A program made the translations under genes and the position numbers. A model generated the notes under the pieces. The model ran no database searches. It was not told the DNA's origin and saw nothing but the letters and a program-made list of their open reading frames with translations. Source: Coleofasciculus sp. B1-GNL1-01 (GTDB taxonomy: Bacteria > Cyanobacteriota > Cyanobacteriia > Cyanobacteriales > Coleofasciculaceae). From it: a DNA stretch of 64,000 bases. Below are positions 1 through 64,000 of the stretch, one piece after another. The stretch lies in NCBI GenBank assembly GCA_040220235.1, contig JAVJTO010000108.1; one strand, 5' to 3'. Each line of letters opens with the position of its first letter. The first letter of the stretch is position 1.

Positions 1-1215
1 AGAATCGGTAAGATAAGCACCCACAATCGCCAGATTTCCCTGAATCGCCACTGCATTGCCAAAGACATCTTGATGCCCAAAGTTCGAGGGGTGGAGTTTC
101 TGTTTTTCTGTCCACACACCGTTCGTATGTTGGAAAATATAGGCACTACCCACAGCCGGAGAACCATTCACTTGAGCCAAACGCGCCCCAATAATCGCTG
201 TCTCGCCACTCATAGCAATTGCACTGCCAAAGATCCCTTTTTCGGGTAAATCTGGAGGTTGTAGCTTCTGTTGAGGCTGCCAAGTTGGGCAGGGTATAAC
301 TAAAGGCATCCAGGCTTTAACCGACGTGAACCCAGAATTATTCAGATTTTCAATAACTGAATCCGGAGACGCGCCTTTATAGCCGACAATTGACCAAGCC
401 CCGCGAAATTGCAATTCATCAATCAGACGGCTACCGATCGCGCGACAGGCATCTTTGGCAGCTTGGGATAGATTGATACTGGCATCATCTTTAAGTGCGA
501 TCGCCACAATTTTCCCATCGGGTATCGCTTCAATTTTCCGGGCAAAGGCATCGGCAACAGACGCATCGGCCAAGAAGTCAAAGGAACCACTCAACACGGG
601 CTTCCCAGTAGCAGGTTCAAAGACTACCACATTTAACCCGCGCTGATATCCCCCCTTAATTGGGATTACATATCCATTCCGGCTAATATGCGTTAAAAAG
701 CCGTACTCTCCGCCCGCCGATGTCGCCGAAATTGCCGCCGTGTTCGCGAAAATGGAGGGGAGCGTAAAGGAACGAGAACAGGTGACACCATGCTCATCCG
801 ATAACGCTTCAGTTGCTGTTCCCGGTGTCGCTCCCTTTTGACCAATCATCGCCCAAGAACTGCGAAACTGGAGATAATAAACCCAATACGCCCCCAACGC
901 CGCACAAGCATTTTTCGCCCGCTCATCCAGATAGACAGTTCCCTCATCCTTCAGCGCGATCGCCACAATTCGACCAACAGGCAGACTCTCCATCCATTCG
1001 GTGAAGGCGATCGTACAACTGGGATCACCAAAGGTATCAAAGGTGGCGCTACCCAGCTTTTGACCCGTTACTTCATGGATAACCGCCACATTCAGTCCGC
1101 GATTGTACGGATCAAACCCGAATTCTTCGTCATTGACAGTAATCCGAGCCGAATTTCCCTGGTTATAAGCCGCCGACTGGACAGTGATATGGAGATGGGC
1201 TTCATTATGGTTCAT
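1..1215 (-). CDS. Tandem ILEI/PANDER (GG) domain protein with C-terminal FG-GAP-like repeats; continues past the window edge
   Basis: Not in the ORF track. Hand translation from ATG 1215 (AGGAAG upstream) gives MNHNEAHLHITVQSAAYNQGNSAR..RGLNVAV..IVAIALKDEG..LQFRSSWAMIG, a second copy GGYQRGLNVVVF..IVAIALKDDA..LQFRGAWSIVG, then FGSAIAMSGETAIIGA..GSAYIF and FGNAVAIQGNLAIVGA. Paralogous to 4533-5456 and 11641-12708. Confidence 0.85.
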   Translation of the reverse strand, partial: MNHNEAHLHITVQSAAYNQGNSARITVNDEEFGFDPYNRGLNVAVIHEVTGQKLGSATFDTFGDPSCTIAFTEWMESLPVGRIVAIALKDEGTVYLDERAKNACAALGAYWVYYLQFRSSWAMIGQKGATPGTATEALSDEHGVTCSRSFTLPSIFANTAAISATSAGGEYGFLTHISRNGYVIPIKGGYQRGLNVVVFEPATGKPVLSGSFDFLADASVADAFARKIEAIPDGKIVAIALKDDASINLSQAAKDACRAIGSRLIDELQFRGAWSIVGYKGASPDSVIENLNNSGFTSVKAWMPLVIPCPTWQPQQKLQPPDLPEKGIFGSAIAMSGETAIIGARLAQVNGSPAVGSAYIFQHTNGVWTEKQKLHPSNFGHQDVFGNAVAIQGNLAIVGAYLTDS

Positions 1216-1310
1216 GCTTTACTTCTTCCTTCACCCGCATCTGAAAAGTTGGTCATTCGTCATTTGTCATTTGTCATTCGTCATTTGTCAAGTCGGGGCG
1301 GGTTTATTTA

Positions 1311-1419
1311 GGGTCTGCTGAATAAGTCTTGTGGTGGGGAGAGGCAATAGGGAATAGGCAATGGGCAATGGTTTCAACCCTCTGTTGATGTAAAATTCGG
1401 CGTTTAGGTCAGCAAGCCC
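1311..1419. mobile_element. MITE family C (ends GGG(T/C)(C/T)TGCTGA) nested inside a REP doublet
   Basis: Ends gggtctgctga / tcagcaagccc; TATTTA duplicated at 1305-1310 and 1420-1425; related copy at 21266-21503 and partial copies near 16757-16791 and 54336. Confidence 0.7.
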
Positions 1420-1474
1420 TATTTACATCTGGGTGTAACCGAAAAGATAGTCGTGAAACCCGCCCCTACACAAT

Positions 1475-1570
1475 TTGCCCCATCTCCCCCATCTTCCCCA
1501 TCTCCCCCATCTTTCCCATCTTTCCCATCTTTCCCTGCTTCCCCTGCTTCCCCTGCTTCCCCTGCTTCCA
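1475..1570. repeat. 9-mer tandem repeats (CCCCATCT(T/C) then CCCCTGCTT)
   Basis: Directly visible arrays; they explain the spurious PHL/PLL ORF 1475-1693. Confidence 0.85.
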
Positions 1571-1577
1571 GCTACAA

Positions 1578-4166
1578 CTACGCCTTATGCTTCAGTGCCT
1601 CCAACACGGTGGGGGGAACTTCTAAATAGGTGTACGAATTGTTACGATCCCTTGACACCAAGAACAGCGTATCGCTGTCGGTGGGAATATTAGTCGTTAC
1701 TCGTACCGTTTCCGAGTCAGCGATAGGGAGCCAGTCCCCACTCGCCGTGAGATATCCCAACTCAGCTAGGTAATCCTGATCCGCTGACGGAAACGTGAGC
1801 AGCACATAATTCTCTGCACCCTGACAATCATATTCCTGGACACAGTGGGAACGATAGCGGTCTGGATCTAAGCTGTCGGAGACATCATATAGACGCAACA
1901 GTAGCTTTTCTCCCCCTTGGCGCTTTAAGGCTTGAATCTGATTGGGCGCTAATTCCCAGTAAGCATAGGCATTTTTGCCACTGTAAGGGACTAAGAAGAG
2001 GCGACTGTGAGAGAGATTCGGGGAATGAGACAGCCAGGTTCCTTCACCTTGACCTATGCCTCCTGGGAGGACATTGCCCGTCCCGAAAATCGGCGTCACC
2101 CGCACAGTTTCCGATCGCGTCAACGGTAACCAGTAGCCTTCACGGGTCAAGTAACCCAGTTCCACTAAATAATCCCGGTTCTCTGCGGGTAAGGATAACA
2201 GTAAATAGTTTTGCTCCCCCTGACATCCGAACTGTTGTAGCATCGGCGGCTGATCCCGCTCTGGATTAGGACTATCGGTGACATCATACAGACGCAACAT
2301 CAGCTTTTCTCCCCCTAAACGCTGGAGGGATTGGGCTTGAGCGGGGGCAATGTCCCAATAGGTATAGGCATTTTTGCCGTCATAAGGAACTAAAAAGAGG
2401 CGACTGTGAGCGGGGGCTGGCGGGTAATATCCTCCTCCATACCCAGATGGGGAAGGGGGTGCAGTCATCGCTGCGGTTGTCGTGGCTGGGTAGGGCGATG
2501 GCGCCAGCCAAGCTTGTGGGTTTGGAGTGGCGGTGACGGCGGGACTGATGGGAATTGTCGGAGAAACCCGCACCTTATTTGAGGTAGCCAAGAGCAGCCA
2601 TTCTCCGCCTGGGGTGAGATACCCTAACTCCGCTAAATAATCCCGATTCTCTGCGGGTAGCGTCAACAGGATATAAGGAGGTTGAGGCTCACAGCTAAAC
2701 TGCTGGAGGAGATAGGGGGGCTGATGGGGCGAAATCAGGCTGTCGGTGACATCATAAAGCCGTACTACCAGATCTTTGCCACCTTGATGCTGGAGATTCT
2801 GGATATGGGCGGGGGCTACGTCCCAATAGGCATAAGCGTTTTTGCCATCATAAGGGACTAAATGTAAACTGCTGTGGGCTGGGGCTGGTGCTGGGGCTGG
2901 TGCTGGTGCTGGGGCTGGTGCTGGGGCAGCGACTGGGGTTGGAGGCGGAACAGCCACACCTGCTGTGTTTGTGGGTTTGCCATTCGTTGCTATTCCCCCA
3001 GCTCCCCCAGCAAAAGGACGACGGGCTGAACGATCATCATCATCGCGATTTTTAAGCAGCCAGACGAGGAAACCACCAGCTAGAAACGAAAGGGCTATGA
3101 GTAACGGCACCCACCAGGGAATCAGTCCGGGTGGCGTGGCTTGGGCATCGACATCAGCCTCATCTACCTCGACAGGGGCGGCGGGTTCGGGCGAATCCGG
3201 AGAATCCGGTGCCTGGGCTAGCTGGGGTGCGGCGGCGGGTTCTTCGATCGCCTCTTCTGGTTCTGTGGTGGTTTCGGCAACAGCCTCGTCAACTGCCTGC
3301 TCATTAGAGGGATCTAAAGCATAGCCGATAAAGGCTTCTACCGCAGGCGTTGCAGGTTCCTTATAGACATAAGACAGGGATTGGGAAAAAGGATAGCGTT
3401 CATCATCGGGAAAGACTTTATGCATGGGGATGATTGTCACATCCTGACGATCAAACACTTGATCCGCGATCGCATACCCAATCCCGCCAGCGTTTTTTCC
3501 CAGTTCTTCAATTACGGCATCAGTACTATCTCGATCTACCTGGGTGGTATTGGCTCCGGTTCTAAAGGATGCCGCTTTAAACACATCGTAGCGTTGAAAA
3601 GCCTGCCGGGTATCACTATAGTCCGGGCGATCAATTAATTGAATTGGTCCAGGTTCACCCCCAAGTTCTGACCAATCGGTAATTTCGCCTCGGAATATCC
3701 GGGAAAATTGCTCGAAGGTAATATCTATATCCTTGTAAGGACTATTGGGTCCCACTAGAATCGCAATCTTTTGCCGACTTAAGGGAATTTGCACTAATCC
3801 TTGTGCCTTTTCTACCGCCGTCAATGGGCGTCCGATCGCCGCCAGATCAATCTCTTCATTAACCAAGGCTTCTAAGGCGGCGGTACTCCCGGCGGCATTG
3901 AGTTGAACATCACTATTGGGATACTGTCGCTCAAAGCGCTCTTTTAAGGCTTGATTTACCTTTGCCATACTGCTAGAACCATCCAGCCGCACTGTTGTCC
4001 CACGGGGAACGGACTCCGGTACCTCGAATTCCTCCGGTGAAACCTGAGCCAATACTGGACTCAGCCGCAGGGAGGTGAATCGGAACTGAGGGCTAACAGT
4101 TCCTAGCGTCAAAAATAGCATACCTGAGGCAAGGAATGCCTCTTTAGGTTTGAACATCTGCATCAT
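1578..4166 (-). CDS. PstS-like substrate-binding domain + TM helix + three DUF4912-like repeats
   Basis: VRLDGSSSM..GSTAALEAL..IDLAAIGR..FSRIFRGEITDWSELGG (PBP2/PstS-like); TM WWVPLLIALSFLAGGFLVWLL; (AP)n linker; three repeats of LxLVPYxGKNAYxYW..LRLYDV..DYLAELGY. Confidence 0.8.
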   Translation of the reverse strand: MMQMFKPKEAFLASGMLFLTLGTVSPQFRFTSLRLSPVLAQVSPEEFEVPESVPRGTTVRLDGSSSMAKVNQALKERFERQYPNSDVQLNAAGSTAALEALVNEEIDLAAIGRPLTAVEKAQGLVQIPLSRQKIAILVGPNSPYKDIDITFEQFSRIFRGEITDWSELGGEPGPIQLIDRPDYSDTRQAFQRYDVFKAASFRTGANTTQVDRDSTDAVIEELGKNAGGIGYAIADQVFDRQDVTIIPMHKVFPDDERYPFSQSLSYVYKEPATPAVEAFIGYALDPSNEQAVDEAVAETTTEPEEAIEEPAAAPQLAQAPDSPDSPEPAAPVEVDEADVDAQATPPGLIPWWVPLLIALSFLAGGFLVWLLKNRDDDDRSARRPFAGGAGGIATNGKPTNTAGVAVPPPTPVAAPAPAPAPAPAPAPAPAHSSLHLVPYDGKNAYAYWDVAPAHIQNLQHQGGKDLVVRLYDVTDSLISPHQPPYLLQQFSCEPQPPYILLTLPAENRDYLAELGYLTPGGEWLLLATSNKVRVSPTIPISPAVTATPNPQAWLAPSPYPATTTAAMTAPPSPSGYGGGYYPPAPAHSRLFLVPYDGKNAYTYWDIAPAQAQSLQRLGGEKLMLRLYDVTDSPNPERDQPPMLQQFGCQGEQNYLLLSLPAENRDYLVELGYLTREGYWLPLTRSETVRVTPIFGTGNVLPGGIGQGEGTWLSHSPNLSHSRLFLVPYSGKNAYAYWELAPNQIQALKRQGGEKLLLRLYDVSDSLDPDRYRSHCVQEYDCQGAENYVLLTFPSADQDYLAELGYLTASGDWLPIADSETVRVTTNIPTDSDTLFLVSRDRNNSYTYLEVPPTVLEALKHKA

Positions 4167-4413
4167 CAGTAACCTGGATTCTCTTTAATAAGTTTTTGAG
4201 TTAACGTTTAAGGGAGGCGCAAGCCATGTCAAATGATTTTTGTCAGCTTTATAGAATGTCTGACAATGGCAAAAAAATATAATATCTTATTTTGCTTTTT
4301 TGATCTAGATAGTTCATGAAAATTCATATTATTGGCGAAGATACCATAACCAATAGATAACGTTTTAGTTTTGACTTGACTCATACCCCTCTCATCTGCT
4401 CGATTTATTTAAC

Positions 4414-4535
4414 TAAGTAGTCGGACAAAAGAAAATAGTACGCTCCGGAGCCAGTTTTATAAATCACCCTCAACCCCTTACTGTTAAGAGTCACCTAATC
4501 TCAACCGTTCACTTTAATGAAACTCCACCGACTTA
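4414..4535. mobile_element. MITE family B (TAAGT..ACTTA ends), reverse orientation
   Basis: Reverse-complement similarity to 29062-29210, 39786-39909 and 60906-61023; its terminal TTA is the stop codon of CDS 4533-5456. Confidence 0.7.
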
Positions 4536-5456
4536 ACTCAGTTCCGAGACATTCTCTAACCAAACTCGAAATCCGACGGGTTGCTCATGACTCAGTTGTT
4601 CTATGGCGGAATCGGCTAATGTATCTTTATATCCCACAATCGCCCAAGAACTGCGGAATTGTAGATGGCGAATCAAGCGACTGCCAATGGATTCACAGGC
4701 TTGTTTTGCCCGTTCGGAAAGATTGACAAAAGCATCATCTTTGACGGCAATAGCAATACCGTGTTCTGGGGAACAATCTTCAATCAGTTGGGCAAAGGCA
4801 TCAGCATTCTCTGGGTTAGCAAATAAATCAAAGGAACGACTGATTTGTTGAGTTGTATCGTGACGGTTAAAGACAACAACATTTAATCCCCGTTGATATC
4901 CTCCTTCTATCCCTATCTCTTGGTTATTCCAGGTGATTTGGGCAAAATTTCCCTGATTCCCGCCTGCCGATATTACCCCTAAGCTGGGACGCTTTACAGC
5001 ATCCGCAGAGACAGGAAGTAAACGAGAACAGACGACATTTGAATAATCCGATAATTCTTCTTGGGCGATTCCGGGTTGGGCATCTTTTTGACCAATTAGC
5101 GCCCAAGAGGTGCGAAATCTCAAACCGTAAACTTGCCGACTGCCCAGGGATTGACAGGCGCGTTTAGCCCGTTGATTCAGGTTGGCACTCCCATCATCTT
5201 TAACCGCGATCGCGACAATTTGACCACTGGGTAATTGTTCCACCAGATCGGCAAATCGGTCGGCGTTTCCCGGTAAAAAGGTATCAAATGTGGTGCAAAC
5301 TAACGGTTGTCCTGTTACTTCATCGATAACAGCAACATTCAGTCCGCGATTATAGTGAATAAAGCCAATTTCTTGGTTGTTCAGGGTGATTAGGGCTGAG
5401 TCTCCCATGAATCCACCCGCTGATTGAACTGTTATCGTTACTGTTGAAGAAGTCAT
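4533..5456 (-). CDS. Tandem ILEI/PANDER (GG) domain protein
   Basis: Two copies of RGLNV(A/V)V..FD..AIAVKDD..L(R/Q)FR(T/S)SWA(L/I)(I/V)G, the ILEI/FAM3/POMGnT1-stem pattern. Confidence 0.8.
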   Translation of the reverse strand: MTSSTVTITVQSAGGFMGDSALITLNNQEIGFIHYNRGLNVAVIDEVTGQPLVCTTFDTFLPGNADRFADLVEQLPSGQIVAIAVKDDGSANLNQRAKRACQSLGSRQVYGLRFRTSWALIGQKDAQPGIAQEELSDYSNVVCSRLLPVSADAVKRPSLGVISAGGNQGNFAQITWNNQEIGIEGGYQRGLNVVVFNRHDTTQQISRSFDLFANPENADAFAQLIEDCSPEHGIAIAVKDDAFVNLSERAKQACESIGSRLIRHLQFRSSWAIVGYKDTLADSAIEQLSHEQPVGFRVWLENVSELS

Positions 5457-5524
5457 TTAAATTAATGAGAGTTGATGCAACCGGGATGATGTTTATTTAA
5501 AAGCGCTAAAGCGCTTACAACGAA

Positions 5525-6595
5525 CTAATGAACATATTCGCCATAGGCAAACCCCTTTGCTTGTATTGTTTCCCCTTGCAGCACCAGAGTCACGTCAACC
5601 GTACCCGTCACTTCTTCAATAAAGGTATATTGGCGACTCTGATTATCGGGTACAATTAACTCGCTAGTGGCATCAAATGCCATGGTTAATGACAATTGAT
5701 CCTGATCATCTGCCGCTTGCACTTGTAACTGTTGAGGCATACTCACTGTGCGATCGCCAAACAGTGACGCCATAATTCCAGGCAGACGTAACGGTAAACT
5801 GGCAGTGGCAGACCAATCCCAATCAATTTGTAACGTAGACCCCAAAAATACCTTCCGCAAGCGAGTGCCAGAATAGATAAAAATATAGGGTAAACCACTA
5901 ATGGAATGGTTTTTATTTGTACGTTTATCTAACACGAGTGTGAACGATCTGCCCTTTTTGTCCGTAACATAAGCGACAAACCATTCCCAACCAATATCCT
6001 CGCCCCAGCGAAACCGACCAAAATTGCGATCGTGATAGCAAAACCAGTCATGATCAATGGCAAAGGATCGCCCACAAACGGATACGTTTCCCGAAACCTT
6101 TAACCCTGGAATTAATCCCCACCCAATAAACCCACTCCCGAATGGCGCATCCTCGGTTACTAATAGGGGCATGGCTTCAGCTTGTCCTTGAACGTTGAGG
6201 GAAAGCTGCGCCCTCTCGTCGTGAACTTGAACCGATGAGTTCATGCCATTAATTTCCAGATTTATCCCCTTCCCTTGCAGACGTAAGGGGTGACGACATA
6301 CCATGTCAGGTTGCCAGTCTAGGCTAAAAGTTGTACCAAAAGTTGCCACTGCGGGAGAGGATTCCAGTTCTGGGGTAATTTGGGTGGAGGGCAAGTTGAC
6401 AATAAAGCTAACTTGCATCTGCCCCTGTTCCGGTCTGCCGATGAGAGTCGCGTTGACGAGTAGGCGGATTCCTGTTTTCAGATCCAGCCAAATAAAGTGA
6501 TACCAATCCTTCCAATCCAGAGGTAAGGCGGGATCTTCGAGGGGAATGCGTAAAGCTTCGACACGGTTAAGGAGAACTTGTTCGTTGACATTCAT
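5525..6595 (-). CDS. Hypothetical protein, CrtC/AttH/tocopherol-cyclase-like beta-barrel fold (tentative)
   Basis: WKDWYHF near the N-terminus and CYHDRNFGRFRWG..GWEW resemble the EWWYF and YHDHNWG..W motifs of that superfamily; 4-nt overlap (ATGA) with the upstream gene. Confidence 0.5.
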   Translation of the reverse strand: MNVNEQVLLNRVEALRIPLEDPALPLDWKDWYHFIWLDLKTGIRLLVNATLIGRPEQGQMQVSFIVNLPSTQITPELESSPAVATFGTTFSLDWQPDMVCRHPLRLQGKGINLEINGMNSSVQVHDERAQLSLNVQGQAEAMPLLVTEDAPFGSGFIGWGLIPGLKVSGNVSVCGRSFAIDHDWFCYHDRNFGRFRWGEDIGWEWFVAYVTDKKGRSFTLVLDKRTNKNHSISGLPYIFIYSGTRLRKVFLGSTLQIDWDWSATASLPLRLPGIMASLFGDRTVSMPQQLQVQAADDQDQLSLTMAFDATSELIVPDNQSRQYTFIEEVTGTVDVTLVLQGETIQAKGFAYGEYVH

Positions 6596-8256
6596 CGCCC
6601 CAGGGAACCTCCTTCATTGAGAACATCATTGAACATGACTGGGGAAGCTGGAGTAGGCGTGAGAGGCGGTGGGGCTTGATCCGCGATCGCCTGCACCCAC
6701 TTCGCCATCTTTGGTGACACCTGAATCAGTCCCAACAGAATCCCCACAAACCAGCGCTGGGCATCCATTCCCAGTTCGGAGACGAAGGTTTTTGTCGCTG
6801 CATTGGATACGGAAACGGGGTTGTCCATCCCTTTAACGTTTAAGGCATTGGGAACTAATGTCCACAGCCATCGTTCGCCGACATGAAGTAATCCCCCTTG
6901 TCCCATCTGCACCCCCAGAGAGGAATGATACGCCGCCGCCGCCGATTGACTGATCACCAGCCACCGGGGGGCTTGGGCTGAGGCAAAGGCGAGGACGCCA
7001 TTCTTGAAGAAACGAGTACGGCTGAGTCGATTGAGTAATTGGCAACCCGCTTCTGTGCGGCTGTAGGTATCTCCTTGTTGTGCCAACAGGATCAGGAGTT
7101 CTACCACCAACCAACGTCCTGGAAGTCCATCGAGTCCCGGTAATCCGGTGGTTAAACTGTAGCTGGCTTGGGCGGGAATGGTTTGATCAATCATCGGTAG
7201 AGTTGAATCCTGAGTCGCGATCGCCTGGAAACAATTAGCCAGTCTGGGTGACACCTGGGCAAGTCCCAAAATCAGTCCCGCAAACCATTGTTCAGGGTTT
7301 TGCGTATTGAGTATTGACGCTTCGCTTGGCTGATAGGAAATCGGGTTTGTCGGGGCGGGTTTAGCGACTTTCTTGTCGCTATTTGTAGTAACGTTTGTGC
7401 CAAACCCGCCCTGATTCAATTCTGAGTGAACTCCCCCATCTCCCCCATCTTCCCTATCTTTTCTATCTCCCCCATTCCCCATTTCAATATCAGTTTGGGC
7501 TAAATCAAATAACCATTCCTCCCAAATAGCAAGCAGATGCTGTTGTCCAATTTGCGCGGCGAGGAGAGTATTCGCCATCGAGATACTACTCGATATCCAA
7601 GCGGGGACTTGGGCTGAGGAAAAGGCATAAACGCCATTGCGATAGAACTGGGTGCGACTCAGTTGGCTGAGTAATTCATTCCCTTGGGGCGTTTGGGCAT
7701 AATTGGTGCCATGTTGACACAACCGAGTTAACAGTTCCGCCACCAACCAACGGGCAGGAATTTTATCCAAATCGATTAATCCCGACATCAGACCAAAGAT
7801 CCCGGCGGTACTGGGTTCAGCCGTTCCCAAATAGTTTTCCTTGCTGTCTCTCGGTGGTGGAAATGTCACCATTAAGGGATGGATGACGGGAGTGCGATCG
7901 CGGGTTTCTGTTGTGTCTAAGAGTTCTAATTGAATGGGAATGGCGTCTTCTAGCCAACCCGGAAATCTTAACCAGGTTTTCATGCTGATCCCACTCGGCA
8001 AATAGTCGGGAATGGGAATCGTTAACTGACAGGTTGATTCATACTCTGGAAACAAATAAACATACGTCGGATCTAAACGACTAACAATGGGCAAAATTTC
8101 GCTGTCATTGAGCAGCCAATCATCTAGAGTCGGACGTAACAGGACGGCTTCATGAAGCTGATTCCGGATCAAGAGCTGGAAAACTAAGTCTGTGCCGGAA
8201 TGGATTTTTAACCTTACTTGGGGCAGGGCGAGTTTTTTTTCTAAACGCTGACTCAT
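6592..8256 (-). CDS. Hypothetical protein with an internal duplication
   Basis: 554-aa ORF; LDKIPARWLVAELL..LSRTQFYRNGVYAFSSAQ recurs as LDGLPGRWLVVELL..LSRTRFFKNGVLAFASAQ. Confidence 0.8.
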   Translation of the reverse strand: MSQRLEKKLALPQVRLKIHSGTDLVFQLLIRNQLHEAVLLRPTLDDWLLNDSEILPIVSRLDPTYVYLFPEYESTCQLTIPIPDYLPSGISMKTWLRFPGWLEDAIPIQLELLDTTETRDRTPVIHPLMVTFPPPRDSKENYLGTAEPSTAGIFGLMSGLIDLDKIPARWLVAELLTRLCQHGTNYAQTPQGNELLSQLSRTQFYRNGVYAFSSAQVPAWISSSISMANTLLAAQIGQQHLLAIWEEWLFDLAQTDIEMGNGGDRKDREDGGDGGVHSELNQGGFGTNVTTNSDKKVAKPAPTNPISYQPSEASILNTQNPEQWFAGLILGLAQVSPRLANCFQAIATQDSTLPMIDQTIPAQASYSLTTGLPGLDGLPGRWLVVELLILLAQQGDTYSRTEAGCQLLNRLSRTRFFKNGVLAFASAQAPRWLVISQSAAAAYHSSLGVQMGQGGLLHVGERWLWTLVPNALNVKGMDNPVSVSNAATKTFVSELGMDAQRWFVGILLGLIQVSPKMAKWVQAIADQAPPPLTPTPASPVMFNDVLNEGGSLGR

Positions 8257-8350
8257 TTAACACCTATCGGGCGGCGTTTTACTCAATCCATTTTAATCTT
8301 TATTCACTCTTTTATTTGACGATTTTTCATTAAGTTAAATTACGGTGGTG

Positions 8351-8477
8351 TAAGCTGTTCGGCATTTAAACCTTAATGTAAATAATGGCGAAAGCCTTGT
8401 AGTGCGTTAAGCGAAGCCATGCCGCAGGCTTTGCATCTTGCTCGCTACTAATACCCAACTTAATGCATGACAGCTTA
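8351..8477. mobile_element. MITE family A (~128 bp, TAAGCTGT..ACAGCTTA)
   Basis: Near-identical copies at 14716-14843, 39647-39774 and 60777-60905; terminal inverted repeats bounded by TA. Confidence 0.85.
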
Positions 8478-8877
8478 ATTCATCTATGTCGTTGTATTCT
8501 CCTGGCATAATTAATTGCTTTGCTGGCTCTAACTCCTTCGTTCAGTGACATTCTATGTCAATGACTAGCACTGGATAAAAAAGGTTGTAGGTTAGGTGGT
8601 GCTGTGGCTAACTTCAGCTATCAAGGGTCAGCTTGGTTACGCTTCGATAAAAATTAGCCTAGGATTCAGACACCTAACCTACAAAATGTTGGTTTAAGTT
8701 AGTTACATCTAAATATGCTATTAACGATAACCAATGGAACACCAGGATGTAAATGCATAAAAGTTGGTCAAAATTGGTTAATTTCTGCCAGAGTCCTTTA
8801 AGATGCTTATTTTGTGCATTTTGTCAATACATAAAAGTTGGTAAGTTATCGCCTTTGAGAGGGTAACGGCGAACAGG

Positions 8878-8950
8878 TATAGCAACCGCCATGGCTGTTA
8901 GGACACATCATTTATGTAGAGACGCACCATGGCGCGTCTCTACAATGGTG
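8878..8950. repeat. TATAGC-headed element end + GTAGAGACGC-CATGG-GCGTCTCTAC REP palindrome
   Basis: Almost identical to 40713-40785; palindrome copies also near 13137, 21507 and 44515. Confidence 0.7.
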
Positions 8951-9007
8951 CCGAACTAGCACGTCTCCACATTTATCAGAGGTCAAGAACAAATGACCAA
9001 TGATGAT

Positions 9008-9988
9008 TTAATCCAGAACCATCCAATCAACAGTGATACACCCTTTGTTATCCCAATACCATCCCGGCTCATCATTCATCTTAAAGATCACAGTTTGACC
9101 CGCTTTTAAACTGAGAGTCTTAGCACTATTGATCTCTTCAATAACTTCACCACTCGCTTGATCTACAGCAACCAAGGCGTAGGGGGTATTGTTCGGATAA
9201 GTCACATGACTTAACAGATCAGCCCCTGGTTCTCCGGCGGCGGTAATTTCTACTCCGTCTTTCACCGACCAAGTACCAGAGGGGGTGACTTTAATTTTAG
9301 CAGCCGTATCCATAGGATTTTGGAACTCTACCCCTTGTTCAAAAGTTGCATGGACTTGCAATTGACCGGAGGGGAGGACTTTTTTCTCAAAAGCTTTATA
9401 GGTTACATTATTTTGGGAGAAGTTATAGAACGCAATCCGCCCTTCACTAAAATCGCCGTCAAGATCAATTTCTAAGCTGCCATTCACAGAGACTTGCAAA
9501 TTCGTTTTGGTATAAACAAAGTCAAACGTATTTTCAACATGTTTTTCCCATCCCTTATTGCCCAATGTTTTTCCCCGCGCCAGTTCAGTGACTTTACCCG
9601 TATGACTCCAGAATTCCGCTTGATCTTTAGGAACTCCATTAATTAAAGATACCGCTAATCCGGTTTTGGCAAGTTCTCCCCACCGTTTCTGCTGACCTTT
9701 CCTCCAATCAACGAGTAGATATTTAGCAGAACTATTGGTGGTATCTCCCGGTTGGAATCCTAGGGCAAACCCAATAAAATCATCATCCCCAGTGTTGCCG
9801 ACGCTTATTTTACCGGAGACTTTGGTATTAAATACATTAAATGGACTATAAAATAACGTAGGTTTGCCATTCTTTTTCTGGATTACTTCTTGTCCATTTC
9901 GAGATATATCCCATTTGCCTGAACCTTTTTCATAAGATTCTTCTTGCCAGTGGTTGAGATCGACCGTTTCGACTTTAATGTGAGCCAT
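9008..9988 (-). CDS. Thrombospondin C-terminal-like lectin domain fused to a LecA/PA-IL-like domain
   Basis: DDDFIGFALGFQ resembles the TSP_C motif DDDYAGFVFGYQ, with GRIAFYNFSQ; C-terminal YALV..MNDEPGWYWDNKGCITV resembles LecA GALV..YNDVPGTYGNNSGSFSV. Confidence 0.6.
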   Translation of the reverse strand: MAHIKVETVDLNHWQEESYEKGSGKWDISRNGQEVIQKKNGKPTLFYSPFNVFNTKVSGKISVGNTGDDDFIGFALGFQPGDTTNSSAKYLLVDWRKGQQKRWGELAKTGLAVSLINGVPKDQAEFWSHTGKVTELARGKTLGNKGWEKHVENTFDFVYTKTNLQVSVNGSLEIDLDGDFSEGRIAFYNFSQNNVTYKAFEKKVLPSGQLQVHATFEQGVEFQNPMDTAAKIKVTPSGTWSVKDGVEITAAGEPGADLLSHVTYPNNTPYALVAVDQASGEVIEEINSAKTLSLKAGQTVIFKMNDEPGWYWDNKGCITVDWMVLD

Positions 9989-10236
9989 TTTATTCAGTCC
10001 TTATTCGTTTTTTTGAGTTGTGAACGTGTCAAGTTTGCTTGAACTATAATGAACTTAACAACTATCCTGAATCTGAGGATTCTATTATTTTAATCGAGCT
10101 TTATTCAGTTCTGCTCAAAATCATCTGTTTTTTTCAAAACTTAACATTTTTGCAATCATCGTTTGTTGATCACTTATCCATACGGCAAATAGCCATAACG
10201 AATGACAAATGACGAATAACAAATGACAATCAAAAC

Positions 10237-11601
10237 CTACTTACTGCGATAAATGACATAATTAATCAACTCCTTCATAAATCGACGGTCATGAACTGGA
10301 GACACCCATTGTTCTCCGGGTCGCAGTGGGGTCTCCGGGAACAAAAACTCCAAATTATCAAAGATATCGGCGGCTTTTTGAGCGAGCGATCGCGCCACGT
10401 TCCAGCCGTGTTCAATGCTGCCACATCGCTGCATTTGTTCCATAATGAAGGCAACATGATCAGGATGTTTTTGCGTGCGCGGCAATGCTAGAATTTCCCG
10501 CATTTTCTCCGATTCCTGTTTACTGTTGGCTAAAACATGGTTCAGCATTAACGTGCGTTTTCCTTCGTAGATATCACCGCCAATTTCCTTGCCATAGGAT
10601 TCCATTTCCCCCTGGAGATTTAATAAATCATCTTGAATTTGAAACGCGATCCCCAAAATCATGCCAAATCGGGTTAATCCAGCCAAAGGTTCAACTAAAT
10701 CCTGGACACTGGAGGCAGGATGTCCAACAATGAGACCAATCCGACAAGGGGTAATAAAGGAGTACCAACAGGTCTTCTTCACGCACATGGTAAAGTAATC
10801 TTGGTCACTCAGATGGGAAGGATTCGTCGCCACCCAATCCAATTCCATCGCTTGACCTTCCACAGATTGCCGTGCCATGAACTCAATTTCATGTAAAATA
10901 TTCAGCGCCTTGGATACCCCCAGCACCGATAAGTTTTCCAGCAGCAATCCCACCGCTAAAACATTCGTCGCATCCCCCACATTAATCGCACGGGGAATAC
11001 CAATCATTTGATGTAATGTCCCCTTTCCTCGTCGAGACTCCGACTCATCTTCGATGTCATCGTGAATCAAAAACGCATTGTGATACAGTTCCAATGCAGC
11101 AGCAGCCGTTAATGCCGAATGTCCCATTCCTCCCACCGCGCGGGCGACACTAATACACATCGTTGGACGCAGCATTTTCCCGACGCGAAAGGGATAATCA
11201 CTTAATAGATCATACAGAGGACTATAAGCCCCGGACACTTGGCGCTGGCTTTGGATAAATTCCTCAATTTTGACAAAAATGGCGTCTCGCGAACCCTGTA
11301 ATGCCTCGTTGATAATGCTTTGATTAAACTTAGAGGAATCGGCGACGATACATTGTTCCTGATCATCCTTTGCTGCCTCTAATTGGGCAAGATCAGATAA
11401 GGTAGTGGCAATCGCCTTACGACTGCCTGAATCAATATCTGATACCGTTGGCGGCGAAGGTTTAGGCGTCGGGGGGTGAGGCAGTAAAACTTGGCGGGGT
11501 GTAGATTTCAGCTTGAGGATTGGGAATTTTTTGGGGTCATACAATAACAAACTGAAGAAGGTCAAAAATACGAGAAATAAGAATAGTCCTAACATTAACA
11601 A
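10237..11601 (-). CDS. Polyprenyl diphosphate synthase family protein with N-terminal hydrophobic anchor
   Basis: GKMLRP, FARM IHDDIEDES, RRG, INVGD, GQAMEL, KKT, SARM FQIQDDLLN, GKEIGGDIYEGK. Confidence 0.9.
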   Translation of the reverse strand: MLMLGLFLFLVFLTFFSLLLYDPKKFPILKLKSTPRQVLLPHPPTPKPSPPTVSDIDSGSRKAIATTLSDLAQLEAAKDDQEQCIVADSSKFNQSIINEALQGSRDAIFVKIEEFIQSQRQVSGAYSPLYDLLSDYPFRVGKMLRPTMCISVARAVGGMGHSALTAAAALELYHNAFLIHDDIEDESESRRGKGTLHQMIGIPRAINVGDATNVLAVGLLLENLSVLGVSKALNILHEIEFMARQSVEGQAMELDWVATNPSHLSDQDYFTMCVKKTCWYSFITPCRIGLIVGHPASSVQDLVEPLAGLTRFGMILGIAFQIQDDLLNLQGEMESYGKEIGGDIYEGKRTLMLNHVLANSKQESEKMREILALPRTQKHPDHVAFIMEQMQRCGSIEHGWNVARSLAQKAADIFDNLEFLFPETPLRPGEQWVSPVHDRRFMKELINYVIYRSK

Positions 11602-11640
11602 TTTTCCTCTAGAGTGTCGGTTCAGAAATAGCCTTTATAT

Positions 11641-12708
11641 TTAGTCCTTATTAATTAAAATAGCCCCGATGACAACAATAACGATAATAGCCAGCAAAAG
11701 TCCGATAATGATTACTTGTTTCTTGTTCCCTGAGCCTGATTCGGAGGATTCTATCGATTCAGCCACAGGTTGAGCCACGGATGGAGTAACTGGGGAAGAG
11801 TCAACCAAGGGAAACCAGGCGTTGACAGAAACGGAGCCAAAATTATTCAAATTTTCGATAACTGCACCCCCAGAAGCACCTTTGACGCCGACAATCGCCC
11901 ACGATCCTCTAAATTGAAGACGGTCAATTTGGGTGCTACCAATCAACTTACAGGCGGCTTGGGCGCGATCCGAGAGATTAAAGCTGGCGTCGTCTTTCGC
12001 CGCGATCGCAACCACCCGACCCTGTGGTATAGTCTCTATCCAGTCGGCAAAGGCATCTGCATTCGCGGGATCAGCATAGAAATCAAAGGATCGACTGTGA
12101 AGGTGATGCCCATTGGACTGATCAAAAACAACGACATTTAGACCCCGTTGATATCCTCCCGTAAAGGAAACCAGTTCCCCATTACAGGTAACTTGAGCCA
12201 TGTTACCCCAATTATTCCCTGCTGATGTCACAGCGACAACAAAACTAGGAACTTTAACCTTTGTCGCCGTAATCTCCCGCGAACAAGTCACCGCCGCCTC
12301 ATGAGACAACTTTTCTGTTGCCGTTCCCGGTGCAGCACCCGTTTGACCAATTATCGCCCAAGAACTGCGGAATTGCAGGTGATCAATTAAGCGACTTCCC
12401 AAGGATTTACAGGCTCTTTTGCCTGGATCAGATAAATTAAAGTTAGCATCATCTTTAATGGCAATGGCGACAATTCGACCTGGGGGTAAGGTAGAGACAA
12501 ATTGGGCAAAGGACTCGGAGTTGCCTGGGTTAAAGGTATCAAACGTCGTGCCAAAAATGGGTTGTCCGGTAAATTCATCGAAGACGGCGACATTGAGTCC
12601 GCGATTGTAGAAATTCTCACCCAAGTCTTGGGTATTGAACCTAATCGACGCCGAGTTCCCGTGTTCATAACCGGCTGAGGACACTTGCACTGTTAAGTCA
12701 TTCGTCAT
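11641..12708 (-). CDS. Tandem ILEI/PANDER (GG) domain protein with C-terminal TM anchor
   Basis: Two ILEI-like repeats (RGLNVAVFD..IAIKDDA..LQFRSSWAIIG) and C-terminal VIIIGLLLAIIVIVVIGAILI. Confidence 0.8.
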   Translation of the reverse strand: MTNDLTVQVSSAGYEHGNSASIRFNTQDLGENFYNRGLNVAVFDEFTGQPIFGTTFDTFNPGNSESFAQFVSTLPPGRIVAIAIKDDANFNLSDPGKRACKSLGSRLIDHLQFRSSWAIIGQTGAAPGTATEKLSHEAAVTCSREITATKVKVPSFVVAVTSAGNNWGNMAQVTCNGELVSFTGGYQRGLNVVVFDQSNGHHLHSRSFDFYADPANADAFADWIETIPQGRVVAIAAKDDASFNLSDRAQAACKLIGSTQIDRLQFRGSWAIVGVKGASGGAVIENLNNFGSVSVNAWFPLVDSSPVTPSVAQPVAESIESSESGSGNKKQVIIIGLLLAIIVIVVIGAILINKD

Positions 12709-13199
12709 TTGTCATTCGTCCTTTGTCAGGGAATAGGGAACACCTCGACTCCGCTCGGTGTGAATAGGTAAGGTAGAGTTTTGAGTTGAGGGATTCTTCA
12801 TGGGGGTGCTTGCTTCGGCTTCCCGTCCGGTGAACTTAAGTCTTAACCGTTCCTTGGGGAATCCTAGGATGAGGGATTAAACCTGAAACTGTACAAATGA
12901 AATGTGAACATCTCTTCCGGTTAAACCCTGACAGGGAGATAAAATTACCTAATTTTTTGTTCACGAATCATTTGGACTTACTAGATAGCTATATATTTTT
13001 GGAGGTTAGATAGGCAAATTAACAAACTTCATTTACATCAAGCTAATAATAGGCTAAAAAATAATCCTACCACTAATAGTTGTCAGGATTAGGCAGGGAT
13101 GTTGGGAGATGGGGAGATGAGAGCAGGGGGAGCCACGTAGAGACGCGCCATGGCGCGTCTGGGAGATGAGGGAGATGGGAGACAAAATTTCTATAGCCC

Positions 13200-13329
13200 A
13201 TTATCCTGTTCCCTATTCCCTATTCCCTATTCCCTATTCCCTGTTCCCTGTTCCCTAACAAATGACGTAGCTTGCTTCTCGCTTGCGCGAGTATGACGAA
13301 TGACAAATGACAAATGACAAATGACCAAT
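13200..13329. repeat. Heptamer tandem repeats (TTCCCTA/TTCCCTG; ATGACAA)
   Basis: Directly visible. ATGACAA/TTGTCAT arrays also at 1252-1290, 10200-10229, 12700-12726, 31849-31910, 35599-35648 and 54496-54580. Confidence 0.85.
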
Positions 13330-14619
13330 AAACGTATTGTTTTAACCGCCTATGGCTCCTTTGGCGATATTCATCCCTATATGGCGATCGCATTGGAGTT
13401 GCAAGCACGGGGACATCGTGCTGTTATTGCCACAAGTGAACTGTATCGCTACAAGATTGAAGCCGAGGGGATTGGATTTCATCCGGTTCGCTACGATAGT
13501 GCGATCGATATGCAGCAGGATGGGGAGTTTATCGGCGTGCTGTCGGAATCCCGTCGGGAAAGTGAATACACGATCTGTTATCTATTAATGCCCCATCTGA
13601 GGGCGACATACAAAGCGTTACTCGAAGCCACACAGGATGCGGATCTACTGTTAACGCATCATTTAAGTTTTGCCGGATCATTAGTTGCGGAAAAAACGGG
13701 CATTCCGTGGGTGTCAACGGTTCTCTCTCCGATCCTATTTATGTCGGCTTACGATTCCCAAACCCTTTCCACGACAACCATCTCCTCTTATGAACAAGCC
13801 TTAGCCGTTGTCGCCAATGACGCCCGCTTACGCCAATTTCGTTGGCAAGCCCGGTTATGGAGTTCGCCGATACGTCAATTGCGTGAGGAATTGGGGTTAC
13901 CACCCAGTTGTGATCCGGTGTTTGAAGGTCAACATTCGCCGGATTTGGTACTGGCGTTATTTTCTGCAAAGCTAGCCAAGCCGCAACCGGATTGGTGTCC
14001 CCAAACTCAGGTGACGGGGTTTCCTTTTTACGATCGCGCCAAACAGGAGAACTTGTCTCCAGAATTGGCAAGGTTTCTTGACTCTGGATCTCCTCCGATT
14101 ATATTTACCTTGGGTTCGCTGATGGTATGGACACCCGGAAACTTCTATTTAGAAGGTGCGATCGCAGCTCAACAGTTAGGATACCGGGCGGTGTTATTGG
14201 TGGGCAAAGGAGTCCCCAACCTACCGTTAAACCAGTTACCCGAAGGGGTGATTGTAGTTGACTATGCCCCCCACTCCGAAATTTTCCCCCGTGCGGCGGT
14301 AATTGTGCATCATGGCGGAGTCGGCACCACCGGACAAGCTTTGCGATCGGGGCGTCCCATGTTGGTGGTACCTTATGCCCATGATCAACCCGATAATGCG
14401 ATGCGGTTAGTGCGTTTAGGGGTAGCGCGTACTCTCGCCCGACATGAGTACAGTGCAAATACATTAATGGCTGAACTCAAACAACTCTTATTTGAGCCGA
14501 GTTATGAAAGCAAAGCGGCGGAGGTGGGAAAGCGGGTGCAGCAAGAAGATGGAGTCAAGGCGGCGAGTGACGCGATCGAAACCTATCTCAGATCTCAGGA
14601 AAATGGGCAATCAAAGTAG
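13321..14619 (+). CDS. GT1-family (UDP-sugar, GT-B) glycosyltransferase
   Basis: GSFGDIHPY..LQARGH; FTLGS; YAPHSEIFPRAAVIVHHGGVGTTGQALRSGRPMLVVPYAHDQPDNA (PSPG-like). Confidence 0.9.
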   Translation: MTNKRIVLTAYGSFGDIHPYMAIALELQARGHRAVIATSELYRYKIEAEGIGFHPVRYDSAIDMQQDGEFIGVLSESRRESEYTICYLLMPHLRATYKALLEATQDADLLLTHHLSFAGSLVAEKTGIPWVSTVLSPILFMSAYDSQTLSTTTISSYEQALAVVANDARLRQFRWQARLWSSPIRQLREELGLPPSCDPVFEGQHSPDLVLALFSAKLAKPQPDWCPQTQVTGFPFYDRAKQENLSPELARFLDSGSPPIIFTLGSLMVWTPGNFYLEGAIAAQQLGYRAVLLVGKGVPNLPLNQLPEGVIVVDYAPHSEIFPRAAVIVHHGGVGTTGQALRSGRPMLVVPYAHDQPDNAMRLVRLGVARTLARHEYSANTLMAELKQLLFEPSYESKAAEVGKRVQQEDGVKAASDAIETYLRSQENGQSK

Positions 14620-14715
14620 TGATGTAGCACACCTAAGTTAATAGATGAGAATTACGGAAAAGACACCGTAGGGGCATCATCCTTGCGGTCAGAAAACCCG
14701 TAAGTATAATTGAAG

Positions 14716-14843
14716 TAAGCTGTTCGGCATTTAAACCTTAATGTCAATAATGGCGAAAGCCTTGTAGTGCGTTAAGCGAAGCCATGCCGCAGGCTTTGCA
14801 TCTTGCTCGCTACTAATACCCAATTTAAATGCATGACAGCTTA
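14716..14843. mobile_element. MITE family A copy
   Basis: Near-identical to 8351-8477. Confidence 0.85.
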
Positions 14844-14862
14844 GTTTTTTTATCAAGACTTT

Positions 14863-15033
14863 ATACCCAAAAAGGATAACTTTCATGAAGTTGGGGAACT
14901 TGCCTTGGGAAAAGACGGTTGGGAAATTACAGATGAACCCCTTTCTCTTCAATCAGTTTTTCATTTAGCAGTTGGACAATTTATTAACTATCGTACAGCA
15001 CTGAAATTGAAAGAACCCCAACGTCAGTTATAG
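14863..15033 (+). pseudogene. xisH: Degenerate xisH-family remnant with internal deletion
   Basis: Hand translation (ATA)PKKDNFHEVGELALGKDGWEITDEPLSL|QSVFHLAVGQFINYRTALKLKEPQRQL* matches the N-terminal and later parts of the XisH copies in this window; the central D..EIK segment is missing. Confidence 0.75.
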
Positions 15034-15133
15034 CACTACGCATTAAGGTTAGGACATTGGTAAAAGCTGAAACCCTGTTGGAGTAAACTTTTGACTTTTG
15101 ACTTTTGACTTTTGACTTGCGCGTAGCGCTATA
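15029..15133. mobile_element. MITE family D (TATAGCACTACGC..GCGTAGCGCTATA) carrying (TTTTGAC)n
   Basis: 13-bp inverted termini with one mismatch; related copy at 51024-51153. Confidence 0.75.
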
Positions 15134-15163
15134 TTGATGGCAGTTCCTTAACCAGTTGTCGGC

Positions 15164-15499
15164 TCAACCCACTGCAAACCCCGTATATTGCCTAACTAAA
15201 GGTTCATGAAACGCCAAAACGATATCTTCTTTGGGAACTCCTAACTTCACTAATTCATTAGCAATACCAACTTCCGTACCATCATGCTGTATCCAAATTT
15301 TGTCATTTTTAATATCCAAATGTAACACACAGCCATGCTGTCGTCGTCTGTTTTTCCAACCCACATACATCAACTGATAATGGTTGCCAACTGGATCAAA
15401 AATTAGTTGTTGTTCAATTTCGTCCTGAGTTGAACCCACACTGGCATAGTCAGTTATGACTTGTTGGACATAATTTTGATATTTTTTTAGTTTTTCCAT
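15164..15499 (-). CDS. xisI: XisI family protein
   Basis: HYQLMYVGW..HLDIKNDKIWIQHDGTEVGIANELVKLGVPKEDIVLAFH. Confidence 0.92.
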   Translation of the reverse strand: MEKLKKYQNYVQQVITDYASVGSTQDEIEQQLIFDPVGNHYQLMYVGWKNRRRQHGCVLHLDIKNDKIWIQHDGTEVGIANELVKLGVPKEDIVLAFHEPLVRQYTGFAVG

Positions 15500-15900
15500 G
15501 CGACAATAACCTCCTGCACCGGATCATAAACAATGAGTTTAAGCCGAAACCGCTGAATCACGGTTTGAATAAACTGCAACTTAAAGAAAGCGTGATAGAT
15601 TCCTGAAGGAACAGCCAAATATAGAACTCTTTCTGGCTCTTGTTCTTCTAATGCCACACGATAATTAAAACACTGTCCAATAGCTGTATGAAATTCCGAA
15701 ATGTTTGACGCCCCAATAAAACTCTTAATTTCCACCGCTATTTTTTCGCCATCCCTTTCCGCCGCTAAAACTTGCTCCGCCCCCAGGTCAATATACATTT
15801 CAACATCACCAATCTTAATCCGAAAAGGGTCATCAGTAATCAGCCAACCCTCTTTTTGCAATCCGTTCCTAACAGCATTATGAAAAATATCTTTCGCCAC
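15487..15900 (-). CDS. xisH: XisH family protein (PD-(D/E)xK fold)
   Basis: AKDIFH..GWLITDDP..IDLGAE..IAVEIKSF..FHTAIGQ; likely start GTG 15900 (track start 15948); overlaps xisI. Confidence 0.92.
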   Translation of the reverse strand: MAKDIFHNAVRNGLQKEGWLITDDPFRIKIGDVEMYIDLGAEQVLAAERDGEKIAVEIKSFIGASNISEFHTAIGQCFNYRVALEEQEPERVLYLAVPSGIYHAFFKLQFIQTVIQRFRLKLIVYDPVQEVIVAWKN

Positions 15901-16159
15901 ATCCCACCCACAGCCAAATTTAATCGTTTTTACTCTTAATTCTACCACAAATACCCACCATGTCTGATTTAACTAACATCCTGTTGAGGACACGGCAGTG
16001 CCGTGTCCCTACCCTTTCCCCGAAATAATTGATTGCGTAGGGACAGGATAATATCGTCCCCTTCTCAAGACAGAAATGCTAAGATTTAAACCGAGAATAA
16101 AAAGCGCGATCGCGAGTTGTCCTATACAAAGCTGTGCTATAAGAAAAGCTTTATATTCC

Positions 16160-16738
16160 ATGAACAGTCTCTCACCCGTCATTTTAAATTTAAAACACGT
16201 TGGCTTAAGCGATGAGCAATTTTACCAACTCTGCCAAGCCAATGAAACGTGGAAACTGGAACAAACCGCTAAAGGAGAATTACTAATTATGCCTCCCGTT
16301 GGTGGAGTGAGTGGCAATCGAGAATCCGATTTAATTACCGACGTAAACCTGTGGAATCGCCAAACTCAACTAGGAAAAGTCTTTAGTTCATCAACCATCT
16401 TTCGCTTACCCAACGGTGGAAAGCGTTCTCCCGATGTGGCTTGGGTAGCCAACCAACGCTGGGAATCCCTAACTCCCGAAGAACAAGAAAAATTTCCGCC
16501 AATTTGTCCAGATTTTGTGATTGAACTCCGTTCTCGCACCGATTCTCTATCCGACTTACAAGCAAAAATGCAGGAGTATCTCAATAGTGGTTTACAATTA
16601 GGCTGGTTAATTAATCCCCAAGTCCAACAAGTCGAAATTTATCGTCAGAATCAGCCCGTTGAGATTGTTCAATTACCCGCCAATTTATCCGGAGAGGATA
16701 TCTTACCTGGATTTATATTAGAGTTACCCGTTTTCTAA
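16160..16738 (+). CDS. Uma2 family endonuclease
   Basis: RSPDVAWV..PPICPDFVIELRS..KMQEYL..LGWLINP; ATG 16160 preferred over track start 16076. Confidence 0.92.
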   Translation: MNSLSPVILNLKHVGLSDEQFYQLCQANETWKLEQTAKGELLIMPPVGGVSGNRESDLITDVNLWNRQTQLGKVFSSSTIFRLPNGGKRSPDVAWVANQRWESLTPEEQEKFPPICPDFVIELRSRTDSLSDLQAKMQEYLNSGLQLGWLINPQVQQVEIYRQNQPVEIVQLPANLSGEDILPGFILELPVF

Positions 16739-17039
16739 GCCAAAATCTTGTAGATTTCCTCTCCCCACCACAAGACTTATTTAGAATACCCTATATTAGG
16801 TTGGGTTTGTAGTGGGGAACCTTAGCCCTAGATTCGGTTGGGTTTCGACTTCGCTCAACCCAACCTAAAATCTATACTTTCTGATTATTTACACTGGGCA
16901 ATTGTCCCTTGTTCTGGAGATAAGAAAACCTATAATTACGGCTTTAGTTAGGGTACGGCAGTGCCGTGCCCCTACCCTAACCCAGAAATCATTGATTGCG
17001 TAGGGACACGATACTATCGAACCTTTCTCAATACTGCTT

Positions 17040-17402
17040 TTATAGTAACGGCATAAAACTAATGCGGTCTTGGTATTCATCTTCCCAAGCTGCCTCAGCT
17101 ACAATCATCAACTCTTCCATAATTTGCCCCATGGTCATATCCTCATTGATAATAAATATTCCTGGTACATGATGATTACCTGCCAGATGTTCGGCTAGAT
17201 GAACTGGCATTGTTTTACGGTTATTCGTAACCAGAATAAATCTATTGTCTTCACACCAAGCAAGAATATCTGCATCGGGAGTGCCTTTAGGCGGTGCATT
17301 GGGGTCACCAATTACCCAAACTTGCAATTGGGGGTATCGCTGCAACATTTGTGTGCGAAGCACCAAGGGAATATGTTCATCCAGGAGATATTTAATTGTC
17401 AT
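17040..17402 (-). CDS. DUF5615/PIN-like putative toxin
   Basis: YLLDEHI..GTPDADILAW..ILVTNN; directly downstream of a DUF433 gene. Confidence 0.8.
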   Translation of the reverse strand: MTIKYLLDEHIPLVLRTQMLQRYPQLQVWVIGDPNAPPKGTPDADILAWCEDNRFILVTNNRKTMPVHLAEHLAGNHHVPGIFIINEDMTMGQIMEELMIVAEAAWEDEYQDRISFMPLL

Positions 17403-17755
17403 TAAATCACGGCTTTACTTGAAGTATCTTGTTGAGAATCTACTTGTTTTTGGGCTTTCAATTGTCGTAGCTTTTCAATAAATGGTGGCGGATTTTTCTG
17501 TTGTTGTTTTCGCATCTGATGACTCCAGGCTAGCCAATCAGCTAAATAGGTACTCACAGATTCTTGGTTATGTAAATAGTATAAAATAGTAGCATAAACC
17601 TGTTCTAGTGTTACAGTTCGATAACGTTCAGCTATGGCTGAGGGAGTTTGAGCGCGATGGATATATTGGTAGAGAATATGTTCTATGCCAATGCGTGTTC
17701 CTTTGAGACGAATATCATCAGGAGCTAAGAAATCAAAGTAGTCTTCTAATTGCAT
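17402..17755 (-). CDS. DUF433 putative antitoxin
   Basis: IRLKGTRIGIEHIL..TLEQVYATILYY; 1-nt overlap with the PIN gene. Confidence 0.85.
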   Translation of the reverse strand: MQLEDYFDFLAPDDIRLKGTRIGIEHILYQYIHRAQTPSAIAERYRTVTLEQVYATILYYLHNQESVSTYLADWLAWSHQMRKQQQKNPPPFIEKLRQLKAQKQVDSQQDTSSKAVI

Positions 17756-18015
17756 AAGTATTTATTCTAATGCTGCATAAGTGTTTATTCTAACACCAAA
17801 ATAGATCTTATTATTGGCTTCGAGACATCCTGGTGAAAACAAGGCAGCACCGTTCCCCTACCCTAACCCAGAATTCCACGTTCTTTTTCACATTAACCCA
17901 AATAAGTGCCTAACGCACCCTACAGGATAGATTCAGAGTTCCGACTGCTTAAATAAGTCAGCAATTTAGGTTATAATAACTCATCGTTAAATTAAAACTC
18001 TTAATCAATATCCTA

Positions 18016-19503
18016 ATGAAGCTCACCGATATTATCCATCACGATATTCTAATTCACTTAGATACCCTGAAAACAGACCCAGAATTAGTCAAGCAAATCC
18101 AAACTCAACTGAATCGTTTAGGATTTTACCCTGGTGGTTCTTGGATCGATGGTGACTATGGTCAGCAGACAGAAAAAGCCATGACTGAGTTCAGTCAATC
18201 GGTCTACCTGAATAACATGGAGACTAAGACGTTTGGCAAAGGCTGGGCGCAAAAACTACTACCTGAGACAGTCAAACCCCTTCCCTCGCTTAAAGACAAA
18301 AATAAAGACACAATTTATCAAAGCTTCTTAAAAGAATCCGTTAAAGGTAGCGTTGACAAACCTGCCCTATTTTATAAAGGTATTGATACCTCTCCTTACA
18401 AAACCCAAATTAAAGATTATGCCGCCCGTCTGATGCAGAAGGCTGATGGCAAAACTTTGGTTTCTGTCACCAAAGACACCGCCCATTTCCAACCTTTCCC
18501 ATCAGTAGGACAACTGCCAGAGATTGATGACCAAGGCTTAAGCTTTTTGCATCCAGAAATTACTGAAGCTTGTTTATGTGTCGGTAGTTTTGCCAACGGA
18601 GACTTCAAAACCAAATGGCTAGGCAGAAATGCTCTGAGTAAAACCGAATTTTGGAGTAGTAGTAAAATTATCCCCATTCTCAATGTCGTCTCTCGCAGCA
18701 ACACCAATGCCTTTCAAACCGATATTGATACCTGTCTGATTCGAGGCAGAGATTTAAGCGGACAATACCGAGAACTCTCTGTCCATAATGTGCTTAAAGA
18801 TATTCTCTCCTACGACTATCGCATTGCCTCATCCAACTCCCTCGCGGCAATGTTAAAACAATTTTCCACACCCGCCGAGTTAGAAAATTGGCTGAAACGG
18901 ATGACTGGAAATCAAGACTTGATTTTCACAGGAAGATATGGCGAAGAACCCTTTATCCCAGAACCCGAATTATCAACGCAATCCCCTCAAGGATTATGGC
19001 GTCCCCGAAACGTGATTCTCACAGGTGTATCAGAACGACATCGCGGCGAAAATACGATTACCGCTTATGATTTAACCCGCATGATCTCGATGTTGGGTTG
19101 GCATTATCACATCCCCCAATCCTCACGCTTACCCGGTGCCCAATGGCATAGTTTAGAATCAGTGATTCGGGCGATGGGTGCAGATGCAGCGCGTTTAACG
19201 GATGTGGCATTAGAGGCACTCGATTTACAGGATAAAATTAGTTCTCCGGTGATTATTTCTAAACTAGGAAATGGGGTGACTCAAATTCGGAATCGGGCGG
19301 AAGCGGTTTATGTGGCATTGGTTCAGTTTATTCAACCCAGTACAATGGGTGTGCCAGAGTTAGTGATGTTTAGCATGGCATTAAAGGGGGCAAAGCGGTT
19401 AGAACCCAGGGATGCGAAGCGTGAGGTGGTGGAATTGGATGCTAGGATGGCGACGGAAGTGACGGAAATTATTCGTCGAGGGGCGTTAGGGGAATTGGGG
19501 TGA
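18016..19503 (+). CDS. Peptidoglycan-binding domain + putative serine beta-lactamase/PBP-like domain
   Basis: VKQIQTQLNRLGFY..IDGDYGQQTEKA (PG_binding_1-like); later SSSK, SSN and KLG in PBP motif order. Confidence 0.65.
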   Translation: MKLTDIIHHDILIHLDTLKTDPELVKQIQTQLNRLGFYPGGSWIDGDYGQQTEKAMTEFSQSVYLNNMETKTFGKGWAQKLLPETVKPLPSLKDKNKDTIYQSFLKESVKGSVDKPALFYKGIDTSPYKTQIKDYAARLMQKADGKTLVSVTKDTAHFQPFPSVGQLPEIDDQGLSFLHPEITEACLCVGSFANGDFKTKWLGRNALSKTEFWSSSKIIPILNVVSRSNTNAFQTDIDTCLIRGRDLSGQYRELSVHNVLKDILSYDYRIASSNSLAAMLKQFSTPAELENWLKRMTGNQDLIFTGRYGEEPFIPEPELSTQSPQGLWRPRNVILTGVSERHRGENTITAYDLTRMISMLGWHYHIPQSSRLPGAQWHSLESVIRAMGADAARLTDVALEALDLQDKISSPVIISKLGNGVTQIRNRAEAVYVALVQFIQPSTMGVPELVMFSMALKGAKRLEPRDAKREVVELDARMATEVTEIIRRGALGELG

Positions 19504-19775
19504 ATTAAGGTTGGTGGGCAATGCCCACCCTACACTATATCAAGGGTTGAATTCCTGATTTTTTATGTATTGACAAAATTGTAAATTTATGAATAATACA
19601 AACCTTTACAGTCTTCTAAGCAAGATCCCCGACTTCTTGGAGAAGTCGGGGATCTGTCTGTGTAGTAAATTTTCCTCAACTTCTCAAGGGCAGCGAGTAG
19701 GCAACAGCTATAACATTCCTCTGAGTCCGATAAAGGATTAGAATTGGGGCATGATACTCATTAGCGATCGCAGAT

Positions 19776-21239
19776 ATGAGCGCAAGTGCAGACATTGTAG
19801 AATTAGCCGACGCCTTAGTCTATACCAAGACTGGGCAGCATCTGAATGATCTGCAACGGTTTATTCTGCGGGAATCATGGCAAGAGACGAAGAAAAACTA
19901 TGACCAAATGGCTCAAGAGTTGGGGTATTCGGAAAGTTATATTAAGCAATCGGTTGCACCTCAGTTATGGAAACTGCTGTCCCAAGGACTAGGAGAAAAA
20001 GTAACAAAGGCTACTGTTCGCTCTGCCCTAGAACGGCAACTGCTGGCTCAAAATCAATCTAAATTTAAAACTGTTATTAATAACACTCTATCATCGATAG
20101 AAACAGGTTCTTCTGATCGTTCAGATGACCTGGATTACTTACCCAACCCGCGTATTACCCCATCAGATCAGATCATCTTGCCATCCGTTGACCTGGAATT
20201 ACCTGATGGTAGTGTTCCCTTAAACTCTCCCTTTTATATCGAGCGAGTTCCCTACGAAGCCCAATGTTATCAGGAACTGCTTAAACCTGGCACGTTGATC
20301 CGAATTAAAGGACCGAGGCAAATTGGCAAAACCTCGTTGGTTAATCGCTTACTCAGTCGGGGTATCGCCAAGGGTTATAAAACGGTCGTTTTAGATTTTC
20401 AGCAAGTCGAAGAAACCGTGATTAGCGACTTAAATAAGATGTTGCGCTGGTTATGTGCTAGCTTGACGCGCCAATTAAAATTAAAGCCGATGCTCAATGA
20501 CTATTGGGATGAAGATTTAGGCAGTAAGATGAGTTGCGCTCTCTATATTCGAGAATATATTTTAGCCGAAATTGATGCTCCGATTGTCTTGGTTTTAGAA
20601 GAATTGAGCCTGATTTTCAAACAGGTGAACATTGTCCAAGAATTTCTCACTCTATTGCGGTCTTGGCATGAGCAAGCTAAAGTTGACCCAATTTGGCAAC
20701 GGTTACGCTTGATACTCATCCAATCAACTGAGGTCTATGTTCCTTTAGATATCAATCAGTCTCCGTTTAATGTCGGGCTGGGCGTTGATTTAGAACCCCT
20801 GAGTCGAGAACAGGTGCAAGACTTGACTCAGCGTCATGGATTGAGATTAGGGGCGGAACAAATCACTCAGCTAATGCAGCTTGTCGGGGGTCATCCTTAT
20901 CTAGTACGGCTGACGTTATACCATTTAGCTAGACAGGATTTAACGTTTGAGGAGATCCTGCAAACAGCCGCAACGGATACGGGAATTTATGCCAACCATC
21001 TGCATCGACATTTATGGACACTGCAACATAATCCTAAACTGGCGGCGGCGTTTAATCAGGTTCTCAGCACTACTGAACCGATTGAGGTGGAACAGGTACA
21101 AGGGTTTAAGCTACACAGTATGGGACTGGTCACTCTTCAGGGCAACCAGGTGAGGCTAAGTTGTGATTTTTATCGATCCTATTTTCGCGATCGCACCATT
21201 AAGTGTCAAGACGCAGACAGTGAGTATAGCAACTGCTAA
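19776..21239 (+). CDS. N-terminal HTH + AAA_35-like P-loop ATPase
   Basis: LNDLQRFIL..YDQMAQELGYSESYIK..LWKLLSQGLGEKVTK; GSVPLNSPFYIER; Walker A GPRQIGKTS; QSPFNVG; GGHPYL. Confidence 0.85.
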   Translation: MSASADIVELADALVYTKTGQHLNDLQRFILRESWQETKKNYDQMAQELGYSESYIKQSVAPQLWKLLSQGLGEKVTKATVRSALERQLLAQNQSKFKTVINNTLSSIETGSSDRSDDLDYLPNPRITPSDQIILPSVDLELPDGSVPLNSPFYIERVPYEAQCYQELLKPGTLIRIKGPRQIGKTSLVNRLLSRGIAKGYKTVVLDFQQVEETVISDLNKMLRWLCASLTRQLKLKPMLNDYWDEDLGSKMSCALYIREYILAEIDAPIVLVLEELSLIFKQVNIVQEFLTLLRSWHEQAKVDPIWQRLRLILIQSTEVYVPLDINQSPFNVGLGVDLEPLSREQVQDLTQRHGLRLGAEQITQLMQLVGGHPYLVRLTLYHLARQDLTFEEILQTAATDTGIYANHLHRHLWTLQHNPKLAAAFNQVLSTTEPIEVEQVQGFKLHSMGLVTLQGNQVRLSCDFYRSYFRDRTIKCQDADSEYSNC

Positions 21240-21265
21240 GACGGTTAGGACACATCATTTATGTA

Positions 21266-21503
21266 GGGCTTGCTGCATAAGCGTGTAAGGTAGACCAGAT
21301 AAGGGTTTCCAGCCATTTTTCGACCCAACAAGTGCCAGGTTTTTACACTATAACCGTCTTGCATCCTGGAATTTTCGCCGACAACAGCACCAAATTTCAC
21401 CTCGACAGAGGGTCAACATCGAGCGAAGTCGAGATGTTAAAACCATTGCCCATTGCCTATTCCCTATTGCCTCTCCCCACCACAAGACTTATTCAGCAGC
21501 CCC
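21266..21503. mobile_element. MITE family C nested in a TATAGC/REP element
   Basis: Ends gggcttgctgcataag / cttattcagcagcccc; TATGTA duplicated at 21260-21265 and 21504-21509; the empty host element is seen at 8878 and 40713. Confidence 0.8.
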
Positions 21504-21777
21504 TATGTAGAGACGCGCCATGGCGCGTCTATAACAGCAGAGGAGTTCCAGAGGTGTTGTGATAGGGTGCGTCTGGAGAGAAGAACCAGAAATGACGAAG
21601 TTTTCGAGAAAGTTATTACTTTTTCGATATTGACAAAAACAACAAATAATGCATAAAGCTTAAAGCCAATCAAGAATTAGTCAATTTTTAGGAATTTTTC
21701 TGTATTTTTAGATGCAAATTTAACTGTTATTCTTGATTTAGTCAAGTTAAAGCCGTAGTGATTGAAGCAAATCCTAT

Positions 21778-22209
21778 ATGGATATGGACAATAAACATAT
21801 AGAAAGAAAAATTCAAGCGTTAGATGAGTGGATTAAAAACAATTCGGATTCCAGAGAATTGAAAAGGGCTATGGCGGTCAAACTAACTCTTCGAGGATGG
21901 AAGTATAGCTCAATTACTCAATGTCTCAATGTATCGAATGGCTTTATCAGTAAATGGAATAAGCGGTTTAACGAATTTGGACTAGATGGTCTGAAATTAT
22001 CTTACAAAGGCTCTAGTGGTTATTTGACAAAACAGCAGAAGCAAGATGTAATAAATTGGTTAAATCAAGACGACAATCATGGTTTAGAGAAGGTTAAACG
22101 TTATTTAAGGGAGAAATATGATATCAATTTTAAATCCAACTCAAGCTACTATAATTTAATCAAAGAAGCACAAAACTGTTTCCTTCAGTTCTCTGCGGAG
22201 TATTTCTAA
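21778..22209 (+). CDS. IS630-family transposase N-terminal HTH region only (no DDE domain)
   Basis: RELKRAMAVKL..ITQCLNVSNGFISKW..GLDGLKLSYKGSSGYLT..YDINFKSNSSYY; no catalytic ORF follows. Confidence 0.75.
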   Translation: MDMDNKHIERKIQALDEWIKNNSDSRELKRAMAVKLTLRGWKYSSITQCLNVSNGFISKWNKRFNEFGLDGLKLSYKGSSGYLTKQQKQDVINWLNQDDNHGLEKVKRYLREKYDINFKSNSSYYNLIKEAQNCFLQFSAEYF

Positions 22210-22316
22210 CGGTTGTAGGACTTACACATTGATAAAATAAATACAGCAGATTTCAGGTTGATGAGGTACAGTCTTCTAAGCAAGATCCCCTTAATGAATG
22301 TGATCGCCTTTTATTT

Positions 22317-22964
22317 CTAATCTGACTGCTGTTCTCTCACCCAAGTCCGAAACGCCCGTAATGTTGCGGTTTCTCCATCCGCTAAACTTTGCCGAATAAA
22401 CCGAGGAATTGCTGCTAAAGATAGCCATGGAAACGTCGGACTTTTCTCCACAGATTGATAACTCGTTGATTCTGGAGATAAAACAAATACATCGAGTTTA
22501 CGTCCATCATAACGCCACAGTTCTGGTACACCAATTGCGGCATAAATTGGTAGTTTATCCATAGAACCACTGGTAATATCAATCTCTAAGACTAGATCGG
22601 GTGGCGGGTCATTCGCCAAATTAATCTCTTGTTTATGTCTAACCTTGGGTTCATTTTGGATGTAGTAACAGGAGTCAGGTTCTCCCCCTTTTTGTCGTTT
22701 TTCTCGCTTCAGAGTGAGAGAACCAAACCGTTTGAGGTTGAGATTTAATTCATCCGCGATCGCGCCAATTAAGCTTTCAATAAAGCGGTTATTATTTTCA
22801 TGAGATCCTAAGGACGTGATGATTTCTAATACTCCGTCATTATAAGCCAAACGAGCGCAGCGTTTTTCCCCTAAGTCTGCAAGTAACCGCTCAAACGTTT
22901 GCCAACTGATATTTGACAGAATGACCCGATGTTCGGCTAGTTCAAACGTAGCTGTTGTCATCAC
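22317..22964 (-). CDS. Uma2 family endonuclease
   Basis: ISWQTFERLL..RLAYNDGVLEI..GEPDSCYYI..PPPDLVLEIDIT..YAAIGVPELWRYDG. Confidence 0.9.
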   Translation of the reverse strand: MMTTATFELAEHRVILSNISWQTFERLLADLGEKRCARLAYNDGVLEIITSLGSHENNNRFIESLIGAIADELNLNLKRFGSLTLKREKRQKGGEPDSCYYIQNEPKVRHKQEINLANDPPPDLVLEIDITSGSMDKLPIYAAIGVPELWRYDGRKLDVFVLSPESTSYQSVEKSPTFPWLSLAAIPRFIRQSLADGETATLRAFRTWVREQQSD

Positions 22965-23184
22965 CTATTCCTGACAAAATTATCCCTTTTGTAGGGGTGT
23001 AAAAATGAAAGTAATAATTGGGTAAAAATGGACTTTTTCCTTGTAATGGTATAGCTTCCCGCTTAATTCAGCAAGTCCCTAAGATGAGTGCCCCATCCCT
23101 CTACCTTCTCCATTGCCCTTGTTCTTTTCCATTCTTGGAGTATTATTAGAGTTGGGATTTGCCAGAAGCAGGGGGCTAGGATTG

Positions 23185-26100
23185 ATGACTATAATCATGT
23201 TTCTCAAACAGGGGCGATCGCTGACCTTCCCGTTAGTCTGGCTAACCCTTTTCAATCCGGCGGTTCAGGCTCAGTTAATTCCCGATAATACCTTAGGCAC
23301 AGAAGCCTCTATCGTTACTCCTCAAGAGGCGCGAGACTTAATTGAAGGTGGGGCAAAGCGTGGGAGTAACTTGTTCCATAGTTTTAGTGAGTTTAACGTT
23401 AGTTTCGACCAACAGGTTTACTTTGCCAATCCGGAGGGCATCGCGAATATCCTCACGCGAGTTACAGGTGATCACCGCTCAAATATCTTCGGCACTTTAG
23501 GTGTTGATGGCAATGCCAACCTCTTTTTACTCAATCCCAATGGCATTCTTTTTGGTGCAGATGCCCAATTAGATGTAGGGGGTTCATTTGTGGCGAGTAC
23601 CGCAGATGGGATCAAATTGGGAAACGATGGTGTGTTTCGGGCGAAAAATCCCCAAGATAGTCAACTGTTGGCAATTCAACCGGGTGTTTTATTTTTAGAC
23701 GCCCTGCGCCAACAGCAAGCCGAGATTCGGAATCAGGGAAATTTAAGCGTCGGTGCAGGAGAAACCCTGAGGCTAGATGGGGATAGGGTGATTAGTACAG
23801 GTTCATTGACCGCTCCTGGCGGTACGATTCAGGTATTCGGGGAGGAGGTTCAGTTATTAGAAACTGCCAAAATTGATGTGTCTGCGTCCACAGGTGGCGG
23901 TAGCGTAGCAATTGGTACCGGGGAACAAGTGACTATTGATTCAGGGGTACAAATTCACGCTGATTCCCTAAATCAGGGGGATGGCGGTAGCGTAATTATT
24001 CGGGCGAATGGAACCACACAATTTGAGGGAACCATTACCGCCCGTGGTGCGAGTGATAATCCTCAATCTAATGGGGGTTTTGTAGACGTATCTGGTGGAT
24101 ATTTAGAGTTTACCGGAATCGTGGATACGACAGCACCTTTGGGAGACGTGGGTACCCTGTTACTCGACCCGAAAAATATTTGGATTCAAGCGGATGGAAG
24201 TGACCCAGCCGAGGGACAAACCTTTGAGACGAATCCAACAGAGGTATCGATTATTAATGGTAATGTGCTTGGCTCGGCTCTCGCCACTAACTCCGTCACG
24301 TTACAGGCAAATAATGATATTGCCATTAACCAGAGTATTTTTAGCCCATCAAGCAATAGTTTAACGTTACAGGCAGGACGTTCGATTACCATTGCCGATA
24401 ACTTGCTAATCCTTCTCGATGGTGGAGACTTTATTGCCAAAATTAATGACGAAAATGCGATCGCGTCTCAACGGGATGCTGGAGTCGCTCAGTTTTTGAT
24501 GAATCCGGATTCTACTCTGACATCCCTTGGGGGGAGGATCGAGATTACCTCCGGAACCTTTGCCGATACCAGTCAAATTAACACGGCTAATAGTACAATC
24601 AGCAGCGCCGATGTTTTGGGCAATAGTGGCAGAAGTGGTGATATTAGTCTCTTTGCCCTGGGTAATGTCACCACAGGGCTTGTCAATACTGGACGAACCA
24701 TTGGCGGGGATGTCGTAGCGAACAATGGCGGTAATATCACCATTAAAAGTGAAAATGGGGCGATCGCGACCACGGATTTTGTGACGAGCGATGGGATCAA
24801 TCAAGCAGGGAATGTTTTACTGGAGGCTAGCGGGAATCTGAGTGTTGATGAGAATATCACCTCAACCTCAACTGAAGGCATAGGCGGAAATATTACCCTG
24901 AACAGTGAAAAGGGGGCGATCACGACCTCCGCCATGCTGATCAGCGATAGTCTAAATCAGGCTGGTGATATCTCACTCGATGCTAGCGGAAATCTTGATA
25001 TTAACGGGAATATCAGTTCCAGGGGAGAAATCGGCGGGAACATTACCCTCAACAGTCAAAATGGCGCGATCGCAACTACGGCGTCTCTAGTGAGTGATGG
25101 TATCACTCAAGCGGGAACAATTTCTGTTGATGCCGCCGGAACCCTAACTACGATGGAAACTATTATTGCCAATTCCCAGAATCAAGCTGGTGATATCTCA
25201 CTCCATGCGATCGGGGATGTCAGTATTAACCGGAATATCAACGCAATGGGAGAAATTGGCGGGAATATTACCCTGAGAAGTGAAAATGGAGGGATCACCA
25301 CTACAGCAGCTCTGGTTAGCAATAGTTTAAATCAAGGCGGAGATATCTCTGTTGAGGCTCACGAGAATCTGAGTATTAACCAGAATATCGCCTCAAGGGG
25401 AGAAATCGGTGGGAACATTACCCTCAAAAGTGAAAATGGGGCAATCACTACTACAGCAGCTCTGGTTAGCGAGGGTATCAATCAAGCGGGTGATATCTCT
25501 GTTGATGCAGCCGGAGATCTAAATACGATGGGAAATATTGTTGCCAATTCCGAGAATCAAGCTGGAGATCTTTCACTCAATGCGATCGGGGATCTGAGTG
25601 TTAATAAAACCATCGCATCGGATGGCAATTTTGCCGGACAAATCACGCTTAACAGTGGTGGACTGTTTTGGCATAGAGGAAATACTATCACCAACAGTGG
25701 CAGACTTCCTGGCGTGGCAAAAGGAATTACGATTACCGCTCAATCTATCCTTGTTGAAGAAGATGCGTCTATTTTTTCCTTTGCCTTCAATGAAGCTCAA
25801 GGAGGAATGGTACAGATTAATGCTGCTGATGACATAGTGATTCGGAATAGTAATATTGGGACGGCGGCTGCTCCTGTTCCGGGTAGTGCTGAAATGAGTA
25901 GTGCTGACGCGGGGGATATCAACCTAAATACTCGTCGATTAACGATTATCCAAGACCCTGAGACAACATTCCCATTTGGCGTTGGGGTTGGTTCTAATAC
26001 CGATCCAAGCAACAGTGGTAATGCCGGAAATGTCACGATTAATGCCACGGAGTCTGTCGAAATTATTGGAAATCAACCGGGTGCGTTTAATCCAAATCCT

Positions 26101-28161
26101 GTTGAATTGGCTCAAATCCCCTTGCAAGGAGATACAGGAATCTCCACATCAGCTTTAGGTAGTGGGAACTCTGGCAATTTAACAATTAATACCGGACGAT
26201 TATCCATTCGCGACGGTGGCGGAATTACTACCTTTGTCAACCGGGGTGAGGGGGGAGATTTAACCGTCAATGCGACAGACATCGTTTTACAAGGAGAGGG
26301 TGGTATCGGTACAGGAACCTTAGGTGAAGATGCTGGGGATTTAACCCTGACGGCGGAGAACGTCTCTCTTTCCGACGGCGTTTTGATTAGCACGTCTACA
26401 GGGCGGTATGGAAATGCTGGAGACTTAACCTTAGATGTGCGTCATTTGAGCATTCGCAATGGTGCTGGCGTCCTCGGAAATACCGGAGCAGATGGCAATG
26501 GGGGACAATTGACGATTAAAAATGCTGAGTTGATTGAAGTGATTGGCAGGTCGGCAGATGGCAGTTTTGCCAGTTCCATTGCCACGGATTTATTTTCGCC
26601 GAATGAATCAGGTAATGCTGGCGATATAGATATTACTAGCCAAGACTTGATTGTCCGACAAGGTGGGGAGATCACATCAGCAACCCGGGGTTTCGGAGAA
26701 GGCGGCACTATTCGATTGAATCTAGAGAATTTACAACTGAATAATGGTCGAATTAATGCCTCGACATCAAGATCCGGGAATGGTGGGGATATTCGGATTC
26801 GCGCTTCAGAATCCGTTGAAGTCACGGGTGCAGGATTTGAGGCGTTGCAAGAGCAATTTGTGCGTCCGGCGTTTGCAGATACGCTTACTCTGGAGAATTT
26901 TAGTCAGGGAATTGTCACGGTTACAGATGGAGAAGGAGCAGCGGGTAATGTTTTCATTGAAACCCCACATTTTATTGCCCGTGATGGTGGATTGATTGCC
27001 ACTACTACGCTGAGTCAAGGTAGGGGGGGAAATCTTCAGATTGATGCCACAAATCGGATCGAATTAGACAATTCTTTGTTAGGTGCAGGAACCTTTGATC
27101 AGGCGGAATCGGGCAATGTTACTCTAACCACTTCTCGGCTGGTTGCACGAGGGGGAGCGCAGGTATTAACCACCACCTTTGATTCTGGGCAAGCTGGGGA
27201 TTTAAATGTAAATGTGTCAGAATTGATTGAACTGTCTGACCCCACGAATGAAGGAACTCTCATCGGTACAGGTTTATTTGCCTCCTCAACTGAAGCCGCA
27301 TCTGGTGATGGGGGAGATATCAATATTAATAGTCCCACGAGTGAATTAAATATTCGCGATCGCGCGGCAGTGTCGGTGAGTGCTACAGGGACAGGTAATG
27401 CTGGCGATATCAATGTTGATGTCCGCTCTCTTTTCTTAGATCAAGGGTCAATTACAGCAACGAGTTTATCAGGGGAAGGGGGTAATATCAACCTCAAGGT
27501 AGCTGAGACGTTTATCTTGCGAAATAATAGTCAACTGTCCACCCGTGCTGGAACGGAATCCAGTGGCGGTGGCAATGGGGGAGATCTGATAGTTGATGCT
27601 AATTTTATTGTGGGAGTGCTGTCGGAAAATAGTGACATTATCGCCAATGCTTTTGAAGGAAATGGCGGCAATATTACGATTACTACTCAAAGTATTTTAG
27701 GGTTGCAAGTGAGCGAAATGTTAACCCCCAACAGTGATATTATTGCCAGTTCAGAATTAGGAATTGATGGTCGAATTGTGATTAATACGCCGAATATCGA
27801 CCCCTCACGAGGGTTAATTGAACTGCCCTCAACTTTCTCTGATCCCTCTGGGCAAATCATTTCCGGCTGTCCGGCGGATACAGGCGATCGCTTTGTAGTC
27901 ACGGGACGCGGTGGAATTCCCCATTCTCCCAGTCAATACCTGTCTGGACGGGCAATTTGGGAAGATACCCGAGGGTTATCCCGTCAGAATTCGCCATCCT
28001 CAACTCCTACTAATTCTCAGCTATCCCAAACTGATACTCAACCTTTAATTGAAGCCCAAGGTTGGGTTATTGACAAGAATGGCACAGTTATTCTTACGGC
28101 TGAACCGTATCGGGGAAAACGAGTGAATATTGGCATGGATTTTCGTAGCTGTGGCAATTAA
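23185..28161 (+). CDS. Filamentous haemagglutinin-family (TpsA-like) exoprotein
   Basis: Signal peptide ..PAVQA-QLIPDNTLG; TPS domain NLFHSFSEFNV..NLFLLNPNGILFG; many GGNITL beta-helix repeats; C-terminal FVVTGRGGIP..IEAQGW. Start ATG 23185 or 23197 (track 23113). Confidence 0.92.
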   Translation: MTIIMFLKQGRSLTFPLVWLTLFNPAVQAQLIPDNTLGTEASIVTPQEARDLIEGGAKRGSNLFHSFSEFNVSFDQQVYFANPEGIANILTRVTGDHRSNIFGTLGVDGNANLFLLNPNGILFGADAQLDVGGSFVASTADGIKLGNDGVFRAKNPQDSQLLAIQPGVLFLDALRQQQAEIRNQGNLSVGAGETLRLDGDRVISTGSLTAPGGTIQVFGEEVQLLETAKIDVSASTGGGSVAIGTGEQVTIDSGVQIHADSLNQGDGGSVIIRANGTTQFEGTITARGASDNPQSNGGFVDVSGGYLEFTGIVDTTAPLGDVGTLLLDPKNIWIQADGSDPAEGQTFETNPTEVSIINGNVLGSALATNSVTLQANNDIAINQSIFSPSSNSLTLQAGRSITIADNLLILLDGGDFIAKINDENAIASQRDAGVAQFLMNPDSTLTSLGGRIEITSGTFADTSQINTANSTISSADVLGNSGRSGDISLFALGNVTTGLVNTGRTIGGDVVANNGGNITIKSENGAIATTDFVTSDGINQAGNVLLEASGNLSVDENITSTSTEGIGGNITLNSEKGAITTSAMLISDSLNQAGDISLDASGNLDINGNISSRGEIGGNITLNSQNGAIATTASLVSDGITQAGTISVDAAGTLTTMETIIANSQNQAGDISLHAIGDVSINRNINAMGEIGGNITLRSENGGITTTAALVSNSLNQGGDISVEAHENLSINQNIASRGEIGGNITLKSENGAITTTAALVSEGINQAGDISVDAAGDLNTMGNIVANSENQAGDLSLNAIGDLSVNKTIASDGNFAGQITLNSGGLFWHRGNTITNSGRLPGVAKGITITAQSILVEEDASIFSFAFNEAQGGMVQINAADDIVIRNSNIGTAAAPVPGSAEMSSADAGDINLNTRRLTIIQDPETTFPFGVGVGSNTDPSNSGNAGNVTINATESVEIIGNQPGAFNPNPVELAQIPLQGDTGISTSALGSGNSGNLTINTGRLSIRDGGGITTFVNRGEGGDLTVNATDIVLQGEGGIGTGTLGEDAGDLTLTAENVSLSDGVLISTSTGRYGNAGDLTLDVRHLSIRNGAGVLGNTGADGNGGQLTIKNAELIEVIGRSADGSFASSIATDLFSPNESGNAGDIDITSQDLIVRQGGEITSATRGFGEGGTIRLNLENLQLNNGRINASTSRSGNGGDIRIRASESVEVTGAGFEALQEQFVRPAFADTLTLENFSQGIVTVTDGEGAAGNVFIETPHFIARDGGLIATTTLSQGRGGNLQIDATNRIELDNSLLGAGTFDQAESGNVTLTTSRLVARGGAQVLTTTFDSGQAGDLNVNVSELIELSDPTNEGTLIGTGLFASSTEAASGDGGDININSPTSELNIRDRAAVSVSATGTGNAGDINVDVRSLFLDQGSITATSLSGEGGNINLKVAETFILRNNSQLSTRAGTESSGGGNGGDLIVDANFIVGVLSENSDIIANAFEGNGGNITITTQSILGLQVSEMLTPNSDIIASSELGIDGRIVINTPNIDPSRGLIELPSTFSDPSGQIISGCPADTGDRFVVTGRGGIPHSPSQYLSGRAIWEDTRGLSRQNSPSSTPTNSQLSQTDTQPLIEAQGWVIDKNGTVILTAEPYRGKRVNIGMDFRSCGN

Positions 28162-28246
28162 TAGTACACAATGAACGATGTAGCTAGCTTAGACAACAAT
28201 CGTAATAATAAGGTACGATAAAAATAGATTATAAAGGGCTGTAAAT

Positions 28247-28624
28247 ATGGCTTCAGTATCCAATCAACCCAAAAAAGTTATCCGTACAGAACGAGGACTT
28301 GTAATCGCAGGAACTCGCATCACAGTGTACCAATTTATGGACTATATTTATGGGGGATATGCGCGATCACTCATCCGACAGCATTTTCCCCAAATTACGG
28401 ATGAACAATTTGAGGCAGCCATGTCCTACATCGAAACCAATAGGGCTGAAGTTGAAACCGAATATCAAATGGTTGTGAAAAATGACGAAGAAATTCGACA
28501 GTACTGGGAAAAGCAAAATCGTGAATGCTTTGCTCAAATTGCCAAACTACCGCCGCCACCAGGTCAAGAAACAGCCTGGGCAAAGCTTCAAGCCGCGAAA
28601 GCCAGACTTGAATCTAAGTCATGA
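28247..28624 (+). CDS. DUF433 putative antitoxin
   Basis: IRTERGLVIAGTRITVYQFMDY..AAMSYIE. Confidence 0.85.
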   Translation: MASVSNQPKKVIRTERGLVIAGTRITVYQFMDYIYGGYARSLIRQHFPQITDEQFEAAMSYIETNRAEVETEYQMVVKNDEEIRQYWEKQNRECFAQIAKLPPPPGQETAWAKLQAAKARLESKS

Positions 28625-29013
28625 ACTTTCTGATTGACCACAATATTAGGGGACAGGCACAGCTTTTATTGAATGTTATTGAACATGAAGGTTGGCTTGA
28701 TTTGGTGGCGATTCGCTTTGTTACGTTTGAAGAGATAGCACTAGACATTGATAGCAGCGATAGAACAGTTTGGCGAGTCGCACAAGCCAATCAGATGATT
28801 TTAATAACAGCGAATCGAAGCATGAAAGGCAAGGATTCACTAGAACAAGTGATACGTGAAGAAAATACACTTGATTCTTTGCCTGTGGTTACGATTGGCA
28901 ACGTTGAGCGCGTGATTGACTCTGAATATCGAGAGCGTTGCGTCAATCGACTGGTTGAGATTTCCCTTTATGCTGAGAACTATTTGGGTGCAAGACGAAT
29001 TTTCATACCATGA
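28621..29013 (+). CDS. DUF5615/PIN-like putative toxin
   Basis: FLIDHNI..SSDRTVW..MILITAN; ATGA overlap with the DUF433 gene. Confidence 0.8.
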   Translation: MNFLIDHNIRGQAQLLLNVIEHEGWLDLVAIRFVTFEEIALDIDSSDRTVWRVAQANQMILITANRSMKGKDSLEQVIREENTLDSLPVVTIGNVERVIDSEYRERCVNRLVEISLYAENYLGARRIFIP

Positions 29014-29061
29014 AGCTCTAGTGCAGCGTGGCGAAAATACTTGAGCAGCTTTGTAGATCAT

Positions 29062-29210
29062 TAAGTAGGTGGACACAATTAAAGTTAGCGGTGGAGATTA
29101 GGGAACAGGGAACACCTCGACTTCGCTCGGTGTGTAACAGGGAACAGTAAGGGTTTGAGGTTTGTTTACATAACTTAATCTAGTTAAGTTTATTTCTACC
29201 AACCTACTTA
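29062..29210. mobile_element. MITE family B copy
   Basis: taagtaggtggacacaattaaag..cctactta; contains GGGAACA repeats and a CTCGACTTCGCTCGG insert. Confidence 0.75.
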
Positions 29211-29230
29211 GCAAAAACATTAAATTCAGG

Positions 29231-31849
29231 ATGCCGATCATGAAAGGGTTGGGAAGACGTGCCAAGAAACGACTACTATTTTTAGGATTAGCCTGGTTAA
29301 CCGTTGTGGGGGTAATCGCCTCTCCTGTCGCCCTGGGACATGTCTCGACTCTCCCTCAGCTCCCTCAGCCGGATATCATACAACAGGAGTCTCATCTGGC
29401 TCAATCCCTTGATCCAGTAAGCCGATTGAGTCAAGGTAAAATTGACTATGATCGGGGACGCTTTGCTGATGCAGTACGGGTTTGGCAAGAAGCGGAACAG
29501 GTTTACCAACAAGCAGGCGATCGCATTAACCAGGCAATCAGCTTAAATTATCTGTCCCTTGCCTATCAACATCTGGGACAATGGGAACAAGCAAAAGAAT
29601 CGATTGAAGAAAGTCTGACTATCCTCCCTACTCCCACTGATCCCGCCCTCTTAGCACAAGTATTAAATACCAAAGGCAGTCTGCAATTGGCAACCGGACA
29701 ATCGGAAGTTGCGTTGCACACCTGGAAAGCCGCCGAGACAGCCTACTCCCAAGCTGATGATGCTATTGGCGTCTTAGGGTGTCAAATCAATCAGGCGCAA
29801 GCCTTGCAAAGCTTGGGGATGTTTCGGCGATCGCAACAAGTCTTAGAACGGGTGCAGCAAGCGCTAACGCGACAGCCGGATTCGCTAATTAAAGCCACCG
29901 GATTACGCAGCCTGGGGATGGTTTGGCAAGCGATTGGAGAATTAGATGATGCCCAAAACGTGCTTAACCAGAGTTTAGCGATCGCCCAAACCCTCAACTC
30001 CCCCACCGATATCAGCGCGGCTTTCTTGAATCTGGGTAATGCGGCACGATCTTTAGGCGATCGGGATGCGGCGATCAATTATTACCATAACGCCGCAAAA
30101 ACGGCAACCGCTCCCTTAAACCAACTCGAAGCCCAACTGAACCAATTTAAGATACTGATTCATCAACAGCAATTTAATCAAGCACAAGACTTATTTCCTA
30201 CAATTAAGCGCAATCTCTCCCAATTATCTCCCAGTCGATATGCTATCTATGCTCAGGTGAATTGGGCAGAGAGTTTAATCGAACTCCTAGACAATCCAGA
30301 GAGATATTCTCCAGAACTGATCACATCACAAGACATCGCTCAACTCCTCGCCAAAACCATTGCTCAAGCTAAAGCATTAAATGACATCCGCGCTGAATCC
30401 TTAGCTCTAGGAACCCTGGGGAAACTCTATCAAACCAACCAACAAGGGTTAGACGCTCAACGTTTACTCCAACAAGCCCTATTCTTTTCCCAAACGATTA
30501 ACGCCAGAGATATTTCCTATCAATGGCAATGGCAACTGACCCAAATTTATCAGCAAACTGGAGATCTAAACGCCGCGATTACTGCCAATCAAGACGCCTT
30601 TGATCTACTGCAATCGATTCGGGGAGATTTAGTCGCGATGAACCCCGATGTGCGGTTTTCGTTTCAAGAACAAATTGAACCCATCTACCGGAATTTAGTC
30701 CGTCTTTTATTACAAAGTTCCTCACCCGATAATCTCAAGCAGGCGCGTAATGTGATTGAATCCCTCCAGTTAGCCGAATTGGAGAACTACTTTCGCACCT
30801 CCTGCTTAAATGCTAAAGCCGAGCAAATTGATACCGTGATTGAGGACAGCGATACCCAAACAGCGGTGATTTATCCGATTATTTTACCTGACCGGATTGC
30901 GGTGATTCTTTCCTTACCTGGACAACCCTTAGAAACTTACAGCACCGAGTTACCTCAAGCTGAGATTGAAGAGGCGGTGAATCAACTGCGACAGTCGATG
31001 AATATCGCCTACTCGAATCGCAAACGGCTGGCTATTTCTCAAACCATTTATGACTGGTTAATTCGACCTGTAGAAACTCAGTTTGCTCAACAAGATATCA
31101 AAACCTTAGTCTTTGTTCTCGATGGTGTGTTGCGGAATGTACCAATGGCGGCACTTCATGATGGTCAACAGTATTTAATCGAGAAGTATAGCATTGCCTT
31201 AACACCAGGATTACAATTACTAGAGCCGCGATCGCTCACCCAATTGCAACTACGTTCCCTGACTGGCGGATTAAGTGAACCCCGTTTAGGGTTTTCGGCG
31301 TTACCGGCTGTGGAAGATGAAATTGAACAAGTTAGTACAAATATTCCATCCAATGTTCTGTTCAATCAAGCCTTTACCAGCACAGCCCTAGAGAACAAAA
31401 TTAACACACTTCCGGTGAGTGTGGTTCACCTGGCTACCCATGGTCAATTTAGTTCTAACCCGGAAGACACGTTTATTCTCACCTGGGATAAGCGGTTTAA
31501 TGCCAATACCCTATCTCAACTTCTCAAAGGTAGAAACCAAGACAATTTTCCCCCGATTGAACTCCTGGTTCTCAGTGCTTGCCAAACCGCAAATGGCGAT
31601 CAACGAGCGGCGTTAGGATTAGCGGGATTAGCGGTGCGATCGGGAACCCGCAGTACCATTGGCACATTATGGTCAGTGAAAGATCAATCGACGGCTCAGG
31701 CGATGATTCAACTGTATAATAATTTAACTCAGCCTGATACTAATCGTGCTGAAGCCTTACGACAAGCTCAGTTATTTCTACTCCGGCAAAATCAATACCA
31801 GCATCCCTACTACTGGGCACCCTTTATTTTAGTTGGCAATTGGTTATAA
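29231..31849 (+). CDS. Exported TPR + CHAT (caspase/HetF-like) domain protein
   Basis: N-terminal hydrophobic signal; TPR repeats; FVLDGVLRNVPMAALHDG, HLATHG, LVLSACQTA, LWSV, HPYYWAPFILVGNW. Confidence 0.92.
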   Translation: MPIMKGLGRRAKKRLLFLGLAWLTVVGVIASPVALGHVSTLPQLPQPDIIQQESHLAQSLDPVSRLSQGKIDYDRGRFADAVRVWQEAEQVYQQAGDRINQAISLNYLSLAYQHLGQWEQAKESIEESLTILPTPTDPALLAQVLNTKGSLQLATGQSEVALHTWKAAETAYSQADDAIGVLGCQINQAQALQSLGMFRRSQQVLERVQQALTRQPDSLIKATGLRSLGMVWQAIGELDDAQNVLNQSLAIAQTLNSPTDISAAFLNLGNAARSLGDRDAAINYYHNAAKTATAPLNQLEAQLNQFKILIHQQQFNQAQDLFPTIKRNLSQLSPSRYAIYAQVNWAESLIELLDNPERYSPELITSQDIAQLLAKTIAQAKALNDIRAESLALGTLGKLYQTNQQGLDAQRLLQQALFFSQTINARDISYQWQWQLTQIYQQTGDLNAAITANQDAFDLLQSIRGDLVAMNPDVRFSFQEQIEPIYRNLVRLLLQSSSPDNLKQARNVIESLQLAELENYFRTSCLNAKAEQIDTVIEDSDTQTAVIYPIILPDRIAVILSLPGQPLETYSTELPQAEIEEAVNQLRQSMNIAYSNRKRLAISQTIYDWLIRPVETQFAQQDIKTLVFVLDGVLRNVPMAALHDGQQYLIEKYSIALTPGLQLLEPRSLTQLQLRSLTGGLSEPRLGFSALPAVEDEIEQVSTNIPSNVLFNQAFTSTALENKINTLPVSVVHLATHGQFSSNPEDTFILTWDKRFNANTLSQLLKGRNQDNFPPIELLVLSACQTANGDQRAALGLAGLAVRSGTRSTIGTLWSVKDQSTAQAMIQLYNNLTQPDTNRAEALRQAQLFLLRQNQYQHPYYWAPFILVGNWL

Positions 31850-32200
31850 GTCATTTGTCATTTGTCATTTGTCATTTGTCATTTGTCATTCGTCATTCGT
31901 CATTTGTTCATTGTTGATTGGTAATCCTCTTCCCCATCTCCCCAATCTCCCCCATCTGACACACCGAGCGAAGTCGAGGTGTTCCCCAGCTCCGCCAGTT
32001 CCTCTGCCTTTTGGTGGATGCTATTTTCGCAAAATGTTATAATACAAGTTTTAGACAACTCCACAAATAGGGTAACAGCAATTTCGGAAGATCTTGCTGA
32101 AACAAACAATTAAATCTTCAGGTGGATAGACCGTCACTTAAACGAGTCTATCTCTAGAGTAACTGTATTAATTTGAGACCCCTGTATCAATTTTAGACCC

Positions 32201-32779
32201 ATGAAACCCTTTCATTTTTTCAGTGTAAAGTGGCTTAGTTGGCATTTCACTTTAATTCTATTGTCCATCACACTATCTTTAGAATTGGCGATTGTTCCTA
32301 GTCTGGTCGCCCAAACTCAAGCTGTGACAGATCCAAATAATAATGAACCGTTTACACCTCCTGGAGATGACAGTCCAGAGGGTGATACAAAAGGAGCAGG
32401 AACTCGTGATGGCGGTCATTGTACCCAAGATGAGGTGGCTGAAGGTACACCAGGATTTTCGGTTTTGATGCCAGTTGAGAGTGAAACGATCGCCCAACGT
32501 CCTACATTCTCACTTTATATCCCAGAAACGGGAGCGCGGAAAGTGTTTTTTAGTTTAAAGGATGCTGAGGAAGAGTACGATTACCAGACAATCATCACAT
32601 TACCAAAAACTGGGAGTGAGTTTAGCTTTCCATTACCAGAAGATGCACCTGATCTAAAGACAAATACGCCATATCAATGGTCTATCAGCTTAATTTGTCA
32701 ACAGTCGCTTGATCCCAATGACCCAACTTTAACGGGTGTAATTGAGCGAGTCGAATCTCAAGAAATTACAGACAATTAA
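32201..32779 (+). CDS. DUF928 domain protein
   Basis: Signal-like N-terminus, FTPP..GAGTRDGGHC, TIAQRPTFSLYIP, YQWSISLIC; follows a CHAT gene. Confidence 0.8.
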   Translation: MKPFHFFSVKWLSWHFTLILLSITLSLELAIVPSLVAQTQAVTDPNNNEPFTPPGDDSPEGDTKGAGTRDGGHCTQDEVAEGTPGFSVLMPVESETIAQRPTFSLYIPETGARKVFFSLKDAEEEYDYQTIITLPKTGSEFSFPLPEDAPDLKTNTPYQWSISLICQQSLDPNDPTLTGVIERVESQEITDN

Positions 32780-32901
32780 GATTATTGGTTATTTGTCCTT
32801 TGTCATTGGTCATTTGTCGTTGAGACGGGGCGGGTTTAGTTAAGTTATCGGTTTGTAGTAAAATGTTAGCCGTAAAACCCGCCCCTACATGCCTGTTACC
32901 C

Positions 32902-35607
32902 CTATTCCCTATTCGGGAGACATTCTTCAATCAAGGCGTGATTGCTTTCGCGTTCTGACTTTTTCAGATATTCTAGAGCAATCCGTACCGCCGCCGGAGA
33001 GGTTGGGTAGTCTTGGGCGAGTAACTCTAGAATGCGACGGAGTTGGAGTTTCTCGATTTGCTTGCTGGTAAACCAAGACAGTGCGATCGCGGATAGAATT
33101 AATCCTAGGATTGGGGGAATCACAGGTATCCACCACCCCTGTAAGAAGGCGTTATAGGCGATGGCGACTAATACTAAACCTGCGATCGCAATTCCCAACG
33201 CCACCCGCTGAGGAGACTGTAACCGCCAACTTAATACTGTACCGATTAAAGACCACACCAAAACCCACAATCCCTCTTGAAATTCACTCCATGTCCGGAT
33301 TAGGGGACGATTATCGAGGGCTGCACTTAAAATCTGGCTGGTTAAATTAGCATGAACCACAACACCCGCCATCCCTTGTGGTGTGCGAGACAAACTCCCA
33401 CTGTAGGGGGTATAGAAAAAGTCCTTCAGGCTAGTTGCGATCGCGCCAATTAAAATAACCCGTCCGGTAAACCCATTATCACGCTTTATTTCTACGGGAA
33501 TCTGATTCTCTAGTAAATCGGTAAGCGAGATGCTATAAAAATCCTCTAAAGAGCCACGATAGTTTAATAGGATCTGATAACCCCCAGTATTCACCCGAAT
33601 ATAGCCGCCATCATTTTTATCCAACGGTGAAAAAATTGCCTGACCCAATTGCCAATGATGCTGTGCTTGAGTTTGAGGTGTAATTCCTTGGGTTTCTAGA
33701 TAGTGCAATGCTAGTTTTAAGCTGAAACTCAGGTGAAGTTTATCGCCGCGTTTAACGGATATTAACCCTCGGCGAACTTTGCGATCTGCATCTAATACCA
33801 TATCCACAAAACCGATTTGCCCCGACTGGTTTAACGTGGGAGGGGGATTCACGGAATTACCAACAACTTTCTCGGCACCAATCAGATTAGGAGTAGACTG
33901 AAATAGCTTAACTAATTCTTGATGTCCAGGTTCAACAGGCAAATCTCGATACACATCTAAACCAATGACACGCGGATTATCCGCTTTTAATCGAGTAATC
34001 GCCTCTACTAACACTGCATCCGGGAGGGGCCACTGTCCAATTTGAGTGATATCGTTTTCATCAATGGTGACAATTACAACACGCGGATCAGGGGGTTCTA
34101 AGGGGCGAACTCGGAAAAATTTGTCCCAAACATCCCATTCTAAACCTTGCAACAATCCGGTTAAACTTAACAGAATTACCAGAATAGTTGTGCTAAGGCT
34201 GATCACGCCAATCCATCCGCGCCACAGTCGATGTCTGATTGGTTCTGTTTTAGCTTTCTTGGTCGCCGATGACAGCAGAGAATTGGCTTTTTCAATCGCT
34301 TTGAGGGCGTTCTGAATATCCCGTCGATTTAATTCTTGACTCGCCGCTAAAAACTGATAATCTAGATCACTCAAACTCTTCCCTTGAGACCAGGTTAATG
34401 CCTCTCTTAATGCCTCTCCTTGCAAGAGGTGGGATTGATTCTGTTTTTTTGAGGCAATCCAGGCATTGAAGGTGTCAGCATAAGGACGCAGGGAAACTAA
34501 TTTTTTGGTTACCCAGGTTTGATTAAATACTTCTTCGTATATTCTATTTTTTACCTGGAGTATTCCCTGATTTTTAACTAACAAACCCGACAATAAAAGT
34601 TCGGTTGTTTCTCGCGAATCATCTGCCTCAATTTCTACACCTTGTAACACCTGCTGATAAATGCCCAGCATTCTACCCGTCCGTTGACCATTGCCTTGAA
34701 TGCGATTCTGAATCGTTCTCAAATGTTCCGGATCATCCTGAGACGCCCAGTTATTAATGATGCGCGATCGCACCAGGTTTTCTACCCACCTATATTCTTG
34801 ACCTGGCGGGATGATTAGGCTTTCCTGTTCTGTATTTTCTGCCGCTTTCCAAACTAAATTACACAACTTCTGGCTGAGAAATGGCTGACCCGATGTCCAC
34901 GCCAAGATTGCTTTAACAATCGTCTCAGGTGTATTAATTTTTCCCGCTAAACCTTGGATTAGGGGTTGCACCTCTTCCAGTTTAAACCCCTGTAGTTTTA
35001 TGGCTTGACCAATATTAAATGAAGTCCGACTGCGATCGCGAATTAAGTCTGAGGGTGCAGCGACGCCAAAGAAAGCAAAGACAATCCGATTGTAGTCAGG
35101 ATTAATCGCACGTTGATTATAGCAAAAGCGAATTAAAGCCCAAAAATCATCAATGGGAAAATCAATGCTGAGAAGTCGATCAATTTCATCCATGAAGATA
35201 ACCAACCGTTCACTGGAAAATTGACCAAGTAATGCTTCTTGAATAAACTGACAGCATCGTTGCAAAAATGAGAGATCGTCTCGCTCTTTCCACCAGGTTT
35301 TTAAATGAATCTTTCCCCGCAGATTGAACGCCAACCATAACTGGGTGACAACGCCCTTATACCACTGTACTGGGGTTGTATATTCACCACCAATTGTGGT
35401 CATATCCAGAACTCCACAGCGGAATCCTTCCGCTTCTAGGCGATACTTTGTTCTGACAAGGAGAGAGGATTTGCCCATTTGTCGAGGGCTAAGGACATGA
35501 CAAAATTCACCCGCTTTTACCGCCTCATAGAGTTGGGCATCTGCTTGTCGCACCACATAGGTAGGATCATCATGTCTGAGACTACCGCCAACTTGGTAAT
35601 TTGTCAT
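32902..35607 (-). CDS. AAA_35-like ATPase + CHASE2 sensor + 3 TM
   Basis: YQVGGSL..YVVRQAD; Walker [32 protein letters not shown]2 [36 protein letters not shown]; three C-terminal TMs. Confidence 0.88.
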
Positions 35608-35669
35608 TTGTCATTCGTCATTTGTCATTTGTCATTTGTCATTTGTCAATAAAGAGTTATAGTTATATT

Positions 35670-35889
35670 GTCGGTGCGGGTGTAAGGGCGGATGTAGGGT
35701 CGGATGTAGGGGTGAATGTAGGGGCGAATGTAGGGGCGGATGTAGGGGCGAATGTAGGGGCGGGTGTAGGGGCGGGTGTAGGGGCGGGTTTAGCCCTTCA
35801 ACCTAGATGGTTACCAATAACGGAAAAACAAAACCCGCCCTTCTTCAACCTAGATGGTTACCAATAACGGAAAAACAAAACCCGCCCTT
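35670..35889. repeat. Tandem 12-mer GTAGGGGCG(G/A)(A/G)T array followed by a duplicated ~48-bp REP right arm
   Basis: About nine units at 35680-35790; cttcaacctagatggttaccaataacggaaaaacaaaacccgccctt occurs twice. Confidence 0.85.
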
Positions 35890-36305
35890 ATTCTTAGTTC
35901 ATGATAACACATATAATATAAAAATTAAAATAGGTAAAAAATCATAAAAGTTGAGGAGTTTTGTAAAGTTTATTCAAAAAGCATCAATGATACATTTTGT
36001 CAATTCCTAAAAATTGGTTAGTTAACTAGAACCTGGAGTAAGAAAGTTAGTAGAAATCAATCCAACTATATTAAGTTTTGTAAATATACTTCAAACCCTT
36101 ACATAAGACATAAGACAATCCCCACGGTTAACTGTAAATTTTCCCACCTACTTATCTGTCCATTGTGGCATAAAGACCATTATCTTGTCGGGTGAGCCAA
36201 CCAACGCCACAAGAGTAGATTCACAGGTGTATGGATGCTGCCAAAGTCTGTCAGCTTGCCTCACAATAGGAATAGGATAGCAGCAATCACAACAGGGACT
36301 CTACT

Positions 36306-39300
36306 ATGACTAGGGGTGCATGGATAAAGCAACGGTGGGAGCAATGGCGCTCACATCGGCTACCTCAAAAACCTCGAATTTCCTATCTAGGCGCATTTAT
36401 TTTAACACTATTCAGTTGCCTAGTCGTCTACACGGTATCTGGTTCAGCTAAATCTCCAGTCGCGCCAGTTTCATCGTCACTGGTAGAAATCACTCAGGGA
36501 TGGCAATATCATTGGGGTGATTTTTCTCAACAACAACCATGGGTTTCAGAAGGGACGCAGAATCAGATATTGTCTGAACAATGGCAATCATTTCAGTTTC
36601 CCGGAAAAATCAGAAAACCAAGCCATAAAAATGTCCATACCCTGTGGCTGCGTGTTCCTTTACCTGCTGGAGAATGGCAATCACCGACTCTCTATTTTGG
36701 CGCTGTACCTTATATATTAGATGTATATTTAGGAGAGCAACATCTCTATAATCAATGGTCACTCAATGCCGCTGAACAAGCCACCCTAACAGACTATCAA
36801 TTGCCACTCGTTCAACTTGAGCCAGGATTTCAGCATCAAACTCTCTTGTGTCGGGTGTATGTCGGAGAAAATGCTTCAATTTACATCGGATTGTTTGATC
36901 GCGTTGTATTGGGCAATCATAATGCTGTAATTAAACGTTTCTTTCAACAACAAAGCCATACATTACTCGGCATTCTATTTTTTGCCTTAGGATTAATCAT
37001 TCTGGGATTGTCTTTAAGCCGCCCCGAAAAAAAATCATACTTTCACTTTGGCATTTTAACAACGATGATTGGGATATATACCTTATCGCGGTCTTTTTTT
37101 ATCCCTGTCTTTATTAATCATCTAGAAGCCTTACGGTTCTGGGAATATACATCATTCTATCTGATTCCTGTAAGTGGTTGTCTTTTCTTTCAAGAAATGT
37201 TTAAGATGAGATGCCAGTCTATTATTCGCCATCTCTGGAAAATTCATCTAGCTTATGCGGTAGCCGCGTTAAGCTTAGTCACCACTCACACCTTTTCTTG
37301 GAGTCAAACCGTCACTTTGGCTCAATTCTTGTTTTTAGCCAGTGCGATAATTATTTTAACTAAGTCGGTGCAAATTTCTCTGACGGGTAACGTTGAAGCC
37401 AAACTCTTTACAGTAGGGTTTGGTCTGCTTACTCTATCTGCCATTAATGATATTTTAATTTATCGCTTAGAGTGGGTAAATTGGTATCAAAAACTTTATC
37501 CGTGGGGAACATTACTTTTTATTCTTACGTTAGGCGTTATGTTAGAGCGTCAATTCATCCAAGCGCGTAATCTGCTGCAAAACTATGCCATAGAATTAGA
37601 AGCGAAAAATACTGCCTTACAACGACTCGATCAGCTTAAGGATGAATTTTTAGCGAACACGTCTCATGAACTCAAAACTCCCTTGAATGGAATCATTGGC
37701 ATTGCCGAATCATTGATTGATGGAGTAACAGGAAACCTATCGGATTCGACTCGGTTTAACTTGTCGCTCATTGTTTCCAGTGGCAGACGATTGCACCAGC
37801 TTGTTAATGATTTACTCGATTTCTCGCAACTCAAACACCATAACCTACAACTGAATATTAAACCCATCGGAATTCGCGAAGTGACTCATGTAGTTTTAAC
37901 CATTTCTCAACCGCTGGTGGGTAAGAAACCGATCGAGTTAATCAATAGCATTAATCCGGATATTCCCCCGGTTGATGCTGATGAAAATCGTGTCCAGCAG
38001 ATTTTGTACAATTTGGTGAGTAATGCAATTAAGTTTACGGAACAGGGAACCATTGAAGTTTCAGCGACGCCAGTCAATGATATGCTGGAAATCCATGTAA
38101 TTGACACCGGAATTGGCATTCCGCCGGACAAAATTAATCGCATTTTTGAATCGCTTGAACAAGCCGATGGTTCCATTGCTCGCCACTATGGAGGAACGGG
38201 ATTAGGTTTAGCCATTACCAAACAACTGGTTGAACTTCACGGCGGGATCATTAAGGTTGAGTCTACGCCAGGAGTGGGGTCACGCTTTACATTTACACTA
38301 CCTTTATCTCAGGGTAAGGTTGATTATCAATCCTCCATCGAAGTCTCTAAGGTGCAAGATTATACACCGCGAACTGTTAGCCCGGATCGCATTCTCATCG
38401 CTCAAGAGGTAGCTGTCACGCCAGAGGGGACATTCCACATTTTAATTGTGGATGATGAACCCACGAATCTTCAGGTCATTGTCAATCATCTATCGTTGCA
38501 AAATTATGCAATTACTCAAGCCTCTAGTGCCTTGGAAGCGTTAGAGTTGATTCGCTTAGGGTTCAAACCGGATCTGATTTTGCTAGATATCATGATGCCG
38601 CAGATGACGGGGTATGAACTGTGTAAAAAACTGCGGGAACAATTTCTCCCTAATGAACTACCGATTGTCTTGTTAACGGCGAAAAATCAGATTTCTGATT
38701 TAGTGGAAGGGTTTGCCGTTGGCGCGAATGATTATTTAACCAAGCCTGTGTTAAAGAATGAACTTTTAGCCCGAATTAAAACCCATCTCCGCTTAGCCAA
38801 AATCAATGCAGCTTATGGGCGGTTTGTCCCTTATGAGTTTCTGCAATTTTTGGAACGAGAAAGTATTGTGGATGTGCAATTAGGAGATCAGGTGCAAAAA
38901 GAAATGTCTATTTTATTTGCCGATATTCGTTCATTTACCAGTCTGTCCGAACAATTGTCACCGAAAGCAAATTTTGATTTTCTGAATTCATATTTAGGTC
39001 GTGTGAGTCCCGTAATTCGCAATTATCGTGGATTTATTGATAAATATATTGGCGATGCGGTAATGGCATTATTTCCCCAGATGGCTGATGATGCAGTACA
39101 AGCGGCAATTGAGATGCAAAAGCAAGTCAGTTTGTATAATGATCACCGTCAAGCCTGTGGGTATGAACCGATTGCAATTGGGATTGGTTTGCATACAGGG
39201 AGTTTAATGTTGGGAACGGTGGGAGAGTCTCAGCGAATGGATACAACAGTGATTTCGGATGCGGTGAATTTAGCCTCGCGTTTGGAGGGATTAACTAAGA

Positions 39301-39665
39301 TTTTTGGGGTGGAGATTTTAATTAGCGAAGAAACGTTAAATGGGTTGACAAATGATCACCATTATAGTTATCGTTTCTTAGGTCGAGTGACGGTGAAAGG
39401 AAAACTCCAACCGATCGCGATCTTTGAGGTGTTTGATGGTAACCCGCCGCCACTGATTGAATTGAAGCGACAAACTCGGACGGAGTTTGAGCGAGGGGTG
39501 CATCTGTATGTGGAGAAAGAGTATACCAAAGCGCACCAGATTTTCACTCAACTGTGGCAATGGGACGATCGCGATCGCGTGGTTCAATTTTACCAGCAGC
39601 GTTGTCAGCAAGCCGAGCGATCGGGAGTCTCAGAGGTAGATATTATTAAGCTGTTCGGCATTTAA
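36306..39665 (+). CDS. 7TM-DISM-like sensor histidine kinase-receiver-class III adenylate cyclase hybrid
   Basis: Multiple TMs; H-box FLANTSHELKTPL; NLVSNAIKFT, DTGIGI, GGTGLGL; receiver IVDDE..LLDIMMP..TAK; cyclase ILFADIRSFT, KYIGDA, DAVNLASRLE, VKGK. Confidence 0.92.
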   Translation: MTRGAWIKQRWEQWRSHRLPQKPRISYLGAFILTLFSCLVVYTVSGSAKSPVAPVSSSLVEITQGWQYHWGDFSQQQPWVSEGTQNQILSEQWQSFQFPGKIRKPSHKNVHTLWLRVPLPAGEWQSPTLYFGAVPYILDVYLGEQHLYNQWSLNAAEQATLTDYQLPLVQLEPGFQHQTLLCRVYVGENASIYIGLFDRVVLGNHNAVIKRFFQQQSHTLLGILFFALGLIILGLSLSRPEKKSYFHFGILTTMIGIYTLSRSFFIPVFINHLEALRFWEYTSFYLIPVSGCLFFQEMFKMRCQSIIRHLWKIHLAYAVAALSLVTTHTFSWSQTVTLAQFLFLASAIIILTKSVQISLTGNVEAKLFTVGFGLLTLSAINDILIYRLEWVNWYQKLYPWGTLLFILTLGVMLERQFIQARNLLQNYAIELEAKNTALQRLDQLKDEFLANTSHELKTPLNGIIGIAESLIDGVTGNLSDSTRFNLSLIVSSGRRLHQLVNDLLDFSQLKHHNLQLNIKPIGIREVTHVVLTISQPLVGKKPIELINSINPDIPPVDADENRVQQILYNLVSNAIKFTEQGTIEVSATPVNDMLEIHVIDTGIGIPPDKINRIFESLEQADGSIARHYGGTGLGLAITKQLVELHGGIIKVESTPGVGSRFTFTLPLSQGKVDYQSSIEVSKVQDYTPRTVSPDRILIAQEVAVTPEGTFHILIVDDEPTNLQVIVNHLSLQNYAITQASSALEALELIRLGFKPDLILLDIMMPQMTGYELCKKLREQFLPNELPIVLLTAKNQISDLVEGFAVGANDYLTKPVLKNELLARIKTHLRLAKINAAYGRFVPYEFLQFLERESIVDVQLGDQVQKEMSILFADIRSFTSLSEQLSPKANFDFLNSYLGRVSPVIRNYRGFIDKYIGDAVMALFPQMADDAVQAAIEMQKQVSLYNDHRQACGYEPIAIGIGLHTGSLMLGTVGESQRMDTTVISDAVNLASRLEGLTKIFGVEILISEETLNGLTNDHHYSYRFLGRVTVKGKLQPIAIFEVFDGNPPPLIELKRQTRTEFERGVHLYVEKEYTKAHQIFTQLWQWDDRDRVVQFYQQRCQQAERSGVSEVDIIKLFGI

Positions 39666-39774
39666 ACCTTAATGTCAATAATGGCGAAAGCCTTGTAGTG
39701 CGTTTAGCGAAGCCATGCCGCAGGCTTTGCATCTTGCTCGCTACTAATACCCAATTTAAATGCATGACAGCTTA
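39647..39774. mobile_element. MITE family A copy overlapping the 3' end of the cyclase gene
   Basis: Near-identical to 14716-14843; encodes the last residues KLFGI*. Confidence 0.85.
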
Positions 39775-39785
39775 TTCGGTAGTGA

Positions 39786-39909
39786 TTAGTAGGTGGACAC
39801 AATTAAAGTGAACGGTTGAGATTAGGGAACAGGGAACAGGGAACAGTAAGGGTTTGAGGGCAATTTGCAAAACTTAACACAGTACCGTTTTCTTTTGTCC
39901 GACTACTTA
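39786..39909. mobile_element. MITE family B copy
   Basis: Highly similar to 60906-61023. Confidence 0.8.
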
Positions 39910-39955
39910 TAATCACGCTATAATTCAGATTAACCCTGATTTCTACCTTTCCTTA

Positions 39956-40372
39956 ATGCCTGCTAAAGATGTTTACCATAATGTTGTCAAAACAGCTTTA
40001 GTCAAGGAGGGTTGGACAATTACAGCAGACCCTTACACGATTAAATATGAAGAACTCCAGTTATTTGCCGATTTAGGGGCTGGCAGAACAGTTATAGCCC
40101 AGAGAAACCAACAAGAAATTATTGTTGAAATCAAGAGTTTTATCGGTCGCTCTTTGATTAGGGATTTAGAGAATGCTTTGGGACAATACATTATATATAG
40201 AACCTTGCTCTCTGTTACTAATCCGAGTTATCAAGTCTATTTGGCAATTAGCCAGGATGTTTATGAAAATTTTTTTTTGCAAGTCGCTATTCAGTTGATT
40301 GTTCAACAAAATCAGGTGGCTCTGATTGTGGTCAATATAGAAGCTGAGGAGGTTACCCAATGGATAAGCTGA
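39956..40372 (+). CDS. xisH: XisH family protein
   Basis: MPAKDVYH..GWTITADP..ADLGA..IIVEIKSF..ALGQY. Confidence 0.9.
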   Translation: MPAKDVYHNVVKTALVKEGWTITADPYTIKYEELQLFADLGAGRTVIAQRNQQEIIVEIKSFIGRSLIRDLENALGQYIIYRTLLSVTNPSYQVYLAISQDVYENFFLQVAIQLIVQQNQVALIVVNIEAEEVTQWIS

Positions 40373-40701
40373 ACCACTATCGAGATTTAATTAAAAGAAT
40401 TTTGACTCAATATCATCAACTTGCGGCTCAAACTCCTAGCGCTGGGTTAGAAAGTTTGCTGGCTTTCGACGAAAGCCGAGATCAATATCTTTGGCTTCAA
40501 ACGGGTTGGAGGCAAAAAAAAAGAGTTCGGGGGATTACTGTTCATATTCAGATTAAAAATGATAAAATTTGGATCGAAGAAGATTGGACAGAAGTAGGTA
40601 TAGCCAATGAATTCTTAAATTTAGGGGTTCCTGCTAGTGATATTGTTTTGGGTTTTCATCCGCCAGACGTGCGTCAATTTACAGAATTTGCGTTAGCGTA
40701 G
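40360..40701 (+). CDS. xisI: XisI family protein
   Basis: MDKLNHYR..HIQIKNDKIWIEEDWTEVGIANE..DIVLGFHPP. Confidence 0.92.
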   Translation: MDKLNHYRDLIKRILTQYHQLAAQTPSAGLESLLAFDESRDQYLWLQTGWRQKKRVRGITVHIQIKNDKIWIEEDWTEVGIANEFLNLGVPASDIVLGFHPPDVRQFTEFALA

Positions 40702-41297
40702 CTTACCAAAACTATAGCAACCGCCATAGCGGTTAGGACACATCATTTATGTAGAGACGCGCCATGGCGCGTCTCTACAATGGTGCTTAAGTTTGAGGGG
40801 TTCAAGCAAAGACAATTCAGATAATCGGCTTATTTGTTGAAACCCTGATTTCCTGAATGAATGTAATTCTAATTATCCATAAGTCCCCACTTACTCGCTC
40901 GTCGCGATCGCGTGACTCTATTCTACCAGGACGCTGTGAGCAAGCCATGCTTTTATATCAGTCTGGTTGAGGTGATTGTGTCTCATTTACTTCCGTTTCG
41001 AGCTGTTCCACTGATGGCTGGTTATCACGTAAGGGTTCAAGGAGCGATCACGTATCTGCATGGTTAAGTCAACTCTAACTGAAAATCTACCAATCCCACA
41101 GACTTGTTTGATAGCACCTCTGCACGCCTATCGCCTAGAACCCCCATACTCCCTAACCTTTTTTCGGAAAGCCCAGAGTAATTTCTGGCGATTTGTGGTG
41201 TTCAATTGCCTAGGGCAGAAAATATCATTGAAGTATACAGCATCACATCTCAAGAGCTGGAGAGTTTTGCTTCATCAAAACATGCGGGGGTGAATCT

Positions 41298-41717
41298 ATG
41301 AAACGCTCTATCAGTCAAAAAGCCACAATTAATGTTTGTTCCACCATACACTGTCCCTTTTTCGAGAGTCAATGTTCTGCCTCTGAGAGTTGTCCCAAGT
41401 ATTATGAATCCTATCACTGTCATCTAGCCAGTGTCTTTGCCTTTCATTCGGATGGACATTGGTTGTTTACCGCCAATCAACATGAACTGCGCCATATCCA
41501 ACAGGTTAACGATAGCTGGATTACTCACCATCATTCTATATTAGGGCTACCAGAGGATAGGCAAGACAGTACACCAACACAAACTCATCTACCTTCTCTC
41601 CAATGCGACTATCCGCATATCGAGAATGATGCATTCCAAAATTCGCCGGAAATGACTCAGAACATCTCTCCAATCAGTATTAGTCTGCTGGATTCTATTG
41701 AATTTGAGGAGTATTGA
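41298..41717 (+). CDS. Hypothetical Cys/His-rich protein
   Basis: 139-aa ATG ORF with GGGGGTG upstream; five Cys in the first 40 aa; no family recognised. Confidence 0.5.
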   Translation: MKRSISQKATINVCSTIHCPFFESQCSASESCPKYYESYHCHLASVFAFHSDGHWLFTANQHELRHIQQVNDSWITHHHSILGLPEDRQDSTPTQTHLPSLQCDYPHIENDAFQNSPEMTQNISPISISLLDSIEFEEY

Positions 41718-41889
41718 ATGTGAACGATTGACGCTTACTCGTCAGGAAAGTATAGGGTGTTGAAGCCCTGACTGCAAGCTAGTTAGAGATATTCAGCATC
41801 ATCGTGCGATCACAAGCTTGTCATAGCGTTGTGACAAGCCTGTCACAGATAGGGATTATGCTGATATAGAGGAGTTGAGATTCCTTTCG

Positions 41890-42324
41890 TTGACATCCTC
41901 ACCGACCTAAAAGGACGGTGATTCCTACCAATCAAACAGGTTTAACTGAATGTATTTTCGGTGGGTTGACGGCTCAACGCACACTGCCTCAGATGAGGTC
42001 TTACACGCACTCCCCGTCCGTTTAGAGTCGTGGGTCTGCTAGGGCCCCGACTTGTTCTATGTTGACCGAGGCGTTATCATCCCGGTCGTGTTCAGCACCG
42101 CAATTAATGCACAGGATAGACCGCACTGACAGGTCTATTTTGCCCCATCGGTAGCCGCAATCTGAGCAAACCTGACTGGTAGGCTCCCATCGGCTGATGA
42201 CCCGAAAATCCCGGTTGTGCTTGTTGGCTTTGCCCTCGCACAATGACCGGAATTCATCTAATACGGTAGCGTATTTATCTTAAAAGTACCCCTAAAAGGG
42301 GGAGGCTTTAGACCCTATTTTTCG
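41890..42324 (-). mobile_element. Internally deleted IS200/IS605-family element
   Basis: On the minus strand: TTAC, left-end hairpin region (aaagcctccccc ttttagggg), tnpB 3' fragment, and right end ggaatcaccgtccttttaggtcggtgaggatgTCAA. Confidence 0.75.
42022..42260 (-). pseudogene. tnpB: tnpB C-terminal fragment (zinc ribbon + RuvC-III)
   Basis: RWEPTSQVCSDCG..CINCGAEHDRDDNASVNI. Confidence 0.88.
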
Positions 42325-42395
42325 GTAATGAACGACACCGCCTTCCAAGTCACCTTGGGAGGCATTCCTATAGCGATAAGATTACTTGATTATTC

Positions 42396-42429
42396 AAAAA
42401 AGCCCCCCACAAGTGCAAGGGACTTTTGA
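42396..42429 (-). terminator. Possible intrinsic terminator after ilvB
   Basis: Imperfect hairpin caaaaaagccccc..gggacttttg with a T-run on the minus strand, ~30 nt after the stop. Confidence 0.4.
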
Positions 42430-42455
42430 CTATCCAATTATTTCCCAATAACTGA

Positions 42456-44315
42456 TTACAGTTTCGTTCCACAAACTGGACAGAAATGATTCGTGGTTGG
42501 ATTCTGAGTCCCACAGTTACTGCAATCGACCATCTCAGCCACCTGTTCTTGCTGACGGCGTTCTGGCAATCCGATCATTTGGGCATTACTCTTACCCGGT
42601 GCAACCATCGGATAACAATTCTCATTCTTGGTGACGCGAACATCCAACAACACCGGACCATCATAAGCCAACATTTCAGCGATCGCGTCCTTGAGTTCGT
42701 CCCGATGCTTCACCACCATGCCCTTAACCCCATAAGCTTGGCACAGAATCACAAAATCCGGCATTCCTATTTCCATATTCGAGGACGAATACCGCTGTCC
42801 AAAAAACGCCTCTTGCCACTGGCGCACCATTCCTTGCCAGCCGTTGTTAATGATCACAGTCTTGACATTAATGCCATACTGTGCAAGCGTCCCTAGCTCC
42901 TGAATATTCATTTGTACCGAAGCATCACCCGCCACACAAACCACTTGCTGATCCGGTAGGGCAACCTTCACGCCCATAGCCGCAGGAACTCCGTACCCCA
43001 TTGTGCCTAAACCTGCACTAGAAATCCAACGGCGCGGTCCCGTCTTCAGAAATTGCGCTGCCCACATCTGATGCTGACCTACATCCGTGGTGTAGTAAGC
43101 ATCTGGAGCTTGCCGATCCAACTCCACAATCACCTCTTGCGGCGAAATCGTATCGGGATACTGGGGCGCTTCTAAGGGATACTCTTGACGCCAACGCTGA
43201 ATCCGCTTCAGCCATGGCTGAGTCTGGTTCAGATCAGCCGGAATTTCCTGTTCCTCGTAGCGCCGTAATAACTTAGCCAGCACCTGCTGCACATCGCCGA
43301 CAATTGGCACTTGGGGGGCGCGGTTTTTGCCTACTTCTGCCGGGTCAATATCGATATGAATCACCTTCGCATGACAAGCAAACTGATCCAGCTTCCCAGT
43401 CACACGATCATCAAACCGCGCACCAACGGCAATCAGCAAATCACATTCACTCACGGCAAAATTAGCATAAGCCGTGCCATGCATTCCCAACATTCCCACC
43501 GACAACGGATGAGATTCATCAAACGCCCCTTTCCCCATCAGCGTTGTCGTAACCGGAATTTGGAACGTTTCTGCCAATTGCTTGACTTGTTCATGGGCAT
43601 TCGCTGTAATCGCACCGCCGCCGACATAAAGTAAGGGTTGCTGCGACTGTCGGATCAGATGCAACGCCTGATTAATTTGTCGGGGATTTCCCTTAACCGT
43701 AGGACGATACCCTGTCAGCTTAACCATACCCGGATCGACAGGGGTGTAGTCAAATTCTTCTAGCCCCACATCCTTGGGAATATCAATTAACACTGGACCC
43801 GGACGACCGGTACTAGCAATGTGGAATGCTTCAGCCACAATCCACGCCATATCACGAGGATCACGCACCACATAGGAATGTTTGACAATCGGCAGCGTAA
43901 TGCCAAAAATATCCGTTTCTTGGAACGCATCCGAACCAATCGCCGCCCGTGTCACCTGTCCGGTAACCACCACCAAGGGAATCGAATCCATGTGGGCGGT
44001 AGCAATCCCTGTAACTAAGTTTGTCGCTCCAGGACCCGATGTTGCAAAACAGACACCCACTTTTCCTGTCGCCCGGGCATATCCATCCGCCGCATGAGCC
44101 GCACCCTGTTCATGGCGAACCAAGAAATGCTGCATTTCTCCGCGCTCTTCCCACTGATACAGTTCATCATAGATCGGCAGGATTGCACCACCGGGATAGC
44201 CAAAAATATGGTTAACTCCATGACGCTTCAGACTATCCATCAGGGCGTAAGCACCCGTGCGACGGGTAACGGTTTTTTGTTTGACTTCTTTTTTAGAGAT
44301 ACTTTGGTAACGCAC
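42456..44315 (-). CDS. ilvB: Acetolactate synthase large subunit
   Basis: [60 protein letters not shown]-terminal CxxC..CxxC. Confidence 0.96.
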
Positions 44316-44550
44316 CAGATACCCTCACTAAATGATTAACGGTTTTTCTAAGAGTTTTGTATATCCTGACAATAGGTTCACCAGACCTATGGTAGATCTT
44401 TAAATGAGCAAATAATTTATGAGTTTAAAACAAATCTGAGATCACTGTCTAGTTATCATTCGTCATTTGTCTTATGTCATTCGTCCTTGGCTCCCTCATC
44501 TCCCCCAGCTCCCAGACGTGCCATGGCACGTCTCTACACAGCTCCCCCTG

Positions 44551-45531
44551 CTAATGACTCGATTCAATCCCCCTCTGCCGTAACTGCTGCATAAAAAATT
44601 CCTCTAGAGAGGAGCGTGCTAGGGTAATCTCGATTAATTGCGCTCCCATCAGGCGCAGACTGGCTATAAATTCTTGGGGTTCGCCTTTGAGTTCACCGTA
44701 CCAGCTATCTTCCTCGAATGCCAGTTCTTTTACCCAGCGCTGGAGAATGTCGATGTTACCGCCTTTCCCACGAACTTGGTAATGAGTTGCTACACCCAAC
44801 AGTTCATCCAGTGTGCCAACACAAATTAACTCTCCCTGTGCCAGAATCGCAATGCGATCGCATATCTTCTCCACATCCGATAAAACATGGCTATTGAAGA
44901 AAATGGTTTTCCCTTGCTCCTTGAGTGAGAGAATAATTTCCCGGATCTGATAGCGTCCCATGGGATCGAGTCCCGACATCGGCTCATCCAGAAACACGAC
45001 ATCCGGGTCATTGATCAGGGCTTGTGCCATACCGATGCGCTGAAGCATCCCCTTAGAATACTGTCGCAACTGCTTCTTTTTTGCCGCCGCCTTCGATAAT
45101 CCGACTAACTCCAACAATTGGGGAATGCGTTGACGTTGACGACTTTTAGGGATTTGAAACAACCCGGCGGTCAGTTGCAAGAATTCCCAACCTGTCAGAT
45201 AGTCGTAGAAATAGGGATTTTCTGGCAAATAGCCGATTCGCTGCTTTACTCCGCGATCGCCAATCGGTTTTCCCATCAGCCAACCCCGTCCAGAGGTAGG
45301 ACGGACAATCCCCAGTAAAATCTTCAATAGCGTCGTTTTGCCTGCTCCATTGGGACCAAGCAAGCCAAATGTCTCTCCCGGTTCAACAGACAGAGAGCAA
45401 TTTTTCAGTGATTCAATTTTTTGATTCAGCCAAAAGCCAGTGCGATAGACTTTCCTTAGCTCAGAAGTCGCGACAACTGGACTCTGGTCAAGGGTAGTCA
45501 ATGCCCCTGGCAAATCAGCAGTCGAATCCAT
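44551..45531 (-). CDS. ABC transporter ATP-binding protein
   Basis: GPNGAGKTT, YSKGMLQR, FLDEP, NSH. Confidence 0.93.
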   Translation of the reverse strand: MDSTADLPGALTTLDQSPVVATSELRKVYRTGFWLNQKIESLKNCSLSVEPGETFGLLGPNGAGKTTLLKILLGIVRPTSGRGWLMGKPIGDRGVKQRIGYLPENPYFYDYLTGWEFLQLTAGLFQIPKSRQRQRIPQLLELVGLSKAAAKKKQLRQYSKGMLQRIGMAQALINDPDVVFLDEPMSGLDPMGRYQIREIILSLKEQGKTIFFNSHVLSDVEKICDRIAILAQGELICVGTLDELLGVATHYQVRGKGGNIDILQRWVKELAFEEDSWYGELKGEPQEFIASLRLMGAQLIEITLARSSLEEFFMQQLRQRGIESSH

Positions 45532-45664
45532 TCCCGGTTAATTGAATAATTGACGATTCTATTGTTTATAACATTATCAGTATATGGCTGATTCTGGTAT
45601 ACGACGGCGGAAAAAGTAGGCAGTTAAACGCTTTGCCTCTGTTTGACTATCCCAAATGGAACTA

Positions 45665-46627
45665 TCAGTCCTTTTGTTCGCGTTTGCGGATCAAACCTAC
45701 ACCCAAAGCCACTCCCACCAGTAAACCTAAGATCGATGTGGGTTCAGGAACCGATTTAGGAGATGATGCCACAACGTCGTGCAATCCGACAGCGTACACG
45801 ATATCAGCGTCAAGTTTATTGGTCGCGTATTCGGGGTTAGAACCCAAAGGACCCGTGAGAATACTGTATCCCTCACTATCTCCCGGAGACAATAGATTCC
45901 CTTCGCCGCTTGGATCATCCACTAAATCCGCCCCAGTTACGGCTTCTGAGTTAAACAGATTGCCGATCGCGATCGCACTAATTAAATCACCTGATTCTAA
46001 GCCAAAGTCATCCAGATTGAATGCTGTGCCGAAAACCAAGTGATTGTTATCAAAGCTATCCGCAAATTCATAACGTCTTGTCCGGAATTCGCTTTCACCA
46101 TATTTAAGTACCGACACGCTAAATCCTTCTGGCGCGTCTGGATTGCCTGACTCATAGATGACGAAATCATCCCCTGCCAAATTGGGTAATAACAGATTGT
46201 TCCAAGTTAGCTTAATTGTTGCTCGGTCTTGATTAGGGACAATCAGATTACCATTACTATCCGGAAAGGGGACTGAAGACGAGACGTTGGGATTAGGATT
46301 ATGTCCCAGTAATTGACCAACCGTTTGACTGGGAGCAAATTCCGTAAAACCTTGACCAAAAGGAGTGGTAAACGCTGCGTCCCAATCCATAGAGCCTTGA
46401 ATGATCTCAACCGTCGAAACCGAATTTGCCTGATCCCAGGTAAAGTCTCCTACCGTAAATGTAGCTGCTTCAGCCGAATTGGAGGTTGATAGTTCCCAAA
46501 CCGTCAACGCGGTGAGGGCTAAACCTAGCCTGTACCAATGCTTGTCACTCGTTGATGTCAGCATTGCACCCATTCCTCCAGAATTCAATTCTGTATATAC
46601 GTCAATTTTAGAGGTCGGTTTAGTCAA
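45665..46627 (-). CDS. PEP-CTERM sorting domain protein (true start probably further downstream)
   Basis: Signal ending ..SAEA-AT; C-terminal VPEPTSILGLLVGVALGVGLIRKR. Confidence 0.85.
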   Translation of the reverse strand: MTKPTSKIDVYTELNSGGMGAMLTSTSDKHWYRLGLALTALTVWELSTSNSAEAATFTVGDFTWDQANSVSTVEIIQGSMDWDAAFTTPFGQGFTEFAPSQTVGQLLGHNPNPNVSSSVPFPDSNGNLIVPNQDRATIKLTWNNLLLPNLAGDDFVIYESGNPDAPEGFSVSVLKYGESEFRTRRYEFADSFDNNHLVFGTAFNLDDFGLESGDLISAIAIGNLFNSEAVTGADLVDDPSGEGNLLSPGDSEGYSILTGPLGSNPEYATNKLDADIVYAVGLHDVVASSPKSVPEPTSILGLLVGVALGVGLIRKREQKD

Positions 46628-46712
46628 GTGAGCAGTTTTCTCGCCAACGTTATCGGGTAAAACCTATCCTATGTGATGTGAGCTACACATTCTCTCACTC
46701 TCCCCCACGCCT

Positions 46713-49082
46713 TCACCGACGCATTGCCGTGGACTGACTTTGAGAATGTTGGGCAACTTGCTGGGCAACTTTGGGATCATACAGTCGTAAATAATTCCAA
46801 TAGTTCCCAAACACCTGTTTTACATAATCTCTGGTTTCATCAAAAGGAATGGATTCAACAAACTCATCTGGATCACCAGCACTTCCTTGTTGCAGCCATT
46901 TGGACAAATTCCCTTGACCCGCGTTGTAACTGGCGATCGCGAGTAAGGAGTTGTCGTTATAAGACTGGTGAACTTCTCGCAGAAACCAGGTTCCCAGTTT
47001 GATGTTATCGTCGGGATTTTCCAGAGAATAATCCTCCATATCAATATTTTCTGCTGCCCACTCCCCCGTACTGGGCATCATTTGCATTAAACCGACGGCA
47101 CCAGCGCCAGAGCGAATATCGGGTTCAAAGCGAGATTCTTGGCGAATCAGGGCAGTCACCAATAGAGGATTGAGTTCACGCTTTTGGGAATAGGTGGCAA
47201 TTTTGTCTGAGAAAGGAAAGGGATAGAGCGCTTGCCAGTACGTGAATTTTTCCCGTAAGTCTTGGTACTGCGCTTGTTCTTCGGGGGTATCCCGATCTTC
47301 TAAGCTGGCAATGGTAGAAATGCCGCTCAAGTAATCTCCGATTGCCAACTGCATCAAGCCATCGGTAAACTGCTCAGCGACGGTGGGTTCGAGGCGATTT
47401 TGGAATTCAGCTTTCCAAAGTATCCAAGCATCTTCGTCTTGACCCAGTAAATAGAGTTCTTTGAGAGCGGCTGAACCCATCGGTAACAGGGGTCGGGTTT
47501 TCGGCAGCACCAGTTTCGGATCAAGTTGACGGACGGTTTTAAAGTCGCCCACATCCCAACCAAGCTGCACGGCAGAGCGCCACGCATAGTAAGACTGGGG
47601 GTGGTGGGTAATCACCTGCTCGAATGCGGCTTGGGCATCCTGTCGGCGTCCCAATTCCCTTGCCCATTTGCCTACCCAAAATCCAGCCTGACGTGCGATG
47701 AAACGATGGGGATTTTCGGTGGTAATTGGTTTTGCCCATTCCCATGCTGCCTCGACATTGCCGGATTCAGCGTGCGATCGCGCCACTTGCCAACGGTAGG
47801 TGGCGGCAGCTTCAGATTCACCATACTCATCAATCAATTGTTTTCGGGCTTCCTCGGCGGCTTGATAACTCCCTAGGCGTTCCAGGGTTTCAGCTTTGAC
47901 CAAAAGGGCTTCCCCGGCGCGTTCCGGGAAGCGTTCAACAACTTCGTCTAGATAGGGAACTGCCTCAATATCCGGTTGCAGTTGCGCCAGTTCAATCAGG
48001 GCGGCGGGTGTTTCCTCGGCGTCGGGAAAATCACTCACCATCTGTTTGTATGCCCGTTTAGCTTCCGCATACTGCTGGGCAAATTTCAAGGCTCTTGCTA
48101 CTAAATAGGTATTGTTGGATGTTTCGGGAGCTTTGGCATAAGCGGCGCTGGCTTGACCATATTTCCGATCTCGCCAGTAGCCCACCGCGATCGCTTGCCA
48201 ATCCTCTGGTTTAATGAGAGGTTGATTATCGGAGTCAACCGCCCTACCGTAGTTTCCTACCAATTGGTCTAAGATCGGTGTCACATCTGGAGTGACCTCT
48301 GGGGTATCAAAGGCATATCGAGCCAACAGCAGCATCAACTCCGGCTGAGCGGGATTGTCTTGCAGGCGCTCTCCGGCTAACTCCAGAATCAACGGATGAG
48401 ATGGATAGTTGGCGACGGCTTTCTCCCAGTATTGGGGATCGTCAACAGGCGGTTCATACATCTGCTGAATTTTCTCTTGCCAACTGGGATTGGCGGACAA
48501 GGATTTGATCTCCTCTTCCTGATACTGAGACTCCTGGGAGAAAAGAGCATAAAGCGCATAAGCGGCAACGGGCTGATCCGCGTAACGTTGCAGCAGGTTT
48601 TGCCATTCCGTTAGGGCTTTGGTTTTCTCACCAATCTGCTCATAAGCTTGGGCGCGTTTAACCGCGATATAGCCACCCAGGACAGGATAGTCCAACTCCA
48701 ATCCCTCTAACCAACGCAGCGCCTCCTTGCCCTTGTTTTGTGCAATTAAATCCGCTGCCAAAAGATAACGCGCACGAGACTTATCAATGGAATTTTTTCC
48801 TTGGGCGATCGCCTCAAGTTTGGCTTGTCGCTGGTTTGCGGGTAAGGACGCGAGTCGCAAAACCGCCGTGTCGCTTTGTTTTTCTGGGTTAAAGGAATTA
48901 TGCTGCACAAATGGCAGCCGGATAGTCAATTGACCCAGCCCCTTGGTATACTTACCACCTATCAGCGTTCCTCCCCAAATTAGACCGACGAGTCCGACTC
49001 CAGCGACTAGAGCGATTTGTCGTCTTCGTTGTCTACGCCTTGAACGGCTGTGGGGGGCGAAAATCTCGCGTCTTTTATTCAT
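46713..49082 (-). CDS. Soluble lytic murein transglycosylase (TPR + SLT)
   Basis: N-terminal TM; TPR-like region; ALIRQESRF..GAVGLMQMMPST..ASYNAGQGN..ETRDYVK. Confidence 0.93.
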   Translation of the reverse strand: MNKRREIFAPHSRSRRRQRRRQIALVAGVGLVGLIWGGTLIGGKYTKGLGQLTIRLPFVQHNSFNPEKQSDTAVLRLASLPANQRQAKLEAIAQGKNSIDKSRARYLLAADLIAQNKGKEALRWLEGLELDYPVLGGYIAVKRAQAYEQIGEKTKALTEWQNLLQRYADQPVAAYALYALFSQESQYQEEEIKSLSANPSWQEKIQQMYEPPVDDPQYWEKAVANYPSHPLILELAGERLQDNPAQPELMLLLARYAFDTPEVTPDVTPILDQLVGNYGRAVDSDNQPLIKPEDWQAIAVGYWRDRKYGQASAAYAKAPETSNNTYLVARALKFAQQYAEAKRAYKQMVSDFPDAEETPAALIELAQLQPDIEAVPYLDEVVERFPERAGEALLVKAETLERLGSYQAAEEARKQLIDEYGESEAAATYRWQVARSHAESGNVEAAWEWAKPITTENPHRFIARQAGFWVGKWARELGRRQDAQAAFEQVITHHPQSYYAWRSAVQLGWDVGDFKTVRQLDPKLVLPKTRPLLPMGSAALKELYLLGQDEDAWILWKAEFQNRLEPTVAEQFTDGLMQLAIGDYLSGISTIASLEDRDTPEEQAQYQDLREKFTYWQALYPFPFSDKIATYSQKRELNPLLVTALIRQESRFEPDIRSGAGAVGLMQMMPSTGEWAAENIDMEDYSLENPDDNIKLGTWFLREVHQSYNDNSLLAIASYNAGQGNLSKWLQQGSAGDPDEFVESIPFDETRDYVKQVFGNYWNYLRLYDPKVAQQVAQHSQSQSTAMRR

Positions 49083-49119
49083 AGAACCTCCTGGTGACGC
49101 ACATCTATCTTAGATCCGG

Positions 49120-49256
49120 TTAAACTCATCCCCCGCCAAATCAGGGGGATTTCCAATTCAGGGTTCATGGCTAACTCACAATTAACGATGACTCTGAACT
49201 CGGCGGTAAGTGGTTTTCCCTCCCTCTAAAAGAAGGCGGGCTTCCCGCCGCTTTTG
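49120..49256 (-). mobile_element. Non-coding IS200/IS605-derived mini-element (PATE-like)
   Basis: On the minus strand: TTAC|caaaagcggcgggaagcccgcc hairpin ... gaaatccccctgatttggcggggatgagtTTAA; same layout as 41890-42324 but with no ORF. Confidence 0.55.
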
Positions 49257-49353
49257 GTAAAGATCTGCAGAACACGATGGCATTGCCCAGTTTGATTGTA
49301 CGTTTATCTCTGGTTAAGGTGGGAAAGTTTCCCGAACCGTTTCTGGATAGGCG

Positions 49354-50598
49354 TTAGCGTTTTGGTCGTTTTTTCAGACCCAATCGTCGAACGATATACT
49401 GGCGCTGCACCCGATCAAATTTGGTTTTCCTTGTGATCTTCCATTCTTCAATATAAGCGCCCACCAGACAAGCCCCAATTAGATCGGTACTATCTAAATT
49501 GGTGTTTTTTAGCGTCGCCCCCTTTAGGTTAGCCGACTGCAAATTGGCGTGGCTGAGATCGCTATTGATGAAACTCGCCGCGACTAAATTAGCCCCCCGC
49601 AGATTCGTCTCTGGTAAGCGAAGATTATCAAAGTTTTCCTCTTGTCCTTCACCCGTAACCACTAATCGTCGAATTTTGGGGTGATCCAAATAGGTGGTTC
49701 CCACACGGGACAGTTCCAGTTTTTTGGCTTGAAACCAGCAAGTGCGCGTCACCTTGGCTTGTCTAAAATTGGTGCTTTTGAGCAGTGCTTGGGTGAAATC
49801 CGCGTCCGTTAAATCGGCACCCTGAAAATTTGTTCCCCCAATCGCAGCAAAGGCAACTGCAACCCGACGAATGAAGCCGTAGTTTTTATCCCCGATTAAG
49901 GCTCGCCAGCTTACATAAGCAGAAAGTCCAGCCACACCCACCGCCACAATCACCGCCACTGTTGCGGCACTAGTTGCTGCTGCCACAGATGCCCCAGCCG
50001 TAACGACAACCACAGAACCGGCAGCGGCGACAACACCAGCTCCCGCTGCGACGACGGCTACAGCACTAGCAGCCGCTACAGCACCCGCTGCTGATCCGGC
50101 TGCCACGACTGCCATGGCAATAGCTGCCGCGACGGCTCCAGCACTGGCAGCTACTAAAGTTACCGCTACCGCTGTAGCTCCTGTCAGAACGGCTACCATT
50201 GCCGCCACCACAATTGCCACAACCCAAACCCCTAACGCCATAATCAGCCCTTGGCGGATCGTCAGGCTGACAAAAACGCCCAAAGCGATTAAAATAAACG
50301 CACCCGCTAAGATTTCGATCAGGTTCTGACTAATCAGCGCCGCTCCGGTGATCACACCCGCCAAGGCGGAAACAAAACCCGATAGCGTAGATAGAAATAA
50401 AGCAACCAGCAATAGAATCATTGCCCAGTGTTGCTGCAATCCAGCTTGGCAATAGCTAAAATTTGCCCCCGTTAGGATAGCATTGCTAAAATCTGCGCCT
50501 CGGATGTCAGCGTGGCTAAAATTAGCACCTGCCAAGTCAGTTCTGCCTCGAAACGAGCGACCTTGCAGATTTTGACCGGAGTAGTCCTGAGCCATCAT
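49354..50598 (-). CDS. Pentapeptide-repeat protein with central Ala/Val-rich TM region
   Basis: A(D/N)(F/L)xx repeats at both ends, long hydrophobic core; start ATG 50598/50595 (track 50631). Confidence 0.88.
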   Translation of the reverse strand: MMAQDYSGQNLQGRSFRGRTDLAGANFSHADIRGADFSNAILTGANFSYCQAGLQQHWAMILLLVALFLSTLSGFVSALAGVITGAALISQNLIEILAGAFILIALGVFVSLTIRQGLIMALGVWVVAIVVAAMVAVLTGATAVAVTLVAASAGAVAAAIAMAVVAAGSAAGAVAAASAVAVVAAGAGVVAAAGSVVVVTAGASVAAATSAATVAVIVAVGVAGLSAYVSWRALIGDKNYGFIRRVAVAFAAIGGTNFQGADLTDADFTQALLKSTNFRQAKVTRTCWFQAKKLELSRVGTTYLDHPKIRRLVVTGEGQEENFDNLRLPETNLRGANLVAASFINSDLSHANLQSANLKGATLKNTNLDSTDLIGACLVGAYIEEWKITRKTKFDRVQRQYIVRRLGLKKRPKR

Positions 50599-50861
50599 AA
50601 CCTCCGAATTGATGGGGCAACCATAAGACAACGGGCGTTGGTGGAATAGAAATTTGCATTCAGCAAGGTTTCGACTTGACCAACTCTTATGCTGTAGAAT
50701 AAAACATTTAGTGGAACAATTGAACGAGAATAGCGACGGCTTCTGCTTTTAGATTAGCCGCAAGATGGTATCACTCACAATGTTTCCTATTCTCTATTTC
50801 CTGTTTTCCGTTCCCCGTTTTTCCTAATCAGCAATTTCTAATCACCCGTCACCATTTATCC

Positions 50862-51062
50862 ATGAATCGCTCAAAAATTGTGGCAATTATTACTGGAGCC
50901 ATTTCCATACTGCTGGCACTGGCATACCTTCTCCTGGTTCAGCTTTTGGACTTTCGCGGAGAAATGATTCCCGCCCCGGTAAGTCAGTTACCACAGGGCG
51001 TTCAAGTGCTGAATTATGAATTGTATAACACTACGCGCCAGGCAATAGGCAATAGGCAATAG
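50862..51062 (+). CDS. Small hypothetical membrane protein
   Basis: MNRSKIVAIITGAISILLALAYLLLVQLLDFRGEMIPAP; the C-terminal tail derives from repeat/MITE DNA. Confidence 0.75.
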   Translation: MNRSKIVAIITGAISILLALAYLLLVQLLDFRGEMIPAPVSQLPQGVQVLNYELYNTTRQAIGNRQ

Positions 51063-51153
51063 GCAATAGTAAAGAAAAAAGCTTACTAAATCAGGGGATT
51101 GAGCGATTTTGAATTTTTCTTAATTTGTCCTAACGTGTCTGCGTAGTGCTATA
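51024..51153. mobile_element. MITE family D copy
   Basis: tataacactacgc..gcgtagtgctata inverted ends with (GGCAATA)n inside. Confidence 0.75.
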
Positions 51154-51202
51154 AGTTATGAATTTTCTGTTTCCCATTTCCTGTCTTGTGACAAATGACA
51201 AC

Positions 51203-52753
51203 TTAATGTTCCCAGTCGTCCTGTTGAGAATCTCTTAAATCTTTCACCTCTGAAGCCTCTCTCATGGGCATAACCACTCGTGCGATCGCCTCTTGAATAA
51301 ATACTTTCATAAATTCATCCTTACGGTTTAGCTGAAATTGCTGCTGCACCACTTCTGTCATTCCCCCATCACCCCAGTCTTGGTCATGACGGAAGTATTC
51401 AATAAAACTCTTCCCAGCAATTCGGATTAAATACGCCGCTGTTACCCCTTGAATCGCTTTGCCAACTAAATAGGTAGCGATGTGAAATTGTAGCGCCCTT
51501 GATAGAAGTTGCATCGCCCCTTGAACAATTCCCAAACTGGCTAAGGTTTTTCCCAGAGATAGCGCTAATTCTCTCCCCCGTTCCATATTCAGATCACAGC
51601 CATAAATTCGACCAATTTCCACTACCATCTGGGCGTTAACCGCCGCCGTTGCTAATAAATCGACGACAGGTAACGGTGTAACCGCAATCACTCCAGCGCC
51701 AATCCACTGGAATCGTTCCACCACTTTCTCCGCCTGTCGCCGCCGTTGCTGATCAATCAAACGACGGGCATCTTCGCCTAAACGCTGAGACTGGAGTAAG
51801 ATATTATCCGCAATCAAATCTTGCCCTTCAGCGCGTAGCACCGCCGCCAGACGGCGGATTAAGGGTATGATGTCAGGGTCAGGTTGGACGTCTTCCCCAT
51901 TGTCTAATCGTACAGGTTGGGGATTGGCGGCAATGGCGACTACATCCGATGCAGCAATAAAGCCGCGTACCTGCTGGCGTAACCGGGCTAGAATCGTTTC
52001 TTTGTCAGTTTCTGTGTAGAGATCGGTTTTATTCAGCACCAACAGCGATCGCTTCCCAATATCCGCTAGACGACGTAACGGATCATACTCCGACTGTCGC
52101 AAGTCATTATCCACCACAAACAATAATAAATCGGCTTCCGTGGCAAGCTGTCGCGCCAGTTGTTCCCGTTGGGTACCCACCACACCCGCTTCTAAAATCC
52201 CTGGTGTATCGGTAATCAAAATCTGTCGTTCTATTCCCTTCAACGTTAGCGTATACGTTTGTCCCTGATCTGTAGTTCCCATCGGTGCGCCCACTTGACC
52301 CACCATCTGCCCAATGAGAGCATTAATTAGGGAAGTTTTCCCCGATGAACCCGTACCAAAAATGACAACCAACAGTTCCCCACGGGCTAACGTCGCCTCA
52401 ATCTCACGCGATCGACTCAACAGGGCTTGCTGGGCTACCTCATCTTGAATGTTCTGCACCTGCTGTCGCACCGCTTTTAGCGTTTCAGAAGCGGCTTCTG
52501 CTTTCTCCTGCGGTACTTTTGGCGTCGGGCGACGTCGGCGAGAGGATTTGGGGCGGCTGAATGTCCAGACATAGTAGACAAACGTGGCAATTAACAGGAT
52601 CAGGAGGACAATCAGCAATAAAACCAGCAAATTTGCCAGTAGAGGCGAATTTAACGACCAATAGAGTCGATTAATCGAGTCAATCAGCCACAGGATTAGC
52701 CCCAGAATAATACTGAGACCGATAATGAGCGTCAGTAGGCGGGGTAGGGGCAT
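51203..52753 (-). CDS. Membrane GTPase with DUF697/YcjF-like domain
   Basis: GTGSSGKTS, DTPG, NKTD; C-terminal VTPLPVVDLLA; start ATG 52753 (track 52894). Confidence 0.88.
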   Translation of the reverse strand: MPLPRLLTLIIGLSIILGLILWLIDSINRLYWSLNSPLLANLLVLLLIVLLILLIATFVYYVWTFSRPKSSRRRRPTPKVPQEKAEAASETLKAVRQQVQNIQDEVAQQALLSRSREIEATLARGELLVVIFGTGSSGKTSLINALIGQMVGQVGAPMGTTDQGQTYTLTLKGIERQILITDTPGILEAGVVGTQREQLARQLATEADLLLFVVDNDLRQSEYDPLRRLADIGKRSLLVLNKTDLYTETDKETILARLRQQVRGFIAASDVVAIAANPQPVRLDNGEDVQPDPDIIPLIRRLAAVLRAEGQDLIADNILLQSQRLGEDARRLIDQQRRRQAEKVVERFQWIGAGVIAVTPLPVVDLLATAAVNAQMVVEIGRIYGCDLNMERGRELALSLGKTLASLGIVQGAMQLLSRALQFHIATYLVGKAIQGVTAAYLIRIAGKSFIEYFRHDQDWGDGGMTEVVQQQFQLNRKDEFMKVFIQEAIARVVMPMREASEVKDLRDSQQDDWEH

Positions 52754-52954
52754 AATGGTTGCAGAAGGCAGAAGGGATAGAAGGCAGATGGCAAAGGAGT
52801 GATAACTATAGTTTAGCGATGGGCGGAGAGTTTCAATGAGAGCTGGCAGCACAGGTAATAGAAGCCACGTTACCGTGTGGTGAGCCAAGAGCAACGAACT
52901 ATACTTAATGGATAATGCTGATCATTAGAGACACTCTTTACAGCCCAAAAAACA

Positions 52955-53476
52955 ATGAGTTTATTCAATCAAATTCTCGGTGCGATTAATAACCCCTCTC
53001 AGGAAGCCAGTTCTGGTCAATTAGCGGGCATCCTCAGTACCGTGCAAAACCTCAGTCAAAGTGCCGAGGCTGACCCCTCCACAATTCAATCCGTTTTATC
53101 TATCGTTGGCAAATATGCCCGTCCCGCGTTGCAACAAAAGCGAGAAGCGGAAGGAGAACAAGAGACACAATCCTTTATTAACCAATTCAGTGGTACAGGT
53201 GCTAACAATCAAGCAGTCAATTTACTCTTTAATACACCGCAAATCCAACAGTTAGTCGAGGAAGCCGAACAACGGACAGGACTCAATGCGGCTACCATTC
53301 AATCCCTGTTACCCATGTTGGTTCCCTTGGTGCTGAATTTACTCAAAACGGGAACAAATAACCAAAATCCAGAAGGATCGAATCCGGTGCTAAACTCATT
53401 CCTGGATACAGATGGTGACGGCGATGTGGATATTGCTGATGCAATGCAAATGGCGTCTCGTTATCTGAATCCTTAG
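52955..53476 (+). CDS. DUF937-like protein
   Basis: MSLFNQILGAI..LLPMLVPLVL..FLDTDGDGDVD. Confidence 0.75.
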   Translation: MSLFNQILGAINNPSQEASSGQLAGILSTVQNLSQSAEADPSTIQSVLSIVGKYARPALQQKREAEGEQETQSFINQFSGTGANNQAVNLLFNTPQIQQLVEEAEQRTGLNAATIQSLLPMLVPLVLNLLKTGTNNQNPEGSNPVLNSFLDTDGDGDVDIADAMQMASRYLNP

Positions 53477-53696
53477 TTTGTATGTAGTAGGCACTTTAGT
53501 GCCTTAAAATGCTTGATGTCCCGGACTACGAACAGGATCAAACACGTCCGATACTACTGGACGTGATATTACAGGTTTTTCGGGCGCACGTCGGTGCGCC
53601 CCTACAATATCCATCTTGTTTAGGTGTGCCACGCCAGTAGGGACGTTGCTGGCAATGTCTCTACTTTTTTCATTCCGTAATAAAGATATAATATGA

Positions 53697-54242
53697 TTAT
53701 GTTAAAAAAGGAAACTCTACATTCACATTCCATCGCCGACCATCGTGAAGTAACAAGGTGAGATGGGATGCCAAAAACTCAAATTCTAACGGTTGGTTCT
53801 CAAATTCCGTCCACGCCTTGCGGAAATTCTGCCGTTTCAAATCACGAAAAGCAACGGTAACATGAGGAGAAAAGGAGCGATTTTTAGAACGCTCATCAAC
53901 GATACCTAAAGAGTCTTCTAGATATGCCATTAAATCCTTTTGAATCGCGATCAGTTCTGGTGTTTTCAGAACATTGACGTAAATAACGCGAGGTTTAAAT
54001 GCCCCAAACCCTTTGAGACTGATGGGGATAGGTTTTCGAGTTTGAGCAAAACTTTTCAGGGATTCTTCGAGAATAGGTACAGCCTCGACTTCCCATTTAA
54101 AAGGGGATTGCAGTGTAATATGGGGTGGAGATTTTAGGGCAGCTTTACTCTCATAAACATCAGCACAATGTTGCTTGATTTCCATAATCGAGTCTTGAAT
54201 GGTTTGAGGAGGAAGTAGGGCGATAAAAAAGAGTTTTTTCAT
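53697..54242 (-). CDS. 2H phosphoesterase (2'-5' RNA ligase family)
   Basis: Two HxT motifs, PPHITL and SPHVTV. Confidence 0.9.
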   Translation of the reverse strand: MKKLFFIALLPPQTIQDSIMEIKQHCADVYESKAALKSPPHITLQSPFKWEVEAVPILEESLKSFAQTRKPIPISLKGFGAFKPRVIYVNVLKTPELIAIQKDLMAYLEDSLGIVDERSKNRSFSPHVTVAFRDLKRQNFRKAWTEFENQPLEFEFLASHLTLLLHDGRRWNVNVEFPFLT

Positions 54243-54915
54243 ATTAAGCCATAAAAATAGGGTTTCGTCGAGACAGTTTTCGGGATTAAGTTTGTTGATG
54301 AAAATAAACTTAATATTCCATCAGTTATGTAAATAGGGGCTGCTGAATAAGTGCTGTGGTGAGGGGGAGCTGGGGGAGATGAGGGAGCTGGGGACATTCA
54401 TGTAGAAACGTACCATGGTGTATCTGTGTGTAGGGGTGGGTTTAGGGACTAATATTGATGGTTTTCCTTAGCTTGGCTGCAAAACCCGCCCTGACCAAAT
54501 GACAAATGACGAATGACAAATGACAAATGACAAATGACAAATGACAAATGACAAATGACAAATGACGAATGACAAATGACACGTTGTCAAGATTATAGCT
54601 CAGTCAAAAATACTCAAAATCCAATCTAGGTCAAGGTTTTGGCAACTAAGCTTGCCAAACGTGTGAGACATCTGGTTGAAACTATGACAAAATAATATAA
54701 TCTTCTTTTTGAGTTAGGCTATTATAGCAAAATGCTCCAAGGCAGAGCGGACAGAAGGCAGCAAAATTCTGAATGAGATGTGAACATTTCCGCCGTTCAC
54801 GCAAGTTCTAACCTTGATGGTAAAAGCTATAGTAAATTGACTCAAAATAATGCAAGCTTGATGTTTCTTAACTCATCAAATCCTTGATCAATTATTTATC
54901 TGGAGGAGATCCGAC

Positions 54916-56241
54916 ATGACGACAAAACCAGATCAAACGGCAGAGGCGCGTAACCGGGTGATTGAATCTGCCCGTCGATTAGGGGTTCAACTCAATGAAC
55001 AAGAATTAGAACGATGGATGAAGTCCATCACCGAAGCCACAGGAGACAGTGATATTAGTGTTGATCACGATACGGGGGTTTTCGGTCACAAGGTTAGTAT
55101 GTTAGATTTTGACCCCAAAGATCTAGAGCGTTTTCGCACCATCGGCAGAATTGTAGAATTTGACGATATTCCTGGTGTTGTCGAAACAGCATTGGCGCTC
55201 TCAGGTTCAGCGGCTCAATCTAAGGTTCAAACTCACCCAGGGGACTGTGACTACTTTGAGCGAGTGAATATCATCGCCCCGACTCGGGCTGAAGCCTGCC
55301 AGACTCTCTCCCGAATTATGCGTGAGAAAGCCATCAACAGCCGCTCAGGTGATAATTTTCAATTAGTTGAACTGAAATTTGGTAGCTATCCCCAAGATGT
55401 GATCCGCGATGAACATTCCTATCCCAAAGGATCACCTATCTCCTGGTCTCCTGATGATGTTGTCGCTGGGCAAATTGAAGTTAGCGACTTGCAAGGCAAT
55501 TCTATGACCATCACTTGGGATTCGGTCGCCGACGATCCCGGTTGGTGTAAGCTGGACTGGGTGATTGCCGATCCGGTGCGCCGTCAATTGGCTAACGCCA
55601 GCAATATGTTGGATGTCACTTGGGAAGCTCCCGATGGTACAATCACTCCCTTAGATGGCTATCTAGACGGCTATTTCCAAGAAATTTACCTCGATGCTGA
55701 ATCTGCCCCCATCTTTTCTAAACTGGTGAAGCAGGTTTCAACTGATGTCATGGATGATTATGTGACGCAGTTGGAAAAGGAAGTTAAAAAATATTTTAAG
55801 CCGGATAATCCCAACTATGGCAAAGCGGCTAAACGACTGTACAACATCTTCCGCCTGAATGGACAATATGAGGAAGCCGCCTTCCTAAGGGAACTGTTTG
55901 ATGAACCCGCCGCCTTACTGTATCAAGTTCATGCCTTAGTGCGAACGGTGAAAGATGCCATCGACCAAGGTGCGGTGTTTGATATTGATCACATTCTCGA
56001 TCAAACGGATGAACTGATTCTGTCCGTGATCAAGGTTTTGGAAGGGGAAGAAGAATTAGAAATTACCCGTCATCTCCTGCGTTTATCCCGCTGCATTAGT
56101 CGTCAGCAAGAAGGGGTTCCACTGAGTCCCCAAGTCGAGGCAGCACGAGCCGAGGTGATGCAGATTGTCAATAATTTCTTCTACGAAAAGATGATGGCAC
56201 TACCGACTATTAAAGCCTACGTTGAGGGTCTCCACTCTTAA
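54916..56241 (+). CDS. Hypothetical protein with a Pol-beta-superfamily nucleotidyltransferase motif
   Basis: GGAGGAG RBS; LSGSAAQSKVQTHPGDCDYF fits hGS-x(11)-DhD; candidate third acid in CKLDWV. Confidence 0.65.
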   Translation: MTTKPDQTAEARNRVIESARRLGVQLNEQELERWMKSITEATGDSDISVDHDTGVFGHKVSMLDFDPKDLERFRTIGRIVEFDDIPGVVETALALSGSAAQSKVQTHPGDCDYFERVNIIAPTRAEACQTLSRIMREKAINSRSGDNFQLVELKFGSYPQDVIRDEHSYPKGSPISWSPDDVVAGQIEVSDLQGNSMTITWDSVADDPGWCKLDWVIADPVRRQLANASNMLDVTWEAPDGTITPLDGYLDGYFQEIYLDAESAPIFSKLVKQVSTDVMDDYVTQLEKEVKKYFKPDNPNYGKAAKRLYNIFRLNGQYEEAAFLRELFDEPAALLYQVHALVRTVKDAIDQGAVFDIDHILDQTDELILSVIKVLEGEEELEITRHLLRLSRCISRQQEGVPLSPQVEAARAEVMQIVNNFFYEKMMALPTIKAYVEGLHS

Positions 56242-56254
56242 GGGAAACGGCTGC

Positions 56255-56812
56255 CTATCGTTGTAAGTTGTTTTGCAGAAGATTGCAAAATAATTTTCCC
56301 TGTTGTATTGCATCATCGAGAGCAACGTGGGTCAGGGGCATTTCCTCCAACCACTCAGGGGGGAGATTTTTCTTCCCTGACTCACGATAGTTTTGTTTAA
56401 GGAATGCCATGGCATAGGAGCGGATGTCGAGTGCCGAATGGTTAAAGGGACTATCGCCGACAAACTTCATCAAATACCAATAGACAAACATAAAGTCAAA
56501 GGCAGCGGGATAGCCAACAAAGATGGGTTTACCCGGTAATGCTTCTAACCAAGCGTGATAGTTCTGCATTACCTGTTCGGGGGGTTGTGGGTTAACTCGG
56601 CTGGCTTCCCAGGCGGTGGGTTGTTGTGACCACCATTTCATGGTTTTGGGGTGACCTTTTGCTCCTGGCAAAGTTTCCAGGTTGGTTGTAAAGGTTGCAA
56701 TTAATTGTTTGTCTGCTTTGAAAGCAGCCGAGGCAATACTCAACATTGAGTGCGGTCCAGGAATGGGACCATCAGATTCAATATCTGTACTGACGTAGAT
56801 TTCGATTGTCAT
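56255..56812 (-). CDS. DEDDh 3'-5' exonuclease (RNase AS/Rv2179c-like)
   Basis: [20 protein letters not shown]. Confidence 0.85.
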
Positions 56813-56849
56813 CTATTTTCTAACTCATTTCCAACTGGAGTTACAGACA

Positions 56850-57497
56850 TCAAACTAAACCGAATCGGCTGGGGGGCCAGAAGCGGAAACAAGCGTGACC
56901 AATAATATTAGGTTGAGGCAAGAATCCCCAAACGTGAGAGTCGTTGCTGTTGTTGCGATTATCTCCCATGACAAATAACTGACCCTCCGGAACTCGCACG
57001 GGTGCCATTTTATAGTTGGGGGGTTCAGCAATGTAAACTTCGTCTAGCGGTTCCCCATTAATATAGACTTTGCCATCTTGAATTTGGACGATTTGACCCG
57101 GTGTAGCAATGATCCGTTTAATAAAGGCTTGGTCTTTGGTAAACCCCTGCATTTGCAGTTGAGGCGGTGGATCAAAGACAATGATGTCTCCGCTGACTGG
57201 GGGTTTGAAGTGGTAAGAAATTTTTTCTACAACCACGCGATCGCCGATGTTCAATGTCGGTATCATCGAGTTTGAGGGAATGTAGCGCGGTTCGGCAATA
57301 AAGACTCGAATCAACAGCGCTAGGGCGAGTGCGATCGCAATAATTTGGATATTTTCCCGGACTTGTTGCCAGAACTTGGATCTTGGCGATATAGGTTGGG
57401 TCGATTGTTCTGCTACTGTTGACTGATTCGGTTTGTCCACAGGTATTGAAGTCCCTCCCTTGGCAGACTGCTTTTTTACCGTTTCGTTTAAAGTCAT
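56850..57497 (-). CDS. lepB: Signal peptidase I
   Basis: IPSNSMIPTL..GDR, FIKRIIA, MGDNRNNSNDSH; start ATG 57497 (track 57698). Confidence 0.95.
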   Translation of the reverse strand: MTLNETVKKQSAKGGTSIPVDKPNQSTVAEQSTQPISPRSKFWQQVRENIQIIAIALALALLIRVFIAEPRYIPSNSMIPTLNIGDRVVVEKISYHFKPPVSGDIIVFDPPPQLQMQGFTKDQAFIKRIIATPGQIVQIQDGKVYINGEPLDEVYIAEPPNYKMAPVRVPEGQLFVMGDNRNNSNDSHVWGFLPQPNIIGHACFRFWPPSRFGLV

Positions 57498-57908
57498 ACA
57501 CGTTGGCACTGAGAATCGCTGGCTGTCACTTTTCTTGCTTCCGCCACAAAACATTTGCCTTTCAGTCAAGATAACACGCTCTCTCGCTCTTTGAGCGATA
57601 GAGGTACTGATTCGGCTTGTGTTCACTAGGCGATCGCATCCCTCAACCCCGTCAACGGCGATCAGGGAGACTCTCCTGCTGCCTTTGGAGAAATGCATTC
57701 GCTAGTTTAACTGGGATTCAGAGTTTATTTTAATCTTAAATAACCCCGTATTATTATCTGTTTTTTTACACAAAAAATCCTGGTATATTTTTTATGTTTT
57801 TGCATCCCTCAAATTATTTGTTTTAATAAAACATCACAAAAAAAGCTGCCGAATTAACAATAAGTTTATTTAGATTCGCTTTAATTGTAAGTGTAAACAT
57901 TCTAATCT

Positions 57909-58823
57909 ATGAGAATTGACGCCATGAACACTAACAAAGTTTCTAAATTCATCGGAAGTGCGGCAGTCGCAGTTAGCTTAATTTCTATGCTGGGTCAGCC
58001 AGCCAACGCTGGACAATTGCATAACGACTGGAACTATGGAATTGATGCCTTCGGTGATGGCTCGGGTGGTGCTAAGTATGACATCAAAGGATTAGCCATG
58101 AAAGAAACAGCCGATAGTATTTTTGTGGCTCTAACAGGTGGCACACCCTTAGAAGGAAATAAAGACAGAGGAGCGGTTGACAACAATGTTGGATTTGGTG
58201 ATTTGTTCTTTAATTTTTCTGGAAAAAATTTTACCACAGCGATGAATGATGGTGATCTATTTGGAATTCGCTTTGCTGAAACTAATGATTCTCAAGTCAG
58301 TCGTACTGGAGTTTATCAAAATGTCACGGCAATGAGCGTAACTCAAGATAACGATGGGTATGGCAGTTTAAAGCAATACTATAACCACAGTAAGTTTGAC
58401 AAAATCAATACCCAAGGCACTGACTTGCCAGACAAAGCCGATGTTTACGATTATCTCTATGGCAGCACCATTGCCCAGAAGCCAAAGAAGAATAATACTC
58501 CAATCCTCAATGTGATTCAATCCGGTAGATTTTTAGGCGATATTGATCTATTGGATGGGACTCAACTCAGTAATGCTGGACTCGATTTTAGTCACTTTGA
58601 AGCGAATGACTCTCACACGTTTGGTTTTAGATTTGACCGTGCTTTGCTTCCCAGAAATGGAGGTAATTTCATCAGTCATTTGTTCTTAGAGTGTGGCAAT
58701 GATGGTGTGGCGCTAAAAGGAGACCTTGAGTCAGTCCCTGAACCTTCGGGTCTGGCTGGGATTGCTGGCATTGGTTTAACCTTTGCGGGTATGGCTTTAC
58801 GCCGTCGCCAATCACGAGGCTAG
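57909..58823 (+). CDS. PEP-CTERM sorting domain surface protein
   Basis: Signal ..QPANA-G; ECGNDG; VPEPSGLAGIAGIGLTFAGMALRRR. Confidence 0.88.
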   Translation: MRIDAMNTNKVSKFIGSAAVAVSLISMLGQPANAGQLHNDWNYGIDAFGDGSGGAKYDIKGLAMKETADSIFVALTGGTPLEGNKDRGAVDNNVGFGDLFFNFSGKNFTTAMNDGDLFGIRFAETNDSQVSRTGVYQNVTAMSVTQDNDGYGSLKQYYNHSKFDKINTQGTDLPDKADVYDYLYGSTIAQKPKKNNTPILNVIQSGRFLGDIDLLDGTQLSNAGLDFSHFEANDSHTFGFRFDRALLPRNGGNFISHLFLECGNDGVALKGDLESVPEPSGLAGIAGIGLTFAGMALRRRQSRG

Positions 58824-58935
58824 CTGCCATTTTTGTAATTGCATCATTGGTAATAACCAGCCAAGAACTCAAGTTCTTGGCTAATAGCTTAAGTCGGTTA
58901 AAACCGACTAATGGCTTACCCCATGGAAAAAAAGG

Positions 58936-59170
58936 CAAAGCATTCTTTTGCTTCCCCGAATAACAAAAAGCGAAGCAACATCTGGCTTCCCCGTGCCAAA
59001 AAAGCGAAGCATCCTTTGGCTTCCCCCTTTTGAAGGGGGACGGGAGGGGGATCTGAAGGGGGACAGGAGGGGGATCTATAAGGGAAACGGAAGGGTGATC
59101 TGAAGGGGGACGGGAAGGGGATCTAAAAAAGGAAAAGGGTGATCTAAAAAGGGGGGAGAGAAGGGGAATC
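58936..59170. repeat. Degenerate tandem repeats (AAAGC..GCTTCCCC x3; GAAGGGGGACGGGAGGGGGATCT-like x4)
   Basis: Directly visible. Confidence 0.75.
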
Positions 59171-59253
59171 TACTGTGAGATGGGAGGGAAATCCCGAAAG
59201 GACAAATAACATAAGAATAAAGTTTTGCGCTAGCGTGAGAAGAGAAACATCTA

Positions 59254-60588
59254 TTGGTTCTGTTTCCTGTGCTGCTAAATAAACGTCCTATTCTATTTAC
59301 GGGTTTCGTTGCTTGCCTCGTGGGTGTATTGACCGCCTGCGCCAATAGTCCCACAGGTCAATCTTTAGAACGTTCCTTAGCCGTAGATCCTGAACTTGAG
59401 GATAATGCCTCAGTTTTGGGGAGTCAGACGAATGAACAAACATCTTCGGCGCAATTACCAGAGGATTTCCCTACCGTAATTCCCCGCTATCCCGATGCTC
59501 AATTACAGAACGTTGAACCCTTAACTCGTTCAGATGCCCAAGGTCAACGTACCATCTGGTCATCCACTGACCCTAGTAATGATATTCAAGCATTTTACCG
59601 CAGAGCATTTGAATCAGGCAGTTGGCAGGTTATTTCTGCACCGAATCAGGATGGTATAAATTCTTTTATTGTGCGCCGGAATGATTTAAAAGTTAGGGTT
59701 TCTATTCCTACAGATACTGCCATTAACGATACGGAAGAAACGCCAACCCAGACAGAGACTGATCCAAACAGTACAACGTTTGAAATTCAGTACCTCCGCA
59801 GCAGTACCGAGACAGCAGCACCGTCAGATGCTTCAGAATCTTCAGAGACAGCAACAGAGAATACTGAATCCGTTGATTCAACATCTGGCAAAGAGCAAAA
59901 CTTCACGGATTTCGATAACGTTCCGTCGGGATTGCGTCAGTATGTCGAAGACTTAGCCGCCTTAGGTGTTCTCACGCCTGACGCTTCTAGTCCTAACAAT
60001 AAATCAGAGGATAGTGGTACACAATTTGCCGCCAGCAAAATTATTACCCGCCGTCAATATGCCCGTTGGCTTATTGAAACGAATAATCGAATTTATGACA
60101 ACAGTCCCGGAAAACAAATCCGTTTAGCCTCAGAAACTACTCAACCCACGTTCCAGGATGTACCAGCGAGTGACCCAGATTTTGGTGTCATTCAGGGATT
60201 AGCTGAAGCGGGGTTAATTCCTAGTCCCTTGAGTGGGAATTCTACAGAAGTTCTGTTCCGCCCTGATGCACCTCTAACACGGGAAAATCTAGTTTTATGG
60301 AAAGTTCCGTTAGATATTCGTCAGGGGTTACCGCAAGCCTCTCTAGATGCAGTGCAGCAAACCTGGGGATTTCAAGATGCGGGCAAAATTGATCCGAAAG
60401 CAATGCGGGCAATTTTGGCAGATTTTCAGAATGGTGAACAATCGATTATCCGTCGCGTTTTTGGGTATACCACTCTCTTTCAACCGAAAAAGCCAGTCAC
60501 ACAAGCAGAAGCCGCCGCCGCCCTGTGGTATTTTGGGTCTCAGGGTGAGGGCATATCAGCTAGTGAGGTTCTCCAGCAATCGAACTAG
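59254..60588 (+). CDS. SLH-domain lipoprotein
   Basis: Lipobox LTAC; SLH-like FTDF..LAALGVL..ITRRQYA, FQDVP..LAEAGLI..FRPDAPLTRE, FQPKKPVTQAEAA. Confidence 0.88.
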   Translation: MVLFPVLLNKRPILFTGFVACLVGVLTACANSPTGQSLERSLAVDPELEDNASVLGSQTNEQTSSAQLPEDFPTVIPRYPDAQLQNVEPLTRSDAQGQRTIWSSTDPSNDIQAFYRRAFESGSWQVISAPNQDGINSFIVRRNDLKVRVSIPTDTAINDTEETPTQTETDPNSTTFEIQYLRSSTETAAPSDASESSETATENTESVDSTSGKEQNFTDFDNVPSGLRQYVEDLAALGVLTPDASSPNNKSEDSGTQFAASKIITRRQYARWLIETNNRIYDNSPGKQIRLASETTQPTFQDVPASDPDFGVIQGLAEAGLIPSPLSGNSTEVLFRPDAPLTRENLVLWKVPLDIRQGLPQASLDAVQQTWGFQDAGKIDPKAMRAILADFQNGEQSIIRRVFGYTTLFQPKKPVTQAEAAAALWYFGSQGEGISASEVLQQSN

Positions 60589-60776
60589 AAAGAATGGATC
60601 AGGGTTCGTCTGTAGGGGTGGGTTTCACAATTATCGTTTCGGTTGACCCAGATTCAACTAAACCTGCCTAAACCGAGTAGTATGTAGGGGCGGGTTTTAC
60701 TACTATCCTTTTTGACCTCACCCAAATGCAACTAAACCCGCCCCTGTTTCAATGGCAATGACACCAATAACGTCTC

Positions 60777-61023
60777 TAAGCTGTTCGGCATTTAAACCTT
60801 AATGTCAAGAATGGCTCCCATCCTTGTAGTGCGTTAAGCGAAGCCATGCCGCAGGCTTTGCATCTTGCTCGCTGCTAATACCCAATTTAAATGCATGACA
60901 GCTTATAAGTAGGTGGACACAATTAAAGTTAACGGTTGAGATTAGGCAACAGGCAACAGTAAGGGTTTGAGGGCAATTCACTTGCACTTAATACAGTACC
61001 GTTTTCTTTTATCCGACTACTTA
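60777..61023. mobile_element. Adjacent MITE A (60777-60905) and MITE B (60906-61023)
   Basis: Same A-then-B order as at 39647-39909. Confidence 0.8.
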
Positions 61024-61075
61024 GCGTCGGTCAAGTATTCCGAGAAACTGGGTTTCTTGACCGATGTCCTAGGAT

Positions 61076-62746
61076 TCAAACATCTACCCGCATCTGAGAA
61101 AAACGGATGAACTTAGCCATAAGTTTGCGTTTCTGGAACGGGGATTTTTTATGTAGTAGAGTCTGAAATACGGTTAACCCCCGGTTTTGCCATTCCTGGG
61201 CTGCTGTGTCTTGGTTTAAACCCCATAAGATGCGAATTAGGTTTTGTAGAACCTCTAAATGCCATTCAGGATAGATATCTGGGGTAAGGGTAATCAAGGC
61301 TTGGTGATATTCAGTTAAGGCTTTCTGCCAATAGTCCCGGTAATTTGGCTGATACTTTCCTTCCTGATAGTGGGCATTTCCTATTGCTTGATGTAATCGT
61401 CCCCAACCTTCGGGGTGAGTGTTTTGGGGACAATGGTTTAAGCCTTGCTGATACGATAACAATTGCCCTTGATAACCGTATTGAGTCTCAATGGGATTAG
61501 ACACGATTGGGGAGACATTGGGAAATTGTAACGGTACAACCGCCGCCGCTTCGGGGTTATAGTTCCAGGAATTTCCAAGGACAATTCCCCGGTTTATCCA
61601 AGCTTGGTGCAAATCGGGTTTAATTTGAATCGCTTGATCAAACGATGCGATCGCCTGTTCATACTCTCCTAACCTAAACAGTGCCACACCCCGGTTATGC
61701 CAAGCGTCGTGGAAGTCAGAGTTGATTTGAATCGCTTGATCATAATTCGCGATCGCCTCTTCCTGTTTCCCTAACTCAGCTAGCGCCACCCCCCGGTTGT
61801 TCCAAGCGTCGTGGAAGTCAGAGTTGATTTGAATCGCTTGATCATAATTCGCGATCGCCTCTTCCTTTTCTCCTAAATCTGACAGCGCATTACCCCGATT
61901 CGTCCAAGCTTGGTAGAAGTCGGGTTTGATTTGAATGGCTTGATCATAATTCGCGATCGCCTGTTCATATTCTCCTAACTTCACCAATCCATTTCCCCGG
62001 TTGTACCAATATTTGTGATTATCGGGTTTTAGTTCAATGGCTTTATCAAAGGATACCAGCGCTTTTTCGTTTTCCCCTAACTTCGCCAAGGCATCACCTC
62101 GATTTTGCCAAACTTCGTGATTATCGGGTTTTAGTTCGATGGCTTTGTCAAAAGATACCAGCGCTTTTTCGTTTTCCCCTAACTTCACTAAGGCATTTCC
62201 CTTGTTGTACCAAGCTTTGGAGTTATCGGGCTGGATTTCAGTGGCGTTTTCAAAGGATGTGATAGCACTGAGAAAATTCTGATCTGCAAATTGCTGATTC
62301 CCTCGATTCAAGCATACTTCTGCTTCATCAGTTTCTGCATTTTCGCTTTTCCCCTCGTCTTCCTCCCTTTTCCCCGCAGGTTTCGCCAATAAATCCCTGC
62401 CAATATCTGCGGCAATTTCCCCCAATTCCCCACACCCCAATCGACTCAACTGCAGCAACTGACAAGCTAACCGATGATCCGCCTCTGGCAATTGCCGCAA
62501 CTGCTTCCCATACTCCAGCAGCCATGCTCTAAAATAGCGATCATTGATCCGATGTCCCAAATGTTGCGATACTTGTTCTGGTTTCCATCCCTGACTCACT
62601 CCAGTTAGCAGTTGCTCAAATAGCTGCTGATAGTCTGCATCACTGAGACGTTGAAGTTTCACCCGTTGATATTTTCTCCGTTTAAGGCAGGGTGGTAAGA
62701 TTGGCTGAATCAGACGCACTAGCCACCGCCAAAACCGCTTAACCAT
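61076..62746 (-). CDS. TPR-repeat protein, possibly C-terminally truncated
   Basis: About eight 34-aa repeats (W.NRG.AL..LG..E.A...D.AI); ends abruptly next to REP/MITE DNA. Confidence 0.85.
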   Translation of the reverse strand: MVKRFWRWLVRLIQPILPPCLKRRKYQRVKLQRLSDADYQQLFEQLLTGVSQGWKPEQVSQHLGHRINDRYFRAWLLEYGKQLRQLPEADHRLACQLLQLSRLGCGELGEIAADIGRDLLAKPAGKREEDEGKSENAETDEAEVCLNRGNQQFADQNFLSAITSFENATEIQPDNSKAWYNKGNALVKLGENEKALVSFDKAIELKPDNHEVWQNRGDALAKLGENEKALVSFDKAIELKPDNHKYWYNRGNGLVKLGEYEQAIANYDQAIQIKPDFYQAWTNRGNALSDLGEKEEAIANYDQAIQINSDFHDAWNNRGVALAELGKQEEAIANYDQAIQINSDFHDAWHNRGVALFRLGEYEQAIASFDQAIQIKPDLHQAWINRGIVLGNSWNYNPEAAAVVPLQFPNVSPIVSNPIETQYGYQGQLLSYQQGLNHCPQNTHPEGWGRLHQAIGNAHYQEGKYQPNYRDYWQKALTEYHQALITLTPDIYPEWHLEVLQNLIRILWGLNQDTAAQEWQNRGLTVFQTLLHKKSPFQKRKLMAKFIRFSQMRVDV

Positions 62747-63079
62747 CTGTTTTCTTAGAAAAAGGTTTATTTTACTTTATCGTATTTTAATTCAGGGCTT
62801 CGTGCCACCCAGCTATCAAACTCGCAAAAGTTTTGAGGGTTCCAGATGCGCTATGGTTCGTCTGTAGGGGCGGGTTTGACTTTTATCGTTTCGGGTTTGT
62901 CCAAATGCAACAAAACCCGCCCCGCCTTAATGGTGTGGCACAGCTAAAATGGTGGAATAGATTGTAGGTTGGGTTTCGACTTCGCTCAACCCAACGGACT
63001 TTAGGCTAAAGCCCTTACTACAAACTCAATCTTATCCGTCAAGGATTCTGGAAAAGGGGTTAAAAGTTTGAGTTTCCTC

Positions 63080-63613
63080 ATGAGTACGCCAACTGATCAA
63101 GTAGTAATTATAACTCTACAACACCAGTTAACAGCAGCGAGAGCGAGTGGCGATCGCGTGGCGGAATGCGAAGCCCTGGGAAACTTAGGGATTGTCTATT
63201 ATCAGGGGGAACAATGGCAAGAGGCGATCGCGACTTTTACCGATTACCTTAATCTGGCAAAAAAGCTAGGACATCAGTGGCAAGAAGGGATAGCCTATTA
63301 TTACTTAGGATATACCTACAGAGCCATAGGGGAGTTGGCACAGGCAGTAGACGCATTCTGTGCAGCTTATTCGTTATCGCGTCAGTTTGGAAATCAGGAT
63401 GTTTTCTTGCCAGTTTGGGAACAGTTAAATGAGAGTGTTGAAGTTTATCTGAGCAAAAAAGAGCCAGAATTTTTAAACCGTCTACTGCCTCATCCGGCAA
63501 TTTTGACAAGTTTGCTAGGGTACGTTTACGCACTTTCTTTCCTTCGCGATAGGACTCGCGAAGTAATACGGCGGGTGGGGAATTTCGGTTCGGAACACGT
63601 TCTATGTACATGA
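63080..63613 (+). pseudogene. TPR protein whose 3' end is replaced by antisense IS1634 sequence
   Basis: ALGNLGIVYY..AYYYLGYTY TPRs up to ~63464; the rest of the ORF is the reverse complement of the IS1634 5' end. Confidence 0.7.
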
Positions 63614-63759
63614 CTACGATTATCCCACAGATTTTTCCCCAAAAGTCTTAAGAAAATCTTAAATATACATGGGTACGAATAAAGGGGGCTAATTGGTTCA
63701 AACGCTTACTTAGTCAGGGTTTAGGCTTCTATTGTCAATCGGGATGGGGGGAACTTCAG
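63465..63759 (-). mobile_element. IS1634-family remnant (left end + first ~49 transposase codons)
   Basis: MYIERVPNRNSPPAVLLRESYREGKKVRKRTLANLSKLP from ATG 63611; putative end ctgaagttcccc at 63759. Confidence 0.8.
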
Positions 63760-63875
63760 TCTAAGTCGTTATGTACCACTTTGGCTTTGCCATCTCTCAA
63801 CCAACGCCTAGCGCGGCTAGGTTTGGTGGGCATTAACGGCTTACCCGATTTTGATAAAACTGGTACTCGTAACAT
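63756..63875 (-). pseudogene. iscB: IscB-type (PLMP/RRXRR) N-terminal fragment cut at the IS1634 end
   Basis: [46 protein letters not shown]; the frame stops at the IS junction. IsrB cannot be excluded. Confidence 0.85.
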
Positions 63876-64000
63876 GGTGATAAACCTCCGAGTAAAAGTA
63901 TTTACATTGAGCGACTTGTATCGAGCGAAGTCGAGATAAGTCGAAATGTAGTCCCTTACCGCCATCTCAGTTAAGATGTCTTGGCTTAACAACAACCCGA
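63876..64000 (-). ncRNA. Putative 3' part of the IscB omegaRNA
   Basis: Lies directly upstream of iscB, where omegaRNAs are encoded; hairpin-capable (gttaag..cttaac; gccaagacatc..gatggc); runs off the window. Confidence 0.5.

What the first reader, a model, noticed from the sequence alone, without database searches (positions are those of the whole stretch)
1..14619. Lectin/isoprenoid cluster: three tandem-ILEI proteins, a TSP-C/LecA lectin, prenyl synthase, CrtC-like enzyme and a GT1
Seen: eight consecutive minus-strand genes plus a divergent GT1. Three genes are paralogous double-ILEI(GG) proteins with different tails (TM anchor, none, FG-GAP repeats). They are interleaved with a TM-anchored polyprenyl synthase, a translationally coupled pair (duplicated unknown + CrtC/tocopherol-cyclase-like) and a two-domain lectin. 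Known: ILEI/GG domains occur in animal FAM3 proteins and in the sugar-binding POMGnT1 stem; CrtC-fold enzymes modify isoprenoids; GT1 enzymes glycosylate lipophilic acceptors. Inference: a possibly undescribed pathway that makes a glycosylated isoprenoid and encodes its binding proteins. I do not recognise this combination.
Basis: partly seen in the sequence, partly recalled or inferred. Interest (0 to 1): 0.8.

Follow-up and report, generated by a model that had tools for sequence, protein, structure and literature searches.

The report
Isoprenoid lipid pathway with swappable lectins
A four-gene core found in several bacterial phyla likely builds and chemically modifies an unknown isoprenoid lipid, and the cyanobacterial versions add a sugar-transfer enzyme plus a changing set of lectin-type genes whose proteins would bind the sugar-capped product.

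Summary
The conserved unit is a core: prenyl diphosphate synthase, Ig-plus-helical unknown, AttH/CrtC-fold enzyme and an SCP2 lipid-carrier gene that lies just outside the window. Of 78 related loci, 68, 70 and 54 carry the synthase, unknown and SCP2, across Cyanobacteria, Proteobacteria, Bacteroidota, Rhodothermota and a deltaproteobacterium, with an actinobacterial variant. The enzyme keeps CrtC's catalytic Y-x-D and W-x-W in 90 of 90 homologues but lacks its His239 (113), and is naturally fused to SCP2 in some. GT1 occurs in 37 of 53 cyanobacterial loci and 0 of 22 others; a methyltransferase shows the reverse, 0 and 18 (123). ILEI is not the fixed partner: 43 of 53 cyanobacterial loci carry a lectin-like gene, drawn from about ten unrelated folds, against 0 of 25 elsewhere. 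Best reading: prenyl chain, acid-catalysed hydration, sugar or methyl cap, cytoplasmic lectins binding the glycoside. Product, diphosphate removal and lectin ligand are untested. I found no description in the paper searches run.

The parts
10237..11601 (-). Core: trans-prenyl diphosphate synthase (archaeal/Thermus IdsA-like), with a predicted N-terminal membrane helix and variable linker
   Evidence: PF00348 E 7e-55 (5); best PDB Thermus GGPP synthase 1wmw E 5e-50 (36); AFLIH-DDxxD in 109 of 110 homologues examined, hydrophobic N-terminus in 52 of 110 (79); 68 of 78 loci
6592..8256 (-). Core: unknown protein, N-terminal Ig/PapD-like domain plus a helical unit that is doubled in cyanobacteria and single elsewhere; likely partner or scaffold
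   Evidence: No family hit; alignment; model of the single-unit homologue L066 (41) gives Ig-like matches Z 8-10, helical part not tested; 70 of 78 loci
5525..6595 (-). Core: AttH/CrtC-fold enzyme, predicted acid catalyst Asp189
   Evidence: Fold Z 22-26 (25), Foldseek E 1e-12 (24); profile vs PF07143 proteins 94.9% (89); Y187, D189, W31, W203, W205 in 90 of 90 (113)
13321..14619 (+). GT1 family glycosyltransferase, cyanobacterial capping enzyme candidate
   Evidence: Pfam/NCBIfam; PDB OleD/OleI and sterol glucosyltransferase E 1e-22 to 1e-26; 37 of 53 cyanobacterial loci, 0 of 22 others
11641..12708 (-). Lectin slot: 2x ILEI with C-terminal membrane tail, no signal peptide
   Evidence: Pfam; best PDB POMGnT1 stem E 3e-15 with R129/D179/R207 equivalents aligned
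9008..9988 (-). Lectin slot: TSP_C domain plus LecA-like domain
   Evidence: TSP_C E 2e-11 (5); LecA E 0.065 with N-D-x-P-G-x-Y-x-x-N-x-G aligned
4533..5456 (-). Lectin slot: 2x ILEI, no tail
   Evidence: Pfam; PDB FAM3B/POMGnT1 (95)
1..1215 (-). Lectin slot: 2x ILEI plus 7 FG-GAP repeats (694 aa; continues outside the window)
1578..4166 (-). Recurrent accessory: PstS-like PBP domain, membrane helix, 3x DUF4912
   Evidence: Pfam; 12 of 78 loci; its PBP domain is fused to a lectin-like domain and the GT1 in one ORF in L036

Best explanation
This is a conserved, dedicated isoprenoid gene cluster whose synthase likely makes a short to medium prenyl chain, whose AttH/CrtC-fold enzyme is predicted to protonate a prenyl double bond with Asp189 and likely adds water to give a tertiary alcohol, whose GT1 would cap that hydroxyl with a sugar, and whose signal-less lectin-like proteins would bind the sugar at the cytoplasmic face of a membrane. 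SCP2 likely carries the lipid to the hydratase-like enzyme, and the Ig-plus-helical protein is likely a partner or scaffold. Other phyla keep the core and likely cap with a methyl group instead. Shown: gene content, linkage, folds, conserved residues, fusions, GT1/methyltransferase exclusivity, lectin enrichment. Inferred: every reaction, the order of steps and the lectin ligand. My split: core makes or modifies an isoprenoid lipid 0.8; GT1 acts on it 0.7; reaction is hydration rather than cyclisation 0.5; lectins bind the product 0.4.
For: Core linkage in 78 loci and in 35 actinobacterial-type loci. The genome has other PF00348 genes on C21 and C23; the cluster synthases form their own clade with AFLIH before the first DDxxD in 70 of 72. 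CrtC's catalytic residues are D268, Y266, W241, H239 (PMC4717167, passages) and W110, W283, W285 (PMC12402844, passages); ours has Y187-x-D189-x-N-x-G, W159-G, W31, W203-x-W205 at matching spacing, conserved in 88-90 of 90. CrtC hydrates terminal prenyl groups of C13-C20 terpenoids. Enzyme-SCP2 fusions in 5 of the 150 listed representatives. Isoprenoid-specific extras in non-cyanobacterial loci: second IspH in 6 of 22, geranylgeranyl-reductase family over cut-off in 3 of 22. In 401 cyanobacterial-phylum genomes the two best GT1 hits (60%) are on the same contigs as the only two intact CrtC-like genes outside our genome. Lectin-like gene within 3 kb of a core gene in 43 of 53 cyanobacterial loci, 0 of 25 others, and only 3 such genes elsewhere in our 8.66 Mb genome. 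Among 41 relatives ILEI is in 10 of 11 genomes with the unknown gene and 2 of 30 without. One ORF fuses PBP, membrane helix, lectin-like domain and GT1. ILEI sugar-binding triad kept in 55, 52 and 49 of 62 domains.
Against: No phosphatase, UbiA-type transferase, phytoene synthase or class I cyclase is among the conserved neighbours, so the fate of the diphosphate is unexplained. CrtC His239 is replaced by Ile/Leu/Met/Val (113), and the same fold also houses Diels-Alderases and a phosphosteroid lyase. The lectin folds have different known sugar preferences, which is odd for one ligand. ILEI proteins also occur without the core (G356, G553, G074). GT1 relatives at 32-55% occur in 12 genomes lacking the core. 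10 of 53 cyanobacterial loci have no lectin nearby, several on short contigs. The lectin profiles were seeded from these same loci and the background was measured in one genome only; 7 of the 53 loci are one genus. In G190 and G392 the synthase is on another contig than the CrtC-like gene.
Confidence: 0.45

Rival explanations
1. Defence island: the core makes a cyclic or linear terpenoid glycoside (saponin-like deterrent; the AttH-fold enzyme would act as a protonation-initiated cyclase), and the cytoplasmic multivalent lectins are separate anti-grazer proteins kept beside it for shared regulation, not binders of the product.
For: Lectin folds are interchangeable and often two different folds share one protein (ricin-B+jacalin, LecA-like+LamG); they lack N-terminal hydrophobic stretches (0 of 36 ILEI, 0 of 28 LecA-like), as fungal cytoplasmic defence lectins do (recalled). 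Tle1-like and patatin phospholipases lie in 6 and 3 loci. CrtC chemistry was modelled on squalene-hopene cyclase.
Against: No toxin domain was found in 17 long lectin proteins scanned. Lectins appear only where GT1 appears. A lectin-like domain is fused to the GT1 in L036. Tail anchors (6 ILEI, 9 of 13 of the 177-aa family) fit a membrane role.
Confidence: 0.27
2. Lectins are accessory modules of the glycosyltransferase, recruiting an acceptor or partly glycosylated product, as the ILEI stem does in POMGnT1.
For: Membrane helix-lectin-like-GT1 fusion in L036; best PDB hit of the anchored ILEI protein is the POMGnT1 stem.
Against: One fusion in one assembled genome; most loci carry several free lectins, more than an enzyme helper needs.
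Confidence: 0.1
3. Carotenoid tailoring: an extra GGPP synthase, a divergent CrtC and a CrtX-like GT1 make carotenoid glycosides from the host's carotenoids.
For: CrtC catalytic motif retained; ESM Atlas top cluster is auto-named carotenoid 1,2-hydratase family; hydratase followed by methyl or sugar cap mirrors CrtC/CrtF and CrtC/CrtX (recalled).
Against: His239 missing; no crtB/crtI-type gene among conserved neighbours; cyanobacteria use CruF for this step (PMC6013536, passages); SCP2 and the unknown gene are not part of crt clusters (recalled).
Confidence: 0.1
4. Chance assembly at an insertion hot spot.
For: P450 and pentapeptide genes next to it are not conserved (2 and 4 of 78).
Against: Core order, -4 overlap and fusions persist across phyla.
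Confidence: 0.03

Closest known systems
Acyclic carotenoid tailoring: CrtE, CrtC, then CrtF (methyl) or CrtX/CruG (sugar)
   Same: Prenyl synthase, AttH-fold acid enzyme with Y-x-D-x-N-x-G and W-x-W, then a methyltransferase or a glycosyltransferase
   Different: No phytoene synthase or desaturase in the cluster; His239 absent; 356-aa enzyme below all Pfam cut-offs; fixed SCP2 and Ig-plus-helical partners; lectin slot
Kievitone hydratase, AttH NE1406, fungal Diels-Alderases CghA/Fsa2/Phm7, 25-phosphosteroid lyase
   Same: Same double-barrel fold, Z 22-26
   Different: 8-14% identity; fold alone does not fix the reaction
POMGnT1 stem / FAM3 (ILEI, GG) domains
   Same: PF15711 and the Arg-Asp-Arg sugar-binding triad
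   Different: Tandem, bacterial, no signal peptide, free or tail-anchored, replaceable by unrelated lectin folds
Family 2B encapsulin polyprenyl-transferase operons (PMC8346489, passages)
   Same: Related IdsA-like synthase with a long unannotated N-terminus (NF041169, 162 bits)
   Different: Far below the 450-bit cut-off; no shell gene among conserved cyanobacterial neighbours; the actinobacterial variant has a weakly HK97-like gene instead
Heteromeric trans-prenyl synthases (HepS/HepT, HexA/HexB; names recalled)
   Same: A helical protein follows the synthase gene closely
   Different: No sequence or fold link shown; the protein has an Ig-like domain and is coupled to the CrtC-like gene

Membership tests
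CrtC carotenoid 1,2-hydratase | AttH-type double beta-barrel fold | tested here: met
CrtC carotenoid 1,2-hydratase | Tyr266-x-Asp268, Trp241, Trp110, Trp283-x-Trp285 | tested here: met
   Y187, D189, W159, W31, W203, W205 (113), mapped by motif and spacing from papers, not by alignment to a CrtC sequence
CrtC carotenoid 1,2-hydratase | His239 two residues before the conserved Trp | tested here: not met
   Position 157 is L/I/M/V in at least 86 of 90 (113); a different His (H33) is in 89 of 90
CrtC carotenoid 1,2-hydratase | PF07143 over cut-off; location in a crt cluster | tested here: not met
   No hit for the window protein; 3 of 90 homologues weak, best E 0.003; no crtB/crtI among conserved neighbours
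CrtC carotenoid 1,2-hydratase | Hydrates lycopene or neurosporene | not testable with these tools
   needs assay
Tocopherol cyclase | PF14249 match and a prenylquinol pathway | tested here: inconclusive
   No hit for the window protein; weak in 19 of 90 distant homologues, best E 1e-5 (75); no UbiA-type gene among conserved neighbours
Trans-isoprenyl diphosphate synthase | Two Asp-rich motifs, PF00348 | tested here: met
   DDIED and xDDLLNL; the second matches the Thermus enzyme's DDVLNL
Trans-isoprenyl diphosphate synthase | Chain-length class (FPP, GGPP, longer) | tested here: inconclusive
   Ala at -5, Phe at -4 of the first motif; under every NCBIfam cut-off
ILEI/FAM3 sugar-binding domain | PF15711 and Arg129/Asp179/Arg207 equivalents | tested here: met
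ILEI/FAM3 sugar-binding domain | Binds GlcNAc or other sugar | not testable with these tools
   needs glycan array
LecA/PA-IL lectin | Profile match and Ca/galactose loop | tested here: inconclusive
   E 0.065 with the C-terminal loop aligned; PF07828 E 0.0019 in one homologue
Family 2 encapsulin prenyl-transferase cargo | NF041169 over cut-off | tested here: not met
   162.5 bits vs 450 (6)
Family 2 encapsulin prenyl-transferase cargo | Family 2 shell gene in the genome | not tested
   Only the actinobacterial candidate shell profile was run on the genome, no hit
HK97-fold encapsulin (actinobacterial upstream gene, not in this window) | HK97 fold | tested here: inconclusive
   Linocin_M18 in 6 of 89, best E 0.06; two PHROG major-head families E 0.03-0.07; profile comparison E 0.067, within shuffled controls 0.015-0.75; no PDB hit

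The most novel reading that the evidence does not exclude
Bacteria make their own glycosylated isoprenoid lipid and read it inside the cell with a swappable set of lectins, organising a membrane domain or lipid body; other phyla run the same core with a methyl cap and put Ig-domain proteins or an unrecognised HK97-type shell in the structural slot, so the core is an undescribed compartment-associated lipid pathway with a new AttH-fold terpenoid enzyme family.
Probability: 0.22. Interest if true: 0.87.

Novelty: new variant of a known kind. Interest (0 to 1): 0.7.

Why it matters
It defines a compact, expressible pathway (four core genes plus one capping enzyme) spread over at least six phyla-level groups, including cultured mat- and bloom-forming cyanobacteria (Okeania, Microseira, Cylindrospermum, Nostoc, Arthrospira), with no known product. 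It adds a family of some 400 AttH-fold representatives that are candidate terpenoid hydratases or cyclases. It gives bacterial ILEI/FAM3 domains a testable context, and the repeated recruitment of unrelated lectin folds to one slot is a strong sign of selection for sugar binding next to a lipid glycosyltransferase.

Tried and rejected
Complex prediction of the CrtC-like enzyme with the unknown protein: no answer, score 0.00; not used either way. RNA: eight small-share runs; four laid are contig sets up to 78 kb long that look DNA-rich and come from 90-95% relatives, so nothing on expression or co-transcription. Promoter/terminator scan: at or below chance. Sequence search of the CrtC-like enzyme in PDB and plasmids: nothing. 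ESM Atlas on the helical unit: no usable hit. Fold search of the unknown was filled by its Ig domain; the helical unit remains untested. Helical unit vs the actinobacterial 152-aa and 92-aa genes: only a short local match (probability 22-24%, E 8e-4), so homology is suggested, not shown. Attempt to fetch a true CrtC through PF07143 gave AttH-type proteins only. Encapsulin identity of the actinobacterial gene: inconclusive. Careful tree did not finish; the quick tree was used. Lipocone paper (bioRxiv 2025.01.14.632903, passages) and Jiangella paper (PMC13608877, passages): no such cluster in the passages seen. Paper searches listed no description; searches were for mechanism. The original POMGnT1 structure paper was not held. 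No supplements were read; supplementary operon tables of encapsulin or terpene-mining papers could list this cluster. Earlier-findings look-ups were empty. Rejected: housekeeping synthase; ILEI as a fixed core member; P450 and pentapeptide genes as members.
Full report
Observation. The window is C108:23536-87535 of an 8.66 Mb genome; nearest named relatives are Coleofasciculus at 90-96% protein identity. The contig continues past window position 1 on the same strand with the rest of the ILEI/FG-GAP gene, a P450, a pentapeptide protein, a 177-aa tail-anchored lectin-like protein, a DUF2235 hydrolase, an alpha/beta hydrolase and a 174-aa SCP2 protein. All six ILEI domains of the genome lie in this cluster, and the CrtC-like, unknown and SCP2 genes are single-copy.

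The conserved core. A scan of 185,579 genomes with the CrtC-like alignment returned 78 loci (the best 80 of 86 matches were kept). By tblastn the unknown is in 70, the synthase in 68, SCP2 in 54, GT1 in 39; loci stop at 10 kb or a contig end, so these are lower bounds. 53 loci are cyanobacterial (five untitled ones assigned by identity and by the tree), 22 are Burkholderiales, Rhodanobacteraceae, Bacteroidota, Rhodothermales and one deltaproteobacterium, 3 are Actinobacteria. Order synthase-unknown-enzyme(-SCP2) is the rule. The cluster is patchy: 4 of 401 phylum genomes including ours, one of them a stop-ridden fragment, but 8 of 8 same-genus genomes. In 35 actinobacterial-type loci (3 named, and 32 of 80 unnamed metagenome loci, those of 4 kb or more) the order is 1450-aa ATPase regulator (17), 260-aa unknown (26), synthase (28), 152-aa (31), 92-aa (30), enzyme (35), SCP2-like (31), large flavoprotein (32). 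In a quick tree the synthases of each phylum form one group, far from the genome's other two synthases, which suggests an old system with many losses rather than recent exchange; this was not tested further.

The enzyme. The model is confident and belongs to the AttH/kievitone hydratase/Diels-Alderase/25-phosphosteroid lyase fold. About 400 representatives at 50% identity match the profile. CrtC mutagenesis identifies H239, W241, Y266, D268 (PMC4717167, passages) and W110, W283, W285 (PMC12402844, passages). The primers printed in the first paper give the local context H-R-W-G-P and Y-L-D-S-N-E; ours reads I-G-W159-G and Y187-H-D189-R-N-F-G, followed by W203-x-W205. Y187, D189, G193, W31, W197, W203, W205 are in 90 of 90 aligned homologues, W159 in 88, H33 in 89, E353 in 89, while the His239 position is aliphatic. 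So it likely works like CrtC (acidic Asp, aromatic cation stabilisation) but fails membership. Five of the 150 listed representatives are enzyme-SCP2 fusions, which ties it to a lipid substrate.

The synthase and the unknown. The synthase is nearest to Thermus GGPP synthase, has both Asp-rich motifs and an unusual Ala/Phe pair before the first, so chain length cannot be called. 84 of 110 homologues have an N-terminal extension and 52 a hydrophobic helix; non-cyanobacterial ones have neither. The unknown has an Ig/PapD-like domain related to three further unknown genes that flank the core in 16 of 22 non-cyanobacterial loci (profile probability 91% to one of them; counts), and a helical unit with conserved RWxxxE, TxFFxNG and WExW motifs. 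An earlier AI note describes a Massilia-type operon with IspH, an archaeal-style synthase, a helical partner and a GGR-family reductase; I did not test whether that partner is related.

The cap. GT1 is in 37 of 53 cyanobacterial and 0 of 22 other loci; a class I SAM methyltransferase directly upstream of the synthase is in 0 of 53 and 18 of 22 (families). The split follows phylum, so it is one or a few events, not 75 independent ones. An independent sample agrees: among 401 genomes the two closest GT1s share contigs with the two intact CrtC-like genes, while 12 genomes hold more distant GT1s without the core. A second IspH (6 of 22) and a geranylgeranyl-reductase-family gene (3 of 22) support isoprenoid chemistry.

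The lectin slot. Pfam names the neighbours as ILEI, ricin-B, jacalin, galectin, LamG/ConA, TSP_C, fascin/FRG1, H-type (weak), PA-IL (weak), bulb lectin (weak), DUF642 and crystallin (77 of 120 candidate neighbours were scanned in 90, and 17 proteins in 130). With profiles built from these, 43 of 53 cyanobacterial loci have one within 3 kb of a core gene or GT1: ILEI 17, ricin-B 17, LecA-like 15, LamG 10, TSP_C 9, H-type 6, jacalin 5, DUF642 5, fascin 2, galectin 1; 36 of 46 without the seven nearest relatives; 0 of 25 non-cyanobacterial loci. Our genome has 3 such genes outside the cluster, about 0.5% per 15 kb. ILEI is over cut-off in only 3 of 401 phylum genomes. Caveats: profiles were seeded from these loci, some folds (LamG, TSP_C, DUF642) are not always lectins, and the background is one genome. 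Apart from DUF642 proteins almost none has an N-terminal hydrophobic stretch; some have C-terminal tails, so they are predicted cytoplasmic or tail-anchored. In L036 one 1069-aa ORF joins homologues of three separate genes of our cluster: PBP (46%), the 177-aa lectin-like domain (53%) and GT1 (61%), with a hydrophobic helix after the PBP; it is a single case from one assembled genome. Against strict linkage, G356 has a five-ILEI protein with no core nearby.

Mechanism and odds. The simplest reading is chain synthesis, acid-catalysed hydration, capping, and binding by cytoplasmic lectins (0.45). The main gap is how the diphosphate is removed or what head group receives the chain; the unknown helical unit, a host phosphatase, or the enzyme itself (its fold includes a phosphate-eliminating lyase, known here from PDB titles and a search listing) are the candidates. 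The strongest rival is a defence island of a terpenoid glycoside and independent anti-grazer lectins (0.27).

Novelty. The parts belong to known folds, and the logic resembles CrtE-CrtC-CrtF/CrtX, but the core composition, the enzyme family and the lectin slot were not found in six paper searches (open-access library only, supplements not read). I rate it a new variant of a known kind, interest 0.7.

Noticed in passing
L083:7351-8088, L097:7288-8064 and 24 more loci: A 260-aa gene just upstream of the synthase in the actinobacterial variant gives weak, repeated hits to HK97-type profiles (Linocin_M18, two PHROG major-head families; one homologue carries PF25209) and has some 700 homologues. 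It may be an unrecognised encapsulin class; not shown.
   Followed up: partly
L001:10965-11489 (C108:15967-16500, outside the window): SCP2 gene that belongs to the core; separated from it by lectin, P450, pentapeptide, DUF2235 and alpha/beta hydrolase genes.
   Followed up: yes
L052:11549-14335, L066:12872-15361: Four unknown genes (about 120-170, 270, 230, 210 aa), three sharing an Ig-like domain, two Cys-rich, travel with the core in 16-19 of 22 non-cyanobacterial loci; not found in our genome (65). Possibly structural.
   Followed up: partly
L036:13111-16317: Single ORF fusing PBP, membrane helix, lectin-like domain and GT1.
   Followed up: yes
window about 7290-7490: Residues about 258-322 of the unknown protein are an in-frame insertion that matches some 30 other places in this genome and in same-genus genomes: a dispersed repeat translated inside the gene.
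   Followed up: partly
L183:8951-11857: Stand-alone 968-aa protein with five ILEI domains, a hydrophobic helix and an unannotated C-terminal domain with His and Cys motifs, by eye papain-like; no Pfam hit there (130).
   Followed up: partly
L031, L033, L037, L042, L043 downstream of the enzyme: Arrays of DUF642 proteins, some with VWA or H-type domains and signal-like N-termini, one with a weak HpiC1 cyclase hit (E 1e-4), in the Okeania-type clade.
   Followed up: no
L066:11611-12852: The extra IspH in six Burkholderiales loci scores best to the long PRK13371 form (419 bits).
   Followed up: no
window 13210-13250 and 13310-13330: Short tandem heptamer repeats between the divergent ILEI and GT1 genes.
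   Followed up: no
window 15164-17755: XisI/XisH-like pair, Uma2 protein and a DUF433/DUF5615-like pair directly after the GT1 (names by eye, not scanned); the usual mobile filler.
   Followed up: no
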